From: an uncultured Nitrospinota bacterium
GTDB taxonomy: Bacteria > Nitrospinota > Nitrospinia > UBA9942
Direction of reading: 5' to 3'
NCBI GenBank assembly: GCA_964391545.1
Contig: CAYMMR010000002.1
Location: 1-34,873 of the forward strand
DNA length: 34,873 bases
Shown here: positions 1 through 34,873 of the stretch, in pieces
Numbering within the stretch: the stretch's first letter is position 1
How the letters are laid out: the number at the start of each line of letters is the position of its first letter
Position numbers and translations under genes: made by a program
Notes under the pieces: model-generated
Seen by the model: only the letters and a program-made list of their open reading frames with translations
Database searches by the model: none
Told to the model about the DNA's origin: nothing

Positions 1-13
1 CAGTATCGTCTAA

Positions 14-580
14 TTAGGTTTTCTGTTCTATCTTTTTTATAAACACGCTCCCCTCTTTCAATGTCTCCAAATCAGTATCGGAATATAACCCTGCAAGCCC
101 GAGCAAAAACAACACAATCCTCATCCCGATCCCAAGATAGCCGACATCGTTTCCTGTTATAAAAATCAACAACAGGTTTATAGGAACAGCAGTTACAAGT
201 ATAACCCCTCCTGTCTTAAGAGGTTTCTGCTGAAAGGAGTTTCCAATATCAAGCCCAGATATGACAAACACACTCTCTCTCGAATATTCCGTTATTCTCT
301 CTACAAAACGATTATATATTCCTAATACTTTATTAGCTACTCTGCTGGTCTCAAATACAGGTATAGGCTCCCCTTCCCCTATCTCGGTCAATCGTCCAAA
401 GATGCTAAATCTGAATGCGATACATATCCATATCCATATCCCCGCCAGCATCCTGTGGAAGATACTATAAGAATATATCCCATCCAGCCTGTCTTCAAAT
501 GTCCTGTAACCGTAATAAACGGTCTTAATAGTATTTACAAATACACTATTTTCTATCCAGTGCTGAATAATCTGTCTCAT
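14..580 (-). CDS. hypothetical integral membrane protein
   Basis: 188-aa ORF with several hydrophobic segments (GIWIWICIAFRF, GGVILVTAVPINLLLIFI, RIVLFLLGLAGL). No family recognised. Confidence 0.45.
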   Translation of the reverse strand: MRQIIQHWIENSVFVNTIKTVYYGYRTFEDRLDGIYSYSIFHRMLAGIWIWICIAFRFSIFGRLTEIGEGEPIPVFETSRVANKVLGIYNRFVERITEYSRESVFVISGLDIGNSFQQKPLKTGGVILVTAVPINLLLIFITGNDVGYLGIGMRIVLFLLGLAGLYSDTDLETLKEGSVFIKKIEQKT

Positions 581-611
581 AAGAATTTATAATAGCACAG
601 CGTTTAAGTTG

Positions 612-720
612 CTGCAAAAACCTTTTCCTGAACGACTTTTTATTTTTTACTTTTGTTCCTCTAACCATTTTAAAAGAGCAAAAGAAAAAATAACGGAAGT
701 GAAGAAAAAGGTTTTTGCAG
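612..720 (+). repeat. long-hairpin element copy A (109 nt)
   Basis: CTGCAAAAACC TTTTCCT GAACGAC TTTTTATTTTTTACTTTTG ... CAAAAGAAAAAATAA CGGAAGTG AAGAAAA AGGTTTTTGCAG. Between ORF 14-580 and pgeF. Confidence 0.9.
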
Positions 721-725
721 TGTTG

Positions 726-1475
726 TTATTCCTTTATCGCCACAAAACTTATAATCCTTCCTGCTTGTTTACCTTCTTTCCGATAAGAAAAAAATCTGTC
801 ATTGTGGCAGTATGTGCAAAAATTAGTAGTAAGTATATTTTCCTGCTTTAATCCTGCCTCAATCAACTGCATTCTATTAGCCTTTTTAATATCCAACATC
901 CATTTTTCATTATCTTTCTTTATGGCAATATCTCTCCAATATGAGAATCTTTCTTTAAATGGATTAATACAATTATCATCCACCTCATAACAGCATTCTC
1001 CTATTCCCGGACCAATAACAGCAATTATATCTTTAGATGAGATAAGAAATTCCTCCATTATTTTAAGGACAGTCTTCTTAGAAATCTCCAGAGATGTCCC
1101 AACCCTGCCGGCATGAACAATACCAACAGCTTTTCCTTTTATATCCGCCAATATTACAGGAAGGCAGTCCGCCGTAAAAACGGCTATCGGAAATGCTCTC
1201 TTGTTCGTTATAATTGCATCGGCCTCAATTTGTTTAGGGGCAAGGGGCAAGGGGCAAGGGGCAAGTAACCCATGACCCATGACCCTTGACCCATGACCCT
1301 TGATAATATGTATATTGTCTCCGTGAACTTGTTTTACTGTAAATATCTTATTTGAGTCAAACCCAATTTGTTCTTTAAGAATATCCCCTATGCCGCCGCA
1401 TACTCTCGTTGTAAAGGCATGGGCTATATTGCCTATCTTATCAAGCTGATTGGAAATTATATACCTATCACGCAT
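726..1475 (-). CDS. pgeF: YfiH/PgeF (DUF152) family peptidoglycan editing factor / purine nucleoside phosphorylase-like protein, with a 22-codon repeat-derived insert
   Basis: Family motifs FTADCLPV, VHAGRVG and C-terminal CTYC..DRFFSYRKEG. The start overlaps the upstream radical SAM gene by 19 nt. The segment [22 protein letters not shown] is encoded by the heptamer hairpin at 1237-1302. Confidence 0.75.
   Translation of the reverse strand: MRDRYIISNQLDKIGNIAHAFTTRVCGGIGDILKEQIGFDSNKIFTVKQVHGDNIHIIKGHGSRVMGHGLLAPCPLPLAPKQIEADAIITNKRAFPIAVFTADCLPVILADIKGKAVGIVHAGRVGTSLEISKKTVLKIMEEFLISSKDIIAVIGPGIGECCYEVDDNCINPFKERFSYWRDIAIKKDNEKWMLDIKKANRMQLIEAGLKQENILTTNFCTYCHNDRFFSYRKEGKQAGRIISFVAIKE
1237..1302. 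repeat. periodic-arm hairpin, 7-nt units: (GGGGCAA)x4 - TAA - (CCCATGA/CCCTTGA)x4.5, inside pgeF
   Basis: Read directly. 66 nt = 22 codons, in frame. Confidence 0.9.
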
Positions 1476-3232
1476 TCAAAATCTCCGCATCTCCTGCATT
1501 CGCCTTTTTCAGGACACGATGGGGTTGTTCTCCCGTCTCTGCTCTTCTCTGCCTCTTTTACAAGATAATCTTTTCTTACACCGGAATCGATAAAATCCCA
1601 CGGTAAAATTTCATTATAATCCCTCTCCCGATAAACATAAAATTCAGGATTGATATTAGTCTCCCTGAATGTCTTAAACCAGTCGCCATTTAATCGATGA
1701 CACTTAAAAAGCAGTTCTCCCACCCTTCTATCCCCTCTCGATAGAAGAGCCTGAACATAAGACCATTTTGGCAATTCATGGATGACATTTATATTGCTTA
1801 TGCCTTTAAGTCCCGATTTTATCTTTTTAATCTTTCGATTCAACGATGCAACATCTTCCATCTTTTCCCATTGATATGGAGTAAATGGTTTCGGTATGAA
1901 GGGATTAATGCTTAAGGTTATATTTCCAAGATGTTTTTTGCCTTTTGCAATTTTTAAAACCGAGTGTTTTATCTTTTTTGACAGGCTGACAATCGCTTCT
2001 ATATCATCGTCGGTCTCCGTAGGAAGGCCGATAAGAAAATACAGCTTAAAATCCGGTATTCCTGCCGAGGCTATAACCTGAACTGCAGCGATAATCCCGT
2101 CATCGCTCATCTCTTTATTTATAGCCCTTCTTAGTCTTTCAGAGCCTGCCTCCGGGGCAATCGTAGCCGTCCTGTGTCCGCTGTCGGATAAGAATTCGAT
2201 TAATCGTTCCGATAGCCTATCCAGCCTCAAGGAAGATACCGAAATAATGCCTCCCATTCCCTCTATACCGTCGCATATTTTGGAGATATCCGGATTATCG
2301 CATATCGCCGCCCCTACCAGTCCGATCTTTTTTCTGTATTTTAATCCTTCCGAAGCCTCTTTGAGTATAACATCGGCGCTGTAATTTCTCGAAGGGCGGT
2401 AACTATATCCGGACAGACAGAATCTGCAGTGTTTCCCGCACCCCCTTCCAACCTCAATCATATACATATCTCCGAATACCGTATTCGATGTTATTATACG
2501 AGAAGAAGTCGGAGTCATGTTTAAATTCTTTACCCATCTCCTCTTAACCTTTGAGGGAAAACCGTCTTGCGGCAATATCTCTTCAATCTCCCCCGATTTA
2601 TTATAAGACACCTCATAAGCAGATGGTATATATATGCCATCAATAGCGGAGAGCCTTTGGTAAAACCTATCTTTAACCACTGACCACTGACCACTGACCA
2701 CTGACTCATAGTTTTCTCTCAACACTTCAACAACCTCATCTATCGCCTCATCGCCTTCTCCGACAAAAAATATATCGATAAAATCGGAGAGCGGCTCGGG
2801 ATTAAAGGCGGCGCAAATTCCGCCCATTAGTATTAAAGGGTATTTTCCATTTCTGTCGCTGCCTTTTACAGGTATATGAGAAAGGCCGAGCATCCGGAGT
2901 ATATTTATATAATCGGATTCAAATGTAACCGAAAAGGCGGCAATATCGAAATTCTGCACAGGGGTCTGCGATTCGAGCGAAAAAAGGGGAATATTCTCTT
3001 TCTCAAAATGAATTAAATCTTCAGGGGAAGGGAGAAATACCCTTTCGCAAAGGATGTCGGGATGACGGTTAAGTAGAGAGTATATCTTTTGAAAACCAAG
3101 GTTGGACATCCCTACCCGATAGGTATTCGGGTAACAGAGGGCAAATGTTATCTTGCCGCCAAAAGATTTTTTTACAGCGCCTGTCTCCTCCGAGAGGAGA
3201 CCCTTCATCCTTTCATAAAGCTGCCATGACAT
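1457..3232 (-). CDS. radical SAM protein with N-terminal B12-binding-like domain (TIGR03960-like)
   Basis: CX3CX2C cluster GRGCGKHCRFCLSGY, about 590 aa, Cys-rich C-terminus (CPEKGECRRCGDFEC). Contains four perfect CCACTGA heptamers at 2677-2705. Confidence 0.75.
   Translation of the reverse strand: MSWQLYERMKGLLSEETGAVKKSFGGKITFALCYPNTYRVGMSNLGFQKIYSLLNRHPDILCERVFLPSPEDLIHFEKENIPLFSLESQTPVQNFDIAAFSVTFESDYINILRMLGLSHIPVKGSDRNGKYPLILMGGICAAFNPEPLSDFIDIFFVGEGDEAIDEVVEVLRENYESVVSGQWSVVKDRFYQRLSAIDGIYIPSAYEVSYNKSGEIEEILPQDGFPSKVKRRWVKNLNMTPTSSRIITSNTVFGDMYMIEVGRGCGKHCRFCLSGYSYRPSRNYSADVILKEASEGLKYRKKIGLVGAAICDNPDISKICDGIEGMGGIISVSSLRLDRLSERLIEFLSDSGHRTATIAPEAGSERLRRAINKEMSDDGIIAAVQVIASAGIPDFKLYFLIGLPTETDDDIEAIVSLSKKIKHSVLKIAKGKKHLGNITLSINPFIPKPFTPYQWEKMEDVASLNRKIKKIKSGLKGISNINVIHELPKWSYVQALLSRGDRRVGELLFKCHRLNGDWFKTFRETNINPEFYVYRERDYNEILPWDFIDSGVRKDYLVKEAEKSRDGRTTPSCPEKGECRRCGDFECVIGI
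2677..2705. repeat. single-arm heptamer array (CCACTGA)x4, perfect, inside the radical SAM CDS
   Basis: Read directly. Encodes SVVSGQWSVV on the minus strand. Confidence 0.9.
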
Positions 3233-3243
3233 TATTTAAAAAA

Positions 3244-3305
3244 GGTTGAGGTTGAGGTTGAGGTTGAGCGATTGTTTTTCTTAACCTTAACCTTAGCCTT
3301 AACCT
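3244..3305. repeat. periodic-arm hairpin, 6-nt units: (GGTTGA)x4 - 11-nt spacer - (CTTAAC/CTTAGC)x4
   Basis: Intergenic between the radical SAM start and the Zn-ribbon gene stop. The arms pair with G:U at one position per unit on the plus strand. Confidence 0.9.
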
Positions 3306-3312
3306 TTGTTTT

Positions 3313-5364
3313 CTATTTGACTTTTAGTTCCTCTATGTCAACCTTCTTTACCCTTCCGTTTTTCATATTCTCGTTAATATTACGGATTACTACCTCCTTC
3401 AATTTCTCCCTTACAAAGTGGGTGTCTTCATAAAATTTATCCCTGAAGAATTGGTCAACGGAATCCTCCAATATTCCTTCATAATACATAGGATTCTTTT
3501 TAATTATATCCGCAGACTCTTTGTTTTCGAGCTCCAATTTTACATTCATGGTCATAACTTTATTCTCCTCGGGGCTAAAGGATATTGGCAATATAATACC
3601 CAATCTTGCAAGTCTTTCTTCTGGAACAGGCGGCGCAGGAGGCGTCGAGGCTGTCTGCGTTTCTGCCTGTGAAGGCTGCTGCGATTCGGTTAGATTCGCT
3701 TCGCCCGCTGCAGGCTTCTTTTCCATTTCCGCAGGCTTTTCCGTTTCTAAAGGCTTAACCGGTTCTTCCACCTTTTTCTCCTCAATGCGAGGTTTTGGAG
3801 AAGGTCTCTCTTTTACGGCTACAATTTCTTCCTTCTCCTTTACGCCGGACATCCATTTTTTAGCAACTACTACAATAACTAAGGTTCCGGCGGCAAGAAT
3901 TGCAAGCATAATAAGCGATAGGATTATCAGTTTCCATGTAATTTTCCTTTTACCGGCAGGGGCTTCTCCCTGGTCTGCCGATGCCTCTTCCGTTAAACCT
4001 GTAGTGAGCGAAGCGAATCTATCAATATCCTGTTGCGCCCCTTTTTTTAAAAATCTACCCTGCAATTTCGATAGATAGGATGATAGACGGACATTCTCCA
4101 TTATCTTTCCGAAGAATCCGGAGCCTTTAGGCTTAAACTCCTCTTCCATATCCGCCATTACATCTATCGGAGAGGTATCTTCAGCTGTATCGGAAACAGG
4201 ACGGCGGGCTTCGGTTTCCAAATTTTCAGATGAAACCATCGTCCCATCTAACGATTCGGATGCCTTTTTCATGACATCGTCAAATTCAGAAGATATAGAA
4301 GGCTCTGGCACAGCTTCTCCAGATACCGCAGATTCTCTTTGCGCATCGCCGATATTCATCTCTACCGCTGTGTCTTCCATCAACTTATCTAAATCTATCT
4401 CTCCTTCGCCTCCTGCTTGTGCCGGTGGTGCGGCAGGCGGATTAATATCCGCCTCGATAGCGCTATTTTCAGGCGACGTGCTTAATGACCCGGCAAGAAG
4501 TTTATCCATTTCTTCCTGACTCAGAATGCCTCCTGTTTTTATATCGGCATCCAATGGGACAAATTCTTGTTCCTGAAAAATCGGCAGATCCGCCTCTATA
4601 GCAGGTTCAGCCTCTTTTTCTTCTTCAACTGCCGCCGAGTTTTGCGAAAAACCTGCATCTCCCAAATCGAGTTCGGGCTCTGTGGTTTGAGGGGTTGATT
4701 CAACAGGAGAGATTTGGCTGACAATATCGGAGGTCTGTTCTCTATTTTCTATGCCGTCTCCTTCCTCCGATTTCTTTTCTTCCAACTCATTTAAAAACTC
4801 ATCGATACCGGCATCCTCTAAGTGCGGCTCATCCTTTTCCGGTTCCGCAGCAACAGAAGACGCAATATCTTCCGTAAAAACAGAAAGCTCATCTTCGGCA
4901 GATTTTTCGACAGACGCAGAAAATCCTTCATTTAAAATGTCTTTAAGCCGCTCTTCTCCAGGAAGCGCTTTTTCCTTTAATATATCGGATTCTATTTCAT
5001 TTAATAACTCGCCGACCCCATCTTTATCCTCTTTCACATCCGACCCGTTATTCCCTGTTTCCGTTCCTTGCCCCTCCTGCTTACTGTCCCTGCTTGAATC
5101 ATGCAGGGACATGCTTGCAGAGCCTGCCCCGCACTCGATGCTGGGGGCAAGCCCGCCTCCTGCTCCATCGAACATAGCCCTTTCTTCCCATTTTGATATG
5201 TTCTCCTTCAAGCTGCTGACGATATTATTCAATTCAACGGCTTCTCTTTTCTTTACAAAGAATATACTCCCGCATTTATAGCACTTGGCTTTTATGCCTT
5301 CTGCAGTAATAATATCGTCCTTTACTTTATATTTCGATGTGCACTTAGGGCAGCGAAGCAGCAT
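3313..5364 (-). CDS. MJ0042-type zinc-ribbon protein with long acidic linker, one TM helix and a FliL-like C-terminal domain
   Basis: N-terminus is MLLRCPKCTSKYKV..(17 aa)..CYKCGSIFFV. About 450 aa are D/E/S/P-rich and low complexity. The TM helix is WKLIILSLIMLAILAAGTLVIVVVA (about nt 3853-3936). The last ~100 aa (LPISFSPEENKVMTMNVKLELENKESADIIKKNPMYYEGILEDSVDQFF...) resemble FliL. It lies in the flagellar operon. Confidence 0.5.
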   Translation of the reverse strand: MLLRCPKCTSKYKVKDDIITAEGIKAKCYKCGSIFFVKKREAVELNNIVSSLKENISKWEERAMFDGAGGGLAPSIECGAGSASMSLHDSSRDSKQEGQGTETGNNGSDVKEDKDGVGELLNEIESDILKEKALPGEERLKDILNEGFSASVEKSAEDELSVFTEDIASSVAAEPEKDEPHLEDAGIDEFLNELEEKKSEEGDGIENREQTSDIVSQISPVESTPQTTEPELDLGDAGFSQNSAAVEEEKEAEPAIEADLPIFQEQEFVPLDADIKTGGILSQEEMDKLLAGSLSTSPENSAIEADINPPAAPPAQAGGEGEIDLDKLMEDTAVEMNIGDAQRESAVSGEAVPEPSISSEFDDVMKKASESLDGTMVSSENLETEARRPVSDTAEDTSPIDVMADMEEEFKPKGSGFFGKIMENVRLSSYLSKLQGRFLKKGAQQDIDRFASLTTGLTEEASADQGEAPAGKRKITWKLIILSLIMLAILAAGTLVIVVVAKKWMSGVKEKEEIVAVKERPSPKPRIEEKKVEEPVKPLETEKPAEMEKKPAAGEANLTESQQPSQAETQTASTPPAPPVPEERLARLGIILPISFSPEENKVMTMNVKLELENKESADIIKKNPMYYEGILEDSVDQFFRDKFYEDTHFVREKLKEVVIRNINENMKNGRVKKVDIEELKVK

Positions 5365-5454
5365 AGCTTATATTTTAACAGATTTTCAAAAATGAGACAT
5401 CTATTTTCCCGGTAAAATTTCGATAAATTTCGGGTAAATTATAGCGAAGAATAA

Positions 5455-6201
5455 TCAGAATGGGAGTTTTTTAATCAGACTGAAACTTGCAGTCTCTGCT
5501 ACCTCTTCAAAGGTTACCGGTCTTGCCCTCATGGCCTCGACTGCAATCGTTGCCTGTCCAGAACCTTCCCATACAATATTTCCAGTCGAAACATCCCACA
5601 CCTGAAGGAATATCTTAACGGTAGTCTCCCTTGTCGAAATAAGAGATAATCCAAGAAAAGAGAATCTTGAATATGTTGTTTCCGTAAAAGATAACAGCCT
5701 TGGCTGCGCCACATACCGAACATCGAGCGCATTGCCTATCCTTTTAAGGAGGCTTATGTTCAGTATGCCGGTAATATCATAATAATCCAGCATTTCCGAA
5801 TAAGAGCTTGTAAGCCCGGCATTGTTAATGCTGTTTATAGCCTCTCTCGATGAAACAAAGACGATTGAAGGTTTTTCCAGCTTAAATGCCTTTTCCAATA
5901 TATCCGAAACCGTCAGCCTGTATTCTCCAAGGTTGCTCCACCTCGAAACTATCGTAGTAAGAAAACCTATACGATGATCGTTTACATCTTCTATAACAGG
6001 AGAGCGGTATAATTCATTTGCGCTATAGTTTATCTGCTTGAAAGGCCCGCTGCAGCCTGCAATGAAGAAGAATACAGAAGACAGAAGACAGAAGACAGAA
6101 TAAAAAAACCGATTAATCCGCAGATTACGCAGATTTTCGCAGATTTCTTGACTTCTGTCATCTGTCATCTGTCCTCTGTCTTCTGTCCTCTGTCTTCTCA
6201 T
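5455..6201 (-). CDS. putative lipoprotein (flagellar-operon associated, family not recognised)
   Basis: Lipobox FFFIAGCSG follows the hydrophobic stretch YSVFCLLSSVFFF. The N-terminal ~45 codons are encoded by heptamer arrays. Alternative start at M12 (nt 6168). The stop of the upstream maf-like gene overlaps the start (ATGA). Confidence 0.55.
   Translation of the reverse strand: MRRQRTEDRGQMTDDRSQEICENLRNLRINRFFYSVFCLLSSVFFFIAGCSGPFKQINYSANELYRSPVIEDVNDHRIGFLTTIVSRWSNLGEYRLTVSDILEKAFKLEKPSIVFVSSREAINSINNAGLTSSYSEMLDYYDITGILNISLLKRIGNALDVRYVAQPRLLSFTETTYSRFSFLGLSLISTRETTVKIFLQVWDVSTGNIVWEGSGQATIAVEAMRARPVTFEEVAETASFSLIKKLPF
6064..6199. repeat. composite periodic hairpin: (AAGACAG-type)x5 - spacer containing CGCAGAT x3 - (CTTCTGT/CATCTGT/CCTCTGT)x7
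   Basis: Left arm 6064-6100. Three CGCAGAT copies at 6119, 6128 and 6138. Right arm 6152-6199. Covers the 5' end of the lipoprotein ORF. Confidence 0.9.
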
Positions 6202-7115
6202 ATCTTATATTTTAGCATCTTATTCAGCATCCAGCTTGTATTTACTTTCTTGCTGCAATATTTATATACTACCTCGGATAATGGCATTATCTGACATCCG
6301 TTTTTAAGTATACCGCCTTCCGTGCTGTTTATAATATTTAAAGCGCCATCTCTTTTCCATTGAGAAAATGCCCATTCAAGCCACTGCTTCGTTACGGACA
6401 TGGATTTTATCGTAGGTATATTCATTCCGAATACATCTTTCTCGCTTATTATATTGTCCTTTTGTTTTTCAAATACAGAAAGCAGGTCTTCATCTTCATA
6501 TATCGAATTTCGAGTATAAACATTCCCTTCCGAATAAGAAAGGTCCTGTCCGACAAAGGCGATTGGATTGGCTCCGCTTTTAAAGGCAAGGTCATAAGCC
6601 ACGGATAACACGCTGCCGCCCGGAGTAAGGGTGCCTACGCCTCCTACTGCTTTCCGGATCTGGTCAAAGAGCGGTATATCCGGGGCATATTTATTATAAA
6701 ATACAACCCTTCCCCGCCATATTTTCAACACCGACGGATGAACGACGGTCGAGGTAACCAGAATCAGGTCTTTTGTATCTATTCCTTTAAAGAAATCCGT
6801 TACATATTTTTGAGGGTCGAGATTGACTACGAGAGAAGGGGTAATCGAATGGTAAAGGAGGGTTTTCAAGACAGCATCGCAAGATATTATCAGCGACCTC
6901 TCTCTGGCAGCATATAAATACTTTATGTTTTTATCGAGAGATGGTCCTGCCCCTACAATTATACACGGCACATCTTTAAATCTGTCTTTAAGGGCAAAAA
7001 CACCCGGACTGCGTGATATATCTCCTCTGTTTTTATTGAAATTATTCTGCCATAACCCGGTAAATAAATTTATTGTAGCATTCTTAACTTCTTTCAGTCT
7101 TTCATGGTCTACCAT
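6198..7115 (-). CDS. DUF115 / motility-associated factor (Maf)-like glycosyltransferase family protein
   Basis: CIIVGAGPSLDKNI nucleotide-binding-type motif typical of DUF115/MptE-like Maf proteins. It lies directly downstream of flgE. Confidence 0.55.
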   Translation of the reverse strand: MVDHERLKEVKNATINLFTGLWQNNFNKNRGDISRSPGVFALKDRFKDVPCIIVGAGPSLDKNIKYLYAARERSLIISCDAVLKTLLYHSITPSLVVNLDPQKYVTDFFKGIDTKDLILVTSTVVHPSVLKIWRGRVVFYNKYAPDIPLFDQIRKAVGGVGTLTPGGSVLSVAYDLAFKSGANPIAFVGQDLSYSEGNVYTRNSIYEDEDLLSVFEKQKDNIISEKDVFGMNIPTIKSMSVTKQWLEWAFSQWKRDGALNIINSTEGGILKNGCQIMPLSEVVYKYCSKKVNTSWMLNKMLKYKI

Positions 7116-7124
7116 AATAAAAAC

Positions 7125-7190
7125 AGGTAAAGGTATAGGTAAAGGTTGGAAAATATCCCTAATATCTTTACCTTTACCTTTACCTCTGCC
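7125..7190. repeat. periodic-arm hairpin, 6-nt units: (AGGTAA/AGGTAT)x3.7 - 19-nt spacer - (CTTTAC)x3 CTCTGC
   Basis: Intergenic between the flgE stop (7197) and the maf-like start (7115). Confidence 0.9.
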
Positions 7191-7196
7191 TATCTA

Positions 7197-8435
7197 CTAT
7201 CTTTTCAGATTCACTGCCTCGGTCAACATTTCATCCACTGTTGTAATTATCCTCGAGTTTGCCTGGTATCCCCTCTGTGTCTGAATCATAGTAACAAACT
7301 CCGTGCCGAGGTCAACATTCGACTGCTCCAGGGCGCTGCCTGCTATACTTCCGAAACCGCCTGCCCTGGCAAGGCCAAGAACAGGCTGTCCAGATGTCGC
7401 CGATTCTGCAAATAGGCTGTTACCGGTTCTTGTCAATCCCCATGGACTCGAAAAATTTGCCAATCCTACCTGCCTAAGATTCTGTGTTTGCCCGTTGCTG
7501 AATAATCCCGATATTATACCATCCTGGTCAACGGAGAGCGCCTTTAATGTTCCTGTAGCATAGCCGTCCTGAGTAAGGGCATTAGTAACGGAATTGGCAG
7601 CATAGCCTGTCATATCTCCGTAGGTGCTTCCTGTAGAGCTGTCTATAAGGTTCCATGTTACGCTTATAGGACTGGCTCCGCTGACACCGTTTATGGTAAT
7701 AGCCGGATTGGTGGTCGGCGAAGTAAGTTGCCCGGCAGTGCTAAAGGCAAGAGATCCCGTTCCACCGGTAACTGTAACAGAGCCGGATGCAGCGCCCGAT
7801 GTAGTCGCAGCCATAGAATAGTCCCAGTTGTTTCCCGACTGCTTTGTAAAGGAAATAGTCAGGGTAACCAACTGTCCTAAAGAGCTGTATAAATTGACGG
7901 CAGATTGAAATACCGTTCCGCTGCTGGCATTTGCATTAAGATTAGCCCCAAGCCTGAAATATGTAGATGCCTTTGGCTGGGACTGAACCCCTGATAAATC
8001 TATATCCGCCAATGAGCCTGTAGCCACTCCGTTGGTATCCAATTGATAACCCTGAACTACAAGTCCGTTAGGATTAACGAGCTTGCTGGCGCTGTCCAAT
8101 GTAAACTGCCCTGCCCTCGTATAATACCTTTCGGTCCCCTGATTTACAATAAAAAATCCTGTCCCCTGAACTGCCATATCCGTTGCATTTCCTGTTGTCT
8201 CGAAGGAACCCTGCGAGAAGCTTAAATTTACATTCTGGAGCATAGAGCCCCTGCCAATCTGGAGAGTCGCAGAGCCGTTCGAAACACTGTGCGAGAGAAT
8301 ATCCGCAAAGACAGACTTACTCCCTTTAAACCCCACCGTATTCACATTTGCGATATTATCGCCGATTACATTCATCGCCTGTCCATAGGTCATAAGACCG
8401 CTTACGCCGGAATACATCGAGCTTGCTAATGACAT
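7197..8435 (-). CDS. flgE: flagellar hook protein FlgE
   Basis: N-terminus MYSGVSGLMTYGQAMNVIGDNIANVNTVGFKGSK. C-terminus LEQSNVDLGTEFVTMIQTQRGYQANSRIITT. Confidence 0.92.
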   Translation of the reverse strand: MSLASSMYSGVSGLMTYGQAMNVIGDNIANVNTVGFKGSKSVFADILSHSVSNGSATLQIGRGSMLQNVNLSFSQGSFETTGNATDMAVQGTGFFIVNQGTERYYTRAGQFTLDSASKLVNPNGLVVQGYQLDTNGVATGSLADIDLSGVQSQPKASTYFRLGANLNANASSGTVFQSAVNLYSSLGQLVTLTISFTKQSGNNWDYSMAATTSGAASGSVTVTGGTGSLAFSTAGQLTSPTTNPAITINGVSGASPISVTWNLIDSSTGSTYGDMTGYAANSVTNALTQDGYATGTLKALSVDQDGIISGLFSNGQTQNLRQVGLANFSSPWGLTRTGNSLFAESATSGQPVLGLARAGGFGSIAGSALEQSNVDLGTEFVTMIQTQRGYQANSRIITTVDEMLTEAVNLKR

Positions 8436-8457
8436 ATATTACCTCCTTTTTATTTTA

Positions 8458-8522
8458 GTGCAAGTGAAAGTGTAAGCGCAAGTGAATTGTCTTTCTTTGC
8501 GCTTACATTCCCGCTTACACTT
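8458..8522. repeat. periodic-arm hairpin, 6-nt units: GTGCAA GTGAAA GTGTAA GCGCAA GTGAA - spacer - TTGCGC TTACAT TCCCGC TTACAC
   Basis: Between the flgE start and the flgD stop. The right arm overlaps the flgD stop codon. Confidence 0.85.
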
Positions 8523-9192
8523 AATTTATATTGTTTACCTCGAGGACACTGCCAAGCGAAACCCTCTGCCCTCCCACCGAGAGAAGCGTATTGCCGTTAT
8601 CAAAGGATACCCCTGTTACCTGTCCTCTTATAAGAGGAGTAACGGATATATCCGTTCCTGCGGGGTCCTTTGCCGAAACCATAAAAGAATATGTTCCATC
8701 CGATAAGGAATTACCGCTGCTGTCCTTTCCATCCCAGACAAAAGAATTCTCTCCTGCATCCTGAGAAGACATGGAAACCGTCCTGACCAAATCTCCCCTA
8801 TAATCGTAGATGTTTACCCTTACCTCTTTTGCGGCAGATGAAAGTTTATAATTTATCTCCGAAGACGTTTCGGCAGAAAGCTTGATGCTGTTTCCTTCGG
8901 ACTTTATCTCCCTGCCTATGATGCTAACCGCCTGGGTGTTATTGAGAGAAGACTGGGTCATCTGGATGTTTTTAAGGTTTTCATTTACATTAAACATCTG
9001 CTCCAGAGAGCTGAACTGCGCCAGTTGTGCGGTAAACTCGGTATTTTGTATAGGATTCATCGGGTCCTGATTTTTCATCTGCGCCACAAGCATTGTAAGA
9101 AAGGCATCCTTTCCAAGGGCTTTATTGTTTTTTGAGCCGTCAGCGCTCTCAGAGCCATTCGAATATATAAACTGAGAATCTAAAACCTGCAT
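8521..9192 (-). CDS. flgD: flagellar hook assembly/capping protein FlgD
   Basis: KDAFLTMLVAQMKNQDPMNPIQNTEFTAQLAQFSSLEQ motif. C-terminal FlgD Ig-like region. Confidence 0.9.
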   Translation of the reverse strand: MQVLDSQFIYSNGSESADGSKNNKALGKDAFLTMLVAQMKNQDPMNPIQNTEFTAQLAQFSSLEQMFNVNENLKNIQMTQSSLNNTQAVSIIGREIKSEGNSIKLSAETSSEINYKLSSAAKEVRVNIYDYRGDLVRTVSMSSQDAGENSFVWDGKDSSGNSLSDGTYSFMVSAKDPAGTDISVTPLIRGQVTGVSFDNGNTLLSVGGQRVSLGSVLEVNNIN

Positions 9193-9217
9193 TTTTAACC
9201 TCCCTTTAGCTACAGCA

Positions 9218-9270
9218 GTTGAGTTGTTAAGTTGTTGAGTTGTTTAACTACTTAACTACTAAACTACTTA
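9218..9270. repeat. periodic-arm hairpin, 8-nt units: (GTTGAGTT/GTTAAGTT)x3.4 directly abutting (AACTACTT/AACTACTA)x3
   Basis: Intergenic between the fliK stop (9283) and the flgD start (9192). Confidence 0.85.
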
Positions 9271-9282
9271 AAAGCTGAATTG

Positions 9283-10770
9283 CTAAATAAAAATATTAAT
9301 TATATTCCGGCTATCTATATTGCCTATAGCCTCTATTTTCTTATCGGTTAAATTTACCGCATTAGGTTCGGAGGCATCGGACTGTTCTGCATTGTGCATC
9401 AAGTCATGTTTTCCGTTTTTATAATCGTATCCGTTCCCTACCAAAACGGAAAACTGGTCTACCTTAATTCCGGAGTCGGATAAAGAACGTTTGAGATCTC
9501 CGAGATTGGATTCTATAACTTCCTTTACTAACGGCGTATCCGCCACCATCGTGGCTTTCATATTATTGGATTCCATGCTGACCTTAATATGAACGGAGCC
9601 GAGAGAAGGGGGGTCGAGATGTATCTTTATCTCATTTTTTTCGCCCCGTATAAAAATAGCGGCCTTTTCGACAATTTGACTTATAACGGCCTTATCGATA
9701 ATCGTCTTCTGAGATTGGGCAATATTTTCCACCCCGGACTTACCGGTAGAATCGCCCTGTTTTAAAACCGCATATTCCTTTGCATTCAAAGAAAAATTAT
9801 CGCCGCCGGAGAGGTCAAAATCTATATTCTGCTCGTTTCCTTCACCCTGCGATACGGCCGGAGCTAATGCAGCAATATTACCGCTCTTATCGGATGATTT
9901 TACTATTTTCACTTCTCCTGCTGGAATTTTCGCCTGCGGAGGCAAATCTAAGGAAACACCGTCAGCTTCGGAGAGATCGAGCAGAGAAGAATTTTCAAGC
10001 TTGCCTGAAATAATATTTTTAATCTCCTTTAATGTATACAATGCCCCCGAATCTGTCTGCCCTATGCGAAGCGGATTAACCATATCCCCTTTTTTCAAAG
10101 TATCGAGGATAGGCTCTGAAAAAGCATTTTCTATGTTAGGCGCTGTCTTCTGCTGCGGTTCATCCGAGGCAATCCGTTTAATATTGCTTAACATCTCATT
10201 GTAATTCTTTGAGAACTTTAAAACAGGCATAATGCTGTTTTCGCTATTTATTTTTTCGGCATGGACAGAATCGAATGCAGAGTTACCCCGGACGATTACT
10301 TGGGCTGCCATCTCTTTTGCAGTCTCTTCGCTAAAACCTAAATTTTCAAGAAAATCCACTGCCTTAATATCAGGGGATGAATTTGTCCCACCCATTGACT
10401 GCAATGCAGCCTTAATATCCTCGCTGCCGAATCCCATCATCGAGAGAAAAATAGAGGCGCTCATTTCTGTTATAACAGTATCGCTCGCCTCCATAATATT
10501 ACTTCCATTGACAACAGCCTGTAATTGAATGCTTAAATCCTTAGATGCAGCATCGTCGCTATAAGTTTCTGTATTGCAAACCTCGCATGTAAGATTATCT
10601 TTGACAGGACTGCCGGATCCGCCGCCAATTTCCTTATTTATTGCTTCGTTAAAATAGACGGGAAAATCATTTTCTCCACTCTCTGTATCTAAATTGTCAT
10701 CCGGTGCAGAGGGCTGAGTTATTGCCTGTAACTGCGAGAGCACATTTGCTGCCAAAATAGCTGTTTCCAT
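9283..10770 (-). CDS. fliK: flagellar hook-length control protein FliK
   Basis: C-terminal FliK domain IKIHLDPPSLGSVHIKVSMESNNMKATMVADTPLVKEVIESNLGDLKRSL. Sits in fliK-flgD-flgE synteny. SD sequence AAGGAG 7 nt upstream. Confidence 0.8.
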   Translation of the reverse strand: METAILAANVLSQLQAITQPSAPDDNLDTESGENDFPVYFNEAINKEIGGGSGSPVKDNLTCEVCNTETYSDDAASKDLSIQLQAVVNGSNIMEASDTVITEMSASIFLSMMGFGSEDIKAALQSMGGTNSSPDIKAVDFLENLGFSEETAKEMAAQVIVRGNSAFDSVHAEKINSENSIMPVLKFSKNYNEMLSNIKRIASDEPQQKTAPNIENAFSEPILDTLKKGDMVNPLRIGQTDSGALYTLKEIKNIISGKLENSSLLDLSEADGVSLDLPPQAKIPAGEVKIVKSSDKSGNIAALAPAVSQGEGNEQNIDFDLSGGDNFSLNAKEYAVLKQGDSTGKSGVENIAQSQKTIIDKAVISQIVEKAAIFIRGEKNEIKIHLDPPSLGSVHIKVSMESNNMKATMVADTPLVKEVIESNLGDLKRSLSDSGIKVDQFSVLVGNGYDYKNGKHDLMHNAEQSDASEPNAVNLTDKKIEAIGNIDSRNIINIFI

Positions 10771-10795
10771 AAAATCTCCTTTCGCTCTCTATTAA

Positions 10796-10811
10796 AGCAA
10801 ATGCCATGCCA
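10796..10811 (-). promoter_or_regulatory. sigma54 (-24/-12) promoter of the fliK-flgD-flgE operon
   Basis: The minus strand reads TGGCATGGCATTTGCT (GG-N10-GC; consensus TGGCAC-N5-TTGCW). It is 25 nt upstream of the fliK ATG and is followed by AAAGGAGATTTTATG. Confidence 0.75.
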
Positions 10812-10953
10812 AACCTCTCTGTATTTATAACGCCTTTAATTACAATATGTTATTTGATTGAAGATTTGCTATTGCGGCAGGGGAAAAGAAAAATTTGCCT
10901 ATGGACAGGAAATTTTTAGAACAAAGACTTGATTTTAGACGGGACATACAGAG

Positions 10954-10979
10954 CTTGTCCTGAGCGAAGTCGAAGGAAT
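10954..10979. repeat. partial GTCCTGAGCGAAGTCGAAGG-type repeat fragment
   Basis: CTTGTCCTGAGCGAAGTCGAAGGAAT resembles the half-sites of widespread REP-like elements. Only one arm is present. Confidence 0.4.
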
Positions 10980-11040
10980 AAAGCAGGATAAAAAATATTC
11001 AAAAATAATCCTCTCAATCCTGTCAAGTTTTTATAATTTC

Positions 11041-11065
11041 TTCTGGATTCTGGATTCTGAATTCT
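11041..11065. repeat. heptamer array TTCTGGA TTCTGGA TTCTGAA TTCT with a weak upstream partner (AATCCTCTCAATCCTGTCAAG, about 11006-11027)
   Basis: Read directly, just upstream of the DUF3343 start. Confidence 0.6.
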
Positions 11066-11080
11066 ATATTCTTATATTCT

Positions 11081-11323
11081 ATGAGGAATATAGCCCTATT
11101 CATAAGCACACACGAAACATTGCGGGCAGAGAAATTTTTAGAGGCAGGCGGCATCGTCTTCAAAACCGTTATAAAGCCCCGCAATATTACATCCGAATGC
11201 GGCATGGGATTGGAATTCGACAGTAATGATAAAGATAGGGCATTAAAAATATGCCAACAGAATAATTTAAGATTGACAGGTATATTCCTCTTAAAAAGTG
11301 ACGGCTCTTGGGAAAAAATCTAA
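11081..11323 (+). CDS. DUF3343 domain protein
   Basis: 80 aa. The FISTHETLRAEKFLEAGGIVFKTVIKPRNITSECGMGLEF pattern is typical of DUF3343. Confidence 0.55.
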   Translation: MRNIALFISTHETLRAEKFLEAGGIVFKTVIKPRNITSECGMGLEFDSNDKDRALKICQQNNLRLTGIFLLKSDGSWEKI

Positions 11324-11363
11324 CACATCTATATATCCTTGCATAATTAAAGCGACATAAAGT

Positions 11364-11445
11364 GTCATTGCGAGGAGCGTCAGCGACGAAGCAATCTCTT
11401 GATTTACCAACAGGTTTAGATTGCTTCGCTGCCGCTCGCAATGAC
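11364..11445. repeat. GTCATTGCGAG-type palindromic (REP-like) element, copy 1
   Basis: GTCATTGCGAGGAGCGTCAGCGACGAAGCAATCT ... AGATTGCTTCGCTGCCGCTCGCAATGAC. Confidence 0.85.
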
Positions 11446-11512
11446 AAACTATTGATGCGTTATCTATACAAGGCTATATAAAACCCCCCTTAAATAAAAA
11501 AATCGCTAATAT

Positions 11513-11539
11513 TAAAGTTATTTTGTTTTTTGCCGATAT
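11513..11539 (+). promoter_or_regulatory. sigma28 (FliA) promoter
   Basis: TAAAGTTA-N11-GCCGATAT versus consensus TAAAGTTT-N11-GCCGATAA (14/16 matches). About 110 nt upstream of the ATG at 11650. Confidence 0.75.
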
Positions 11540-11649
11540 TAAAGATAGGGAGTTTTTTAATTCATATTAAATGTTATTCATGAATCAATTCTATAGGCAA
11601 TATCGGCATAGATATTGATTTCTTGAGTTTAAAAAAGGAGGTGATTAAA

Positions 11650-11916
11650 ATGGCAACGGTTGGAGCCGTATCGAACAAAGGACAATCTCAGAATTTAGCC
11701 CAGGCAATGAGGGGCGAGCAAAAGGATCAGGCAAGCCAGACGCAGAAGAAGCAGACAAAGAGAATCGAAAAAAGGCAGAGCCAGGCAGTCGAGAAATTGA
11801 CTGACGCTTCCGAGCAGCCAAAGAGCACAGAAGAGTTAAAAAACAGAAACCAAACAGCAAAGGCAAGCGCATCGAAGATGACTGCCAAAGGGGCAAAGCT
11901 GGATAAGGTGGCGTAA
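11650..11916 (+). CDS. small Lys/Gln-rich basic protein, predicted sigma28 (class III flagellar) regulon member
   Basis: The ATG at 11650 follows a strong SD (AAAAAGGAGGTGATTAAAATG). 88 aa, low complexity. A near-consensus sigma28 promoter lies about 110 nt upstream. No family recognised. Confidence 0.55.
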   Translation: MATVGAVSNKGQSQNLAQAMRGEQKDQASQTQKKQTKRIEKRQSQAVEKLTDASEQPKSTEELKNRNQTAKASASKMTAKGAKLDKVA

Positions 11917-11942
11917 AAAGAGTTTAGGGATTAACGAAAGTT

Positions 11943-12009
11943 GTCATTGCGAGGGCGCAGCCCGAAGCAATCTCAAAAGAGGATTGCTTCGCCTTCGGCT
12001 CGCAATGAC
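11943..12009. repeat. GTCATTGCGAG-type palindromic (REP-like) element, copy 2
   Basis: GTCATTGCGAGGGCGCAGCCCGAAGCAATCT CAAAAGAGG ATTGCTTCGCCTTCGGCTCGCAATGAC. It starts 27 nt after the small-ORF stop codon. Confidence 0.85.
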
Positions 12010-12061
12010 ATACCCATATAAACTACAGTAAAATTATTTATGCCGTTCACTATAACTCTTT

Positions 12062-14467
12062 ATGATAAATAATGTCTCGTCATATCTGAATTATCAGGGA
12101 CACGGCATGATCGAGCGGTATCCCAGGGATTTGAGCATCTCCTATGTAACCGCCCATGAGATGAGACATGCCGTTCATAACGACCTTACCGCCCTCGCAA
12201 AAAAATTAGATGTGGAGCAGGATATTTCCTATAAGGTCTCAATCTCCGGTGGAAGATTGATTGCTTTGCAAGGCAAGACAGAGGCTGATTTCAAAAAAAA
12301 AGAAGCCCAGGGGCTTTCTTCTTTAGCATCGAAAGAAGCCTCTCCTTCCGCTAAAGACGAGCTCGAAAGCTATCTAAAAGTAACACGGTTAAATCGTCTT
12401 AAAGACAGCTATGAGGAACGATTAAGGGAGATAAAGAATGTGGCAAGGGGCAAGCCTGCTCCTGCAAGTAGTAAGCAGGGGGGACAAGGGGCAAGGGATA
12501 ATAATAATTTTATTTTAAAATCGGAATCATTGGATAAAGATGCAGGACAGATTATCACGGATAACACGCCATCCGATAACTCCGTTAAAAGAGAGATGGA
12601 GAAGCTGAGGCTGCGGAACGAGATAAAACTGATTGACGACCGTATCGGCGATATAGAAGACAGAAAAATATTGAATGAGATGATAGATGAGTCGAGAGCC
12701 GGGAGCCGGGGGTCGGAGGCAGAGGGTCGGGGATCGGAAGAAAATCATACGGATTTCATAAAACTGAGGAACGGCATAAGCGATGTCGTTGCCGGTTCTT
12801 TTTGGTTCATGGAAAGAGGTGTCCCGGGTGTAATCCTTATTGACGGCGCAGGCTCGGCAGTAAAGGCAAAAGATACTTTGAAAGAATTGGAAAAAACACC
12901 TAACAATTCACAGATTGCCGATAAAATCAACTTCGGGTCAAGGTTTCTCAATCTCAAAGATTCGAGCTTCGACGACCTGTCAAAAAATCTCTCGTCTCTG
13001 GGCGTCAGTTCTCAATCCCTTTCAAATAAAGAGAGCTTTAATATCCATAAAGGCATCTCATCAAACAGCGATATAGCCGATGTTCGCACAGGCTTTGGAA
13101 GCCCTAATGGAATATATAAAATAAAGGCGGAACAAACGGCGTCAGGGCATCGGATTGCGTCAAACGAATTCTCAGACCCTTATAAATCGCTTAATCTGCC
13201 GGGAAACTTTACTATAAACGGTTATACAATATCCGTAACTGCCTCGGATTCGCTCGCCGATATAAAGGATAAGATAAATTTCGGCGAAGATATAAATAAA
13301 AATGGGGGATTAGACCTGTCCGAAGATTTGAATAACAACGGGGCTATTGACAGCTTTTTCGTTAAAGGGGTAAAGTCGGGCGGCGTCTACATAGGCTCCG
13401 TATCGATATTCGAGGATATAGATTCGAACAGGCAGCTCGATTCGAGCGAGGACATCAATAATAACGAAAGACTGGACGGCGGCAGCGGCCGGATAAATGT
13501 TACTGCGTCAATAGAAAGAAACAGGCTTATGCTTACCGCCACACTTCAAGGAGATAAAAAGATAAGCCTGACAGATACGGATGGAATACTCCTTTCGCTC
13601 GGTTTTTTTCAATTGGACGGAAAGGGCGTATCCGTGCAGAAGGAGCAGCAACTCTTAGCAACAGGGGAAAATCTGAATAAAGAGCCTCAAAAAGCCGTAA
13701 TAAGCGTAAACGGAATAAAATATGAAAGAAATACAAATAACATCAACGATATAATCCCGGATACCGCCATAAATATTAAAAAGGCATCGGACTCGGATAT
13801 AACGGTTACAATATCGTCGGACATCGATCGGGCTTTAAATAATATAAAAGGTTTTGTTAATAGTTTTAATAACACATTAAAATTTATAAACGATCAGATT
13901 GCATCGGACAGGATGCTGAATAAAGACCCTGCAGTTCAGAATATAAGAAAAGATATGGTTGATAATGCCTATAATGAAATACAGTCCGATGACGGAAGCA
14001 ATCGCATATCCGAAATAGGCATAGAAAAGGACAAAAGCGAGAAGAGAAGCTTTAATCAGGTTTCTCTGACAAACCTCCTCAAAAATCTAAAGGAGCATCT
14101 TGCCGCTCCCCCTTCCAAAGGAGGAAACTCGATATTTGCCGGCCTCGATGAGGTGGGTATAACATCCATTGAAAACGACACTATGAAGATTAACGAAGAC
14201 AGGCTTAAGGAGTCATTGAAAAATAATATTGACGGCTCGTATAAAATATTATCCGGAGCCGGCGGCAGCGTAACCAATAGGCTTAAAAGTCAAATGGATT
14301 CTGCGCTCAATCCAAAGACAGGAGCTATAAAATTCAGGAAGGATGTGATAAGCTATTACATACAAAATCAAAATGTTGTAAGGGATTTCTTGAAGGACAA
14401 ACAAACCATATCCCAGACAAAAATAGAAGGCAAGTCAAAGACAACCGTGCTGTCGAAGGTCGCATAA
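12062..14467 (+). CDS. fliD: atypical FliD-like flagellar filament cap protein (HExxH-containing N-terminal region, DxNxNG Ca-loop insert)
   Basis: Central and C-terminal FliD-like blocks: GNFTINGYTISVTASDSLADIKDKINF, AVISVNGIKYERNTNNINDIIPDTAINIKK..ITVTISSDIDRALNNIKGFVNSFNNTLKFINDQ, and LDEVGITSIENDTMKINEDRLKESLKNN. The N-terminus lacks a recognisable FliD_N and carries VTAHEMRH. The start is uncertain (ATG 12062 has no SD; ATG 12107 follows AGGGA). Confidence 0.55.
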   Translation: MINNVSSYLNYQGHGMIERYPRDLSISYVTAHEMRHAVHNDLTALAKKLDVEQDISYKVSISGGRLIALQGKTEADFKKKEAQGLSSLASKEASPSAKDELESYLKVTRLNRLKDSYEERLREIKNVARGKPAPASSKQGGQGARDNNNFILKSESLDKDAGQIITDNTPSDNSVKREMEKLRLRNEIKLIDDRIGDIEDRKILNEMIDESRAGSRGSEAEGRGSEENHTDFIKLRNGISDVVAGSFWFMERGVPGVILIDGAGSAVKAKDTLKELEKTPNNSQIADKINFGSRFLNLKDSSFDDLSKNLSSLGVSSQSLSNKESFNIHKGISSNSDIADVRTGFGSPNGIYKIKAEQTASGHRIASNEFSDPYKSLNLPGNFTINGYTISVTASDSLADIKDKINFGEDINKNGGLDLSEDLNNNGAIDSFFVKGVKSGGVYIGSVSIFEDIDSNRQLDSSEDINNNERLDGGSGRINVTASIERNRLMLTATLQGDKKISLTDTDGILLSLGFFQLDGKGVSVQKEQQLLATGENLNKEPQKAVISVNGIKYERNTNNINDIIPDTAINIKKASDSDITVTISSDIDRALNNIKGFVNSFNNTLKFINDQIASDRMLNKDPAVQNIRKDMVDNAYNEIQSDDGSNRISEIGIEKDKSEKRSFNQVSLTNLLKNLKEHLAAPPSKGGNSIFAGLDEVGITSIENDTMKINEDRLKESLKNNIDGSYKILSGAGGSVTNRLKSQMDSALNPKTGAIKFRKDVISYYIQNQNVVRDFLKDKQTISQTKIEGKSKTTVLSKVA
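12442..12498. repeat. two short GGGGCAA-type heptamer runs (12442-12454, 12478-12498) inside the FliD-like CDS
   Basis: Same unit and same plus-strand orientation as the GGGGCAA arms elsewhere. No CATGACC partner arm. Encodes ARGK..QGGQGARD. Confidence 0.7.
12696..12737. repeat. single-arm degenerate heptamer array GAGCCGG GAGCCGG GGGTCGG AGGCAGA GGGTCGG GGATCGG inside the FliD-like CDS
   Basis: Read directly. Encodes RAGSRGSEAEGRGSE. Confidence 0.8.
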
Positions 14468-14874
14468 TGGGCAAAGACATAATTAATTATCTCAAAGAGG
14501 AATTAGATTGTTACGAAGCCATACTTTCTTTAACCAGGCGACAAAGAGATGCCTTGATAAAGGGCAAAGATAATGCAATCGGGGAAATAATTAAAGAAAA
14601 GGATATATTGATTAATAAGGTTAAGGAGATTGATAAAAATATCGAACGGCTATCAGCCGTCGGCTATCAACCGTCAGTAAAATCTTTAATGGAGAAAATA
14701 GAAACGATATTAAGGGAAACTGTTGAGATAGAAAATGAATGCAGAAGAATAATAGTAAATAATATGAACAGCCTGTCTAACGACATAAAGGGGCTGGGCA
14801 AGGGGAAGCAAATAGCGCGCGGATATTCTGAAAAGGGTATCTATACCCCCAAGTTTATAAGAACAAAAACTTAG
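14467..14874 (+). CDS. FlgN-like flagellar export chaperone
   Basis: 135 aa, helical. The LKEELDCYEAILSLTRRQRDALIKGKDNAIGEIIKEKDILINKV pattern resembles FlgN. The start overlaps the fliD-like stop (TAATG). Confidence 0.45.
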   Translation: MGKDIINYLKEELDCYEAILSLTRRQRDALIKGKDNAIGEIIKEKDILINKVKEIDKNIERLSAVGYQPSVKSLMEKIETILRETVEIENECRRIIVNNMNSLSNDIKGLGKGKQIARGYSEKGIYTPKFIRTKT

Positions 14875-14998
14875 TTTCACCACAAAGACACAAAGGTCAC
14901 AAAGAAGAAAGGAGAAAGTGAGAAAGAAAAAAATATTTTTCCTCCATTTCTCAATTATCTTTTTCTTTTTTATTTCCTTTGTGTTCTTTGTGGTGAAA
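14875..14998. repeat. long (~124 nt) imperfect hairpin with CACAAAG/GAGAAAG-type periodic arms; possible terminator of the fliD-like/flgN-like unit
   Basis: TTTCACCACAAAGACACAAAGG... pairs with ...CCTTTGTGTTCTTTGTGGTGAAA. It starts 1 nt after the flgN-like stop codon. Confidence 0.75.
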
Positions 14999-15023
14999 GG
15001 GTTTTATAAAGAGGCGAACGATT

Positions 15024-15287
15024 ATGCCGACTATAAGCAGTGTGCAAAATATCATTACAGCCTACAGCCAGCAATTGAAGTTTAAAGAGAGGCTCGCATC
15101 CGCTAAAAAAATCGAGACACAGCAAACTCAAAAAGACAGCGTAACCATCTCTACTGATGCGAGGAGGCTGTTTGAAGAAGCTATGGCTTTAAAACATAGT
15201 CCGGTTGAAAGCGAAAACCATGCAGGTGCCGAAAAAGCCAATGATAACGATACCGACGGAGATTCGGAGACAACACACCATGAATAA
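15024..15287 (+). CDS. small acidic protein (weak FlgM-like DSVTISTDARRL motif)
   Basis: 87-aa ORF with GAGG 9 nt upstream and an acidic tail DNDTDGDSETTHHE. It lacks the C-terminal sigma28-binding helices expected of FlgM. Confidence 0.35.
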   Translation: MPTISSVQNIITAYSQQLKFKERLASAKKIETQQTQKDSVTISTDARRLFEEAMALKHSPVESENHAGAEKANDNDTDGDSETTHHE

Positions 15288-15899
15288 TTATTTCTTCTGC
15301 TCTTCTGCCGGCTGTTTTGGAGGCTTTTTCTTGACAATCTGCTCGCTGATTCGAACTGCCGTTGCGGGATTTATATTGCTCAATATCTTTGCGGCGCTCT
15401 TGCCTTTCATCCTCGACAATATCTGTATGGTAATATCCCTATCGAGTTTTTCGATCTGTGCGGCGGCTTCGGCAGGAGGCATAGTGCTGTAAACCTTTAC
15501 AAGATGGTTAATGCTCTTTTCTTCCAAATCCTTTCTCAATGTTATTAATTTTTCTATATCCGACTTAATGGCTGCCAGTTCATTCAGCTTCTGCTGGATG
15601 CTCTGCTGAATCATATTTAACTGTTCTTCTTTTAGTTTAATCTCGTTCTCCTTTTTTGCCAGTTCCTCTCTCTTCTTTTCGAAAGACTTCAACAACTCAA
15701 GGTCAATCTCGGACTGTGCCTCTGTCTTGTTCTCCGATGCAGGCTGTTCCTGGCTTTTTTCCGCAGAAGGGGCTTCGGCCTTCTGCTGTGCATAGGATGG
15801 AGAAACAAGGGGTATCTCCTTTCCATACCAAAGGAGAGTCAGTCCCGCCTTTAGCGATATAACCGCTATAAAAATTATTCCGATTTTTTTATTCAGCAT
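15288..15899 (-). CDS. MotE/YlxF-like flagellar protein (MgtE-N-like domain)
   Basis: N-terminal membrane anchor IGIIFIAVISLKAGLTLLW, a coiled coil, then VYSTMPPAEAAAQIEKLDRDITIQILSRMKGKSAAKILSNINPATA. It lies downstream of fliJ as in Bacillus ylxF. It overlaps fliJ by 11 nt. Confidence 0.7.
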   Translation of the reverse strand: MLNKKIGIIFIAVISLKAGLTLLWYGKEIPLVSPSYAQQKAEAPSAEKSQEQPASENKTEAQSEIDLELLKSFEKKREELAKKENEIKLKEEQLNMIQQSIQQKLNELAAIKSDIEKLITLRKDLEEKSINHLVKVYSTMPPAEAAAQIEKLDRDITIQILSRMKGKSAAKILSNINPATAVRISEQIVKKKPPKQPAEEQKK

Positions 15900-16353
15900 A
15901 TCTTTCTCTCGAAAATCTGTTTACTGCTATTTCGTCGAGGAATCTCTGCTCTTTAATATCGATTTCTTTTTTATATTCAGCCAGCCCTCTCTCTTTAACG
16001 ACCTCCAATATTTTCCTGTTCTTCATGGCTTCGATTACTTCCGTCAGTTTCCTGTCAACCATTACTTGACGCTCCTTAATGACCTGCCTCTGATTATTTA
16101 TCCTGACTTCCAATCCATCGAGATAGCTGAAGTATAACTTAACATCCTCGATATTCAAAAATGAAGCAGCGCCGTTACCGCCTCTCTGCACCATGCCTAA
16201 CTCTTTTATATGGCTGTCCCTCTCATCTTCCATTGTTTTAAGCTTATCCTCTTCGGCTGACAACTGTCTTTTAAGCCCGGATAACTCTTTAAGCAGATTA
16301 TCCTCGATTGTCTTCCTGTAATTCAAAACCGGTTCGAGTCTGAAATTAAACAT
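15889..16353 (-). CDS. fliJ: flagellar export chaperone FliJ
   Basis: MFNFRLEPVLNYRKTIEDNLLKELSGL N-terminus, coiled coil, position after fliI. Confidence 0.8.
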   Translation of the reverse strand: MFNFRLEPVLNYRKTIEDNLLKELSGLKRQLSAEEDKLKTMEDERDSHIKELGMVQRGGNGAASFLNIEDVKLYFSYLDGLEVRINNQRQVIKERQVMVDRKLTEVIEAMKNRKILEVVKERGLAEYKKEIDIKEQRFLDEIAVNRFSRERYAE

Positions 16354-16359
16354 ACATTT

Positions 16360-16435
16360 AAAAGGTAAAGAGGCGAAAAGGTAAATAGGTTAATAGGCAA
16401 GCCTTTTTACCTTTTAACCTCTTAGCCTTTTAGCC
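16360..16435. repeat. periodic-arm hairpin, 8-nt units: (AAAAGGTA/AAGAGGCG/AATAGGTT/AATAGGCA)x5 abutting (CCTTTTTA/CCTTTTAA/CCTCTTAG/CCTTTTAG)x4
   Basis: Between the fliI stop and the fliJ start. The right arm overlaps the fliI stop codon (16430). Confidence 0.9.
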
Positions 16436-17752
16436 TGTAAATAGGGATTTTAATGATTCGATACTCTCGTTAAAATCCGCTCTCTCCTCTATCCCCTGGA
16501 TAAGGTATTTATTTATCCTGTCTACCATATTTACGGCATAATCGATTTTAGGATTGCTGCCCTTTACATAAGCTCCGATATTTATAAGGTCTTCCGCTTC
16601 TTTATATGTGGCAATAATCTCCTTAATCTTATGCGCAAGATTCATCTGCTCTTTTGATACTATATCTATCATCACCCTGCTTACGCTGTTCATTATGTCT
16701 ATTGCAGGATAATGGTTATGGGCAGCAAGACTCCTCGATAAAATAATATGCCCGTCGAGTATCGCCCTCGTGGAATCCGCTATAGGCTCGCTTAAATCAT
16801 CCCCTTCTACAAGAACCGCATAGAGACCCGTAATGCTTCCTCTATCCGATGCAGTCCCTGCCCGCTCTAAAAGCTTTGGAAGAGTTGCAAAAACAGAAGG
16901 CGTATATCCCTTTGTCGTAGGCGGCTCTCCTATGGCAAGTCCAACCTCTCTTTGCGCCATGGCAAAGCGTGTTACAGAATCCATCATCAAAATCACATCC
17001 ATCCCCTTTTCTCTGAAATATTCCGCAACGGCAGTGGCAATAAAGGCTCCGCGCATCCTTATAAGCGGCGGCTGGTCGGATGTAGCCGCAACTATCACCG
17101 ACCTCTTCAACCCCTCTTCCCCAAGATTCTTCTCTATAAAATCCTTTACCTCTCTTCCCCTCTCTCCGATAAGGGCGATGACATTCACATCCGCATTTGT
17201 ATTCCTCGCTATCATACCCATGGTAACGCTCTTTCCGACTCCTGTTCCCGCAAGTATGCCCAGCCTTTGTCCTTTGCCGCAGGTAAGAATGCCGTTGATT
17301 GCCCTTATGCCGAGGTCGAGAGGCTCGCTTATCCTTTTCCTCTTGAGAGGATTAATAGGAGCGGCATATAAGGGCTGCTCGATTCCTGTTCGAATCCGAC
17401 CCTTTTCATCGATAGGATTTCCAAGCCCGTCTATTACTCTTCCCAGCAATTCATCGGATACCTTTATGCTCGCCCTTTCTCTCCTTGCAACAATCAGATT
17501 TTCCGGTCCTATCCCTCTTGTATCTCCGAGAGGCATAAGAAGAATACTTTTGTCCCTGAACCCCACCACCTCTGCGCCTATAGGCTGGAGTTTCCCCTTT
17601 GGATATATATCGCAGAGCCCCCCGATAGATGAATCCGGACCGTTTCCCTCAACTACCAGTCCAACCACCCGTATTACCTTCCCGTTAATTTTTATGGGAT
17701 TAGTCTCTTTCAAGGCATGATGATACTTTTTAAAATCGATGGATGGAAACAT
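16430..17752 (-). CDS. fliI: flagellum-specific ATPase FliI
   Basis: Walker A GILAGTGVGKSV, Walker B DVILMMDSVTRFA, about 440 aa, fliH-fliI-fliJ synteny. Confidence 0.95.
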   Translation of the reverse strand: MFPSIDFKKYHHALKETNPIKINGKVIRVVGLVVEGNGPDSSIGGLCDIYPKGKLQPIGAEVVGFRDKSILLMPLGDTRGIGPENLIVARRERASIKVSDELLGRVIDGLGNPIDEKGRIRTGIEQPLYAAPINPLKRKRISEPLDLGIRAINGILTCGKGQRLGILAGTGVGKSVTMGMIARNTNADVNVIALIGERGREVKDFIEKNLGEEGLKRSVIVAATSDQPPLIRMRGAFIATAVAEYFREKGMDVILMMDSVTRFAMAQREVGLAIGEPPTTKGYTPSVFATLPKLLERAGTASDRGSITGLYAVLVEGDDLSEPIADSTRAILDGHIILSRSLAAHNHYPAIDIMNSVSRVMIDIVSKEQMNLAHKIKEIIATYKEAEDLINIGAYVKGSNPKIDYAVNMVDRINKYLIQGIEERADFNESIESLKSLFTG

Positions 17753-17757
17753 AAAAA

Positions 17758-17816
17758 GTTAAGAGTGAAGAGTGAAGAATTAAGAGTTAAGAGTTTTTCA
17801 TTCTTAACTCTTCACT
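17758..17816. repeat. periodic-arm hairpin, 7-nt units: GTTAAGA GTGAAGA GTGAAGA ATTAAGA GTTAAGA - TTTTTCA - TCTTAAC TCTTCAC
   Basis: Between the fliI start (17752) and fliH. The right arm encodes the last codons and the stop of fliH. Confidence 0.9.
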
Positions 17817-18544
17817 GCTTTCAGTGAGTGTTTTATCTCTTCTATCTGATGACCTATCCTTGCATCTATATTGCCGAAATTAGTCTCGACCGTGCACCCC
17901 CCTCTTTCTATCGAAGGGTCGCCGTCTACGGTTACATTTTTAAGTCCGTTAAACGAGCTAAGAATATCGGTTTTTATCTTTCTTGCCTCTTCCAAATCTT
18001 CGGGGTTTACCTTTATGGCAATTTCTTCTTTTCCGGTTATGCCGGCAACCGCCGCCTTTATAGTATTCAAAACCATCTCCTTATCCGAAGCAATTTCCCG
18101 GTGTATAACCTTTTCTGAGACTGCAAGAATAAGCTCTAACATCTCCGATTCCATTGTCTTATATATATTCTCTTTTAATCCGCTCACCTCGGTTAATATC
18201 TTTTTAACGGTTTCGACAACCGGAGAAACCGTTTTTCTCCCCTCTTCGATAGCTATCCTTTTTCCCTCTTCAAATCCCTTTTCATAAGCCTCTTTTTCGA
18301 TCCTCTCTGCCTTAAGTTTTGCCTCTTTTAAATATTTTTCGCCCTCTTTTTTTGCCTCTGCCTCTTTATCTTCCCTTTGAGCCGCAAAGCCGAACCCCCC
18401 CCTGCTGAAATCGCTCTTTTTCTTCTGCTGCTCCATTTTTTCGAATGAGGGTTCCTCTTTTTTCTCCTTGCGGACATATTTCATCTTTTCGATATCCGCA
18501 AATTGAAAAGGCTTAATATCATCTTTCCTCAATTTTAATACCAT
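17804..18544 (-). CDS. fliH: flagellar assembly protein FliH
   Basis: E/K-rich coiled coil plus C-terminal SIERGGCTVETNFGNIDARIGHQIEEI. Confidence 0.85.
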   Translation of the reverse strand: MVLKLRKDDIKPFQFADIEKMKYVRKEKKEEPSFEKMEQQKKKSDFSRGGFGFAAQREDKEAEAKKEGEKYLKEAKLKAERIEKEAYEKGFEEGKRIAIEEGRKTVSPVVETVKKILTEVSGLKENIYKTMESEMLELILAVSEKVIHREIASDKEMVLNTIKAAVAGITGKEEIAIKVNPEDLEEARKIKTDILSSFNGLKNVTVDGDPSIERGGCTVETNFGNIDARIGHQIEEIKHSLKAVKS

Positions 18545-18552
18545 AAGCTATT

Positions 18553-18620
18553 AATTCCTAATTTCCAATTTCCAATAAAAAAAATAAAATTCCTCAATTG
18601 GTAATTGGTAATTGAAAATT
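18553..18620. repeat. periodic-arm hairpin, 7-nt units: AATTCCT AATTTCC AATTTCC - 18-nt A-rich spacer - CAATTGG TAATTGG TAATTGA
   Basis: Fills the fliG stop (18623) to fliH start (18544) gap. Confidence 0.9.
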
Positions 18621-18622
18621 TT

Positions 18623-19633
18623 CTATACAAGTTCCTCCCCTGCCCCTCCTATAACTATCTTGCCCTCTTCTTCTAATTTTTTGGCAACCTTTAAGATATT
18701 CTGCTGCGCCTTTTCCACTTCGCTGAGCCTTTGTGGCCCCATAGCTTCAAGATCTTCCTTCATCATCGTTGCAGCCCTCTCCGACATATTGGCGAATATC
18801 TTCGCCTTAAGAGACTCGCTGGCTGTTTTCAAAGCTATAAGCAGGTCCTGACTGCTCACATCTTTCAATATTGTCTGCATCCCCCTGTCGTCAACCTTTA
18901 TAAGGTCTTCGAATACAAACATCAGCTTCCTTATTTCCTCTGCCAGATCGGGATTGCTGCCCTCTATCTCCGAGATAATTCTGGCTTCTGTAGTATGGTC
19001 TAACTGGTTCAGTATTTCAGCCACAGACTTAACCCCTCCTATCTTGCTCCCCTCTACAGCGCCCGCGCTTCTAAACTCCGCTGCCAGCGCCTCGTCCAGC
19101 TCTTTTATCACGCCGGGCGGTATACGCTCCAGAACCGCCATCCTGAATGTTACTTCCGACTGAAATTTTTCCGGCAATTCCTTTAAGACTGCGCCTGCGT
19201 GAGTCGCTTCAAGATGTGCAAGAATAATGGCACAGGTCTGGGGATGCTCGTTTCTCATAAAATTTGCTATGGTCTTGGCATCGAGGATACGAATGGCATC
19301 GAGGCCGCCGCCGCTTTCCTCTTCGCCTGTAAATGCCATCCTTTCCATCAACTCCTGCACCCTCCACGGCTCGAGCGCCTTCTCGAGAACCTTCTTTACA
19401 TAGTCCCTGCCTCCGACTACCAGTCCGCCCTCGCCCGAAGATATCTCTTTATAAAACTCCTCAGATACATTATCTATGGCATCGGAGCTGACGCTCGCAG
19501 CCCTGGTCATATAATTCCCTATCAACTGGATGTCCTTATCGTCAAGATTCTTTAGAACCTGTGACGCCAGCTCGTCGCCCAGAGATATTAAAAGCACTGC
19601 CGCCTTTTCAGGACCAGTAAGTTTTTCAGCCAT
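18623..19633 (-). CDS. fliG: flagellar motor switch protein FliG
   Basis: KAAVLLISLGDELASQVLKNL, EIRKLMFVFEDL, MSERAATMMKEDLE. Confidence 0.95.
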   Translation of the reverse strand: MAEKLTGPEKAAVLLISLGDELASQVLKNLDDKDIQLIGNYMTRAASVSSDAIDNVSEEFYKEISSGEGGLVVGGRDYVKKVLEKALEPWRVQELMERMAFTGEEESGGGLDAIRILDAKTIANFMRNEHPQTCAIILAHLEATHAGAVLKELPEKFQSEVTFRMAVLERIPPGVIKELDEALAAEFRSAGAVEGSKIGGVKSVAEILNQLDHTTEARIISEIEGSNPDLAEEIRKLMFVFEDLIKVDDRGMQTILKDVSSQDLLIALKTASESLKAKIFANMSERAATMMKEDLEAMGPQRLSEVEKAQQNILKVAKKLEEEGKIVIGGAGEELV

Positions 19634-21235
19634 TTATTTTCTCTCCCTCAACCATTTTCTCAAGAGTTCCGCAGCCCTGTCAGGATGCTCGGTCGTGAAC
19701 TCATGAACCCTATTTCTGAACTCTTCCTTTGTAACCTTTGGAGGCGTAGGCATCTCGGCCATTGCAGCCTCCAATTCAGCCACTGTCTTAGGTATTTCGG
19801 CCGGAGCCATCTCAGCGCCGATTCTGGTCAGCCACTGCAGCAGCGGTCTTATTACAAATATGAAAGACAGGGCTGCCACAACTCCTATCAACGAATATTT
19901 TATCACAGAGAGCCAGAACTGTCTACGAGCCTCAGCCTGCATCTCTCTCTTCTCCGCCATTATGTCTATTGCTTCAAAGGGGATATTCGTTACCTCGACT
20001 CTGTCTCCACGCTCCTGATTGAACCCTATGGCTGTCTTGACAATATCCTCATACTTTTTCATGTCTTCCTGGTTTCTCTGTATATACTTCCTTCCCTCTT
20101 CGCCCTTTTCCCCCTTCGTCTCCTCATAAGAGCCGTCAACCATAACAGCCACGGATAATCTTTTTAATTTGCCGACCGGCTCGATTACCTTTCTCACTAC
20201 TTTATTTATCTCATAATTTATTGTCTCGCTTGTCTTTTGAGCCCTTGGCGGAGTTCCGGCAGTCTGCATCATGGGTATGGCGCCTGGTATATTGGATTGA
20301 ACCCCCGGTATGCCGCTCGGCAGCCCTGCACCCTGAGAACTCTCCTCTGTCCTCTGTTCGCTCCTCGCCACCTGGCTGTCGGGGTCATAGTTTTCCTCCA
20401 TCCTCTCCACCTGTGAAAAATCCATATCCGTCGTTACCCTGACAATAGCCTTATTTCTTCCGAGAACATCTTCGAGCATCGTCTGCACACGGGACTCTAA
20501 TATCTTTTCAATGTTCTGCTGGTATTCCATCTGCGATGTAGTCATTTTGGCCGCCGGAGAAGCATCTCTTCCGCCGGATAAAATATTTCCGTGCATATCC
20601 ACTACGGTTATATCGGCGGCATCGAGCCCTTCGATAGAACTCGCAACCAGATGGACAATGCCCTGAACCTGATTCTCCTTAAGCCTCTTGCCTGCCCTCA
20701 ATTTCAAAATTACGGAGGCAGTGGTTTTTTTCTGGTCTTCTTTAAATAAAACCTTTTCCGGAATAACTATATGAACCCTCGACTGCTCGACCTCCGCAAA
20801 CTGGTTTATAGTCCTCGCAAGCTCTCCCTGGAGGGCCCTTTGATAATTCAGCTTTTGAACGAACTCCGTCATGCCAAAAGAGGTCTTATCGAAGATTTCA
20901 AATCCTACGCCGCTGCCCTGCGGCAATCCTTCGCCTGCCAATTGAAGCCTAAGCTCATAAACATCCTTAGACGGAACCATTATCGAGTCGCCGCCTGCCG
21001 ATATTTTATAAGGGGTTCTCTTTTCCTTAAGTTTTGTAACGATAGCGGATGCATCTTCGGAGGAAAGATTCGAATATAGGAGCTGAAATTCTTCGTTCCT
21101 TGCCCAAAATACCATTACAATAAAAATAGTCATTATAACTCCGCCGGCAGCAATTATAGCGACCCTTCTTCCGGGCGGAATCTTTTTAAATGTATCCTGA
21201 AGCTGCTCTAAAAACCTCTTCGAAAATTCAGCCAT
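19634..21235 (-). CDS. fliF: flagellar M-ring protein FliF
   Basis: LYSNLSSEDASAIVTKLKEKRTPYKISAGGDSIMVP and the YscJ/FliF fold. Start trimmed to MAEFSKRF (nt 21235, GGGGGTG SD), because the upstream 21 codons (MGHGSSFYLSLAPCPSV) are encoded by the heptamer hairpin. Confidence 0.9.
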   Translation of the reverse strand: MAEFSKRFLEQLQDTFKKIPPGRRVAIIAAGGVIMTIFIVMVFWARNEEFQLLYSNLSSEDASAIVTKLKEKRTPYKISAGGDSIMVPSKDVYELRLQLAGEGLPQGSGVGFEIFDKTSFGMTEFVQKLNYQRALQGELARTINQFAEVEQSRVHIVIPEKVLFKEDQKKTTASVILKLRAGKRLKENQVQGIVHLVASSIEGLDAADITVVDMHGNILSGGRDASPAAKMTTSQMEYQQNIEKILESRVQTMLEDVLGRNKAIVRVTTDMDFSQVERMEENYDPDSQVARSEQRTEESSQGAGLPSGIPGVQSNIPGAIPMMQTAGTPPRAQKTSETINYEINKVVRKVIEPVGKLKRLSVAVMVDGSYEETKGEKGEEGRKYIQRNQEDMKKYEDIVKTAIGFNQERGDRVEVTNIPFEAIDIMAEKREMQAEARRQFWLSVIKYSLIGVVAALSFIFVIRPLLQWLTRIGAEMAPAEIPKTVAELEAAMAEMPTPPKVTKEEFRNRVHEFTTEHPDRAAELLRKWLRERK

Positions 21236-21253
21236 AACACCCCCACTTACAGA

Positions 21254-21317
21254 GGGACAAGGGGCAAGGGACAAGTAAAAACTTGACCCATGACCCATGA
21301 CCCATGACCCATGACCC
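21254..21317. repeat. GGGGCAA/CATGACC-subfamily hairpin: GGGACAAGGGGCAAGGGACAAG - TAAAAA - CTTGACC(CATGACC)x4C
   Basis: Fills the fliE stop (21324) to fliF start (21235) gap. Confidence 0.92.
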
Positions 21318-21323
21318 TATTTT

Positions 21324-21632
21324 TTACACCTGCATCCTCATCACTTCCTGATATGCCTCTATCATCTTGTTTTTAACCTGCATCATCATACGAAATGATA
21401 CGCTTGCCTTTTCCATAGCTATCATTACATCGTGAATATTCTCAGCCCTTCCAAGCGCCAAATCCTTTGCAGCCTTATCGGCTTCGTTCTGAAGCCTGTT
21501 CACCTCTGTTATTGATTCTTTAAGGACTTCGCCAAATGCCTTTTCCGGTTTTTCGGTATTAAGCCCTCCTTTTCCATTAAGAGAAGGAATTGAAATACCG
21601 CTTGTATTATTAACTCTTAACTCATAACTCAT
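21324..21632 (-). CDS. fliE: flagellar hook-basal body protein FliE
   Basis: FGEVLKESITEVNRLQNEADKAAKDLALGRAENIHDVMIAMEKASVSFRMMMQVKNKMIEAYQEVMRMQV. Confidence 0.9.
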   Translation of the reverse strand: MSYELRVNNTSGISIPSLNGKGGLNTEKPEKAFGEVLKESITEVNRLQNEADKAAKDLALGRAENIHDVMIAMEKASVSFRMMMQVKNKMIEAYQEVMRMQV

Positions 21633-21648
21633 AAACTAACTTCTTGAA

Positions 21649-21794
21649 CTGTAACAACTTTTTTCTGAACGACTTTTCCCGGTGGATTATAGAAACTTTT
21701 CCTTACACCGCATTTTTCTTTTGAACCATAGTTTAATAATTTTAAAAAAGAATAAAAGAAAAATTAACGGAAGTGAAGAAAAAGGTTGTTGCAG
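21649..21794 (+). repeat. long-hairpin element copy B (146 nt, carries a ~35-nt extra segment in the left arm)
   Basis: CTGTAACAAC..CTGAACGAC..[CCCGGTGGATTATAGAAACTTTTCCTTACACCGCA]..TAACGGAAGTGAAGAAAAAGGTTGTTGCAG. Fills the flgC stop (21795) to fliE start (21632) gap. Confidence 0.9.
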
Positions 21795-22232
21795 TCACCT
21801 CCCTCCAATATCGAGCGCCCTCTGTGCCATAGACTTGGAATTGCTTATGGCAGTTACATTCGCCTCATAAGCCCTCGTTGCGGATAGCATATCCACCATC
21901 TCTTCCATAAGATTCACATTAGGCATTGCAACATAACCATCCGAATTCGCATCAGGATGACTTGGGTCGAATATCATTTTAGGCTCCTTATTATCTTCGA
22001 CTATATCCGTAACCTTAACCTCTCTTATATTATTTGCCATCCGGGATTTCAACACCTCATCAAACCCGCCTGCCGGGGTTGCCGTAAAAACCGGGCTCTT
22101 TTTCTTATATGGTCCGCCTTCCGGAGTTCTCGTAGTATTTACATTCGCAAGATTGCTCGATATAACATCCATTCTTGTCCTCTGGGCAGTAAGCCCTGAG
22201 GCGCTGACTTTTAATGATGTAAACAAATCCAT
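21795..22232 (-). CDS. flgC: flagellar basal-body rod protein FlgC
   Basis: MDLFTSLKVSASGLTAQRTRMDVISSNLANVNTTRT. Start trimmed to nt 22232 (GGGGGG SD), because the upstream 15 codons are repeat-encoded. Confidence 0.9.
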   Translation of the reverse strand: MDLFTSLKVSASGLTAQRTRMDVISSNLANVNTTRTPEGGPYKKKSPVFTATPAGGFDEVLKSRMANNIREVKVTDIVEDNKEPKMIFDPSHPDANSDGYVAMPNVNLMEEMVDMLSATRAYEANVTAISNSKSMAQRALDIGGR

Positions 22233-22249
22233 AAACCCCCCAATAAAAA

Positions 22250-22317
22250 GGGTCAAGAAGCAAGGGGCAAGGGGCAATCAAAAACAAACTTGACCCTTGC
22301 TACATGACCCTTGACCC
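22250..22317. repeat. GGGGCAA/CATGACC-subfamily hairpin (degenerate copy)
   Basis: GGGTCAAGAAGCAAGGGGCAAGGGGCAA - TCAAAAACAAA - CTTGACCCTTGCTACATGACCCTTGACCC. Fills the flgB stop to flgC start gap. Confidence 0.88.
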
Positions 22318-22325
22318 TGTTAAAT

Positions 22326-22745
22326 TTATTTGCTTCCTCCCTGGTCAATTGCATATTTCAAACCTTCAAATTTCTTTAACACAAGCTGGGCAACGGCATT
22401 ATACATAATAGTATTCTCCGCCATCTTGGTAACCTCTTTATCTATATTCACATTATTTCCATCTATACCGGGCGGCGCATTGTCAATAATAACTTCGGGA
22501 CTCACCCTCTCGATTTCCCTTAAACCTGCAGGCAGATGCCTCTCGTGGGTCTTCATTAATCCCTTACCCGATTCGCTGTCTACCACAGCCCTCAACTGCT
22601 CCTCGAAAGAAATATCGCTCGATTTATAATTCGGCGTGTTAATATTGGCAATATTCGATGAGATAAGATTATGTCTCTCGGACCTGAAATCGAGAACCTT
22701 CTTATAAATATCTATACTCCCGCCAGAAAGTTTTAATATATCCAT
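22326..22745 (-). CDS. flgB: flagellar basal-body rod protein FlgB
   Basis: RHNLISSNIANINTPNYKS motif. First gene after a sigma54-type promoter. Confidence 0.9.
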   Translation of the reverse strand: MDILKLSGGSIDIYKKVLDFRSERHNLISSNIANINTPNYKSSDISFEEQLRAVVDSESGKGLMKTHERHLPAGLREIERVSPEVIIDNAPPGIDGNNVNIDKEVTKMAENTIMYNAVAQLVLKKFEGLKYAIDQGGSK

Positions 22746-22772
22746 AAAATCTCCTTTGCGATTATATGTATA

Positions 22773-22788
22773 TGCAAATCAGATGCCG
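22773..22788 (-). promoter_or_regulatory. sigma54 (-24/-12) promoter of the flgB operon
   Basis: The minus strand reads CGGCATCTGATTTGCA (GG-N10-GC). It is 27 nt upstream of the flgB ATG and is followed by the same AAAGGAGATTTTATGGA leader as fliK. Confidence 0.7.
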
Positions 22789-22933
22789 AATATTATTTAC
22801 AAATGAAATTCTAATAATTTCAAATAGTTATAATTATTGTATAGGCAAAAGTTTCCCCTATTTCAAAGTTAAGACATTAAAACCTCCTCTAAAGTCATTT
22901 ATTTGACATGAACATTTTCTTTAAGTAGACGAT

Positions 22934-23052
22934 ACTGAAAAATGACTTTTTTGAACGACTTTTTAGTTTTTCTTTTGTTCCATAATGTAATAATTTCAAT
23001 AAAATAAAGCAAAAGAAAAAATAACGGAAGTGAAAAAAGGTCATTTTTCAGT
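22934..23052 (+). repeat. long-hairpin element copy C (119 nt)
   Basis: ACTGAAAAATGAC TTTTTT GAACGAC ... TAACGGAAGTG AAAAAAG GTCATTTTTCAGT. In the divergent region upstream of flgB. Confidence 0.9.
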
Positions 23053-23086
23053 GCGAACTAAGTAAGAAAACTATTCTTACCAATCA

Positions 23087-23115
23087 TTGACACTTTATAA
23101 ATATTTCTGTAAGCT
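23087..23115 (+). promoter_or_regulatory. candidate sigma70 promoter for the AcdB-like gene
   Basis: TTGACA-N17-TAAGCT, 33 nt upstream of the ATG at 23149. SD is AAGGGGA. Confidence 0.35.
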
Positions 23116-23148
23116 TGATTAAGGTTAAAAGGGGATGGAAATTTTCCA

Positions 23149-23865
23149 ATGAATAAACAAAAAATAGAAAAAATCATAAAAGATGCACTAACTGCAGGAA
23201 GAAAATCCCTGCTTGAGCCGGAGGCAAAGACGCTCATCTCCACATTGGGCATATCAATACCTAAATCAATTCTTATTAAAAGAGAAAAAGATATAGTAGC
23301 GGCGGCAAAAAAACTCTCCCCTCCTTATGTTTTAAAAGTTATATCTTATGATATTCTTCACAAAAGTGAAGCAGGGGGAGTAATAACCGGAATAAGCGAT
23401 TTTAAAGGATTAAACCAAGCGCGGGTAAAAATAATTAAAAATATTAATAAATATATTCCTGGAGCTACAATAGATGGTTTTCTTCTCGAAGAGATGGCGC
23501 CAAATGGAGTAGAGGTTATTATTGGGGCATTAAGAGACCCTCAGTTTGGACCCACGGTTATGTTCGGGATAGGGGGCATTGCAGTAGAACTCTTGAAGGA
23601 TGTATCCTACAGGCTTGCACCAATTAACAAAAAAGATGCCTTCGATATGATAAAGGAAGTAAAGTCATACCCCTTGCTGACAGGGTTCAGAGGCTCTAAT
23701 CCTGTGGATTTGGAAAACATAGCGTCTGTTATTATAAAGCTGTCCGAGATATTAATTAAAATAGAGGATATAAAAGAAATCGAAATAAACCCCCTGATTG
23801 TTTATGAAAAGGGTGTGAAGGCAGTGGATGCAAGGGTGGTGTTAAATCGAAAGGATAAATCTTAA
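23149..23865 (+). CDS. ATP-grasp domain protein, ADP-forming acetyl-CoA synthetase beta-subunit (AcdB)-like
   Basis: LEPEAKTLISTLGISIP..PPYVLKVISYDILHKSEAGGVITGI..IDGFLLEEM..VEVIIGALRDPQFGPTVMFGIGG pattern. Confidence 0.65.
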   Translation: MNKQKIEKIIKDALTAGRKSLLEPEAKTLISTLGISIPKSILIKREKDIVAAAKKLSPPYVLKVISYDILHKSEAGGVITGISDFKGLNQARVKIIKNINKYIPGATIDGFLLEEMAPNGVEVIIGALRDPQFGPTVMFGIGGIAVELLKDVSYRLAPINKKDAFDMIKEVKSYPLLTGFRGSNPVDLENIASVIIKLSEILIKIEDIKEIEINPLIVYEKGVKAVDARVVLNRKDKS

Positions 23866-23955
23866 ACTTAATACCCCTGCTCTTCCAGTTTTTTCCTCTC
23901 CATTAACCTCCACTTGTAAATCCCGCACCCCTCTTTTTTATTTTTTATTTTTTCA

Positions 23956-23983
23956 TTGAAAAACTAACAACATATAGTATAAT
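23956..23983 (+). promoter_or_regulatory. sigma70-type promoter giving a leaderless DUF1640 mRNA
   Basis: TTGAAA-N16-TATAAT. The -10 element ends 6 nt before the ATG at 23990 and there is no SD. Confidence 0.55.
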
Positions 23984-23989
23984 GCAGTC

Positions 23990-24235
23990 ATGGAAACAGT
24001 ATTTGATACACTAAAGATATACGAACGACTTAAAAAAGCTGACCTGCCGGATATAGCTGCTAAAGAGATAGCAGAAGTCTTCAGAGAAACTATAGGAGAA
24101 CGTCTCGTAACAAAAGAGTATCTTGACCTTCGATTAAAAGAACTGGAAGTTGAAATTAGACTTCTTAAATGGATGGTAGGTGTCATATTAGCCGGTGTCA
24201 TATCCCTTGTCTTGAAAATTTTTTTCATACCGTAA
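23990..24235 (+). CDS. DUF1640 (coiled-coil, C-terminal TM) protein, probably leaderless
   Basis: FDTLKIYERLKKADLPDIAAKEIAEVF...LLKWMVGVILAGVISLVLKIFF. TATAAT ends 6 nt before the ATG. Confidence 0.6.
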   Translation: METVFDTLKIYERLKKADLPDIAAKEIAEVFRETIGERLVTKEYLDLRLKELEVEIRLLKWMVGVILAGVISLVLKIFFIP

Positions 24236-24352
24236 TCCTTTCATAAGGACATCCAGATACAGTGCAGAAAGGCTTTTTGACAAATTGGGCGGTCAGAACA
24301 AAACATCTGTCAAAGTTTTAAATAACTCTCAATCTTCTTCAAATCATGCTTC

Positions 24353-25312
24353 CTACCTCTCCTTGAATGCGCCCATATTTCTGAATTTCTCCCTCCTCTG
24401 TCCGACTAAATCCTTTGGCGGAATATAGGCAAGCTCCTGTAAATGCCTCCTTAAAACCCTTCTCAATATTCCTGCGGTTGCAGAGGGGTTTCTGTGCGCG
24501 CCTCCGAGAGGCTCTTTTATTATCTCGTCAATTACACCTAATTTAAACAAGTCGTCGGAAGTCAGGCAGAGAGACTCTGCCGCCTCCTCGACCTTTTTAC
24601 AGTCATCCCATAGTATTGCGGCGCAGCCTTCGGGAGATATTACCGAATAAACGGAATGTTCGAGCATAAGAACTCTATTTCCTACACCCAATGCCAGAGC
24701 GCCGCCGCTCCCTCCCTCCCCTATTACTACAGCTATTATAGGAACCGATATATTAGCCATTTCGAGCAAATTTCTTGCAATAGCTTCTGCCTGCCCCCTC
24801 TCCTCCGCACCGATACCGGGATATGCGCCGGGGGTATCGAGTAAAGTTATAATAGGTTTCCCGAATTTCTCCGCAAACTTCATAAGCCTGAGCGCCTTTC
24901 TATACCCTTCGGGCTGAGGCATGCCAAAGTTTCTATACATTTTCTCTTTCAGGTCCCTCCCCTTCTGATGCCCTATTATAAATACGCTCCATTCCTCCAG
25001 CCTGGCGATTCCTCCAACAATGGAATGGCAGTCGCCAAAATGCCTATCGCCGTGCAGCTCTACGAAGTCCTCCGTCATCATACTTATGTAATCCATTGTG
25101 TATGGACGCGCAGGGTGTCTTGCAAGCTGTGTTCTCTGCCATCTGGTAAGCCTTGAAAGGAGGGAATCTTTAAGCCTGTTTGCCTTTTTATGCAGCCGTC
25201 TTATCTCGCCGGAAAAGTCAACGCCGTTATTTTTAGAAAGAGAGCGCAATTCGGCTATCTTTTTTTCAAGCTCTATTATAGGTTCTTCAAAATCAAGATA
25301 TTGTCCTGCCAT
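24353..25312 (-). CDS. accA: acetyl-CoA carboxylase carboxyltransferase alpha subunit AccA
   Basis: [23 protein letters not shown] start, [33 protein letters not shown]. Start trimmed to nt 25312. The upstream in-frame 23 codons are repeat-encoded (see finding). Confidence 0.9.
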
Positions 25313-25318
25313 ATTTAA

Positions 25319-25400
25319 GGGGCAAGGGACAAGGGGCAAGGGACAAGGGACAAGAAAAGTAACTGTTTTTACTTGACCCATGACCCATGACCCATGACCC
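25319..25400. repeat. GGGGCAA/CATGACC-subfamily hairpin: (GGGGCAA/GGGACAA)x5 - 17-nt spacer - CTTGACC(CATGACC)x3C
   Basis: Fills the dnaE stop (25402) to accA start (25312) gap. Confidence 0.92.
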
Positions 25401-25401
25401 T

Positions 25402-28400
25402 TTATTCAAAGTATACCACATCATCTCCAAAGATACCTTCAATATCTTTAATCATCAAATCATCCGGGGAGACCTGAAAAGTTTTATCAAGCCCTATGTT
25501 TATCTGGCTCTTATCCGGGAAAAAAATATGGAGGAAGATGTTATTTTTCCCTTTTCTCAACGATAAAACCTCTTTCAAGCGAATCAGCGTATCCTTTTCC
25601 AGTCCTACCGCCTGAATGTTTATGTGAACCTTTGAAGAGAGCCTTTCCCTTATGTTTAAGAGAGAGAAAATCTCCCTTGCAATTATCTTTGTCGAATCGT
25701 CTTCTGCGCTTATGCTCCCCTTAACCCAGATAGGGTCTTCCCCTTCGATGAGGCTTAACGCCGTCTTATACAAGTCGGGAAATATTATCATCTCCGATGA
25801 GCCATGAAGGTCTTCGAGTGTCGCAAATGCCATTGTATCGCCCTTTTTCGTAACCTGAGTCCTGTATTTGCTTATAACCCCTGCAATGCTTATCTCCCTC
25901 CCGTTCTTTATATCCTGAAGGGTCTGAGTATTTACATTCGTAAAATGTCTTATATCTTTTTCGAATCTCGAGAGGGGATGTCCGGATATATAAAAACCAA
26001 GGGATTCTTTTTCATAGGATAAAAGTTCCTTTTCTGTCCATTCTAAATCAGGGACTGGAGACTGGAGACTGGAGACTTGTTTTTTACCGGCGCCAAGCCC
26101 CAAGCCTCCAGCCCCTATCCCAAAATTATCGAACATATTATACTGCCCTCTCTCCCTGTCTTTCTGAACTGTCTGTGCGTTGTTTATAGTCGCATCGAGG
26201 CCGTTTATCATGGATGCCCTATAGGTTTTTGGAGATAGGTTTTTAGAATCGGCTGTCCCGTCGAATGCACCGCACTTTATGAGGCTTTCTATTACCTTTC
26301 TGTTTACCGCCCTCAAATCAACACTCTCGCAAAAATCCATCAGGGAGTTAAAACTACCCTTTGCCTCTCTTGCCTTCAATATCGCCTCTACTGCGCTTCC
26401 TCCTACATTTTTTACAGCCGCAAGGCCAAACCTAATTCCTCCCCTTGCCCCTTCCTCATAAGCGGTTGTAAAATCGCTAAAACTCTCATTAATATCCGGC
26501 GGAAGCACCAGTATACCCATATCCTTGCACTCGGCTATATACTGTATCAGCTTATCCGTATTCCCCATTTCGCTCGAAAGCAGCGCAGACATAAACTCCA
26601 GCGGATAGTGCGACTTGAGATATGCTGTCTGATAAGCAACAAGGGCATAAGCAGCGCTGTGCGATTTATTAAACCCGTAACCTGCAAAATGCTCCATCAG
26701 GTCGAATATCTTATCCGCCTTATCCTCCGGTATCCCTTTGGCTGCGGCGCCCTTTACAAACTTCTCCCTCTGCTGAGCCATCTCCTCGGGTTTCTTCTTA
26801 CCCATCGCCCTTCTGAGCGTATCCGCAGCCCCCATGCTGAAGCCGCCGAGCGTTCCGGCTATTCTCATAACCTGCTCCTGATAAAGTATTACGCCATAAG
26901 TCTCCTTCAAAATATCATCCAATTGTGGAACTATATTTTTTATAGAAACGGTTCCGTGTTTTCTTTTAATAAAATCATCCACCATTCCGCTGCCGAGCGG
27001 TCCCGGGCGGTATAATGCAACCAGGGCTATAACATCCTCAAAAACCTCCGGTTTTAACTTCCTTAATATATCCCTCAATCCCGAGCTTTCAAGCTGAAAT
27101 ACGCCAAATGTTCTTGCATCGCTCAAGAGCTTATATGTATCTTTATCGTCCAAAGGTATATTCTCTATATTGAAATCCTTCTCATATTTACTCCTGATAA
27201 GCTCCTCTGTTTTTCTTATAACAGTAAGAGTTCTCAAGCCGAGGAAATCCATCTTTAATAGCCCGAGTTTTTCAATATCCTCCATCGGATACTGGGTCGT
27301 TATCTCGCCCCTATTAGCCTTATAAAGAGGCATGAATTCCGTAAGAGGCGCAGGAGATATGACAACGCCCGCTGCATGGGTTGAGGCGTGTCTCGGAAGC
27401 CCCTCGAGCCTTCTCGCTATATCGAGGAGGCTCTTAACCCTCTCGTCCTTTTTTTCGAACTCCTTAAATCTCGGCTCTTCTTTTATCGCATCGTCCAGCG
27501 TGATATTCAGCCTGTTCGGAACCAATTTGGCAATCCTGTCCGCATCGCTGTATGGCATTGCCATCGCCCTGCCTACATCTCTTATAACCGCCTTTGCATT
27601 CATGCTTCCAAAAGTTATTATCTGTGCGACATTTCCGTATTTTTCCGTTACATAGGCTATTACCTCGTCTCTCCTTTCCATGCAGAAATCTATATCTATA
27701 TCCGGCATGCTTATCCTCTCCGGGTTTAAAAACCTCTCGAAGAGCAGTCCATATTTTATCGGGTCGAGGTCGGTAATCCGTAAAGAGTAAGCAACCAGAC
27801 TTCCCGCTGCAGACCCCCTGCCGGGTCCCACAGGGATCCCTTTTCTTCGCGCATAATCTATAAAGTCCCACACGATGAGAAAATATCCCGAGTATCCCAT
27901 AGTCTTTATCATCTTGATCTCATTTTCCAATCTATCGAAATATACCTTTCTTATATCTTCTTCTGCCCCCTGACCCCTGACCCCCGACCCTTCTTTTTTA
28001 AGCCTTGCCTCCAAGCCGTGTATTGCCATATCACGAAGGTAGCCGTCCAGAGTAGTATCGGAAGGGACATCGTAGCGCGGCAGGTGAATCTGGTCGAATC
28101 TCATATCCAGATTGCATCTCTCCGCTATTTCCATAGTGTTTGAGATAGCCTCCGGCGCCTCTTTAAAGAGGTGCTTCATCTCCTGAGGAGATTTAAAATA
28201 AAACTGATTCGTAGTAAACCGCATCCTCTTAGGGTCGTCGGTCGTCTTGCCCGTCTGAATGCAGAGGAGAATCTCATGTGCATCGGCATCCTTTTCATCC
28301 ATATAATGGCAATCGTTTGTAGCTGCAAGCGGGATGGAGAGCTTCTTTGCCATCTCCAGCATATCCCTGTTTATACCCTTCTGGTCGGGTATATTCTGGT

Positions 28401-28944
28401 CCTGAATCTCGAGATAAAACCTTCGCTCCCCCATTATATCCTTATAAAATGAGGCTGCCTTATATGCGTCGTCCTTCTGCCCTTTATGAAGAAGCCTCTG
28501 TATCTCGCCCTTCATGCAGCTGCTCAAGACTATAAGACCTTCGGTATGCTTCGACAAAATTTCCTTGTCTATACGGGGTCTGTAATAAAAACCCTCTAAA
28601 TAGCCTGCGCTTACCAGCAATACAAGATTTTTATATCCTGCGGCATTCTTTGCAAGCAGAATAAGGTGATAGGAGCTGTCCGATATTCCTTCCTGCGACG
28701 ATTTTTCAAATCTGCTTGTCGGCGCAACATAGACCTCGCAGCCGATAATAGGCTTAATGCCGTATTTCTTCGCGGTCCTGTAAAAATCAACCGCGCCGAA
28801 CATATTGCCGTGGTCGGTTATGGCAAGGGACGGCATTTTGTATTCGCACGCCTTTTTAAAGAGAGGTTCGAGACGAATAGCGCCGTCTAACAAGCTGTAT
28901 TGGGTATGTAGATGCAGATGGACAAAATCGGAATGATGCATCAT
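25402..28944 (-). CDS. dnaE: DNA polymerase III alpha subunit DnaE, with two repeat-derived in-frame segments
   Basis: PHP motif [32 protein letters not shown], and OB-fold C-terminus. 1180 aa. Confidence 0.97.
26051..26115. repeat. periodic-arm hairpin, 7-nt units: GGGACT(GGAGACT)x2 GGAGAC - 16-nt spacer - CCAAGCC CCAAGCC TCCAGCC CC, inside dnaE
   Basis: Read directly. Encodes [22 protein letters not shown]. The arms pair with G:U on the mRNA (minus) strand. Confidence 0.85.
27966..27990. repeat. single-arm heptamer array CCCCTGA CCCCTGA CCCCCGA CCC inside dnaE
   Basis: Read directly. Encodes GSGVRGQGA. Confidence 0.8.
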
Positions 28945-28946
28945 GA

Positions 28947-29015
28947 GATTTGGGATTTGGGATTTGGGATTTGGGATTTTTCAAAATCCAAAATCAAAAA
29001 TCCAAAATCAAAAAT
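28947..29015. repeat. periodic-arm hairpin, 7-nt units: (GATTTGG)x4 GATTTTT - (CAAAATC/AAAAATC)x4
   Basis: Fills the FYDLN-acid stop (29016) to dnaE start (28944) gap. Confidence 0.92.
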
Positions 29016-29294
29016 TTAAAACTCCTCTTCCTCAATCTCTAACGGAACTTCTCCTTCATCCAGTATAAGATCTTCTTCTCCCTCTGCTCCGGGGATAGTC
29101 TCCTCTAATAATTCCTCCTCCGGCGGCATTACAACATCTCTATGGACTGCCCCGTGAGACGGCTTTTCCTGGCGGGGAGCTTCTGACTGATCCGCTCCGC
29201 ATTTAGGACATACTGCCTTAGATTTATTTAAATCATAAAATTTGCATCCGCATTTAAAACACTGATACCTGTTGCCATATTTGCTTTTTGTCAT
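29016..29294 (-). CDS. FYDLN-acid (TIGR02300-like) zinc-ribbon protein
   Basis: MTKSKYGNRYQCFKCGCKFYDLNKSKAVCPKCG plus an acidic tail EEEDLILDEGEVPLEIEEEEF. Start trimmed to nt 29294, because the upstream 23 codons are repeat-encoded. Confidence 0.75.
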   Translation of the reverse strand: MTKSKYGNRYQCFKCGCKFYDLNKSKAVCPKCGADQSEAPRQEKPSHGAVHRDVVMPPEEELLEETIPGAEGEEDLILDEGEVPLEIEEEEF

Positions 29295-29313
29295 AAATCC
29301 CTCCAAAAATTCA

Positions 29314-29375
29314 GGGGCAAGGGGCAAGGGGCAAGGGACAAGTATATTTTTATCTTGACCCATGACCCATGACCC
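29314..29375. repeat. GGGGCAA/CATGACC-subfamily hairpin: (GGGGCAA)x3 GGGACAAG - TATATTTTTAT - CTTGACC CATGACC CATGACCC
   Basis: Fills the guaA stop (29386) to FYDLN-acid start (29294) gap. Confidence 0.92.
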
Positions 29376-29385
29376 TTCTGTTTTC

Positions 29386-30957
29386 CTATTCCCACTCTAT
29401 CGTGCTCGGTGGTTTTGAGCTGATGTCATAAACAACCCTGTTTACCCCTTTTACCTCATTAATTATACGATTCGATATGCTGCCAAGCAAATCATAAGGA
29501 AGCTTTGCCCAATCGGCAGTCATGCCGTCCGTGCTTGTTACAGCCCTAAGCCCTATAACATTCTCATAAGTCCTTTCATCCCCCATAACACCAACTGTCT
29601 TGACAGGCAAAAGGACTGCAAAAGACTGCCATATCTCCCTGTAAAGACCTGCCTTTTTAATCTCCTCGAGGACAATTGCATCAGCCTCTCTCAATATATC
29701 GAGCCTCTCCTTTGTAACCTCGCCTAAAACCCGTATAGCAAGCCCCGGTCCCGGGAACGGCTGGCGCCACAAAACATCATCAGGCATATCCAATTCCTTG
29801 CCGAGAAGCCTTACCTCATCTTTAAACAATTCCCTCAAAGGTTCGATTAACTCAAACTCCATATCCGTAGGGAGCCCTCCTACATTGTGATGCGTCTTTA
29901 TTGTAGCAGACGGACCTTTAAATGATATGCTTTCGATTACATCCGGGTAAAGCGTTCCCTGCGCAAGAAAATCGAACCCCCCTATTTTTTTTGATTCATC
30001 TTCGAATACTGCGATAAATTCCCTTCCTATAATCTTCCTTTTTTCTTCCGGGTCGGTAACGGCTCTTAACTTATTTAAAAATCTCTCTTCTGCATCGGCA
30101 TATATCAATTTTATATGAAAATTATCTCTGAAAATGGATAAAACCTTCTCCGCCTCTCCCTTTCTCAACAGCCCGTTATTTACAAAAACACAAATAAGCC
30201 TGCCGCCTATCGCCTTATGCGCCAAAACCGCCGTAACCGATGAATCGACACCTCCGCTTAAAGCGCACATTACCCTCTTTTTGTCAACTATCTTTCTAAT
30301 ATTCTCTACAGAATATTCTGCAAAAGACGCCATTGTCCATGACGGAGAACAGCGGCAGATATTATAAAGAAAATTTTTAAAAAAATCCATACCTTTCGGA
30401 GTATGAGTTACCTCAGGGTGAAACTGGAGGCCGAAGAGCCTCGAATCCTTGAACTTCATGGCTGCAACAGGAGAATTATCGGTATGGGCAATACTTATAA
30501 ATCCATCCGGCATTTTTTCAATACGATCGCCGTGGCTCATCCAAACCGTAACGGAGCGTTGAGTGTTGGGTGTTGAGTGTTGAGAAATGTTTTTGAATAT
30601 ATCTGAATCGTCATCAATGAGCAGTTCTGCCTTTCCATATTCCCTTTTTGCCGATTTCGATACCACCCCGCCTAAAAGATGGGTCATCAACTGCATCCCA
30701 TAGCATATACCAAGCACAGGAATCCCAAGCTCAAACACCTTTTTATCCGCAATAGGAGCATCCTTTGCATAAACACTCGATGGACTGCCGGACAATATTA
30801 TCCCTTTCGGATTCTCCTTCTTAATCTTTTCAATCTCCGTATTAAACGGGACTATCTCGCAATATACCTTGCATTCTCTTACCCTTCTTGCAATCAACTG
30901 GGTATACTGAGAGCCGAAGTCGAGAATTAATATCTTTTCCTGATGTATGTCTTTCAT
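29386..30957 (-). CDS. guaA: GMP synthase (glutamine-hydrolysing) GuaA, with a repeat-derived loop
   Basis: GATase GICYGMQ, PP-loop SGGVDSS, C-terminal [10 protein letters not shown]. Confidence 0.97.
30556..30584. repeat. single-arm heptamer array GCGTTGA GTGTTGG GTGTTGA GTGTTGA G inside guaA
   Basis: Read directly. Encodes [10 protein letters not shown]. Confidence 0.85.
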
Positions 30958-31038
30958 AACAATATGATTTTGACTATTACAATAAAATATGCTATTTTTT
31001 TATTATAGCAAGATTTTTTTATTTCAGGAGGTGATAAA

Positions 31039-31281
31039 ATGCCGATATACGAATACAAATGCTCAAAATGCAGCAGCAGGTTTGAAATTATGCACCTGTC
31101 ATCGAAGCTGGAGAGCGCAGTCTGCCCGAAGTGCGGTTCGGGCAAAACCGAAAAACTTATGTCGTCCTTTGCGGCAGTCGGGTCGGGAAGCAACTCCGAC
31201 TCATGCGACACAGGAACCTGCGGTTATCCATCTTCCGGCGGCTACCCCCCATGCGGCGGCGGAACCTGCGGCATGATGTAA
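31039..31281 (+). CDS. FmdB-family zinc-ribbon regulatory protein (CxxC_CxxC_SSSS)
   Basis: MPIYEYKCSKCSSRFE..CPKCGSGKTEKLMSSF. Strong SD AGGAGGTGATAAAATG. Confidence 0.8.
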   Translation: MPIYEYKCSKCSSRFEIMHLSSKLESAVCPKCGSGKTEKLMSSFAAVGSGSNSDSCDTGTCGYPSSGGYPPCGGGTCGMM

Positions 31282-31304
31282 TTTTACCTAACTCTCCGAC
31301 TAAC

Positions 31305-31417
31305 ACGGCAAGACCCTTTTCCTGAATGACTTTTTATTTTTTCTTTTGTTCCATAATGTAATCTAAAAATAGTGCAAAAGAAAAAATAACGGAAGTGAAG
31401 GAAAAGGGTCTTGCCGT
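31305..31417 (+). repeat. long-hairpin element copy D (113 nt)
   Basis: ACGGCAAGACCC TTTTCCT GAATGAC ... TAACGGAAGTG AAGGAAAA GGGTCTTGCCGT. Between the convergent FmdB gene and guaB; possible bidirectional terminator. Confidence 0.9.
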
Positions 31418-31426
31418 CGTTATCAC

Positions 31427-32893
<1,467 letters not shown>

Positions 32894-32909
32894 TTACCTC
32901 CTTGATAAT

Positions 32910-33024
32910 ACTGCAAAACCTTCTTCTTCACTTCCGTTAATTTTCATTTTGTTCTATTTTTTTAATTATTACATTATGGTTCAAAATGAAAATTAAAAAG
33001 TCGTTCAGAAGAAGGTTTTGCAGT
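32910..33024 (-). repeat. long-hairpin element copy E (115 nt, inverted orientation)
   Basis: The minus strand reads ACTGCAAAACC TTCTTCT GAACGAC ... TAACGGAAGTG AAGAAGAA GGTTTTGCAGT. Fills the mutL stop (33029) to guaB start (32890) gap. Confidence 0.9.
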
Positions 33025-33028
33025 ATAT

Positions 33029-34825
33029 CTACCTCCTCAAAAACCCCTTCAATATCTGTCCTTTATCCATGCTCAAGGCAATCGGCCTTCCGTGAGGACA
33101 GGTAAAGGGTCTGCTTGTCCTCATAAGCTCTTTCACGAGAGATTCCATCTCCTCGATACCCAGCCTCTGATTTGCTTTAACGGCTCCCCTGCACGCCATT
33201 ATTAAAATCATATCATTGACAATCTCATCGAAAGATGTATTTCGCTGATGGACAATTAGTTTATCGAGAATATCCCTTATTAACTGCTTATAATCATCTC
33301 CCGAAAGAAGCGATGGCACAGCTCTTATTATAAAGCTGTTTCCTCCGAAAGATTCTATATCAAACCCCAATTTCTTAAAATTGTCAAGATTTGATTGCAG
33401 TATAACGGATTCTTTGCTTGATACTTCCATATTCACCGGCAGCAGCAATGTTTGAACCTCTATCTTCGAATCCTTGATTTTTTGCAAAAATCTCTCGTAT
33501 AAAATCCTTTCATGGGCAGTATGCTGGTCAATAAATATTATATTATCGGCGCCTTCGAGTATTATAAAGGAATCGAATATTTGTCCCACAGGCTTAAATT
33601 GCGAGAGATTGGATTCGGTTTCAGGGGATAATTTAAGTGTCGAGTGTTGAGTGTTGAGTGTTGAGTATCTATTGAAATTTTTAATTCCCGACTCCAAATT
33701 TCCGGGTCCTGACTCCTGTCCTGATATATACCGTTCTATCGTCTCCCTAACCCTGTCCTTATATAGTTCGGAGTTCGGGGCTCGGAGTTCGGAGTTCTGC
33801 TCCTGACTCCCAACTCCCGGATCCCAACTCCCGGCTCTTTTCATGCTTTCCCTTATCGCATCCCTTACAAAATCATGAACCTCGCCTTGTTTTGCAAACC
33901 TTACTTCTATCTTCGAGGGGTGGACATTTACATCCACCATTTCGGGGTCAATATTCAAAAACAGAAAATATGCAGGATGTCTGTCTTTAGGCAGCAGTGT
34001 TCTAAATGCCTCATAAATTGCGTGGTTTATAACCCTGTCCTTTATATAGCGATTATTAACGAATATATATTGCAAACTTCTGCCCGCCATATTTATGGAT
34101 GGCTTAGACACATATCCTTCGAGCGACAATCCGCCCCGCACATAATTTATTTGCGGGGCAAGGCTATCCGTTATCTCGTATCCAAATATCGAGGCTATGC
34201 GGTCAAGAATATTATTCGTCGAGGCAGTATCTATTATCGCCTTATTGCCATTTATCATTTTGAATCGTATTACCGGATGGGAAAGCGCATGCTGGTTCAC
34301 CGACTCTATTATATGGGACAACTCGGTAGCGTCCGACTTCATGAATTTTAACCGTGCAGGTATGTTTAAGAATAAATCCTTAACCTCGATAGATGTTCCC
34401 TTAACGGGCGGGGCGTCTTTTATCGCCTTTACAATGCCGTTATCCAGCTCTATTTCGGTCCCCGAAGAATCTCCGGCGGAACGGGTAAGCAGTCTTACAT
34501 TGGAAACAGAGGCTATGCTCGGCAGAGCCTCGCCTCTAAACCCGAGAGTGGTAATTTTATGAAGGTCGTGAGCGGTCTTTATCTTGCTCGTGGCATGTCT
34601 TTCAAAGGCGAGGGAGGCATCCTCCCTTAACATACCGGAGCCGTCATCCATTACCCTTATATATCTCTTTCCGCTCCCCTTTACTTCTACCGTAATAGCG
34701 CCTGCGCCTGCATCTATCGAATTCTCTATAAGCTCCTTTACCACAGAGGCAGGCCTCTCCACCACCTCACCGGCTGCTATACGATTGACCAATTCATCCG
34801 GTAATTTTACAATCCTGCCTTCCAT
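33029..34825 (-). CDS. mutL: DNA mismatch repair protein MutL, linker region built largely from heptamer arrays
   Basis: N-terminal GHKL ATPase (NRIAAGEVVERPASVVKELIENSIDAGA, GFRGEALPSIASV, VNVHPSKIEVRF). C-terminal dimerisation domain (FIIRAVP, CPHGRP). Confidence 0.95.
   Translation of the reverse strand: MEGRIVKLPDELVNRIAAGEVVERPASVVKELIENSIDAGAGAITVEVKGSGKRYIRVMDDGSGMLREDASLAFERHATSKIKTAHDLHKITTLGFRGEALPSIASVSNVRLLTRSAGDSSGTEIELDNGIVKAIKDAPPVKGTSIEVKDLFLNIPARLKFMKSDATELSHIIESVNQHALSHPVIRFKMINGNKAIIDTASTNNILDRIASIFGYEITDSLAPQINYVRGGLSLEGYVSKPSINMAGRSLQYIFVNNRYIKDRVINHAIYEAFRTLLPKDRHPAYFLFLNIDPEMVDVNVHPSKIEVRFAKQGEVHDFVRDAIRESMKRAGSWDPGVGSQEQNSELRAPNSELYKDRVRETIERYISGQESGPGNLESGIKNFNRYSTLNTQHSTLKLSPETESNLSQFKPVGQIFDSFIILEGADNIIFIDQHTAHERILYERFLQKIKDSKIEVQTLLLPVNMEVSSKESVILQSNLDNFKKLGFDIESFGGNSFIIRAVPSLLSGDDYKQLIRDILDKLIVHQRNTSFDEIVNDMILIMACRGAVKANQRLGIEEMESLVKELMRTSRPFTCPHGRPIALSMDKGQILKGFLRR
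33637..33667. repeat. single-arm heptamer array GTGTCGA (GTGTTGA)x3 GTA inside the mutL linker (same unit as in guaA)
   Basis: Read directly. Encodes [11 protein letters not shown]. Confidence 0.88.
33686..33724. repeat. degenerate heptamer run TCCCGAC TCCAAAT TTCCGGG TCCTGAC TCCTGTC CTGA inside the mutL linker
   Basis: The 7-nt TCC.... periodicity was read directly. Weak. Confidence 0.5.
33765..33834. repeat. periodic-arm hairpin, 7-nt units: AGTTCGG AGTTCGG GGCTCGG AGTTCGG AGTTC - TGCTCCT - GACTCCC AACTCCC GGATCCC AACTCCC GG, inside the mutL linker
   Basis: Read directly. Encodes AGSWDPGVGSQEQNSELRAPNSEL. Confidence 0.88.
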
Positions 34826-34873
34826 AAATTATTTTTAGCATAGTCGAAAGGCTAAATCAATTTTCATTTTTAA

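Follow-up and report, generated by a model that had tools for sequence, protein, structure and literature searches.

A new palindromic repeat family of the MITE type, with a conserved asymmetric loop, in gene junctions of groundwater Nitrospinota

The DNA analysed here (hereafter referred to as the window) is a stretch of 34,873 nucleotides from an uncultured Nitrospinota bacterium of the Nitrospinia lineage UBA9942 (assembly GCA_964391545.1, contig CAYMMR010000002.1), and it contains exactly five copies of a long hairpin element, labeled A to E. Pfam assignments place fliE, flgC and flgB around copies B and C, guaB and mutL around copies D and E, and a YfiH-like gene next to copy A. The initial annotation of this DNA had placed five copies here, all of them intergenic, with B filling the flgC|fliE junction and E the mutL|guaB junction, and this was borne out throughout. 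The motifs TAACGGAAGTGAA and TGAAYGACTTTT each occur five times in the window, for a chance expectation of ∼0.5–0.8 (shuffles), an nhmmer profile built from the five copies returned no sixth, and each copy folds as one long hairpin, with z-scores of −5 to −11 relative to dinucleotide shuffles. The ends of the element lie a few bases outside those first proposed. Alignment of the copies also upholds the common layout that had been described, consisting of an outer stem, a T/A-rich helix, an internal loop with GAACGAC opposite CGGAAGTGA, a second helix and an AT-rich apex. The features are as follows, with the subfamily types defined further below.

612–720, + strand: copy A, type III, heterogeneous; outer stem CTGCAAAAACC/GGTTTTTGCAG
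631–637 opposite 694–702, + strand: internal loop of copy A, GAACGAC opposite CGGAAGTGA
21644–21795, + strand: copy B, type III, beginning with the end sequence TTGAACTG; fills flgC|fliE and abuts the flgC stop codon
21678–21711, + strand: nested module of copy B, ∼34 nt, CCCGGTGGATTATAGAAACTTTTCCTTACACCGC, directly after GAACGACTTTT
22922–22928, + strand: left target-site duplication of copy C, TAAGTAG
22929–23058, + strand: copy C, young type I subfamily; ends ACGATACTGAAAAATGAC ... GTCATTTTTCAGTGCGAAC
23059–23065, + strand: right target-site duplication of copy C, TAAGTAA
31305–31417, + strand: copy D, type III; outer stem ACGGCAAGACCC/GGGTCTTGCCGT
32896–32902, + strand: guaB-side target-site duplication of copy E, ACCTCCT (on the coding strand, the Shine-Dalgarno of guaB)
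32903–33030, − strand: copy E, type III, in inverted (sense) orientation; fills mutL|guaB
33031–33037, + strand: mutL-side target-site duplication of copy E, ACCTCCT; the corresponding 7-mer of the related locus L012 matches at 6/7 positions

The same copy A is present at the same site in another assembly (L165; related loci are referred to by L numbers), and copy D stands between convergent genes, a Zn-ribbon ORF (31039–31281, + strand) and guaB (31427–32890, − strand). The ends of copy E are TGATAATACTG / AGATATACTG. Its last bases make part of the mutL stop codon (33029–33031), and the guaB Shine-Dalgarno is duplicated by it as its target repeat.

The element is 105–130 bp long, or up to ∼200 bp with nested modules, is ORF-free, and is palindromic over nearly its whole length. 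A two-motif pattern scan, using one genome per species, gave 36 loci, 33 of them from four groundwater Nitrospinota MAGs (JACQEW01, MHDI01, MHDO01 and JACQBS01). The remaining three, in Firmicutes, were set aside as chance matches, since ∼4 are expected for the pattern and the nhmmer profile does not match them. A one-arm scan of metagenome contigs added at least 32 real copies, while a scan of viral contigs found no copies of the element. By nhmmer, the 46 plus at least 32 copies are in Nitrospinota contigs only, among the matches listed. The initial annotation had proposed gathering further copies with the conserved core and searching Rfam; at least 73 non-redundant copies have now been gathered, all in a narrow clade of groundwater Nitrospinota among the matches listed, and Rfam 15 gave no match to the whole window at the gathering score. 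Permissive settings returned only plant miRNA-precursor models, at 20–42 bits against thresholds of 70–250. Contigs 99.9–100% identical to the window were found in JGI samples 3300022563 and 3300009691 and in ENA ERZ27245644; in the three near-identical contigs reached by exact-protein GuaB look-ups, there was no polymorphism at D or E and no strain-level flip. The literature linking Nitrospinae and MITEs holds no description of this element. The family is new, while the type of element, a MITE, is familiar. Subfamilies were defined by lining up the flanks on both loop motifs:

Type I: TTGATACTGAAAAATGAC...GTCATTTTTCAGTGTGAAC; about 14 copies, window copy C among them; homogeneous
Type II: TTTCTGGTGAAAAATGAC...CACCGCACAC; about 8 copies; homogeneous
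Type III: consensus ATACTGCAAAAACC...GGTTTTTGCAGTAT; window copies A, B, D and E among them; heterogeneous
Type IV: AGCGAAGAAAGTTTC...; several copies; longer, with extra asymmetric flanks

A MITE had been set aside in the initial annotation, on the grounds that neither terminal inverted repeats nor target duplications were seen. Both are present, and the exclusion does not hold. The arms are complementary to the very ends (type I ends are (A)TTGATACTGAAAAATGAC / GTTCACACTGAAAAATGAC), the young subfamilies have conserved terminal inverted repeats RTTSAYACTGAAAAATGAC..., and the outer stems of different copies are diverged versions of one terminal repeat, with a consensus of about ATACTGCAAAAACC. 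Perfect 7-mer direct repeats at fixed offsets flank 8/21 type I and II copies (TAATTAA, TATCTAA, TAGTTAA, TAAGTAA, TAAATAG and CTACTTA are examples), against 5% when flanks are re-paired at random. Independent metagenome copies show more 7/7 and 6/7 duplications, and the preferred target is AT-rich and TANNTAA-like. Within the window, copy C has the flanks TAAGTAG/TAAGTAA and is almost identical to the ∼14 type I copies of JACQEW01, those with 7-bp duplications, and copy E has the perfect flanks ACCTCCT/ACCTCCT. A ribosome-binding-site coincidence was considered for this AGGAGGT repeat and dropped; it is read as a duplication because its offsets are the same as those of the type I and II duplications and because the L012 ortholog keeps 6/7. 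No target duplication is detectable at copies A, B and D, and for type III as a whole the rate of 7-bp duplications is not above the null.

Across genomes, orthologous sites are occupied, empty, or held by a different subfamily. In L040, whose FlgC is 94% identical, the flgC|fliE junction is empty, reading TAA then GAAGGAGTTATGAG, with the fliE leader directly behind the flgC stop codon and no hairpin, and the difference from the window is exactly the element, with at most 1–2 nt repeated; L041 has a different, diverged copy at this junction. A 160-bp type IV insert in L070 corresponds to an empty site in L010, which has no hairpin either. At one junction, L002 has a type I copy and L146 a type IV copy, their positions differing by a few bases, and at the copy D site L012 has a tandem-heptamer palindrome in place of the element. 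Since the empty sites of L040 and L010 have no hairpin, the outer stem comes in together with the rest of the element, and what is inserted is the complete hairpin. In the L070 insert (about 1385–1545), the old ribosome-binding site is parted from the start codon, and the end of the insert provides a new GGAGG.

The initial annotation had named direct-repeat duplications together with a cognate transposase as findings that would refute its view; the duplications were found, and the transposase was not. There is none among the 30 window ORFs (Pfam), which encode flagellar proteins, dnaE, accA, guaA/B, mutL and similar, and none among the recurring ORFs of 405 kb of related loci, from fragmented MAGs, where the recurring ORFs are housekeeping paralogues. 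A search for lone ends yielded no parent element, the lone ends belonging to truncated half-copies in L096 and L126 and to an internally deleted copy in L001. A non-exhaustive scan of the fetched related loci noticed no RAYT or Y1/HUH gene near copies.

The outer stems had been described as differing between copies while staying complementary within each. This is confirmed: over the outer 14 positions, and as a mean of 49 non-redundant copies, the left arm pairs at 11.1 positions with its own right arm and at 7.5 with the arms of other copies. I used this comparison because column-wise MAFFT covariation of the outermost stem had to be dropped, the arm lengths differing between copies. Covariation, which the initial annotation had suggested testing, is significant in an alignment of 42 copies, where pairing extends to 96.3% of cells, compared with 88.3% in shuffles (0/500 reach the observed value) and 58–66% in slid controls, with double changes in 15/29 pairs; as a pattern, compensatory change preserving a hairpin with a conserved loop is therefore supported. 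Window copy B and L033_2838 have in common the rare B-type module, and have different outer stems, each self-complementary. Pairing is imperfect, and L070 carries uncompensated changes relative to its ortholog in L010. On the GAACGAC strand, the loop is a series of 2-bp helices, between which lie a tandem G.A (5'GA/3'AG) and a G.A/A.A pair. Two to three copies, from different subfamilies, have G:C in place of one A:U pair of this loop, and the mismatched neighbours are not "corrected", which favours selection over templated correction at that pair. For the element as a whole, complementarity may owe more to templated correction from arm to arm than to pair-by-pair selection.

The related locus L012 (JACQEW01) is orthologous to window positions 29455–34873, at ∼84% identity, and has the same rare element variant as copy E in mutL|guaB. 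The two copies are collinear in their flanks, in their slightly asymmetric termini and in the outer stem of 20 bp, whereas the interior is reverse-complemented, and the outer stems differ by a C:G versus T:A double change. Independent insertions in opposite directions would have swapped the termini too, so that it is more economical to assume a single insertion with a later inversion, and the inversion together with the C:G to T:A change fits template switching or recombination between the arms. A second inversion is seen in type IV, where the core is flipped relative to the 40–45-nt asymmetric flanks in L048 and L146 as compared with L155, L072 and L065. Short inverted repeats are reported to have their arms homogenised, and spacers inverted, by template switching between them (PMC5941160, PMC8604942); this one process would give both "compensatory" outer stems and flipped interiors. 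Copy E and its L012 counterpart are 94% identical (117/124), with half of the differences in the apex, while the four-fold degenerate sites of guaB, mutL and guaA are 59–64% identical between the same two loci. Purifying selection thus acts on the core at the mutL|guaB site, with the asymmetric loop included; copying from other copies is an unlikely source of this identity, because the variant is rare.

The copies are also strongly oriented. Between co-directional genes, 50/55 non-redundant copies are antisense to them (91%; p = 2e-10), and copies lie 4–15 nt after the upstream stop codon and 15–28 nt before the next start. The GAACGAC strand folds ∼5 kcal/mol better than its complement in 62/68 copies, in part through a constant contribution of the shared core. 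In the outer arms of types III and IV, transition mismatches on this strand comprise 28 G:T and 6 A:C, an excess that is partly inherited, with unique events numbering roughly 16 vs 6; deamination linked to transcription or replication would be expected to produce the opposite bias. From these biases it follows that the single-stranded form that matters, if any, is the strand usually absent from mRNA. Strand-biased folding and the G:T excess point to selection on a single strand, and are not predicted by arm-to-arm copying alone. Promoter and terminator scans in and beside the copies gave nothing above shuffled expectation, and no promoter-like signal for an antisense RNA. GC skew follows only the coding strand, so that replication direction is not inferable from it.

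I favour, with a probability of about 0.7, the reading that these copies form a trans-mobilised palindromic MITE family, whose arms evolve in concert and whose loop is held by selection. Copies would be moved in trans by a putative transposase making staggered cuts. After insertion, the arms of each copy would co-evolve by template switching or recombination between them, a mutation in one arm being transferred to the other, which would yield "compensatory", copy-specific outer stems; the same exchange may occasionally flip the interior, as at one orthologous site and in one subfamily. The asymmetric internal loop, with its tandem G.A motif on the GAACGAC strand, would escape homogenisation and be maintained by purifying selection, most likely as the place where a protein, the transposase and/or a host factor, recognises the element. 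At operon junctions, old copies would be retained, and their orientation relative to genes filtered, to 91% antisense. Some observations count against this explanation. Neither a transposase nor a full-length parent was found in the window, in the 405 kb or from the lone ends; copies A, B and D have no duplication, and the insertion of B is clean; a symmetric cut-and-paste element should insert either way, which is at odds with 50/55 antisense copies; and the A:U to G:C change in the loop speaks against arm-to-arm copying.

The element could be more than a selfish MITE, which I consider a possibility worth entertaining, at odds well short of even. It may be a persistent, vertically retained and strand-specific structured module, in which the GAACGAC-strand hairpin with its tandem G.A loop could be read by a dedicated protein, for example a domesticated transposase; by analogy, this would resemble the REPIN-RAYT partnership, here built on a duplication-making transposon. 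Or it may act in translation: the mRNA-sense loop UCACUUCC resembles the 16S anti-Shine-Dalgarno tail in sequence, and could tune the downstream cistron at dozens of operon junctions. If true, either would account for both the 91% orientation bias and the 94% identity beside saturated neutral sites.

An exapted MITE acting as a structured, cis-acting intercistronic RNA, which would control mRNA processing, stability or translation and evolve by classical compensatory change, is rather unlikely. It would explain why covariation is significant and extends to one pair within the internal loop, why G:U-type intermediates are commoner than A:C, why placement between stop and start codons is tight, and why conservation of the orthologous copy far exceeds that of neutral sites; moreover, elements of the ERIC/Correia type are known to act so, and can change mRNA processing (PMC10969869). 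Yet the better-folding strand, with the purine mismatches, is antisense to mRNA in 50/55 copies, promoter- and terminator-like signals in or beside copies are not above chance, and there is no Rfam family, only sub-threshold plant miRNA hairpins. Furthermore, the interior flips at a conserved site where the copy is kept, and junctions tolerate an empty state or unrelated palindromes.

Movement as a single-strand hairpin that a RAYT-like HUH tyrosine transposase would recognise, in step with replication, as for REPINs or IS200/IS605 derivatives, is a good deal less probable. REPINs typically are hairpin repeats in which compensatory changes occur, and such changes are common in them (PMC3116915). 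Hairpin quality is strand-asymmetric here and the imperfect internal loop is conserved, the strong orientation bias could track replication direction, and copy B was inserted without a duplication. HUH single-strand transposition makes no target duplications, however, while those found here are clear, varied and 7 bp long. In addition, the two conserved blocks do not represent one REP in two inverted copies, a GTAG-like tetranucleotide is lacking, and no such gene was noticed near any copy in the non-exhaustive scan. If genes follow replication, the favoured strand would be the leading-strand template, opposite to IS608-type elements. The remaining reading, raised in the initial annotation, is that only a core is mobile and inserts either way into the loops of existing gene-end hairpins, the outer stems being host sequence. 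This I regard as very improbable. Outer stems do differ among copies, the interior occurs in both orientations relative to the outer sequence, and L028 has a bare short hairpin, CACTGCAAAAA-AAAGG-TTTTTGCAGTG, without an interior; but the orthologous sites of L040 (for copy B) and L010 are empty and without a hairpin, which refutes this mode of insertion at the sites where it can be tested. The target duplications lie outside the outer stem, and in the outer stems a single terminal repeat is recognisable in homologous variants. Copy E and L012, with common rare variants in stem and interior and collinear asymmetric termini, fit one insertion that was later inverted.

The trans-mobilised MITE family favoured here can be compared with several known systems. 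It is small and non-coding, with terminal inverted repeats, copy-varying duplications, and dispersed copies for which empty sites exist, as is the case for MITEs. With the ERIC and Correia (CREE) MITEs it has in common a length of about 100–150 bp, a non-coding and nearly all palindromic sequence, numerous copies in the transcribed spacers between operon genes, terminal inverted repeats with a target duplication, and presence or absence between related genomes. It differs from these in showing no sequence similarity to them, in a duplication of 7 bp rather than TA, and in that its best-conserved part is the internal asymmetric loop and not the termini; also, 91% of copies have one orientation relative to genes, the interior can be inverted in place, and the host is an uncultured Nitrospinota clade. 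REPINs are likewise long hairpin repeats of ∼100 nt with conserved blocks, variable complementary segments and long persistence at orthologous sites. However, they are two inverted copies of one REP and have no target duplication, whereas the element here has 7-bp duplications, and its left block TTGAACGACTTTTTA differs from the reverse complement of its right block, TTCACTTCCGTTA; the variable part is the outer stem, where in REPINs it is the spacer. IS200/IS605-derived elements have separate subterminal hairpins, no terminal inverted repeats, a fixed tetra- or pentanucleotide target and no duplication, in contrast to the single whole-element hairpin, terminal inverted repeats and variable 7-bp duplications seen here. 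The arm homogenisation and spacer inversion of template-switch (quasipalindrome) correction match the double changes and flipped interiors (PMC5941160, PMC8604942). Such correction is a mutational process, not an element family, and leaves the conserved loop and the strand and orientation biases unaccounted for. The flip/flop termini of parvoviruses are two states arising from hairpin-primed replication of a linear genome end. They are alike in having an asymmetric interior, two orientations and a constant outer stem, but the element here is chromosomal, and the likeness is one of analogy only.

With five copies in 35 kb, this is a dense repeat family for a poorly known uncultured phylum, whose host junctions are in operons of flagellar, mutL-guaB and other housekeeping genes. 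It also offers a natural test case, one orthologous copy combining a templated-looking double change, an inverted interior and a constrained asymmetric loop, and the family can be used to separate selection on pairing from arm-to-arm template switching in palindromic repeats. A practical lesson from it is that a palindromic DNA repeat may covary without this being, by itself, evidence of a functional RNA. The orientation bias, the strand bias and the conservation in place leave room for a host-level function, and the two biases are most worth pursuing.

Smaller modules are found within the copies. A ∼32-nt module, CCGGTGGATTATAnAACTTTTCCTnnCACCGC, occurs at one fixed point, after GAACGACTTTT, in copies of types I, II and III (window about 21678–21711; L033 2838–2977; L070 2097–2233; L115 669–800), and the orthologous copies of L070 and L010 differ in having or lacking it. 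A longer form is seen in L070 5–199, L101 109–315 and L142 1294–1486, and a 62-nt version resembles an inverted duplication of the module. The module may be either a nested site-specific mini-element or a sequence spread by conversion between copies. In several subfamilies, a G+C-rich mini-hairpin, CCAACCCCCCTCAATCCCCCCTTTTTTAAAGGGGGGAGGAAGGGGGGTT, replaces the AT-rich apex, in the following copies:

L070 5–199
L082 1165–1300
L101 109–315
L116 1980–2126
L121 1–96
L126 4846–4981
L142 1294–1486
L147 4648–4781

The copy at L116 1980–2126 is a chimera whose left arm, GACTGCAAAAACC, is of type III and whose right arm, GGTCATTTTTCAGTGTGAAC, is of type I, the two being non-complementary; either two copies have recombined, or sequences were joined at the repeat during assembly. 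Decayed copies comprise a bare outer-stem hairpin without interior (L028 2343–2372), an internally deleted copy (L001 5489–5541), an apex-deleted copy (L048 6892–6958), and left halves truncated against neighbouring genes (L096 about 4150–4240 and L126 about 4170–4215).

A second, unrelated class of hairpin has arms that are each built of 3–5 7-mers in tandem, such as (GGGGCAA)n...(TTGACCC/ATGACCC)n and (CAGAAGA)n...(TCTGTCN)n, and is found in the window at these positions:

1223–1314
6069–6198
8454–8524
16359–16432
21233–21325
22236–22332
25305–25415
29300–29390

These heptamer palindromes are reminiscent of the STRR heptamer repeats of cyanobacteria. In related genomes, the heptamer palindrome at an orthologous junction is a different one each time, and one of these replaces the element at site D in L012. 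The palindrome at 1223–1314 lies in frame within the YfiH/PgeF-like (Cu-oxidase_4) ORF (726–1475, − strand), to which it adds ∼24 residues between VHGDNIHII and EADAIITN. A short repeat, GTCATTGCGAGG / CTGTCATTCCGCACTCGATGCGGAATCC...GGGAATGACA, was noted at window positions 11353–11375 and 11932–11954 and in L126 (about 4300–4390). Finally, the fliE leader and first codons (window 21600–21640; L040 and L042–L045) are built of a tandem heptamer with a single arm, (TATGAGT/TTATGAG)n, the number of repeats varying between genomes.

What the first reader, a model, noticed from the sequence alone, without database searches (positions are those of the whole stretch)
12062..14467. Atypical FliD-like cap protein: no recognisable FliD N-terminal domain, an HExxH motif, repeat-derived segments and tandem DxNxNG calcium-type loops
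The central and C-terminal blocks look like FliD (see feature). The first ~350 aa do not. They start with ...LSISYVTAHEMRHAVHNDL...SYKVSISGGRLIALQG, which contains an HExxH motif (nt 12155-12169). From memory this resembles the VRAHExAH...Y.Y..GPDG..YA.GGEV core of the SprA-related (PF12118) putative metalloprotease family. That match is inference only. Next come coiled-coil or low-complexity sequence containing two heptamer-derived segments (12442-12498, 12696-12737). Inside the FliD-like head region there is an insert with four EF-hand/dockerin-like loops, roughly nt 13286-13486: DINKNGGLD, LSEDLNNNGAID, EDIDSNRQLD and SEDINNNERLDGG. A filament cap that combines a possible zinc-protease motif with Ca-binding loops has not been described, to my knowledge.
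Basis: partly seen in the sequence, partly recalled or inferred. Interest (0 to 1): 0.65.

Follow-up and report, generated by a model that had tools for sequence, protein, structure and literature searches.

The report
Flagellar cap with HExxH domain
This is a real flagellar filament-cap gene (fliD) from a Nitrospinota-type bacterium with two conserved, undescribed additions: a small zinc-motif (HExxH) domain fused to its N-terminus, and four calcium-type loops in its head. The biochemical role of both additions is still unproven.

Summary
The 801-aa ORF at 12062-14467 is real and is FliD (Pfam FliD_C 1e-22; Foldseek to cap structures E~1e-19). It lies in a flagellar cluster with a sigma-28 promoter upstream and a FlgN/FliT-like chaperone gene downstream.

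But a divergent FliD_N segment is present, displaced to about aa 236-365. The true extension is about 235-255 aa.

Its core (aa 8-81) is a compact domain, not a chance HExxH. HExxH is invariant in 39/39 relatives, with a conserved upstream GHG..E. AF2 gives pLDDT 91. It is as conserved as the FliD head.

The domain defines a family absent from Pfam:
- about 48 standalone 180-340-aa proteins, genus-wide in Leptospira;
- at least 11 FliD fusions, in Nitrospinota, Thermodesulfovibrionales and others.

It is not a PF12118 (SprA-related) member by HMM. Profile-profile comparison (hairpin alone P=1.7e-4, 0/200 shuffles) and a shared C-terminal tail suggest it is a distant sister. Its fold matches no solved zincin, so protease activity is unproven.

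The four EF-hand/dockerin-like loops (13289-13486) are the best-conserved part of the protein at long range. They also occur in FliDs that lack the module.

Verdict: a new variant of a known kind.

The parts
11513..11539 (+). Sigma-28 (FliA)-type promoter consensus, TAAA-N15-GCCGATAT, upstream of the small ORF and fliD
   Evidence: This is the only exact match in the window. The sequence was read directly. Function is inferred from the consensus only.
11650..11916 (+). Small polar ORF (88 aa from the ATG at 11650, preceded by an AAGGAGGTG ribosome-binding site), ending ...KGAKLDKVA. It occupies the position directly upstream of fliD.
   Evidence: ORF and sequence. It has no Pfam or NCBIfam family. 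A syntenic polar ORF with the same kind of tail is found upstream of fliD in L039 (...GSNVDKMA), L035 (...GQNVDSLI) and L040 (...GRNVDELI).
11942..12010 (.). Long imperfect palindrome (REP-like element) between the small ORF and fliD. A partial copy lies at 11415-11449.
   Evidence: The RNA fold is -40.1 kcal/mol, z=-5.8, with 0/200 shuffles folding as well.
12062..14467 (+). fliD, 801 aa: N-terminal HExxH-module extension followed by a complete FliD
12083..12304 (+). HExxH mini-domain (aa 8-81): a short beta-hairpin carrying Y-x-GHG-x-x-E, a long helix carrying V..HEMRH, then a long beta-hairpin (ISYKVSISGGRLIALQGKTEA)
   Evidence: The family profile search gave 62 hits. Alignment A4 shows HExxH invariant and GHG and E at >=90%. 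The AF2 model has pLDDT 90.6 and pTM 0.71. Identity is 78% within the clade.
12098..12115 (+). GHGMIE (aa 13-18): conserved His and Glu upstream of the HExxH, candidate extra metal ligands
   Evidence: >=90% conserved in A4. The ligand role is inferred.
12155..12169 (+). HEMRH (aa 32-36), the HExxH motif
   Evidence: Coordinates. Invariant in 39/39 sequences.
12362..12439 (+). Conserved helix (aa 101-126) that follows the module. It is also covered by the profile match in many standalone relatives.
   Evidence: matches extend to profile positions 125-130; helix 98-128; 62% identity.
12578..12697 (+). Predicted long helix or coiled coil (aa 173-212), flanked by poorly conserved low-complexity linkers
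   Evidence: helix 173-212. One search gives 59% identity here, against 21-39% in the linkers.
12767..13156 (+). Displaced, divergent FliD_N-like region (aa ~236-365; Pfam match at aa 294-363)
   Evidence: 25.4 bits on the excised segment. (module-less relatives align from here). (helices 262-321).
13205..13279 (+). Flagellin_IN-type motif (aa 382-406), immediately before the loop insert
   Evidence: E=0.0012 on the segment, below Pfam's cut-off.
13286..13486 (+). Insert with four EF-hand/dockerin-like 12-residue loops in two back-to-back pairs (aa 410-433 and 452-475), separated by an 18-aa spacer
13688..14440 (+). FliD_C domain (aa 543-793)
   Evidence: Pfam E=1.1e-22, 81 bits against a 25.4 cut-off. 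Foldseek matches to cap structures.
14467..14874 (+). FlgN/FliT-like export chaperone gene whose start overlaps the fliD stop codon
   Evidence: Pfam FlgN 1.5e-12 and FliT 7e-4. The same synteny is seen in L035, L039 and L040.
15024..15287 (+). DVU0524-family (FlgM-associated) small protein gene
   Evidence: NCBIfam NF041863 E=7e-7, below its cut-off.

Best explanation
The gene encodes the filament-cap protein FliD of a Nitrospinota-like bacterium. It is transcribed as a late (sigma-28) flagellar gene together with its FlgN/FliT-type chaperone.

Two lineage-specific additions are grafted onto a complete FliD (D0/D1 legs plus D2/D3 head).

(1) N-terminal extension. About 235-255 aa have the architecture of a whole standalone protein of an undescribed family: an ~75-aa HExxH mini-domain, a conserved helix, a low-complexity linker and a coiled coil. 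The fusion lacks that family's C-terminal tail. The family is a probable distant sister of PF12118 (SprA-related / CJM1_0395). The Campylobacter member of PF12118 reaches the medium only when the flagellum is intact.

Proposed mechanism (inferred):
- Standalone members are substrates of the flagellar type III export system.
- In this lineage one of them fused to FliD, so the module leads FliD through the export channel.
- It folds outside the cytoplasm and binds a metal (most likely Zn) through H32 and H36, plus H14 and/or E18.
- It acts at the growing filament tip as a small metal-dependent hydrolase or binding unit.
- FliD's N-terminal region normally works inside the cap cavity. The extension is therefore most likely either clipped off after export or threaded out on its flexible linkers.

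(2) Loop insert. A 67-aa insert in the head, within the Flagellin_IN motif loop, carries four EF-hand-type loops. These most likely bind Ca2+ and rigidify the exposed cap plate.

Shown: FliD identity; the domain boundaries; conservation of both additions; existence and distribution of the module family; its shared features with PF12118.
Inferred: metal binding, catalysis, export of standalone members, processing, and Ca2+ binding.
For: FliD identity:
- Pfam FliD_C 1.1e-22.
- PDB sequence hits to 5fhy and 5h5v.
- Foldseek E~1e-19 to full-length cap structures 9m67, 9gnz and 5h5v.
- The neighbours are fliK, flgD, flgE, fliF-J and flgBC, with a chaperone gene downstream and an exact sigma-28 consensus upstream.
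- There is no second FliD in the window.

The fusion is real:
- One continuous ORF is found in more than 20 independent homologues, including Thermodesulfovibrionales.
- The family-wide YxGHG motif is encoded upstream of Met16, so translation starts at 12062.
- The internal ATG at 12809 has no Shine-Dalgarno sequence.

The module is a constrained domain:
- 78% identity in the clade, against 21-39% in the linkers.
- HExxH is invariant in 39/39.
- AF2 pLDDT 90.6.
- An exhaustive profile search found 62 relatives, about 48 standalone and at least 11 FliD fusions. One subgroup is genus-wide in Leptospira.

Link to PF12118:
- hhalign P=0.0016 for the whole module.
- The hairpin alone gives P=1.7e-4, with 0/200 shuffles reaching it.
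- The tail G-x-h-h-[DN]-h-x-[AVILG]$ is present in 16/49 standalone module proteins and 35/120 PF12118 proteins. It is found in 0 unrelated ORFs among 508 background ORFs.
- CJM1_0395 depends on the flagellum to reach the supernatant (PMC5223770).
- Weak Pfam matches of the module are enriched for metallopeptidase families: DUF6782 in 8/39, eCIS_core in 5, plus M48, M57 and others.

Ca loops:
- Nineteen residues are invariant across about 30%-identical FliDs.
- This region is the best conserved at long range, 52% against 22% for FliD_C.
- Loops 1 and 3 fit EF-hand positions 1-12.
- The nearest PDB sequences are a Ca-binding dockerin and EF-hands.
Against: - The confident model of the module matches no zincin or any other solved fold (best Foldseek E=0.26, HU/IHF-like arms).
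- At ~75 aa the module is smaller than any metallopeptidase known to me.
- No Pfam metallopeptidase model reaches its threshold.
- PF12118 itself has never been shown to be a protease. It is only a weak FFAS prediction (PMC3650047).
- When the V..HE..H block is kept and the rest of the profile shuffled, 12/200 controls reach the full-module hhalign score. Hairpin and tail evidence are therefore needed to argue homology.
- Standalone members examined in Leptospira, and a PF12118 gene in Thermodesulforhabdus, are not in flagellar clusters.
- The C. jejuni CJM1_0395 mutant has normal motility.
- A 255-aa N-terminal extension sits where FliD's termini must contact flagellin inside the cap (PMC12221982). 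There is no evidence yet for processing.
- The Ca-loop region models poorly (pLDDT 46-59). It matches no EF-hand or dockerin HMM.
- A second, canonical fliD elsewhere in the genome cannot be excluded.
Confidence: 0.55

Rival explanations
1. The HExxH module is a non-catalytic metal-binding or oligomerisation domain. For example, its long beta-hairpins from five subunits could pack together, or it could control the timing of export or cap assembly. On this reading the HExxH is a structural zinc site, not a protease active site.
For: - The fold is a helix plus two beta-hairpins with no zincin match.
- The module is very small, ~75 aa.
- The conserved GHG..E gives a possible four-ligand structural site.
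- The module sits at the N-terminus, where FliD functions inside the cap.
- No peptidase HMM reaches threshold.
Against: - The Glu of HExxH is invariant in 39/39. That is typical of a catalytic base and is not needed for a purely structural His site.
- Weak profile matches are specifically to the active-site helices of metallopeptidases.
Confidence: 0.3
2. This gene is a specialised paralogue, and a canonical fliD elsewhere in the genome makes the working cap. The fusion protein would then be mainly a vehicle to export the HExxH module, or a cap for a different filament type.
For: Only 35 kb of the genome is visible. The atypical N-terminus conflicts with the known role of the FliD termini.
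Against: - The gene sits in the canonical fliD slot: sigma-28 promoter, small ORF upstream, chaperone directly downstream, inside the main flagellar cluster.
- The same synteny holds for module-less relatives.
- All FliD regions are under strong constraint.
- There is no second FliD in the window.
Confidence: 0.12
3. The N-terminal module is simply a member of Pfam PF12118 (SprA-related / CJM1_0395 putative metalloprotease) fused to FliD.
For: Shared HExxH helix, 'DG..AV.G' hairpin and, in standalone relatives, the C-terminal tail.
Against: - There is no PF12118 hit at E<=10 for the module or any of about 60 relatives, while true members score 1e-35 to 1e-42.
- The module lacks PF12118's conserved RD.EV lead-in, the GEV motif and the whole 'ID.SPV.GDP.ATI..M..V..AALAPAEPS.QD' segment.
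- The module has a GHG..E hairpin that PF12118 lacks.
Confidence: 0.08
4. Artefact: the long ORF is a mis-assembly or frameshift that joins a separate upstream gene to fliD. Or the HExxH is a chance motif in a divergent FliD_N.
For: There is no clear Shine-Dalgarno sequence before the 12062 ATG.
Against: - The same continuous architecture is found in more than 20 independent assemblies from several phyla.
- The motif is invariant in 39/39.
- The module is absent from canonical FliD_N.
- FliD_N is separately recognisable downstream.
Confidence: 0.02

Closest known systems
FliD / HAP2 filament cap (Pfam FliD_N PF02465 + FliD_C PF07195; structures 5H5V, 5FHY, 6SIH, 9GNZ)
   Same: - D0/D1 helical legs and a D2/D3 head.
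- A significant FliD_C match and a whole-chain fold match.
- Late-operon position with a dedicated chaperone gene.
   Different: - FliD_N is displaced by about 235-255 aa, by an added HExxH module, helix, linkers and coiled coil.
- A 67-aa insert with four Asp/Asn loops lies in the head.
- The protein has 801 aa, against about 420-470 in enterobacteria.
PF12118 SprA-related / 'putative metalloprotease CJM1_0395 family' (C. jejuni CJM1_0395, flagellum-dependent in supernatants; PMC5223770)
   Same: - The order helix(V..HE..H), then beta-hairpin with a DG turn and an AV.G strand.
- Polar or coiled-coil regions.
- In standalone proteins, an extreme C-terminal tail of the form G-S-L-[IV]-D-[LV]-x-[AV].
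- A link to the flagellum.
   Different: - It is not detected by the PF12118 HMM.
- The module has an N-terminal YxGHGxxE hairpin in place of PF12118's RD.EV lead-in.
- It lacks the GEV motif and the conserved ~40-aa segment after the hairpin.
- The module sits at the N-terminus, not mid-protein.
Flagellinolysin / proteolytic flagellins (PMC5595980, PMC7643111)
   Same: A precedent for an HExxH metallopeptidase domain built into a flagellar structural protein and exported through the flagellar channel.
   Different: - There, a full-size collagenase-type peptidase domain is inserted in the flagellin hypervariable region, present in thousands of copies, and its activity is proven.
- Here, a ~75-aa module of unknown fold class sits at the N-terminus of the cap protein (five copies per filament), and its activity is unproven.
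EF-hand (PROSITE PS00018) and type I dockerin Ca2+-binding loops (e.g. NagH dockerin 2JNK/2OZN)
   Same: - 12-residue loops with D1, N/D3, N/D5, G6, a hydrophobic residue at 8 and D9.
- In loops 1 and 3, E12 as well.
- The loops occur in pairs.
   Different: - No helix-loop-helix is predicted.
- The loops are fused back to back: E12 of one loop directly precedes D1 of the next.
- No EF-hand or dockerin HMM matches.
- Loops 2 and 4 lack the acidic residue at position 12.
Minimal zincins (minigluzincins such as proabylysin and selecase, ~100-110 aa). This comparison rests on my own knowledge.
   Same: Very small HExxH proteins that have been proposed or shown to be peptidases.
   Different: Those have a recognisable zincin fold with a downstream third ligand. 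This module shows no fold match, and its only conserved extra His and Glu lie upstream of the HExxH.

Membership tests
FliD filament cap | FliD_C domain above Pfam's gathering score | tested here: met
   81.1 bits against a cut-off of 25.4, E=1.1e-22, aa 543-793.
FliD filament cap | FliD_N domain | tested here: inconclusive
   On the whole protein it scores 22.9 bits against a 24.8 cut-off. On the excised segment it scores 25.4 bits (E=2.2e-5). Only profile positions 28-97 match, at aa 294-363. Homologue P0029 scores 45 bits. The domain is present but divergent, and it is not N-terminal.
FliD filament cap | Overall fold like solved FliD structures | tested here: met
   Foldseek E=2e-19 to 1e-16 against 9m67, 9gnz, 5h5v and 6sih, probability 1.00. 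The core pLDDT is 85-90.
FliD filament cap | Flagellar gene neighbourhood with a cognate chaperone gene | tested here: met
   A FlgN/FliT-like gene overlaps the stop codon. The surrounding cluster holds fliK, flgD, flgE, fliE-J and flgBC.
FliD filament cap | Located at the filament tip and required for filament assembly | not testable with these tools
   This needs genetics or proteomics of purified filaments.
PF12118 SprA-related / CJM1_0395 family | Match to the PF12118 HMM at or above 27.3 bits | tested here: not met
   There is no hit at E<=10 for the module, for 39 module sequences or for 61 full-length relatives. The positive controls P0176 and P0158 score 122 and 144 bits.
PF12118 SprA-related / CJM1_0395 family | HExxH helix followed by the GPDG..YAVGGEV hairpin | tested here: inconclusive
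   hhalign gives P=0.0016 and probability 16% for the whole module. Keeping the HExxH block and shuffling the rest reaches that score in 12/200 trials. The hairpin alone gives P=1.7e-4 and probability 50%, with 0/200 shuffles reaching it. The conserved 'GEV' is 'GKT/GET' here.
PF12118 SprA-related / CJM1_0395 family | Conserved segment after the hairpin (ID.SPV.GDP.ATI..M..V..AALAPAEPS.QD..VAA) | tested here: not met
   It is present in all 25 PF12118 sequences of A6. It is absent from the module family, where a variable linker follows the hairpin.
PF12118 SprA-related / CJM1_0395 family | Extreme C-terminal tail of the type G-S-L-[IV]-D-[LV]-x-[AV] | tested here: not met
   In the FliD fusion the tail is replaced by FliD. 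It is met in standalone relatives (16/49) and in PF12118 (35/120), with 0 unrelated hits among 508 background ORFs.
Zincin metallopeptidases | HExxH motif on a helix, with an invariant Glu | tested here: met
   Invariant in 39/39, on helix 15-39 of the module model.
Zincin metallopeptidases | Zincin fold: mixed beta-sheet, active-site helix, and a downstream third zinc ligand | tested here: not met
   No zincin appears among the Foldseek PDB matches (best E=0.26, HU/IHF-like). There is no conserved His, Glu or Asp downstream. The only conserved extra His and Glu are upstream, in GHG..E.
Zincin metallopeptidases | Zinc binding and peptidase activity | not testable with these tools
   This needs biochemistry.
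EF-hand / dockerin Ca2+-binding loops | 12-residue loop consensus (PROSITE PS00018) | tested here: inconclusive
   Loops 1 and 3 fit positions 1-12 if Gly is allowed at position 7. Position 13 is Asp, not a hydrophobic residue, so the strict pattern gives no match. Loops 2 and 4 lack E/D at position 12.
EF-hand / dockerin Ca2+-binding loops | Match to an EF-hand or dockerin profile | tested here: not met
   Pfam gives EF-hand_5 at E=9.1 only and no dockerin hit. The PDB profile search gives the NagH dockerin at E=0.7 and SCaMC-1 EF-hands at E=2.5-3.7.
EF-hand / dockerin Ca2+-binding loops | Ca2+ binding | not testable with these tools
   This needs ITC, DSF or a crystal structure.

The most novel reading that the evidence does not exclude
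The HExxH module family, PF12118 and the small polar ORFs encoded just upstream of fliD together form a previously unrecognised class of flagellum-exported accessory proteins. They are marked by a shared C-terminal tail (G-x-h-h-D-h-x-A) that docks them to the cap or to its export machinery.

In Nitrospinota and Nitrospirota the docking has been made covalent by fusion to FliD. This would create the first enzymatically (Zn-hydrolase) active, Ca2+-stabilised flagellar cap. It would also raise the question of how a cap tolerates or processes a 255-aa N-terminal passenger at the site where flagellin folds.
Probability: 0.2. Interest if true: 0.85.

Novelty: new variant of a known kind. Interest (0 to 1): 0.6.

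Why it matters
- **The cap mechanism.** FliD's termini are now known to work inside the cap cavity and to be essential for flagellin insertion (PMC12221982). A conserved 255-aa passenger, with a folded metal-motif domain at exactly that end, is hard to reconcile with the current model. The cap must either process it or accommodate it, and either outcome would be informative.
- **A new protein family.** The work defines a domain family that no Pfam model captures. It is present across all Leptospira species examined, and in Candidatus Wallbacteria, Nitrospinota and Nitrospirota.
- **A functional lead for PF12118.** The new family ties by several independent features to the uncharacterised PF12118/CJM1_0395 family. 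The only experimental datum for that family is flagellum-dependent secretion. The fusion to FliD is a Rosetta-stone argument that the whole superfamily acts at or through the flagellum.
- **Calcium-type loops in the cap.** The invariant loops in the cap head have not been described. They may matter for cap stability or adhesion in marine bacteria.

Tried and rejected
- **Pfam and NCBIfam scans of the N-terminal segments at E<=10** gave only motif-level noise: Zn_peptidase, YpfJ, Tsi3.
- **NCBIfam as a test for the CJM1_0395 family** is uninformative. True PF12118 controls gave no hit, so that model is not in this copy.
- **The word-indexed homology search with the module profile** reached only 8 short unnamed fragments. 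Their contigs were uninformative, or showed only a PilZ neighbour.
The Leptospira subgroup alignment worked.
- **A standalone module gene next to fliD in module-less relatives** was not found. The upstream gene there is a long polar protein without HExxH.
- **The idea that the shared tail is the YjfB_motility (PF14070) motif** does not generalise. Only 1 of 89 C-termini matched, the Leptospira one at E=0.0045.
- **An internal translation start** that would make a canonical-length FliD is not supported. There is no Shine-Dalgarno sequence before the ATG at 12809, and that Met is absent in P0014.
- **PF12118 gene context.** One lookup failed (P0114). The other showed no flagellar neighbours.
- **Metal-site geometry** could not be measured, because model coordinates are not exposed.
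- **A FlaG connection.** I recall that FlaG proteins end in a similar G-L-L-V-D-x-K-A tail and occupy the same slot upstream of fliD. I had no FlaG sequences to test this, so it remains a lead from memory only.

Full report
**1. What is at the coordinates**

The window contains an uninterrupted 801-aa ORF at 12062-14467 on the + strand.
- HEMRH lies at aa 32-36, nt 12155-12169.
- The two 'heptamer-derived' segments are marginal. Tandem Repeats Finder reports only a 15-nt array (GAGCCGG x2.1) at 12696-12710 and nothing at 12442-12498.

**2. It is FliD**

- Pfam FliD_C matches aa 543-793 at E=1.1e-22, with 81 bits against a cut-off of 25.
- NCBIfam FliD equivalogs match partially.
- The sequence hits the solved Pseudomonas and Salmonella FliD fragments.
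- An AlphaFold2 model built on 17 homologues has a confident core (pLDDT 85-90 over aa 290-410 and 480-610).
- That model matches full-length cap structures, including native cap-filament complexes, at Foldseek E about 1e-19.

The gene lies in a flagellar cluster:
- fliK, flgD and flgE lie on one side.
- An FlbB-like gene, fliJ, fliI, fliH, fliG and fliF were scanned and lie on the other side. The small ORFs beyond them are probably fliE, flgC and flgB, judged from position only.
- A FlgN/FliT-like chaperone gene overlaps its stop codon, followed by a DVU0524-type FlgM-associated gene.
- The only exact sigma-28 consensus in the window (TAAA-N15-GCCGATAT, 11513-11539) lies upstream.
- No second FliD is encoded in the 35 kb.

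**3. Where FliD begins**

That is too strong.
- FliD_N profile positions 28-97 match aa 294-363. The score is 22.9 bits on the whole protein and 25.4 bits (E=2.2e-5) on the excised segment.
- A homologue scores 45 bits.
- Relatives of 610-630 aa that lack the N-terminal module align from about aa 236 onward.
- The model has the expected long helices at 262-321.

The non-FliD extension is therefore about 235-255 aa.

**4. The extension is real and conserved**

- Thirteen full-length homologues of 58-86% identity, named Nitrospinae FliD by their sources, cover the whole protein. So does a 33%-identical 758-aa protein.
- An exhaustive HMMER search of 1.84 billion representatives, with a profile of aa 1-130, found 62 proteins at E<=1e-3.
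- At least 11 of these are FliD fusions of 631-866 aa from divergent lineages. They include Thermodesulfovibrionales (Nitrospirota) and other Nitrospinota, and all are annotated simply 'FliD'.
- About 48 are standalone proteins of 180-340 aa. Their architecture is: module at the N-terminus, acidic or Pro-rich linker, coiled coil, and a short hydrophobic C-terminal tail.
- Frameshift or mis-assembly is excluded by this recurrence.
- The family-wide YxGHG motif is encoded upstream of Met16, so the 12062 ATG is the start.
- An internal start at 12809 has no ribosome-binding site.

**5. Anatomy of the module**

- A 39-sequence alignment gives the signature Y.GHG..E-(8)-S..HV..HE..H-(7)-A...G.E....I.I.YE..DGkLVAV.GeT.A. 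HExxH is invariant, and GHG and the first Glu are at least 90% conserved.
- With this alignment AlphaFold2 gives a confident 74-aa model (pLDDT 90.6, pTM 0.71). It has a short beta-hairpin carrying GHG..E, a 25-residue helix carrying HExxH, and a long beta-hairpin.
- Within the Nitrospinota clade the module is 78% identical. This equals the FliD head (76-78%) and exceeds FliD_C (70%). The linkers are only 21-39% identical.

It is a constrained domain, not a chance motif.

**6. Is it SprA-related (PF12118)?**

The HMM does not detect it:
- PF12118 is not detected in the module, in 39 module sequences or in 61 full-length relatives, even at E<=10.
- True PF12118 proteins scanned in the same way score 122-144 bits.
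- NCBIfam could not be used, because its copy lacks that model.

To go further I retrieved 1,459 real PF12118 proteins and aligned 25 of them. The search was seeded with the motif as recalled, and only the returned proteins, labelled PF12118 by precomputed Pfam, were used.

Profile-profile results:
- hhalign puts HExxH on HExxH and 'DGkLVAV.G.T' on 'DG..YAVGGEV', with P=0.0016 but probability only 16%.
- Fully column-shuffled profiles never reach the real score (0/200). If the V..HE..H block is kept and the rest shuffled, 12/200 do.
- Removing the HExxH helix from both profiles and comparing the hairpins alone gives P=1.7e-4 and probability 50%, with 0/200 shuffles reaching it.

Independent tail evidence:
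- The extreme C-terminal motif G-x-h-h-[DN]-h-x-[AVILG] is found in 16/49 standalone module proteins and 35/120 PF12118 proteins.
- Among 508 background ORFs it occurs only in the 15 Leptospira module proteins themselves.

The families also differ:
- PF12118 has an RD.EV lead-in, a GEV motif and a conserved ~40-aa segment after the hairpin. The module lacks all three.
- The module has a GHG..E hairpin that PF12118 lacks.

I conclude that the module family is a probable distant sister of PF12118, not a member.

**7. Is it a metalloprotease?**

The evidence is weak.

In favour:
- The catalytic-type Glu is invariant.
- The sub-threshold Pfam matches of module sequences are dominated by metallopeptidase families: DUF6782 in 8/39 (best 1.2e-4), eCIS_core in 5, plus M48, M57, M60, M13, M4, M8 and M91.
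- The nearest PDB sequence matches are active-site helices of snake-venom metalloproteinases, at E=0.2-0.5.

Against:
- The confident model resembles no solved zincin. The best Foldseek E is 0.26, to HU/IHF-like helix-plus-arm proteins.
- The only extra conserved His and Glu lie upstream of the motif.
- PF12118 itself is only a predicted zincin (FFAS Z=-7.7; PMC3650047).

**8. Link to the flagellum**

- The PF12118 protein CJM1_0395 of C. jejuni is present in supernatants only when the flagellum is intact, in two strains. Its mutant remains motile (PMC5223770).
- The module's repeated fusion to FliD is a Rosetta-stone argument for a flagellar role.
- Gene neighbourhoods are not flagellar, however. 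In Leptospira the 222-aa standalone gene is conserved genus-wide, in 32 loci, next to a PilZ-domain gene. A Thermodesulforhabdus PF12118 gene has unrelated neighbours.
- In module-less relatives the gene upstream of fliD is not a module gene. It is a long polar low-complexity protein.
- That protein, and the window's own 88-aa upstream ORF, end in a similar tail...GAKLDKVA...GSNVDKMA...GQNVDSLI...GRNVDELI.
- A weak YjfB_motility match to the Leptospira tail did not generalise, with 1 of 89 matching.

**9. Steric problem and proposed mechanism**

The native cap-filament structure shows that FliD's terminal regions, including an N-terminal loop, contact flagellin D0/D1 inside the cap and are essential (PMC12221982). 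Five 255-aa extensions at that position are hard to accommodate.

My best inference:
- The module, which leads the chain through the export channel, folds and binds metal outside the cytoplasm.
- The extension is then either clipped off or threaded out on its poorly conserved flexible linkers.

This is inference. There is no direct evidence for processing.

**10. The loop insert**

- The insert replaces the short loop between the helix and strand of the Flagellin_IN motif...SLADIKDKIN-[insert]-RINVTASIE.
- It comprises two back-to-back loop pairs separated by 18 residues.
- Loops 1 and 3 satisfy EF-hand positions 1-12: D1, N/D3, N5, hydrophobic 8, D9, E12.
- Nineteen insert-region residues are invariant across 17 FliDs that are about 30% identical overall. 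The segment is the best-conserved region at long range, 52% against 22% for FliD_C.
- The loops occur in FliDs without the module. One module-bearing FliD (P0035) lacks them. So the two features are independent.
- No EF-hand or dockerin HMM matches.
- The nearest solved sequences are a Ca-binding dockerin (2jnk, E=0.7) and SCaMC-1 EF-hands, all sub-threshold.
- AlphaFold is unsure here, with pLDDT 46-59.
- Ca2+-dependent stabilisation of the exposed cap plate is the most economical reading. A dockerin-like binding role is the alternative.
- I found no paper describing Ca-binding loops or a metal-motif domain in FliD. Proteolytic flagellins are the nearest precedent.

**11. Verdict**

This is a real FliD with two conserved, undescribed additions. 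It is a new variant of a known kind. It also reveals an uncatalogued domain family allied to PF12118. The descriptive conclusions are secure. Metal binding, catalysis, export of the standalone proteins, processing and Ca2+ binding are all inferences that simple experiments could settle.

Noticed in passing
window 11650-11916 (+); also L039 3652-3924, L035 4577-5362, L040 2894-3880: A polar, low-complexity ORF of 88-328 aa is conserved directly upstream of fliD, in the slot usually held by flaG. It always ends in G-x-x-[VL]-D-x-[LMV]-[AI]. This resembles the C-terminal tail shared by PF12118 and the standalone HExxH-module proteins. It matches no Pfam family.
   Followed up: partly
L003-L034 (e.g. 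L018 7950-8618, Leptospira interrogans): Every Leptospira species sampled (32 loci) encodes a ~220-aa standalone HExxH-module protein: module, coiled coil and a ...G-N-F-L-D-A-R-I tail. It is unannotated and lies next to a small PilZ-domain gene. Its C-terminus is the only one of 89 tested that weakly matches Pfam YjfB_motility (E=0.0045).
   Followed up: partly
window 11942-12010 and 11415-11449: A REP-like palindromic element (GTCATTGCGAG...CTCGCAATGAC) lies between the small ORF and fliD. It folds at -40 kcal/mol (z=-5.8), and a partial second copy lies about 530 nt upstream. It could be a terminator, an attenuator or an mRNA stabiliser within the late operon.
   Followed up: partly
window 11513-11539 (+) and 11600-11626 (-): An exact sigma-28 consensus lies on the + strand upstream of the small ORF. 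A one-mismatch copy lies on the - strand about 70 nt away and faces the other way.
   Followed up: partly
window 15288-15899 (-): A 203-aa protein carries an MgtE_N domain and a sub-threshold match to the spirochaete periplasmic-flagellum collar protein FlbB (NCBIfam E=2.4e-8, 34 bits against a cut-off of 110). It sits next to fliJ in a non-spirochaete cluster.
   Followed up: no
window 6198-7115 (-): An MptE-like (DUF115 / motility-accessory-factor-type) gene lies beside flgE. Proteins of this kind are associated with flagellin glycosylation.
   Followed up: no
window 11081-11323 (+): A small Se/S-carrier-like protein gene (Pfam PF11823, E=1e-16) sits between the fliK operon and the fliD operon.
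   Followed up: no
L036 2500-6520 and L037: In the 33%-identical relative (P0014), the module-bearing fliD is followed by two motA/motB pairs with a PilZ-domain gene between them, not by the chaperone gene. A PilZ gene again lies close to an HExxH-module gene.
   Followed up: no
P0035 (703 aa); P0041, P0050, P0051 (631-646 aa): Other module-FliD fusions show that the two additions are independent. P0035 has the module but no Asp/Asn loops. The AT-rich 631-646-aa group has the module and only one loop pair (INWGEDLNHNYQLDEGEDLNGNNKLDGG).
   Followed up: partly
L035 3565-4173 and L040 1950-2582: In module-less relatives, a TP0873_N/DUF8042 protein gene lies between the flagellin gene and the polar ORF upstream of fliD. 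Pfam names this domain after a Treponema protein. Like the FlbB-like gene, it is a spirochaete-type flagellar accessory gene in these lineages.
   Followed up: no

Follow-up and report, generated by a model that had tools for sequence, protein, structure and literature searches.

The gap between fliE and fliF in this 34,873-nt stretch of DNA (henceforth the window) is largely occupied by a hairpin built of two convergent arrays of a heptanucleotide, raising the question of what such an element is and whether it does anything for the genes that it separates. The initial annotation had favored a role in translational coupling or re-initiation, or in mRNA processing between cistrons. We instead put forward the reading, to which we give about an even chance, that these elements are selfish or neutral hairpin insertions with fast turnover, which selection has left at those sites and in those orientations that spare genes.

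Convergent heptamer arrays and their setting in the window

The window contains five co-oriented elements of the form (GGGRCAA)n–loop–(WTGACCC)n, all lying where they had originally been reported and each with the GGGRCAA arm leading on the plus strand (Table 1). Their arms comprise two to five units, GGGGCAA or GGGACAA on the plus strand and GGGTCAT or GGGTCAA on the minus strand, with GTAGCAA as an occasional unit variant only, e.g. in copy 3. The loops measure about 0-19 nt, a value of 26 nt for copy 3 being one that counts two degenerate right-arm units. The array matches in the window are not explained by chance: GGGRCAAGGGRCAA is matched 16 times against 0.03 expected and TGACCCWTGACCC 15 times against 0.05, both on the plus strand only. 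In all five copies the arrays are convergent and close-set, one per strand, and either strand displays a G-rich arm on the 5' side and a C-rich arm on the 3' side. Only the arrays are common to the copies; the loops are unrelated even within the window.

Table 1. Hairpin copies and incomplete arrays in the window, with their anatomy, gene setting and predicted sense-strand folds
Feature	Position (strand)	Left arm	Loop	Right arm	Plus-strand make-up	Gene setting	Stop to element (nt)	Element to ATG (nt)	Gap filled (nt)	Flanking signals	Predicted sense hairpin (kcal/mol)	z
Copy 1	1237..1302 (-)	1237-1264	G at 1265	1266-1299 (+TTG to 1302)	(GGGGCAA)4 G TAACCC (ATGACCC)2 TTGACCC ATGACCC TTG	in frame inside pgeF (726-1475)					-32.8	-2.6
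Copy 2 (reported locus)	21254..21317 (-)	21254-21274	21275-21282	21283-21317	GGGACAA GGGGCAA GGGACAA, loop GTAAAAAC, TTGACCC (ATGACCC)4	fliE–fliF	6	18	64/88	fliE stop 21324-21326; true fliF ATG 21233-21235; SD GGGGG outside stem	-27.1	-3.1
Copy 3	22250..22317 (-)	22250-22277	22278-22289	22290-22317	GGGTCAA GAAGCAA GGGGCAA GGGGCAA, loop TCAAAAACAAAC, TTGACCC TTGCTAC ATGACCC TTGACCC	flgB–flgC	8	17	68/93	flgC ATG 22230-22232	-32.2	-4.7
Copy 4	25319..25400 (-)	25319-25353	25354-25372	25373-25400	five GGGRCAA units, 19-nt loop, TTGACCC (ATGACCC)3	dnaE–accA	1	6	82/89	dnaE stop 25402-25404; accA ATG 25310-25312; accA without SD sequence	-36.6	-6.0
Copy 5	29314..29375 (-)	29314-29341	29342-29354	29355-29375	(GGGGCAA)3 GGGACAA, loop GTATATTTTTATC, TTGACCC (ATGACCC)2	guaA–FYDLN	10	19	62/91	FYDLN_acid ATG 29292-29294; SD GGAGG outside stem	-27.0	-3.7
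Half-copy	27963..27990 (-)				~4 CTGACCC-type units, without partner arm	in frame within dnaE; encodes GSGVRGQGA						
Partial copy	12440..12501 (+)				two short GGGRCAA arrays, without TGACCC arm	within plus-strand FliD-like gene (12062-14467); encodes ...ARGKPAPASSKQGGQGARD...						

The genes flanking the elements are all on the minus strand, as had been claimed, and four of the copies nearly fill intercistronic gaps, taking up 68–92% of the stop-to-start distance; the measured spacings agree with the ranges first given, namely 1-10 nt after the stop and 5-20 nt before the ATG. Copy 1 is not intergenic: it encodes a 21-residue stretch of the pgeF product, in a loop between the QVHGDNIHII and IEADAIITN motifs. 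Starts devoid of an SD sequence, 2-12 nt from the stem base, follow 6 of the 12 junction hairpins in the window. Besides this family, the window houses at least 12 others of tandem-repeat hairpins, alike in architecture but with different 6-8-nt units, and jointly they fill nearly every intercistronic gap. Certain families that are not G-rich, such as GATTTGG, AGGTAA and CAATTAC, have the same architecture with about four units; furthermore, hairpins are nested within the loops of other hairpins, and 14-nt higher-order periods are present among the repeats.

Stable stems are predicted for every copy on the sense strand (Table 1), and the predicted stability of the antisense fold is about equal. 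The window stems have a mismatch every 7 bp because the unit variants of the arms differ, being GGGRCAA for one strand but GGGTCAT for its complement; U·U and U·C recur among the mismatches on the mRNA strand, in agreement with the earlier description of arms only about 5/7 complementary, with pyrimidine mismatches. As a conserved family trait, the periodic central mismatch was dropped as independent evidence and is valid for the window copies only. An initial pairing count gave 36 complementary pairs in 182 against 78.5 expected, under a search pattern that itself fixed the central letters, as R for the first arm and A for the second; the eight elements found without that constraint comprise three fully complementary, three mismatched and two mixed cases. 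A pairing signature of sense-strand RNA was rejected, since G·U and A·C pairs are about equally frequent in the sense-strand stems (31 versus 30). By the energy model, (GGGGCAA)4 is predicted to form a G-quadruplex (G4) about as stable as the hairpin, and on the sense RNA the hairpin is predicted to beat the G4 in every copy. In light of the latter prediction and the families of the same architecture that are not G-rich, we rejected the G-quadruplex as the organizing principle.

As 7 equals 1 mod 3, a heptamer array can present an ATG or a TGA in all frames. The initial annotation ascribed to the copies an ATG in every frame of the mRNA and a TGA in every antisense frame. The former holds for copies 2 and 4 (three frames) but not for copies 1 and 5 (two) or copy 3 (one), and the latter for all copies but copy 3. 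This feature does not hold up as purposeful, for it is unconserved: Geobacter-type copies, with the units GGGTCAA/GGGTCAG, have no ATG, and Bacteroidota copies are oppositely oriented, with the TGA-bearing arm on the mRNA strand in 16 of the 17 listed. The 7-nt period thus generates the all-frame ATGs and TGAs as a by-product, along with spurious extensions of ORFs at the N-terminus, and the extension peptides (MGHG.../MGQ...PCPLPL.../LPLAPCF...) are real open-frame artefacts. The practical consequence is that gene callers extend or fuse ORFs through the elements, since one of their strands has no closed frame, as seen for fliF, accA and FYDLN in the window and for flgC in the relative L112, where it is called with 190 aa instead of 142 aa.

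Orthologous sites, in-gene copies and the wider family

Comparison of the same junctions in relatives revealed empty, filled and differently filled states. The Zn-ribbon–rSAM gene pair overlaps as TAATG in L105 and L106, is separated by an 80-nt hairpin in the window, and by a different hairpin in L107. Likewise, L111 and L112 have fliI–fliJ and fliG–fliH gaps of only 4 and 9 nt, which in the window house hairpins of 76 and 78 nt. The fliE–fliF and flgB–flgC gaps are 15 and 2 nt long in L113, and accommodate a different unit family in each of the window, L111 and L112, the latter two being 91.5% identical in their DNA. As these orthologous sites are empty, the respective gene pairs must once have been overlapping or nearly so. 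Single unit families also recur within and between genomes: the GGGRCAA/WTGACCC family is present at two neighboring junctions of the flagellar cluster of the window, GAAGATTGA likewise occurs twice in L111, and CAGTAAG is at fliE–fliF in L111 and at flgC–fliE in L112. Filled and empty sites displayed no consistent target-site duplication, with only ambiguous TAAA/AAATA in A/T-rich flanks, and no transposase or conserved termini were found in these comparisons; nor is there a transposase gene within the 35 kb window. Copy 5 is identical in sequence in the assemblies L001 and L116, which match the window at 99.99-100% identity across this copy and show no repeat-number polymorphism there, and the near-identical strain L115 appears to diverge from the window within the copy 4 loop.

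Our census lists 111 GGGNCAA/TTGNCCC elements with a minimum of 2+2 units, drawn from about 100 public contigs and the window, with genes called by an ORF heuristic and MAG taxonomy labels accepted as given. The family was recovered in MAGs labeled Nitrospirota, Geobacter and relatives, Bacteroidota, Omnitrophota and others, with the Geobacter relatives among its main carriers. In the listed set, 55 elements lie between co-directional genes, while convergent gene pairs flank 7 and divergent pairs 5; in three phyla, the median stop-to-element distance is about 2-5 nt, and the element-to-start distance is typically an SD-sized 9-34 nt. Unit number among the listed elements peaks sharply at four (56/111 left arms, 55/111 right arms, both arms in 35/111), and their median loop length is 15 nt. 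Orientation with respect to transcription, again among listed elements, is about 12 versus 2 in the ATGACCC subfamily, 15 versus 6 in Nitrospirota plus Desulfobacterota, and 16 versus 1 in the reversed direction in Bacteroidota. Thus, at this approximation to a genome-wide census, position is strongly non-random and orientation is biased.

Loops are shared among the listed elements only at orthologous sites or in low-complexity A-rich loops, and no copies were found in viral contigs; we accordingly rejected a recent horizontal transfer of entire elements. Some copies are not short-lived, since the orthologous copies of L003/L054 and L016/L055 persist, little changed between species. A minimal 2+2-unit version in Aquibacillus (L059) looks like the stem of an ordinary terminator, with a T-run behind it.

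Long ORFs contain 27 of the 111 listed elements. Ten element-bearing ORFs were scanned against Pfam and all proved to be real genes, namely recJ, a murD-like gene, uvrD/pcrA, hisA/F, cobQ, cbiD, an ABC-F protein gene, two PKS genes and RACo. The element is flanked by domains, or spanned by a single domain alignment, in eight of the ten. The pgeF ortholog in L104 has a GGGRCAA/WTGACCC element exactly three units (21 nt) shorter than copy 1, and further pgeF orthologs have different repeat families in the same loop. When matched to solved structures, the element sites of pgeF and dnaE fall in loops or linkers that are variable in both protein families, and hence only close orthologs are informative regarding insertion there. 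A signal for coupling or processing would be senseless inside a gene, so these in-gene copies, about a quarter of the elements, count against such a purpose. The originally proposed role in coupling, re-initiation or mRNA processing is therefore borne out in regard to non-random position and biased orientation, but not as the purpose of the element, given its location within genes and the relatives whose junctions are empty or bear an unrelated hairpin.

Several established classes were also considered. The lack of any Rfam 15 match at the gathering score anywhere in the window rules out a known RNA family. A terminator and promoter scan of positions 18000-31000 detected no terminator-like site at the four intergenic copies, and no promoter signature at the elements; moreover, what comes after the 3' arm in the sense direction is SD/ATG sequence rather than a U-run. 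An intrinsic terminator and a promoter were rejected on these grounds. The elements differ from REPs and REPINs, as their arms are tandem heptamers, in place of a 20-40-nt imperfect palindrome with a 5' GTAG-like tetranucleotide, and they are not restricted to extragenic sites, as attested by copy 1 and the other copies in long ORFs. They are likewise unlike classical MITEs, for no consistent target-site duplications emerged and the copies have just the arrays in common. A literature search on the GGGGCAA heptamer retrieved nothing relevant.

Explanations for the elements

We posit that a selfish or neutral element might reach new sites time and again, whether by copying or by regeneration on the spot, with purifying selection retaining only harmless copies. 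Two kinds of sites would be tolerated. The first would be the interval that separates a stop codon from the ribosome-binding region or ATG of the following cistron. There the transcribed element would fold, at a predicted -27 to -37 kcal/mol and with one mismatch per 7 bp of stem; stop and start would then be only about 8-25 nt apart, and ordinary coupled or SD-driven initiation could continue. The second would be permissive protein loops or linkers, entered in frame and in the stop-free orientation. The element is presumably transcribed and folded in vivo, and folding probably keeps the stop and start adjacent, preserving coupling; we infer that compatibility with coupling is a condition for toleration rather than a function provided by the element. 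Candidate copying mechanisms include hairpin-specific transposition in trans, local templated copying, and slippage after seeding. In favor of this proposal we count the many other families of like architecture, the recent gain and replacement at junctions, the copying within genomes, the in-frame copies in genes, the positions that fit toleration, the pairing symmetric between strands, the absence of an Rfam, terminator or promoter signature, and the SD-less starts near the stem base at gene pairs that once overlapped or nearly did. Conversely, the failure to find a transposase, target-site duplication or conserved termini sets the elements apart from classical MITEs and REPs, and the clean replacement of one family by another in the same slot is odd for transposition. 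The sharp four-unit peak and the orientation bias may point to some constraint, or to a mechanism with a direction, outside the selfish or neutral account.

The idea behind the initial annotation, of an adaptive cis-acting RNA in the polycistronic mRNA, is in our estimate unlikely. Here the post-stop hairpin would tune expression, by shielding the upstream cistron from 3' exonucleases, serving as a processing site, slowing termination, or actively promoting re-initiation on the next cistron. The tight apposition to the stop codon in three phyla and the preference for co-directional contexts are as expected of such an RNA, but position is equally explained by the few nucleotides between stop and SD that can take an insertion. 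Orientation relative to transcription is biased, but oppositely so in Bacteroidota. Stability is predicted for the stems, whose z values span -2.6 to -6, but the antisense folds equally well, G·U does not exceed A·C, and Rfam has no entry for the element. Further points on its side are the SD-less downstream starts adjoining the stem base and the retention of about 4+4 units and an A/T-rich loop while the sequence is swapped at the same junction in relatives. Moreover, REP hairpins of E. coli stabilize upstream mRNA and, when within about 15 nt of the stop codon, lower upstream protein output. Nevertheless, relatives run the same operon with empty junctions, and about a quarter of the listed copies are inside coding sequences.

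We deem it improbable that the elements arose in place, from a short local inverted repeat (e.g. an old terminator stem) with both arms expanded by slippage and no copying between sites, such that GGGNCAA would recur because such stems slip easily. This would fit the unrelated loops and flanks of different copies, the whole-unit difference between pgeF orthologs (3 units, 21 nt), the 14-nt higher-order periods, the terminator-like Aquibacillus version, and the over-representation of heptamer simple sequence repeats in bacteria (PMC4692102). It does not fit the complete two-armed hairpins at what are 4-nt gaps, TAATG overlaps and coding loops, with no seed in relatives, or a single unit family at several unrelated sites per genome and at different junctions of 91.5%-identical genomes; the 4+4 peak, too, is sharp and not broad.

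Action at the level of DNA appears decidedly improbable to us. The convergent G-rich arrays would function as a G-quadruplex, i-motif, cruciform, or site for a nucleoid or regulatory protein, with an effect on transcription, replication or chromosome structure. Each strand does bear a G-tract array in its 5' arm, with a predicted G4 for (GGGGCAA)4 of roughly hairpin stability; the four-unit mode equals the four G-tracts that a G4 requires, and pairing statistics are symmetric between strands. The same four-tract argument, with G4 formation in vitro, was made for the GGGAATC/GGGGAYT repeats (PMC4692102), and IHF/HU binding was the role proposed for the paired tandem repeats of G. metallireducens (PMC2700814). 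However, window families that are not G-rich share the architecture and about four units, whereby the G4 is not a general principle; the hairpin is predicted to beat it on the sense RNA of every copy, and the empty orthologous sites speak against an essential role. Further, we know of no protein partner for the arrays, which likewise weighs against this possibility.

Finally, it is highly improbable that repeat-adding or fold-back synthesis creates the hairpins de novo where the DNA has ends or gaps, for example by healing a break between genes through addition of tandem short-template units to both 3' ends, in a telomere-like manner or via slippage and snap-back synthesis, with the ends then joined head to head, even if this would account for the G-rich 5' arm on both strands, the approximately four units (~28 nt) per arm, the unrelated A/T-rich filler loops, the several "template" families per genome, the slots rewritten between 91.5%-identical relatives and the same heptamer across phyla.

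Known systems and biological significance

The selfish or neutral reading invites comparison with the REP/BIME/REPIN elements of gamma-proteobacteria, which are short, non-coding, multi-copy hairpins at operon junctions and gene 3' ends, transcribed within mRNAs. REPs are thought to be mobilized in trans and tolerated only outside coding sequence, and can change mRNA stability and translation; their hallmarks are a GTAG-type tetranucleotide, conserved on the 5' side, and a RAYT (Y1 transposase) as partner. The resemblance lies in the short, non-coding, multi-copy hairpins at operon junctions; unlike the GGGNCAA family, which is often intragenic, REPs lack tandem sub-repeats and are essentially extragenic. 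Tandem heptamer arrays also constitute the cyanobacterial STRR. Along with the TAACTGA direct repeats described by MacGregor 2015 in Beggiatoaceae, Cyanobacteria and Bacteroidetes (PMC4679880), these resemble our elements as tandem heptamers, mostly intergenic near start codons, with a patchy phylum distribution suggestive of horizontal spread, but they are mostly single direct arrays of other units, located upstream of starts rather than abutting stops. The palindromic elements of Rickettsia are inserted in frame in unrelated housekeeping genes, adding a peptide at permissive surface positions (PMC10969869). The likeness to the palindromic repeat in frame in pgeF, recJ, uvrD and other genes is one of behavior only, for the Rickettsia elements are about 100-150 bp long, lack tandem repeats and are confined to that genus, whereas the GGGNCAA family is mostly intercistronic (PMC10969869).

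The closest parallels are the convergent G-rich heptanucleotide pairs that Rehm et al. 2015 described for Xanthomonas (GGGAATC) and Nostoc (GGGGA(C/T)T) (PMC4692102). These too have a 7-nt unit with a G3-4 tract and prefer four units; their arrays are often on opposite strands and convergent, are enriched between co-directional ORFs, with the very geometry of the junction copies in the window, and in some cases overlap stop codons or sit inside ORFs. They differ in their hosts and in the unit (GGGNATC there, GGGNCAA here), and the window is in turn distinct in having arms of differing units and many families in the same genome that are not G-rich. Moreover, the Xanthomonas repeats are mostly conserved in position between two species (PMC4692102), in contrast to the rapid replacement at junctions observed here. 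Comparable, too, are the paired tandem hepta- and octanucleotides of Geobacter metallireducens, including GGACCGG x4 elements, which Aklujkar et al. 2009 termed "global regulator binding sites" (PMC2700814). They share 3-5 tandem 7-9-nt units, pairing on opposite strands, a variable spacer, dozens of copies and several families per genome, and occurrence both between and within genes; the unit sequences are different, and they were interpreted as IHF/HU sites or regulatory RNAs, with no comparison of orthologous sites of the kind made here (PMC2700814). Hence, the elements are of a kind already described in these two systems, while the GGGNCAA sequence family differs from both.

Tandem heptamer repeats of bacteria have been noted for decades with no agreed origin or function (PMC4692102, PMC2700814, PMC4679880). 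In the lineage of the window, such hairpins have colonized almost every operon junction, and insertions of 60-90 nt have been tolerated in once-overlapping stop/start junctions and in housekeeping proteins without destroying them. With relatives at 91.5% and about 75% DNA identity in which the same junctions are empty, filled, or occupied by another family, this lineage offers a natural before-and-after series that serves the questions of the origin and cost of these elements.

Architecture and placement of the hairpin repeats

Reading all five GGGRCAA loci bore out the anatomy claimed in the initial annotation. On the plus strand, each copy comprises a 5' arm of 2-5 tandem GGGGCAA/GGGACAA units, an A/T-rich loop of 0-19 nt, and a 3' arm of 3-5 tandem TTGACCC/ATGACCC units. 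The window contains 16 and 15 instances of the two arm motifs, exclusively on the plus strand, versus 0.03 and 0.05 from shuffles, and the genes flanking the copies, as mapped by NCBIfam scans, are all on the minus strand. The copies were said to fill stop-to-start gaps; this holds for four of them (68-92% of the gap), while copy 1 lies inside pgeF instead. Starts in all three frames, also claimed, are present in copies 2 and 4 only, and antisense TGA codons in all three frames in copies 1, 2, 4 and 5 but not copy 3. The ORF extensions noted earlier are real, as the sense strand is open through the element, and several window ORFs carry spurious N-terminal extensions; more generally, with one strand open in every frame, gene callers and ORF lists run straight through the elements.

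These copies are one family within a far larger phenomenon. Tandem Repeats Finder and our own scan revealed, in nearly all intercistronic gaps of the window, a hairpin with about four tandem copies of a 6-8-nt unit in one arm and of its imperfect complement in the other. The unit differs at most gap sites, with at least nine further families; in most of these, G or purines predominate in the 5' arm of either strand, and the gap sequences fold into hairpins on both strands.

Features of the window: genes, repeat elements and ORFs that run through elements
Feature	Position	Strand	Detail
pgeF	726-1475	-	NCBIfam
fliF	19634-21235	-	NCBIfam
fliE	21324-21632	-	NCBIfam
flgC	21795-22232	-	NCBIfam
flgB	22326-22745	-	NCBIfam
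accA	24353-25312	-	NCBIfam
dnaE	25402-28944	-	NCBIfam
FYDLN_acid	29016-29294	-	NCBIfam
guaA	29386-30957	-	NCBIfam
Copy 1, pgeF	1237-1302		in frame, no gap
Copy 2, fliE/fliF			6 nt past stop, 18 nt ahead of ATG, 64/88 of gap (73%)
Copy 3, flgB/flgC			8 nt past stop, 17 nt ahead of ATG, 68/93 of gap (73%)
Copy 4, dnaE/accA			1 nt past stop, 6 nt ahead of ATG, 82/89 of gap (92%)
Copy 5, guaA/FYDLN			10 nt past stop, 19 nt ahead of ATG, 62/91 of gap (68%)
AGGTTG/CTTAAC hairpin	3243-3306
GAAGACA/TCTGTCA hairpin	6064-6198
AGGTAA/CTTTAC hairpin	7125-7185
GTTGAGTT/TTAACTAC hairpin	9218-9271
TAAATAGG/CCTTTTAA hairpin	16359-16436
TTCCAAT/AATTGGT hairpin	18555-18614
GATTTGG/CAAAATC hairpin	28947-29015
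Intercistronic hairpins, same architecture	8457-8484, 17757-17795
dnaE two-armed array, GACTGGA/CCAAGCC	26051-26115		in frame; variable linker in solved Pol III alpha structures
mutL inter-domain linker repeats, AGTGTTG and AGTTCGG/ACTCCCA	33633-33834		in frame; two-armed array 33765-33834
Long imperfect palindrome, four copies	581-725, 21633-21794, about 31300-31424, 32891-33028	both
ORFs running through elements	19634-21298, 24353-25381, 29016-29363, 5455-6201

A second repeat class, MITE-like in look, is a long imperfect palindrome of ~115 nt (CTGCAAAAACCTTTTTCTTCACTTCCGTTA...TAAAAAGTCGTTCAGGAAAAGGTTTTTGCAG). An insert of ~32 nt is nested in the copy at 21633-21794, and the copy separating pgeF from the next gene, which a CAAC duplication may flank, is missing in four relatives (21-nt gap). 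Separately, a single-arm heptamer array (ACCACTG on the window's plus strand, ~4.6-4.9 units) occupies the same position, ~525 nt into a radical-SAM TIGR03960 gene, in the window (2674-2705) and in the related contig L106 (8767-8800), and is thus a conserved tandem repeat inside coding sequence.

Turnover at orthologous sites in close relatives

By homology of PgeF and FliE, the organism groups with MAGs labelled 'Nitrospinae bacterium', including Rifle RIFCSPLOWO2 bins and GCA_016194325. On contigs of these relatives (L104-L107, L109 and L111-L113), orthologous junctions are variously empty or differently occupied. Between the Zn-ribbon and rSAM genes, the window has an 80-nt AGGTTG/CTTAAC hairpin between TAG and ATG, L105 and L106 have a TAATG overlap, and L107 has an unrelated CGCAGA-type hairpin at the same point. 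The window's 76-nt fliI/fliJ hairpin corresponds to gaps of 4 nt in L111 and L112 and 5 nt in L113, and its 78-nt fliG/fliH hairpin to gaps of 9, 9 and 1 nt, respectively. At fliE/fliF, (GGGTCAT)n in the window has as counterparts (CAGTAAG)n/(CTGCCTA)n in L111, (TGAGTTNA)n/(TTAACTCA)n in L112 and 15 nt in L113, with flanks conserved in the window, L111 and L112 (...GTGTAA before, GGGGGTGTT-ATG after). At flgB/flgC, the GGGTCAA family of the window is matched by a GAAGATTGA family in L111, a nested CGCAGA-type composite in L112 and 2 nt in L113; the L112 composite is absorbed into the flgC call, which runs through the element (4562-5134; 190 aa vs 142 aa in L111). Because the families differ at these junctions despite 91.5% DNA identity between L111 and L112 (the window is about 75% identical to each), hairpin replacement far outpaces coding-sequence divergence. 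Families also recur at neighbouring junctions within a genome, and the CAGTAAG family occupies one junction in L111 and another in L112.

Copy 1 sits in a pgeF loop that is a hot spot. In L104 the element is the same but its 5' arm is shorter by exactly three units (21 nt, 7 codons), L105 has a decayed version, and L106, L107 and L109 have other repeat families, among them the GATTTnC/AAAATCn type of window 28947-29015. In another loop of the protein (columns about 72-90 of alignment A1), the close PgeF homologs P0002 and P0004 have a 17-residue insertion (PPLTKGAGHPSSGWVGGFG) that may be a further in-frame repeat insertion. About 8 kb upstream of pgeF, L106 encodes (172-1773) a stand-alone reverse transcriptase (RVT_1, 334 aa), then a small ORF and a TumE-family gene.

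The CGCAGA-type repeat (CGCAGATTT/AATCTGCG) forms a nested inner hairpin at window 6040-6197 and the outer arms of junction hairpins in L107 (8164-8264) and L112 (4566-4706), which suggests that insertions can target the loops of hairpins. The metagenome contig L115 (Ga0114945_10213584) is 99.9% identical to window 25366-26252 over the dnaE 3' end and the copy 4 right arm, and diverges fully inside the copy 4 loop, with another left arm and another downstream flank, which reflects either a recombination event at the hairpin or a chimeric assembly at the repeat.

Distribution and orientation across genomes

A scan of species-representative genomes with the pattern CAAGGGRCAAG-N(2-32)-TGACCCWTGACCC recovered at least 102 stretches, against ~0.5 matches expected by chance in that much random sequence, as estimated from the information content of the pattern; the viral contig collection had no match. 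Among the matches listed, carriers are MAGs labelled Nitrospirota/Thermodesulfovibrionia, many Geobacter and Desulfuromonadales MAGs, 'Nitrospinota' groundwater bins, Ca. Enterocola and Paludibacteraceae (Bacteroidota) and Omnitrophota MAGs, with single matches in Brocadia, Ignavibacteria, Chthoniobacterales, Selenomonadaceae and Aquibacillus.

At least 111 elements, window included, were identified by a unit-agnostic rule and classed against heuristic ORFs. Among the matches listed, 55/111 are co-directional intergenic, 27 lie within long ORFs, 7 are convergent and 5 divergent intergenic, and of the other 17, 6 lie more than 300 nt away from a flanking ORF and 11 at the end of a contig. In each of the three large groups the distance from stop to element is concentrated between -1 and +10 nt, and elements precede starts (ORF starts that are not extension artefacts) by 9-34 nt. 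Four units is the mode for the one arm (56/111) and for the other (55/111), and 35/111 elements have four in both. All ten intragenic elements run against Pfam lie in real genes (RecJ, a MurD-like ligase, UvrD/PcrA, HisA/F, CobQ, CbiD, an ABC-F protein, two PKS proteins and RACo), usually in linkers or loops; in 8/10, domains flank the element on both sides or one domain alignment spans it.

Orientation can be scored only where the two arms carry different unit variants, and on the mRNA reads either GGGUCAA...UUGYCCC (stop-free) or GGGACAA...UUGACCC (TGA in every frame). Intergenic copies are stop-free versus TGA-bearing 4 to 0 in the window and, among the matches listed, 15 to 6 in Nitrospirota plus Desulfobacterota (p = 0.08); the ATGACCC subfamily on metagenome contigs gives about 9 to 2. 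Among the listed Bacteroidota matches, mostly from one MAG and in both plus and minus gene contexts, the ratio is 1 to 16 (p = 0.0003). The stop-free orientation of intragenic copies is trivially enforced. The initial annotation had pointed to position and orientation: both are non-random over the listed elements, with the orientation of opposite sign in Bacteroidota, so that its interpretation is supported in part. Element orientation is coupled to gene direction or replication direction, with a sign that differs between clades. As this sign varies, and the ATG-bearing unit GGGTCAT is confined, among the matches listed, to the window's clade, starts or stops in all frames are not conserved in the family; the idea that the element serves to supply them gives way to an arithmetic by-product.

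Origin, role and relation to known repeats

We give about even credence to the view, drawn from comparison of sequences, that these elements are selfish or neutral, rapidly turning-over hairpin repeats filtered by selection. Empty orthologous sites, family replacement, loop nesting, within-genome spread and in-frame copies in genes point to hairpin DNA that would be repeatedly introduced at new sites and lost again, with selection setting where it can persist. In a compact operon, 60-90 nt can be accommodated only between the stop codon and the SD/ATG, which is enough by itself to reproduce the exact filling of the gap. The sharp four-unit mode, the orientation bias and the unrelated loops of different copies are not accounted for by this view, nor is it explained why no consistent target duplication and no mobilising enzyme were found.

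The initial annotation suggested a role in translational coupling or re-initiation, or in mRNA processing. The mRNA strand of the five copies is predicted to fold at -27 to -37 kcal/mol (z -2.6 to -6.0). A dedicated coupling or processing role is not supported. Against a dedicated sense-RNA function, the opposite strand is predicted to fold about equally well, the sense strand opposes G to U as often as A to C (31 vs 30 over 21 hairpins), and orientation differs between phyla. No Rfam family matched anywhere in the window; no terminator-like site was called at the four intergenic copies, in the scanned range 18000-31000, and no promoter-like signal coincides with the elements. Part of the suggestion survives: 6 of 12 junction hairpins in the window are followed by an SD-less start 2-12 nt from the stem base, and the gene pairs at those junctions overlap, or nearly so, in relatives, from which we infer that folding preserves coupling between cistrons. 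The fold of a transcribed element would keep stop and start near enough for termination-reinitiation or short-range scanning.

The helix of the window's copies is broken by a mismatch every 7 bp. An apparent shortage of Watson-Crick pairs at the centre of the unit was withdrawn as evidence for a family trait, the low count (36/182 vs 78.5 expected) being largely imposed by a search pattern that fixed R in one arm and A in the opposite one; eight elements in fetched loci outside the pattern include three fully complementary, three mismatched and two mixed. The periodic mismatch thus holds as a fact for the window's copies only.

Slippage alone does not readily account for whole two-armed hairpins that appear within TAATG overlaps and coding loops. 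(GGGGCAA)4 is a predicted G4 former, yet a G4-centred explanation fails for those sister families in the window that are not G-rich.

Elements of this kind have already been described. The G-rich heptamers of Xanthomonas and Nostoc show a four-unit preference, frequent convergent pairs, G4 formation in vitro and enrichment between aligned ORFs; they lie no more than 50 bp past stop codons when on the coding strand, or ahead of start codons when on the non-coding one (Rehm et al. 2015, PMC4692102). Paired tandem 7-9-nt repeats are catalogued in G. metallireducens, where a heptamer x4 element occurs inside genes as well as between them (Aklujkar et al. 2009, PMC2700814), TAACTGA arrays have a patchy spread across phyla (MacGregor 2015, PMC4679880), and in-frame palindromic insertions are already known from Rickettsia RPEs (PMC10969869). 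The GGGNCAA unit is absent from these four papers, and searching full texts turned up no relevant work. Gene annotation in those MAGs of these clades that are rich in repeats is probably inflated in a systematic way. Two features may be new for this class of repeats: rapid replacement at fixed junctions in closely related genomes, and hairpins that have colonised stop/start overlaps.

Follow-up and report, generated by a model that had tools for sequence, protein, structure and literature searches.

The stretch of DNA analysed here, 34,873 nt from an uncultured Nitrospinota bacterium and hereafter called the window, raises the question of why two unrelated housekeeping genes, guaA and mutL, carry tandem arrays of the same heptamer, GTGTTGA. 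The features concerned are as follows.

29386..30957, minus strand: guaA (GMP synthase, 523 aa; GATase and GMP_synt_C domains), host of the first array
30556..30583, minus strand: guaA heptamer array, GuaA residues ~124-134
33029..34825, minus strand: mutL (598 aa; HATPase_c_3, DNA_mis_repair and MutL_C domains), with three arrays in the interdomain linker
33637..33664, minus strand: mutL linker array 3, MutL residues ~387-396
33688..33717, minus strand: candidate remnant of a degenerated partner arm (GGAGTCG-type units), lying upstream of mutL array 3
33765..33797, minus strand: mutL linker array 2, sense (ACTCCGA)x4+ACT, encoding NSELRAPNSEL
33806..33832, minus strand: mutL linker array 1, sense GGGAGTT-type units, complementary partner of array 2

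Sequence and protein context of the two arrays

Reading of the plus strand confirmed GCGTTGA GTGTTGG GTGTTGA GTGTTGA at 30556-30583 and GTGTCGA (GTGTTGA)x3 at 33637-33664, the arrays noticed in a preliminary description of this DNA. The starts given there were right, but the ends, 30584 and 33667, lay one base too far in guaA and took in three non-repeat bases in mutL. As also described, both arrays lie within minus-strand ORFs, where the sense unit ACTCAAC gives STLNTQH-type peptides. The sense strand reads (T)CTCAAC ACTCAAC ACCCAAC ACTCAAC GC.. in guaA and ACTCAAC x3, ACTCGAC, ACT in mutL array 3, so that both fit a cassette of the form [ACTCNNN]x4+ACT. The TRF program detected period 7 and 4.4 copies at each site (30554-30584, 87% matches; 33636-33666, 95% matches).

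Both arrays occupy sites that tolerate extra residues, a coil loop in GuaA and the interdomain linker in MutL. Residues 122-134 of GuaA are coil in the AF2 model, and the block 121-130 has a mean pLDDT of 65, the minimum of the GATase domain. The repeat peptide, said to stand immediately before VWMSHGD, is near that motif but two residues (VT) lie between them. In MutL, array 3 falls between DNA_mis_repair (210-328) and MutL_C (413-555). Among 120 GuaA homologues the loop ranges from 9 to 34 residues, and homologues without an array are common. Orthologue alignment bore out the proposed guaA insertion in part: the loop in the window exceeds that of the nearest array-less orthologues by 6-8 residues, but GuaA of E. 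coli and of Coxiella align with the array segment free of gaps, and an insertion relative to all GuaA proteins was therefore rejected.

The shared orientation, frame and peptide had been taken as signs of a common origin. All three observations are true, but since GTGTTGA contains TGA, only the TCAACAC strand of a tandem can be sense, and because period 7 and codon length 3 have no common factor, any frame yields the cyclic seven-residue peptide STLNTQH. Agreement in strand, frame and peptide carries no information on common origin. A search for further GTGTTGA arrays yielded at least 131 arrays of three or more units from other genomes; in all of the 131 examined the longest spanning ORF reads the TCAACAC strand, and 33 of them lie deep inside long ORFs. 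The same points on strand and frame were made for TAACTGA repeats by MacGregor 2015 (PMC4679880). It was likewise correct that neither array has a partner arm nearby, as no inverted repeat involves the guaA array or mutL array 3, but this does not set them apart, many arrays of the window being solo.

The other two arrays of the mutL linker form a hairpin-capable pair within the coding region, with 26-nt arms that are 77% complementary and 10 nt apart (sense RNA fold, -34.5 kcal/mol). At 33688-33717 the window reads ..GGAGTCAGGACCCGGAAATTTGGAGTCGGGAAT.., and a related locus, L005, retains (GGAGTCG)x3.4 at its positions 7342-7365, upstream of the mutL array orthologous to array 3; the segment in the window is probably what remains of this partner array after decay.

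Period-7 arrays in the window and in other genomes

The preliminary description had overlooked that period-7 arrays are pervasive and that the mutL linker holds three of them. About 41 kb of this genome was examined. A strict scan found 21 period-7 arrays in the window and none in 20 dinucleotide shuffles, and TRF returned 32 period-7 rows. Without redundancy the arrays of period 6-8 number 36, with 24 in non-coding DNA (11.3% of the window) and 12 in genes; this is about one array per kb, with a density 16 times higher in non-coding than in coding DNA. More than 20 different units occur among 28 arrays. In stretches of 12-22 kb, the related loci L005, L006, L008 and L009 each have 10-13 arrays. 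This saturation with heptanucleotide repeats is what lets two unrelated genes share a heptamer array. Apart from those in guaA and mutL, the arrays discussed below are these.

1236..1303, minus strand: composite (GGGTCAW)n/(CTTGCCC)n within the coding sequence of yfiH (Cu-oxidase_4), where it specifies 22 residues
2676..2705, minus strand: in-frame array in a radical-SAM gene, GTCAGTG x4.3, about residue 176
26053..26115, minus strand: in-frame complementary pair GGGGCTT / AGTCTCC in dnaE, residues about 944-965 (sense fold, -33.7 kcal/mol)
27963..27990, minus strand: in-frame array in dnaE, GGGTCAG x4, about residue 319
28947..29015, minus strand: FYDLN|dnaE spacer, entirely a complementary pair ATTTTGG / AAATCCC
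29313..29375, minus strand: guaA / FYDLN_acid spacer, complementary pair (GGGTCAT)n - AT-rich loop - (CTTGYCC)n

The heptamer itself is enriched in the window, with 9 occurrences of GTGTTGA against 1.46 expected (9 was reached by 0 of 100 shuffles) and 8 occurrences of the 14-mer with up to 3 mismatches against 1.34 expected, and it stands in tandem only at the guaA and mutL sites. Elsewhere, (GTGTTGA)3 is present in at least 120 genome contigs from many phyla. In viral contigs it gave 13 matches and same-composition scrambles gave 8, 10 and 3; a universal preference for GTGTTGA was rejected, since the scrambles are about as frequent. We also searched for more of the organism by means of the GGGTCAW/CTTGCCC composite, which returned 19 contigs and no further ACTCAAC array among them; their GC contents of 40-69% indicate that they belong mostly to other taxa. 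An assembly artefact was rejected, as the JGI, ENA and NCBI assemblies carry identical sequence.

The hairpins that paired arrays form, of -20 to -60 kcal/mol, lie directly 5' of start codons. Comparison of sense and antisense folding energies in 30 adjacent array pairs gave no consistent strand bias, leaving selection at the RNA level unsupported, and Rfam covariance models had no match over the whole window at gathering thresholds. For annotation, ATG triplets within GGGTCATGGG arrays make gene callers extend ORFs into the 5' repeat hairpins.

Turnover of units and origin of the shared heptamer

Comparison with relatives whose GuaA is 86-90% identical revealed arrays of equal length at the same positions of guaA and mutL, built of other units. 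The guaA segment measures 33 nt in the window, L005, L006, L008 and L186, and its units, in one register, are ACTCAAC, ACTCGTC, AATCCCA, AAGCTCA and ACTCCGA, respectively; whatever insertion took place in guaA is therefore not recent. L186 carries a decaying 4-unit version of ACTCCGA that contains ACTCCAC and ACTCCTC, which lie a single step from the units that became fixed in the window and in L005, and L130 a 5.6-unit version of the same cassette. Array 3 of mutL has orthologues of equal length in L005, L006 and L008; in each of the four genomes it fills the 10 residues that separate FNRY from LSPETES. In L005 it reads ACTCACC x2, ACTCACA, ACTCGCC. L005 and the window share a G in unit 4 and differ at position 6 of every unit. 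Substitutions that run through all units thus coexist with a retained unit-specific variant, a pattern that indicates homogenisation within the array at unchanged length.

Four-fold site identity to these relatives is 0.44-0.58, which makes differences of two to four positions in seven between units compatible with neutral drift. The site and length of the arrays persist between species in which silent positions have almost reached saturation. Changes in copy number come in unit steps, 7 nt in a spacer and exactly 21 nt inside guaA. In the guaA/FYDLN_acid spacer copy number is one 7-nt unit apart between assemblies, and over 2-3 kb of independent assemblies one GGGTCAT unit is the single difference; in guaA, L187 and L186 are three units apart (1.7 versus 4.7 units). 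We found no slippage at the flagged guaA and mutL arrays, GuaA being identical on four contigs; two MutL alleles differ by a single residue, in array 2. Allelic variation sought in 90% protein clusters was almost never recorded. A constant length of 33 nt through complete turnover of the unit is not what simple slippage predicts.

Some sites appear to have changed more abruptly. Array 3 of L006 mutL is a perfect (ACTCCGA)4, whereas its closer relative L005 has an ACTCA/CC+G form like that of the window, and it is the same cassette, (ACTCCGA)4ACT, as array 2 of the window (33765-33797). The guaA|FYDLN spacer contains GGGTCAT/CTTGCCC in the window and CAGTAAG/CTGCTTA in L006 and L008. Both cases look like wholesale replacement, which drift in situ would leave unexplained. 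The GGGTCAT/CTTGCCC pair occupies five loci of the window and none of the relatives' orthologous spacers, and the loops of its composites, where compared, are not conserved. The CCAAATC unit of the FYDLN|dnaE spacer is also the unit inside L006 guaA. Other arrays changed little: that at 27963..27990 in dnaE is orthologous to (GTCAGTG)x3.7 of L005 and L006, with a unit 1 nt different, and the arrays at about residue 318 of DnaE are identical in L005 and L006, as is mutL array 1 in L006 and L008.

How far the repertoire of units by itself accounts for the match between guaA and mutL can be read from all pairs of arrays. Two arrays share an identical unit in 2.5% of within-genome pairs, in 0.88% of between-genome pairs and in 0.06% of random ones. 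Of the 20 shared-unit pairs found between genomes, 16 join non-orthologous sites (0.70% of between-genome array pairs), a rate at which about 2.6 such pairs are expected in the window. Units at a distance of 1 or less account for 9.1% of pairs within genomes, 3.5% between them and 2.0% at random. ACTC/GAGT-core units are about 3 times over-represented. Among strand-specific units, 555 of 2340 are stop-free and at least 6/7 polar; a filter for benign peptides was rejected as the reason why units recur, since it accounts for no more than part of the 12-fold excess. Similar units are no more frequent among arrays within 5 kb of each other than among distant ones (10.1% versus 8.4% at distance 1 or less; p=0.54), and local copying was rejected on this ground. 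The flanks of the guaA and mutL arrays share nothing and contain no target-site duplication.

Taken together, these data make it probable that the guaA and mutL runs are two in-frame cassettes of about 31 nt, [ACTCNNN]x4+ACT, belonging to a clade-wide period-7 population that evolves by slippage, drift and homogenisation. Both have long been present, filling a protein loop and a linker where they are tolerated, and neither is a recent insertion. Arrays would arise and stay uniform by replication slippage, or transient misalignment of neighbouring units, in a form of concerted evolution; selection would purge states that shift the frame or contain stops, so that arrays in genes would be left with only the strand free of stops and with lengths divisible by 3. 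The common ACTCAAC unit would mark one subfamily of ACTC-core cassettes, shared through common ancestry or occasional overwriting of one array by another, and the encoded peptides would be passengers rather than functional motifs. The common origin proposed in the preliminary description is accordingly plausible at the level of a family, the cassette being found at both loci and also in relatives, but not as direct copying, in view of the unshared flanks, the lack of a distance effect and a unit identity expected from the repertoire.

Less likely is that the sequence of one array replaced that of the other, or that a third copy supplied both, through ectopic templated repair, gene conversion or an activity that inserts cassettes. 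The shared unit would then be a footprint of transfer between arrays, close to the origin proposed in the preliminary description. The outgroup L130, with L186 and L187, suggests ACTCCGA as the ancestral guaA unit, in which case guaA of the window arrived at the unit already resident in mutL by three particular changes, for which the chance is about 2% with the ACTC core fixed; overwriting fits this match better than drift. The apparent replacements in L006 mutL and the guaA|FYDLN spacer, unit families specific to a genome such as GGGTCAT/CTTGCCC, the excess of similar units within genomes and the near-identical palindromic peptides in the same GuaA loop of two separate clades, P0010 and P0047, point the same way. 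On the other hand, the sister genome L008 has CTCAAAG in guaA, two steps from CTCAACA, and L005 has ACTCACC in mutL, so that both loci were ACTCAAC-like before the lineages split and the unit identity is old rather than a recent transfer. The unshared flanks, the absence of a proximity excess and the 2.6 pairs expected from the clade-wide repertoire also speak against copying. More doubtful still is a process peculiar to the clade that writes and overwrites heptamer cassettes of about 31 nt at permissive, often hairpin-prone sites and spreads genome-specific units. If it existed, the identical guaA and mutL arrays, the wholesale replacements and the constant length would be footprints of a templated mechanism that installs or converts repeats, with a continual supply of new loop peptides in essential enzymes as a by-product.

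It is quite unlikely that the arrays are selected as heptamer-periodic binding sites or as RNA or DNA structures acting on translation, mRNA stability or replication, or for a useful STLNTQH peptide. The identity of the dnaE arrays and of mutL array 1 between relatives exceeds that of four-fold sites, the paired-array hairpins stand just 5' of start codons, and the GGGTCAW/CTTGCCC pair recurs in contigs of widely different GC content; but units, and hence peptides, differ between relatives at the flagged sites, where the arrays are solo and structureless, and neither the folding energies, nor Rfam, nor the many array-less GuaA orthologues favour a function. Independent slippage at each locus, with the shared unit a coincidence, would agree with the wide occurrence of heptamer arrays of any unit and with the post hoc choice of the guaA/mutL match, yet we judge it very unlikely, since both arrays consist of four units plus ACT on the same ACTC core, relatives have one and the same cassette, (ACTCCGA)4ACT, at guaA and at mutL, and identical pairs are so rare at random. 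Hardly any likelihood attaches to a contingency switch in which the gain or loss of one unit would frameshift mutL, as a reversible mutator, or guaA. With a unit length not divisible by 3, slippage by one unit would turn a gene off, a spacer shows unit-step polymorphism, and repeat-mediated mutL switching is known in enterobacteria; however, every copy of mutL and guaA seen is in frame, essential dnaE carries a similar array, and the sole coding change in length is 21 nt.

Comparison with known repeat systems

The closest known kind is the STRR-like heptanucleotide repeats, that is, the heptanucleotide LSSR (Mrazek, Guo and Shah 2007) and the cyanobacterial STRR (Mazel et al. 1990), as summarised in PMC4679880 and PMC4692102. 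In these repeats, as here, 7-nt units stand head to tail with few copies per array and many arrays per genome, arrays are biased towards intergenic DNA, and length varies by unit steps, ascribed there to polymerase slippage. The two flagged sites show the head-to-tail units, and the window the dispersal and the intergenic bias; the unit steps, a 7-nt indel in a spacer and a 21-nt step between L186 and L187 guaA, lie outside the flagged arrays. The host here is of Nitrospinota type, and more than 20 units occur in 35 kb, in place of a few dominant ones; arrays of the window are mostly complementary pairs, and one third lie in housekeeping genes at sites conserved between species. More than 20 units in 28 arrays and a Nitrospinae/Nitrospinota host do not correspond to STRR in the strict sense, with its few units (STRR1-3) and cyanobacterial host.

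TAACTGA direct repeats of marine Beggiatoaceae, cyanobacteria and Bacteroidetes (MacGregor 2015, PMC4679880) are likewise heptamer arrays, with 2-6 copies and mostly 5' of genes; stops bar one orientation from ORFs and the other gives a seven-residue peptide (LSVISYQ there, STLNTQH here). There, one unit dominates and copies within ORFs are peripheral (PMC4679880), whereas here many units occupy internal loops and linkers of GuaA, MutL, DnaE and YfiH; TAACTGA arrays number 0 in the window and 1 of 349 arrays in 120 other loci. The GGGAATC and GGGGA(T/C)T repeats of Xanthomonas and Nostoc (Rehm et al. 2015, PMC4692102) also have period 7, favour about four units, lie within 50 bp of ORF ends and occasionally form inverted pairs. 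The GGGTCAT/CTTGCCC family of the window is rich in G-tracts as they are; the flagged ACTCAAC arrays lack G-tracts, and G-quadruplex formation is thus no explanation for them.

Among other classes, neither a structured RNA family known to Rfam nor a phase-variable locus, with on and off alleles of a surface or restriction gene, describes the arrays: all alleles and orthologues, in a shallow sampling of alleles, are in frame, and the hosts guaA, mutL and dnaE are housekeeping genes. REP/BIME, RPE and MITE elements have a full-length consensus and inverted arms, but here neither flagged array has a partner arm, their flanks are unrelated, and the loops of the GGGTCAT/CTTGCCC composites vary. Such elements may also come with a transposase, for example of the RAYT / Y1 type; the relative L009 does have a PF01797 (Y1_Tnp) gene (presence only). 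Rickettsia palindromic elements (RPEs) are said to have been described by Ogata et al. in 2000 as inserted in frame into genes. They are 100-150-bp elements whose consensus is conserved along the whole length. As reportedly with RPEs, repeated DNA is tolerated at surface positions of conserved housekeeping proteins with function intact; unlike them, only a 7-nt unit is shared here and no full-length element is conserved. The in-gene repeat units of Borgs are multiples of 3 nt, whereas with a 7-nt unit frame is kept by three-unit steps only. Borg tandem repeats, from archaeal extrachromosomal elements, create intrinsically disordered protein regions (PMC9879509), and here too fast-evolving perfect tandem repeats add low-complexity peptide segments.

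While the sharing of an array by guaA and mutL is largely explained, the comparative picture across relatives is worth keeping: to judge from the sequences compared, this lineage differs from the described heptamer repeats in its many units and its conserved in-gene sites. Perfect non-triplet repeats stand in internal loops of GuaA, MutL, DnaE and YfiH at the same site and length as their units turn over. They offer a system for asking how 7-nt repeats homogenise in essential genes without passing through a frameshift, whether one locus can overwrite the array at another, and in what way repeat turnover gives rise to new protein loop sequences.

The guaA and mutL arrays

The two arrays, read directly from the sequence, and their host genes are as follows.

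29386-30957, minus strand, guaA, ORF with GATase and GMP_synt_C domains
30556-30583, plus strand, guaA array, GCGTTGA GTGTTGG GTGTTGA GTGTTGA
33029-34825, minus strand, mutL, ORF with HATPase_c_3, DNA_mis_repair and MutL_C domains
33637-33664, plus strand, mutL array 3, GTGTCGA (GTGTTGA)x3

The preliminary description of this DNA gave the runs and their minus-strand hosts correctly and placed them properly, but with ends 1-3 bases too long; it also set the GuaA repeat peptide directly beside VWMSHGD, from which it is separated by two residues (VT). GTGTTGA occurs 9 times in the window against 1.46 expected, a number reached in 0 of 100 shuffles, and is in tandem only at these two sites. A search for an inverted partner of either array found none, as had been noted. 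A REP-, RPE- or MITE-type element was rejected for this reason, and the arrays also failed the tests for a contingency locus and, in an Rfam search of the window, for an Rfam family.

Tandem GTGTTGA contains TGA and therefore only the complementary strand, TCAACAC, can be sense; since 7 and 3 have no common factor, the units visit all three frames and any frame gives the cyclic peptide STLNTQH. The coincidences of orientation, frame and peptide are thus forced, and three of the arguments of the preliminary description are void. The points on excluded strand and frame were already made for TAACTGA repeats (MacGregor 2015, PMC4679880). Scanning 185,579 species genomes for (GTGTTGA)3 gave at least 120 loci in many phyla; those listed hold 131 arrays, 33 of them deep within long ORFs, and among the matches listed the spanning ORF always reads the TCAACAC strand into STLNTQH-type peptides. 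One listed match, in a Nitrospinota genome (L021), lies in a thiamine-pyrophosphate enzyme gene, where (GTGTTGA)x4.6 adjoins (TTAATTC)x5 (886-952) and the insert splits the match to the central domain, TPP_enzyme_M, and encodes 22 residues.

Period-7 arrays of the window

Tandem Repeats Finder returned 32 period-7 rows in the window, and a strict scan found 21 period-7 arrays compared with 0 in 20 dinucleotide-preserving shuffles. With gene starts corrected by Pfam, the non-redundant arrays of period 6-8 (n=36) comprise 24 in the non-coding 11% of the window and 12 in genes, with in-gene arrays in yfiH, a radical-SAM gene, dnaE (three), guaA (one) and mutL (three). Nearly all intergenic spacers are made of two adjoining, mutually complementary arrays, with predicted hairpins of -15 to -46 kcal/mol, and coding pairs of relatives reach -61 kcal/mol. 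An assembly artefact was ruled out as the source because the JGI, ENA and NCBI assemblies hold the same contig sequence. The nearest GuaA relatives come from metagenome-assembled genomes named 'Nitrospinae bacterium' by their sources.

Complementary pairs within coding regions occur in dnaE (26053-26115, predicted hairpin -33.7 kcal/mol) and in mutL of the related locus L008 (7250-7337, -50.7 kcal/mol sense and -60.9 antisense). The arrays (TGTCTTC)n at 6064-6100 and (TGACAGA)n at 6152-6198 are also mutually complementary, and a putative lipoprotein signal peptide (..FFYSVFCLLSSVFFFIAGC) in ORF 5455-6201 has its hydrophobic core encoded by the former. The flgD-fliK spacer (9218-9271) holds the 8-mer arrays (GTTGAGTT)x3.4 and (TAACTACT)x3.5; the unit GTTGAGTT is GTGTTGA plus one T, in the plus-strand orientation of the guaA and mutL arrays. 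Array density is uneven, with 0 period-7 arrays in 6 kb of two-component-system genes upstream of mutL, past the window end (L001, 1-6084).

The composite (GGGTCAW)n - AT-rich loop - (CTTGYCC)n has five copies in the window.

1236-1303, read on the minus strand
21253-21317, read on the minus strand
22248-22318, read on the minus strand
25317-25400, read on the minus strand
29313-29375, read on the minus strand

One of the five is internal to yfiH, in its coding sequence; the other four sit immediately 5' of where fliF, flgC, accA and the FYDLN_acid gene truly start. Pairing between the arms is CAAGGGU/GCCCUUG with G-U wobbles, and 19 metagenome contigs, with GC contents of 40-69%, also carry the composite. 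ATG and TTG triplets in the arrays make mechanical ORF and JGI gene calls begin 15-23 codons too early (21298, 22277, 25381 and 29363), while the Pfam profiles start at a downstream Met.

Two independent assemblies (L003, L004) have 0 mismatches to the window over 2-3 kb, and their sole difference is the absence of one GGGTCAT unit at 29356-29375, in the guaA-FYDLN spacer. Two MutL alleles on record are one residue apart, within array 2 (33765-33797). Another matching contig, L002 (identical to L134), carries unrelated sequence (2804-3607) after its identity to the window ends in dnaE at about 28247: a chimeric assembly or else an insertion.

Unit turnover at fixed sites

The proposed insertion in guaA holds in relation to close relatives, since the stretch from DIFK up to VWMSHGD (VWMSHGD excluded) has 19 residues in the window and 11-13 in array-less orthologues, but alignment with E. 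coli and Coxiella GuaA shows no gap. In the AlphaFold2 model, residues 122-134 are coil and block 121-130 has a mean pLDDT of 65, the lowest of the glutaminase domain. Loop length in 120 homologues runs from 9 to 34 residues, and dozens of lineages carry 7-residue periodic peptides there; one large clade has a decayed PNSELRT-type repeat. Syntenic loci of GuaA proteins 70-90% identical to that of the window were compared, with their guaA arrays set in one register.

Table. Arrays at orthologous sites (sense strand) in the window and related loci
guaA, window: TCTCAAC ACTCAAC ACCCAAC ACTCAAC GCTCC, 33 nt
guaA, L005: (ACTCGTC)x3 ACTCATC ACTCT, 33 nt
guaA, L006: ATTCCCA (AATCCCA)x3 AATCT, 33 nt
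guaA, L008: (AAGCTCA)x4 AAGCT, 33 nt
guaA, L186: ACTCCGA ACTCCGC ACTCCAC ACTCCTC ATTCT, 33 nt
guaA, L187: ACTCCGA ACTCA
guaA, L130: (ACTCCGA)x5.6, perfect
guaA, L131: decayed version of the L130 array
guaA, L132: perfect palindrome
guaA, L009: no repeat
mutL array 3, window: ACTCAAC x3, ACTCGAC, ACT
mutL array 3, L005: ACTCACC x2, ACTCACA, ACTCGCC, ACT
mutL array 3, L006: (ACTCCGA)x4 ACT
mutL array 3, L008: ATCGTCC array, unrelated

L186 and L187 differ by exactly 21 nt, or three units, the sole length step that keeps the guaA reading frame. The palindrome of L132 (4381-4419, AATCCCCCCTCGTCCCCCTT..AAGGGGGGCGAGGGGGGATT) has a similar CCCCCTTT/AAAGGGGG hairpin in the spacer 40 nt upstream of guaA (3961-4010), and P0010, from a different GuaA clade (compare P0047), has a near-identical loop peptide (IPPAPPLLKGGKGGL vs IPPRPPFLKGGEGGL), a likeness that may reflect repeated insertion or exchange at the loop.

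MutL array 3, between FNRY and LSPETES, accounts for 10 residues in each of the four genomes (window, L005, L006 and L008). The window and L005 have the G of unit 4 in common, yet position 6 is different in each of their units, so a substitution spread while the unit-specific variant survived; this is direct evidence of homogenisation within the array at constant length. At dnaE residue 318 the units GGGTCAG (window) and GTCAGTG (L005 and L006) are one base different. Since four-fold degenerate sites are just 44-58% identical between the window and these relatives, differences of 2-4 bases in 7 between units fit neutral drift plus homogenisation.

Origin of the shared unit and related repeat families

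When units are compared in every rotation and on both strands, identity is seen in 0.06% of random pairs, in 0.88% of array pairs from different genomes and in 2.5% of those from one genome; of the 20 identical pairs from different genomes, 16 involve non-orthologous sites, a rate of 0.70%. At this rate about 2.6 of the window's 368 non-adjacent pairs should be identical, so that a single case calls for no special event. The GTGTTGA unit is not intrinsically favoured (13 viral-contig matches vs 8, 10 and 3 for scrambles that keep its composition), and the need for a peptide free of stops and mostly polar narrows unit choice only about four-fold.

The guaA and mutL arrays have the architecture [ACTCNNN]x4+ACT in common. 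The cassette (ACTCCGA)4ACT is identical at L006 mutL array 3 and window mutL array 2, and ACTCCGA recurs at guaA, with 5.6 units in L130 and a decaying 4-unit form in L186; units with an ACTC/GAGT core make up 15 of 78 clade arrays against about 5 expected, orthologous sites being counted repeatedly. On these features the two arrays are best grouped in one cassette subfamily. The common origin claimed earlier thus has partial support: it is plausible at this family level, and direct copying between the loci would be a less likely form of it. The most re-used coding unit is CCGAACT (peptide PNSELRT), found in window mutL array 2, in L006 at mutL array 3 and dnaE residue 962, in GuaA of L130, L131 and L186, and, as a decayed 'fossil' whose length is fixed, in a large GuaA clade with proteins of 523 residues (P0036-P0119).

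Passive heptamer cassettes, which would be maintained by slippage and tolerated in the GuaA loop and MutL linker, are probably the best explanation. Overwriting of one array from another locus seems rather unlikely, and stays the main rival because of two apparent wholesale replacements: mutL array 3 of L006 is perfect ACTCCGA, though L005 and the window have the other form in common, and the guaA-FYDLN spacer has GGGTCAT/CTTGCCC in the window (at five window loci) vs CAGTAAG/CTGCTTA in L006 and L008. However, similar units show no concentration among neighbouring arrays (p=0.54), and CTCAAAG in L008 guaA and ACTCACC in L005 mutL indicate that both units were ACTCAAC-like before the lineages split, which makes the unit identity in the window old and not a recent transfer.

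A literature search found no paper tying heptanucleotide repeats to Nitrospinota. According to Mrazek et al. 2007, as cited in PMC4679880, the long simple-sequence repeats of many bacteria are most often heptanucleotide repeats, which are ascribed to polymerase slippage. The closest described families are the cyanobacterial STRRs, the TAACTGA repeats and the Xanthomonas GGGAATC repeats, the last of which favour four units and now and then form inverted pairs (PMC4692102). The window arrays differ from these families in the greater variety of their units, in their systematic complementary pairing, and in that in-frame arrays persist at fixed positions of housekeeping proteins while the units turn over.
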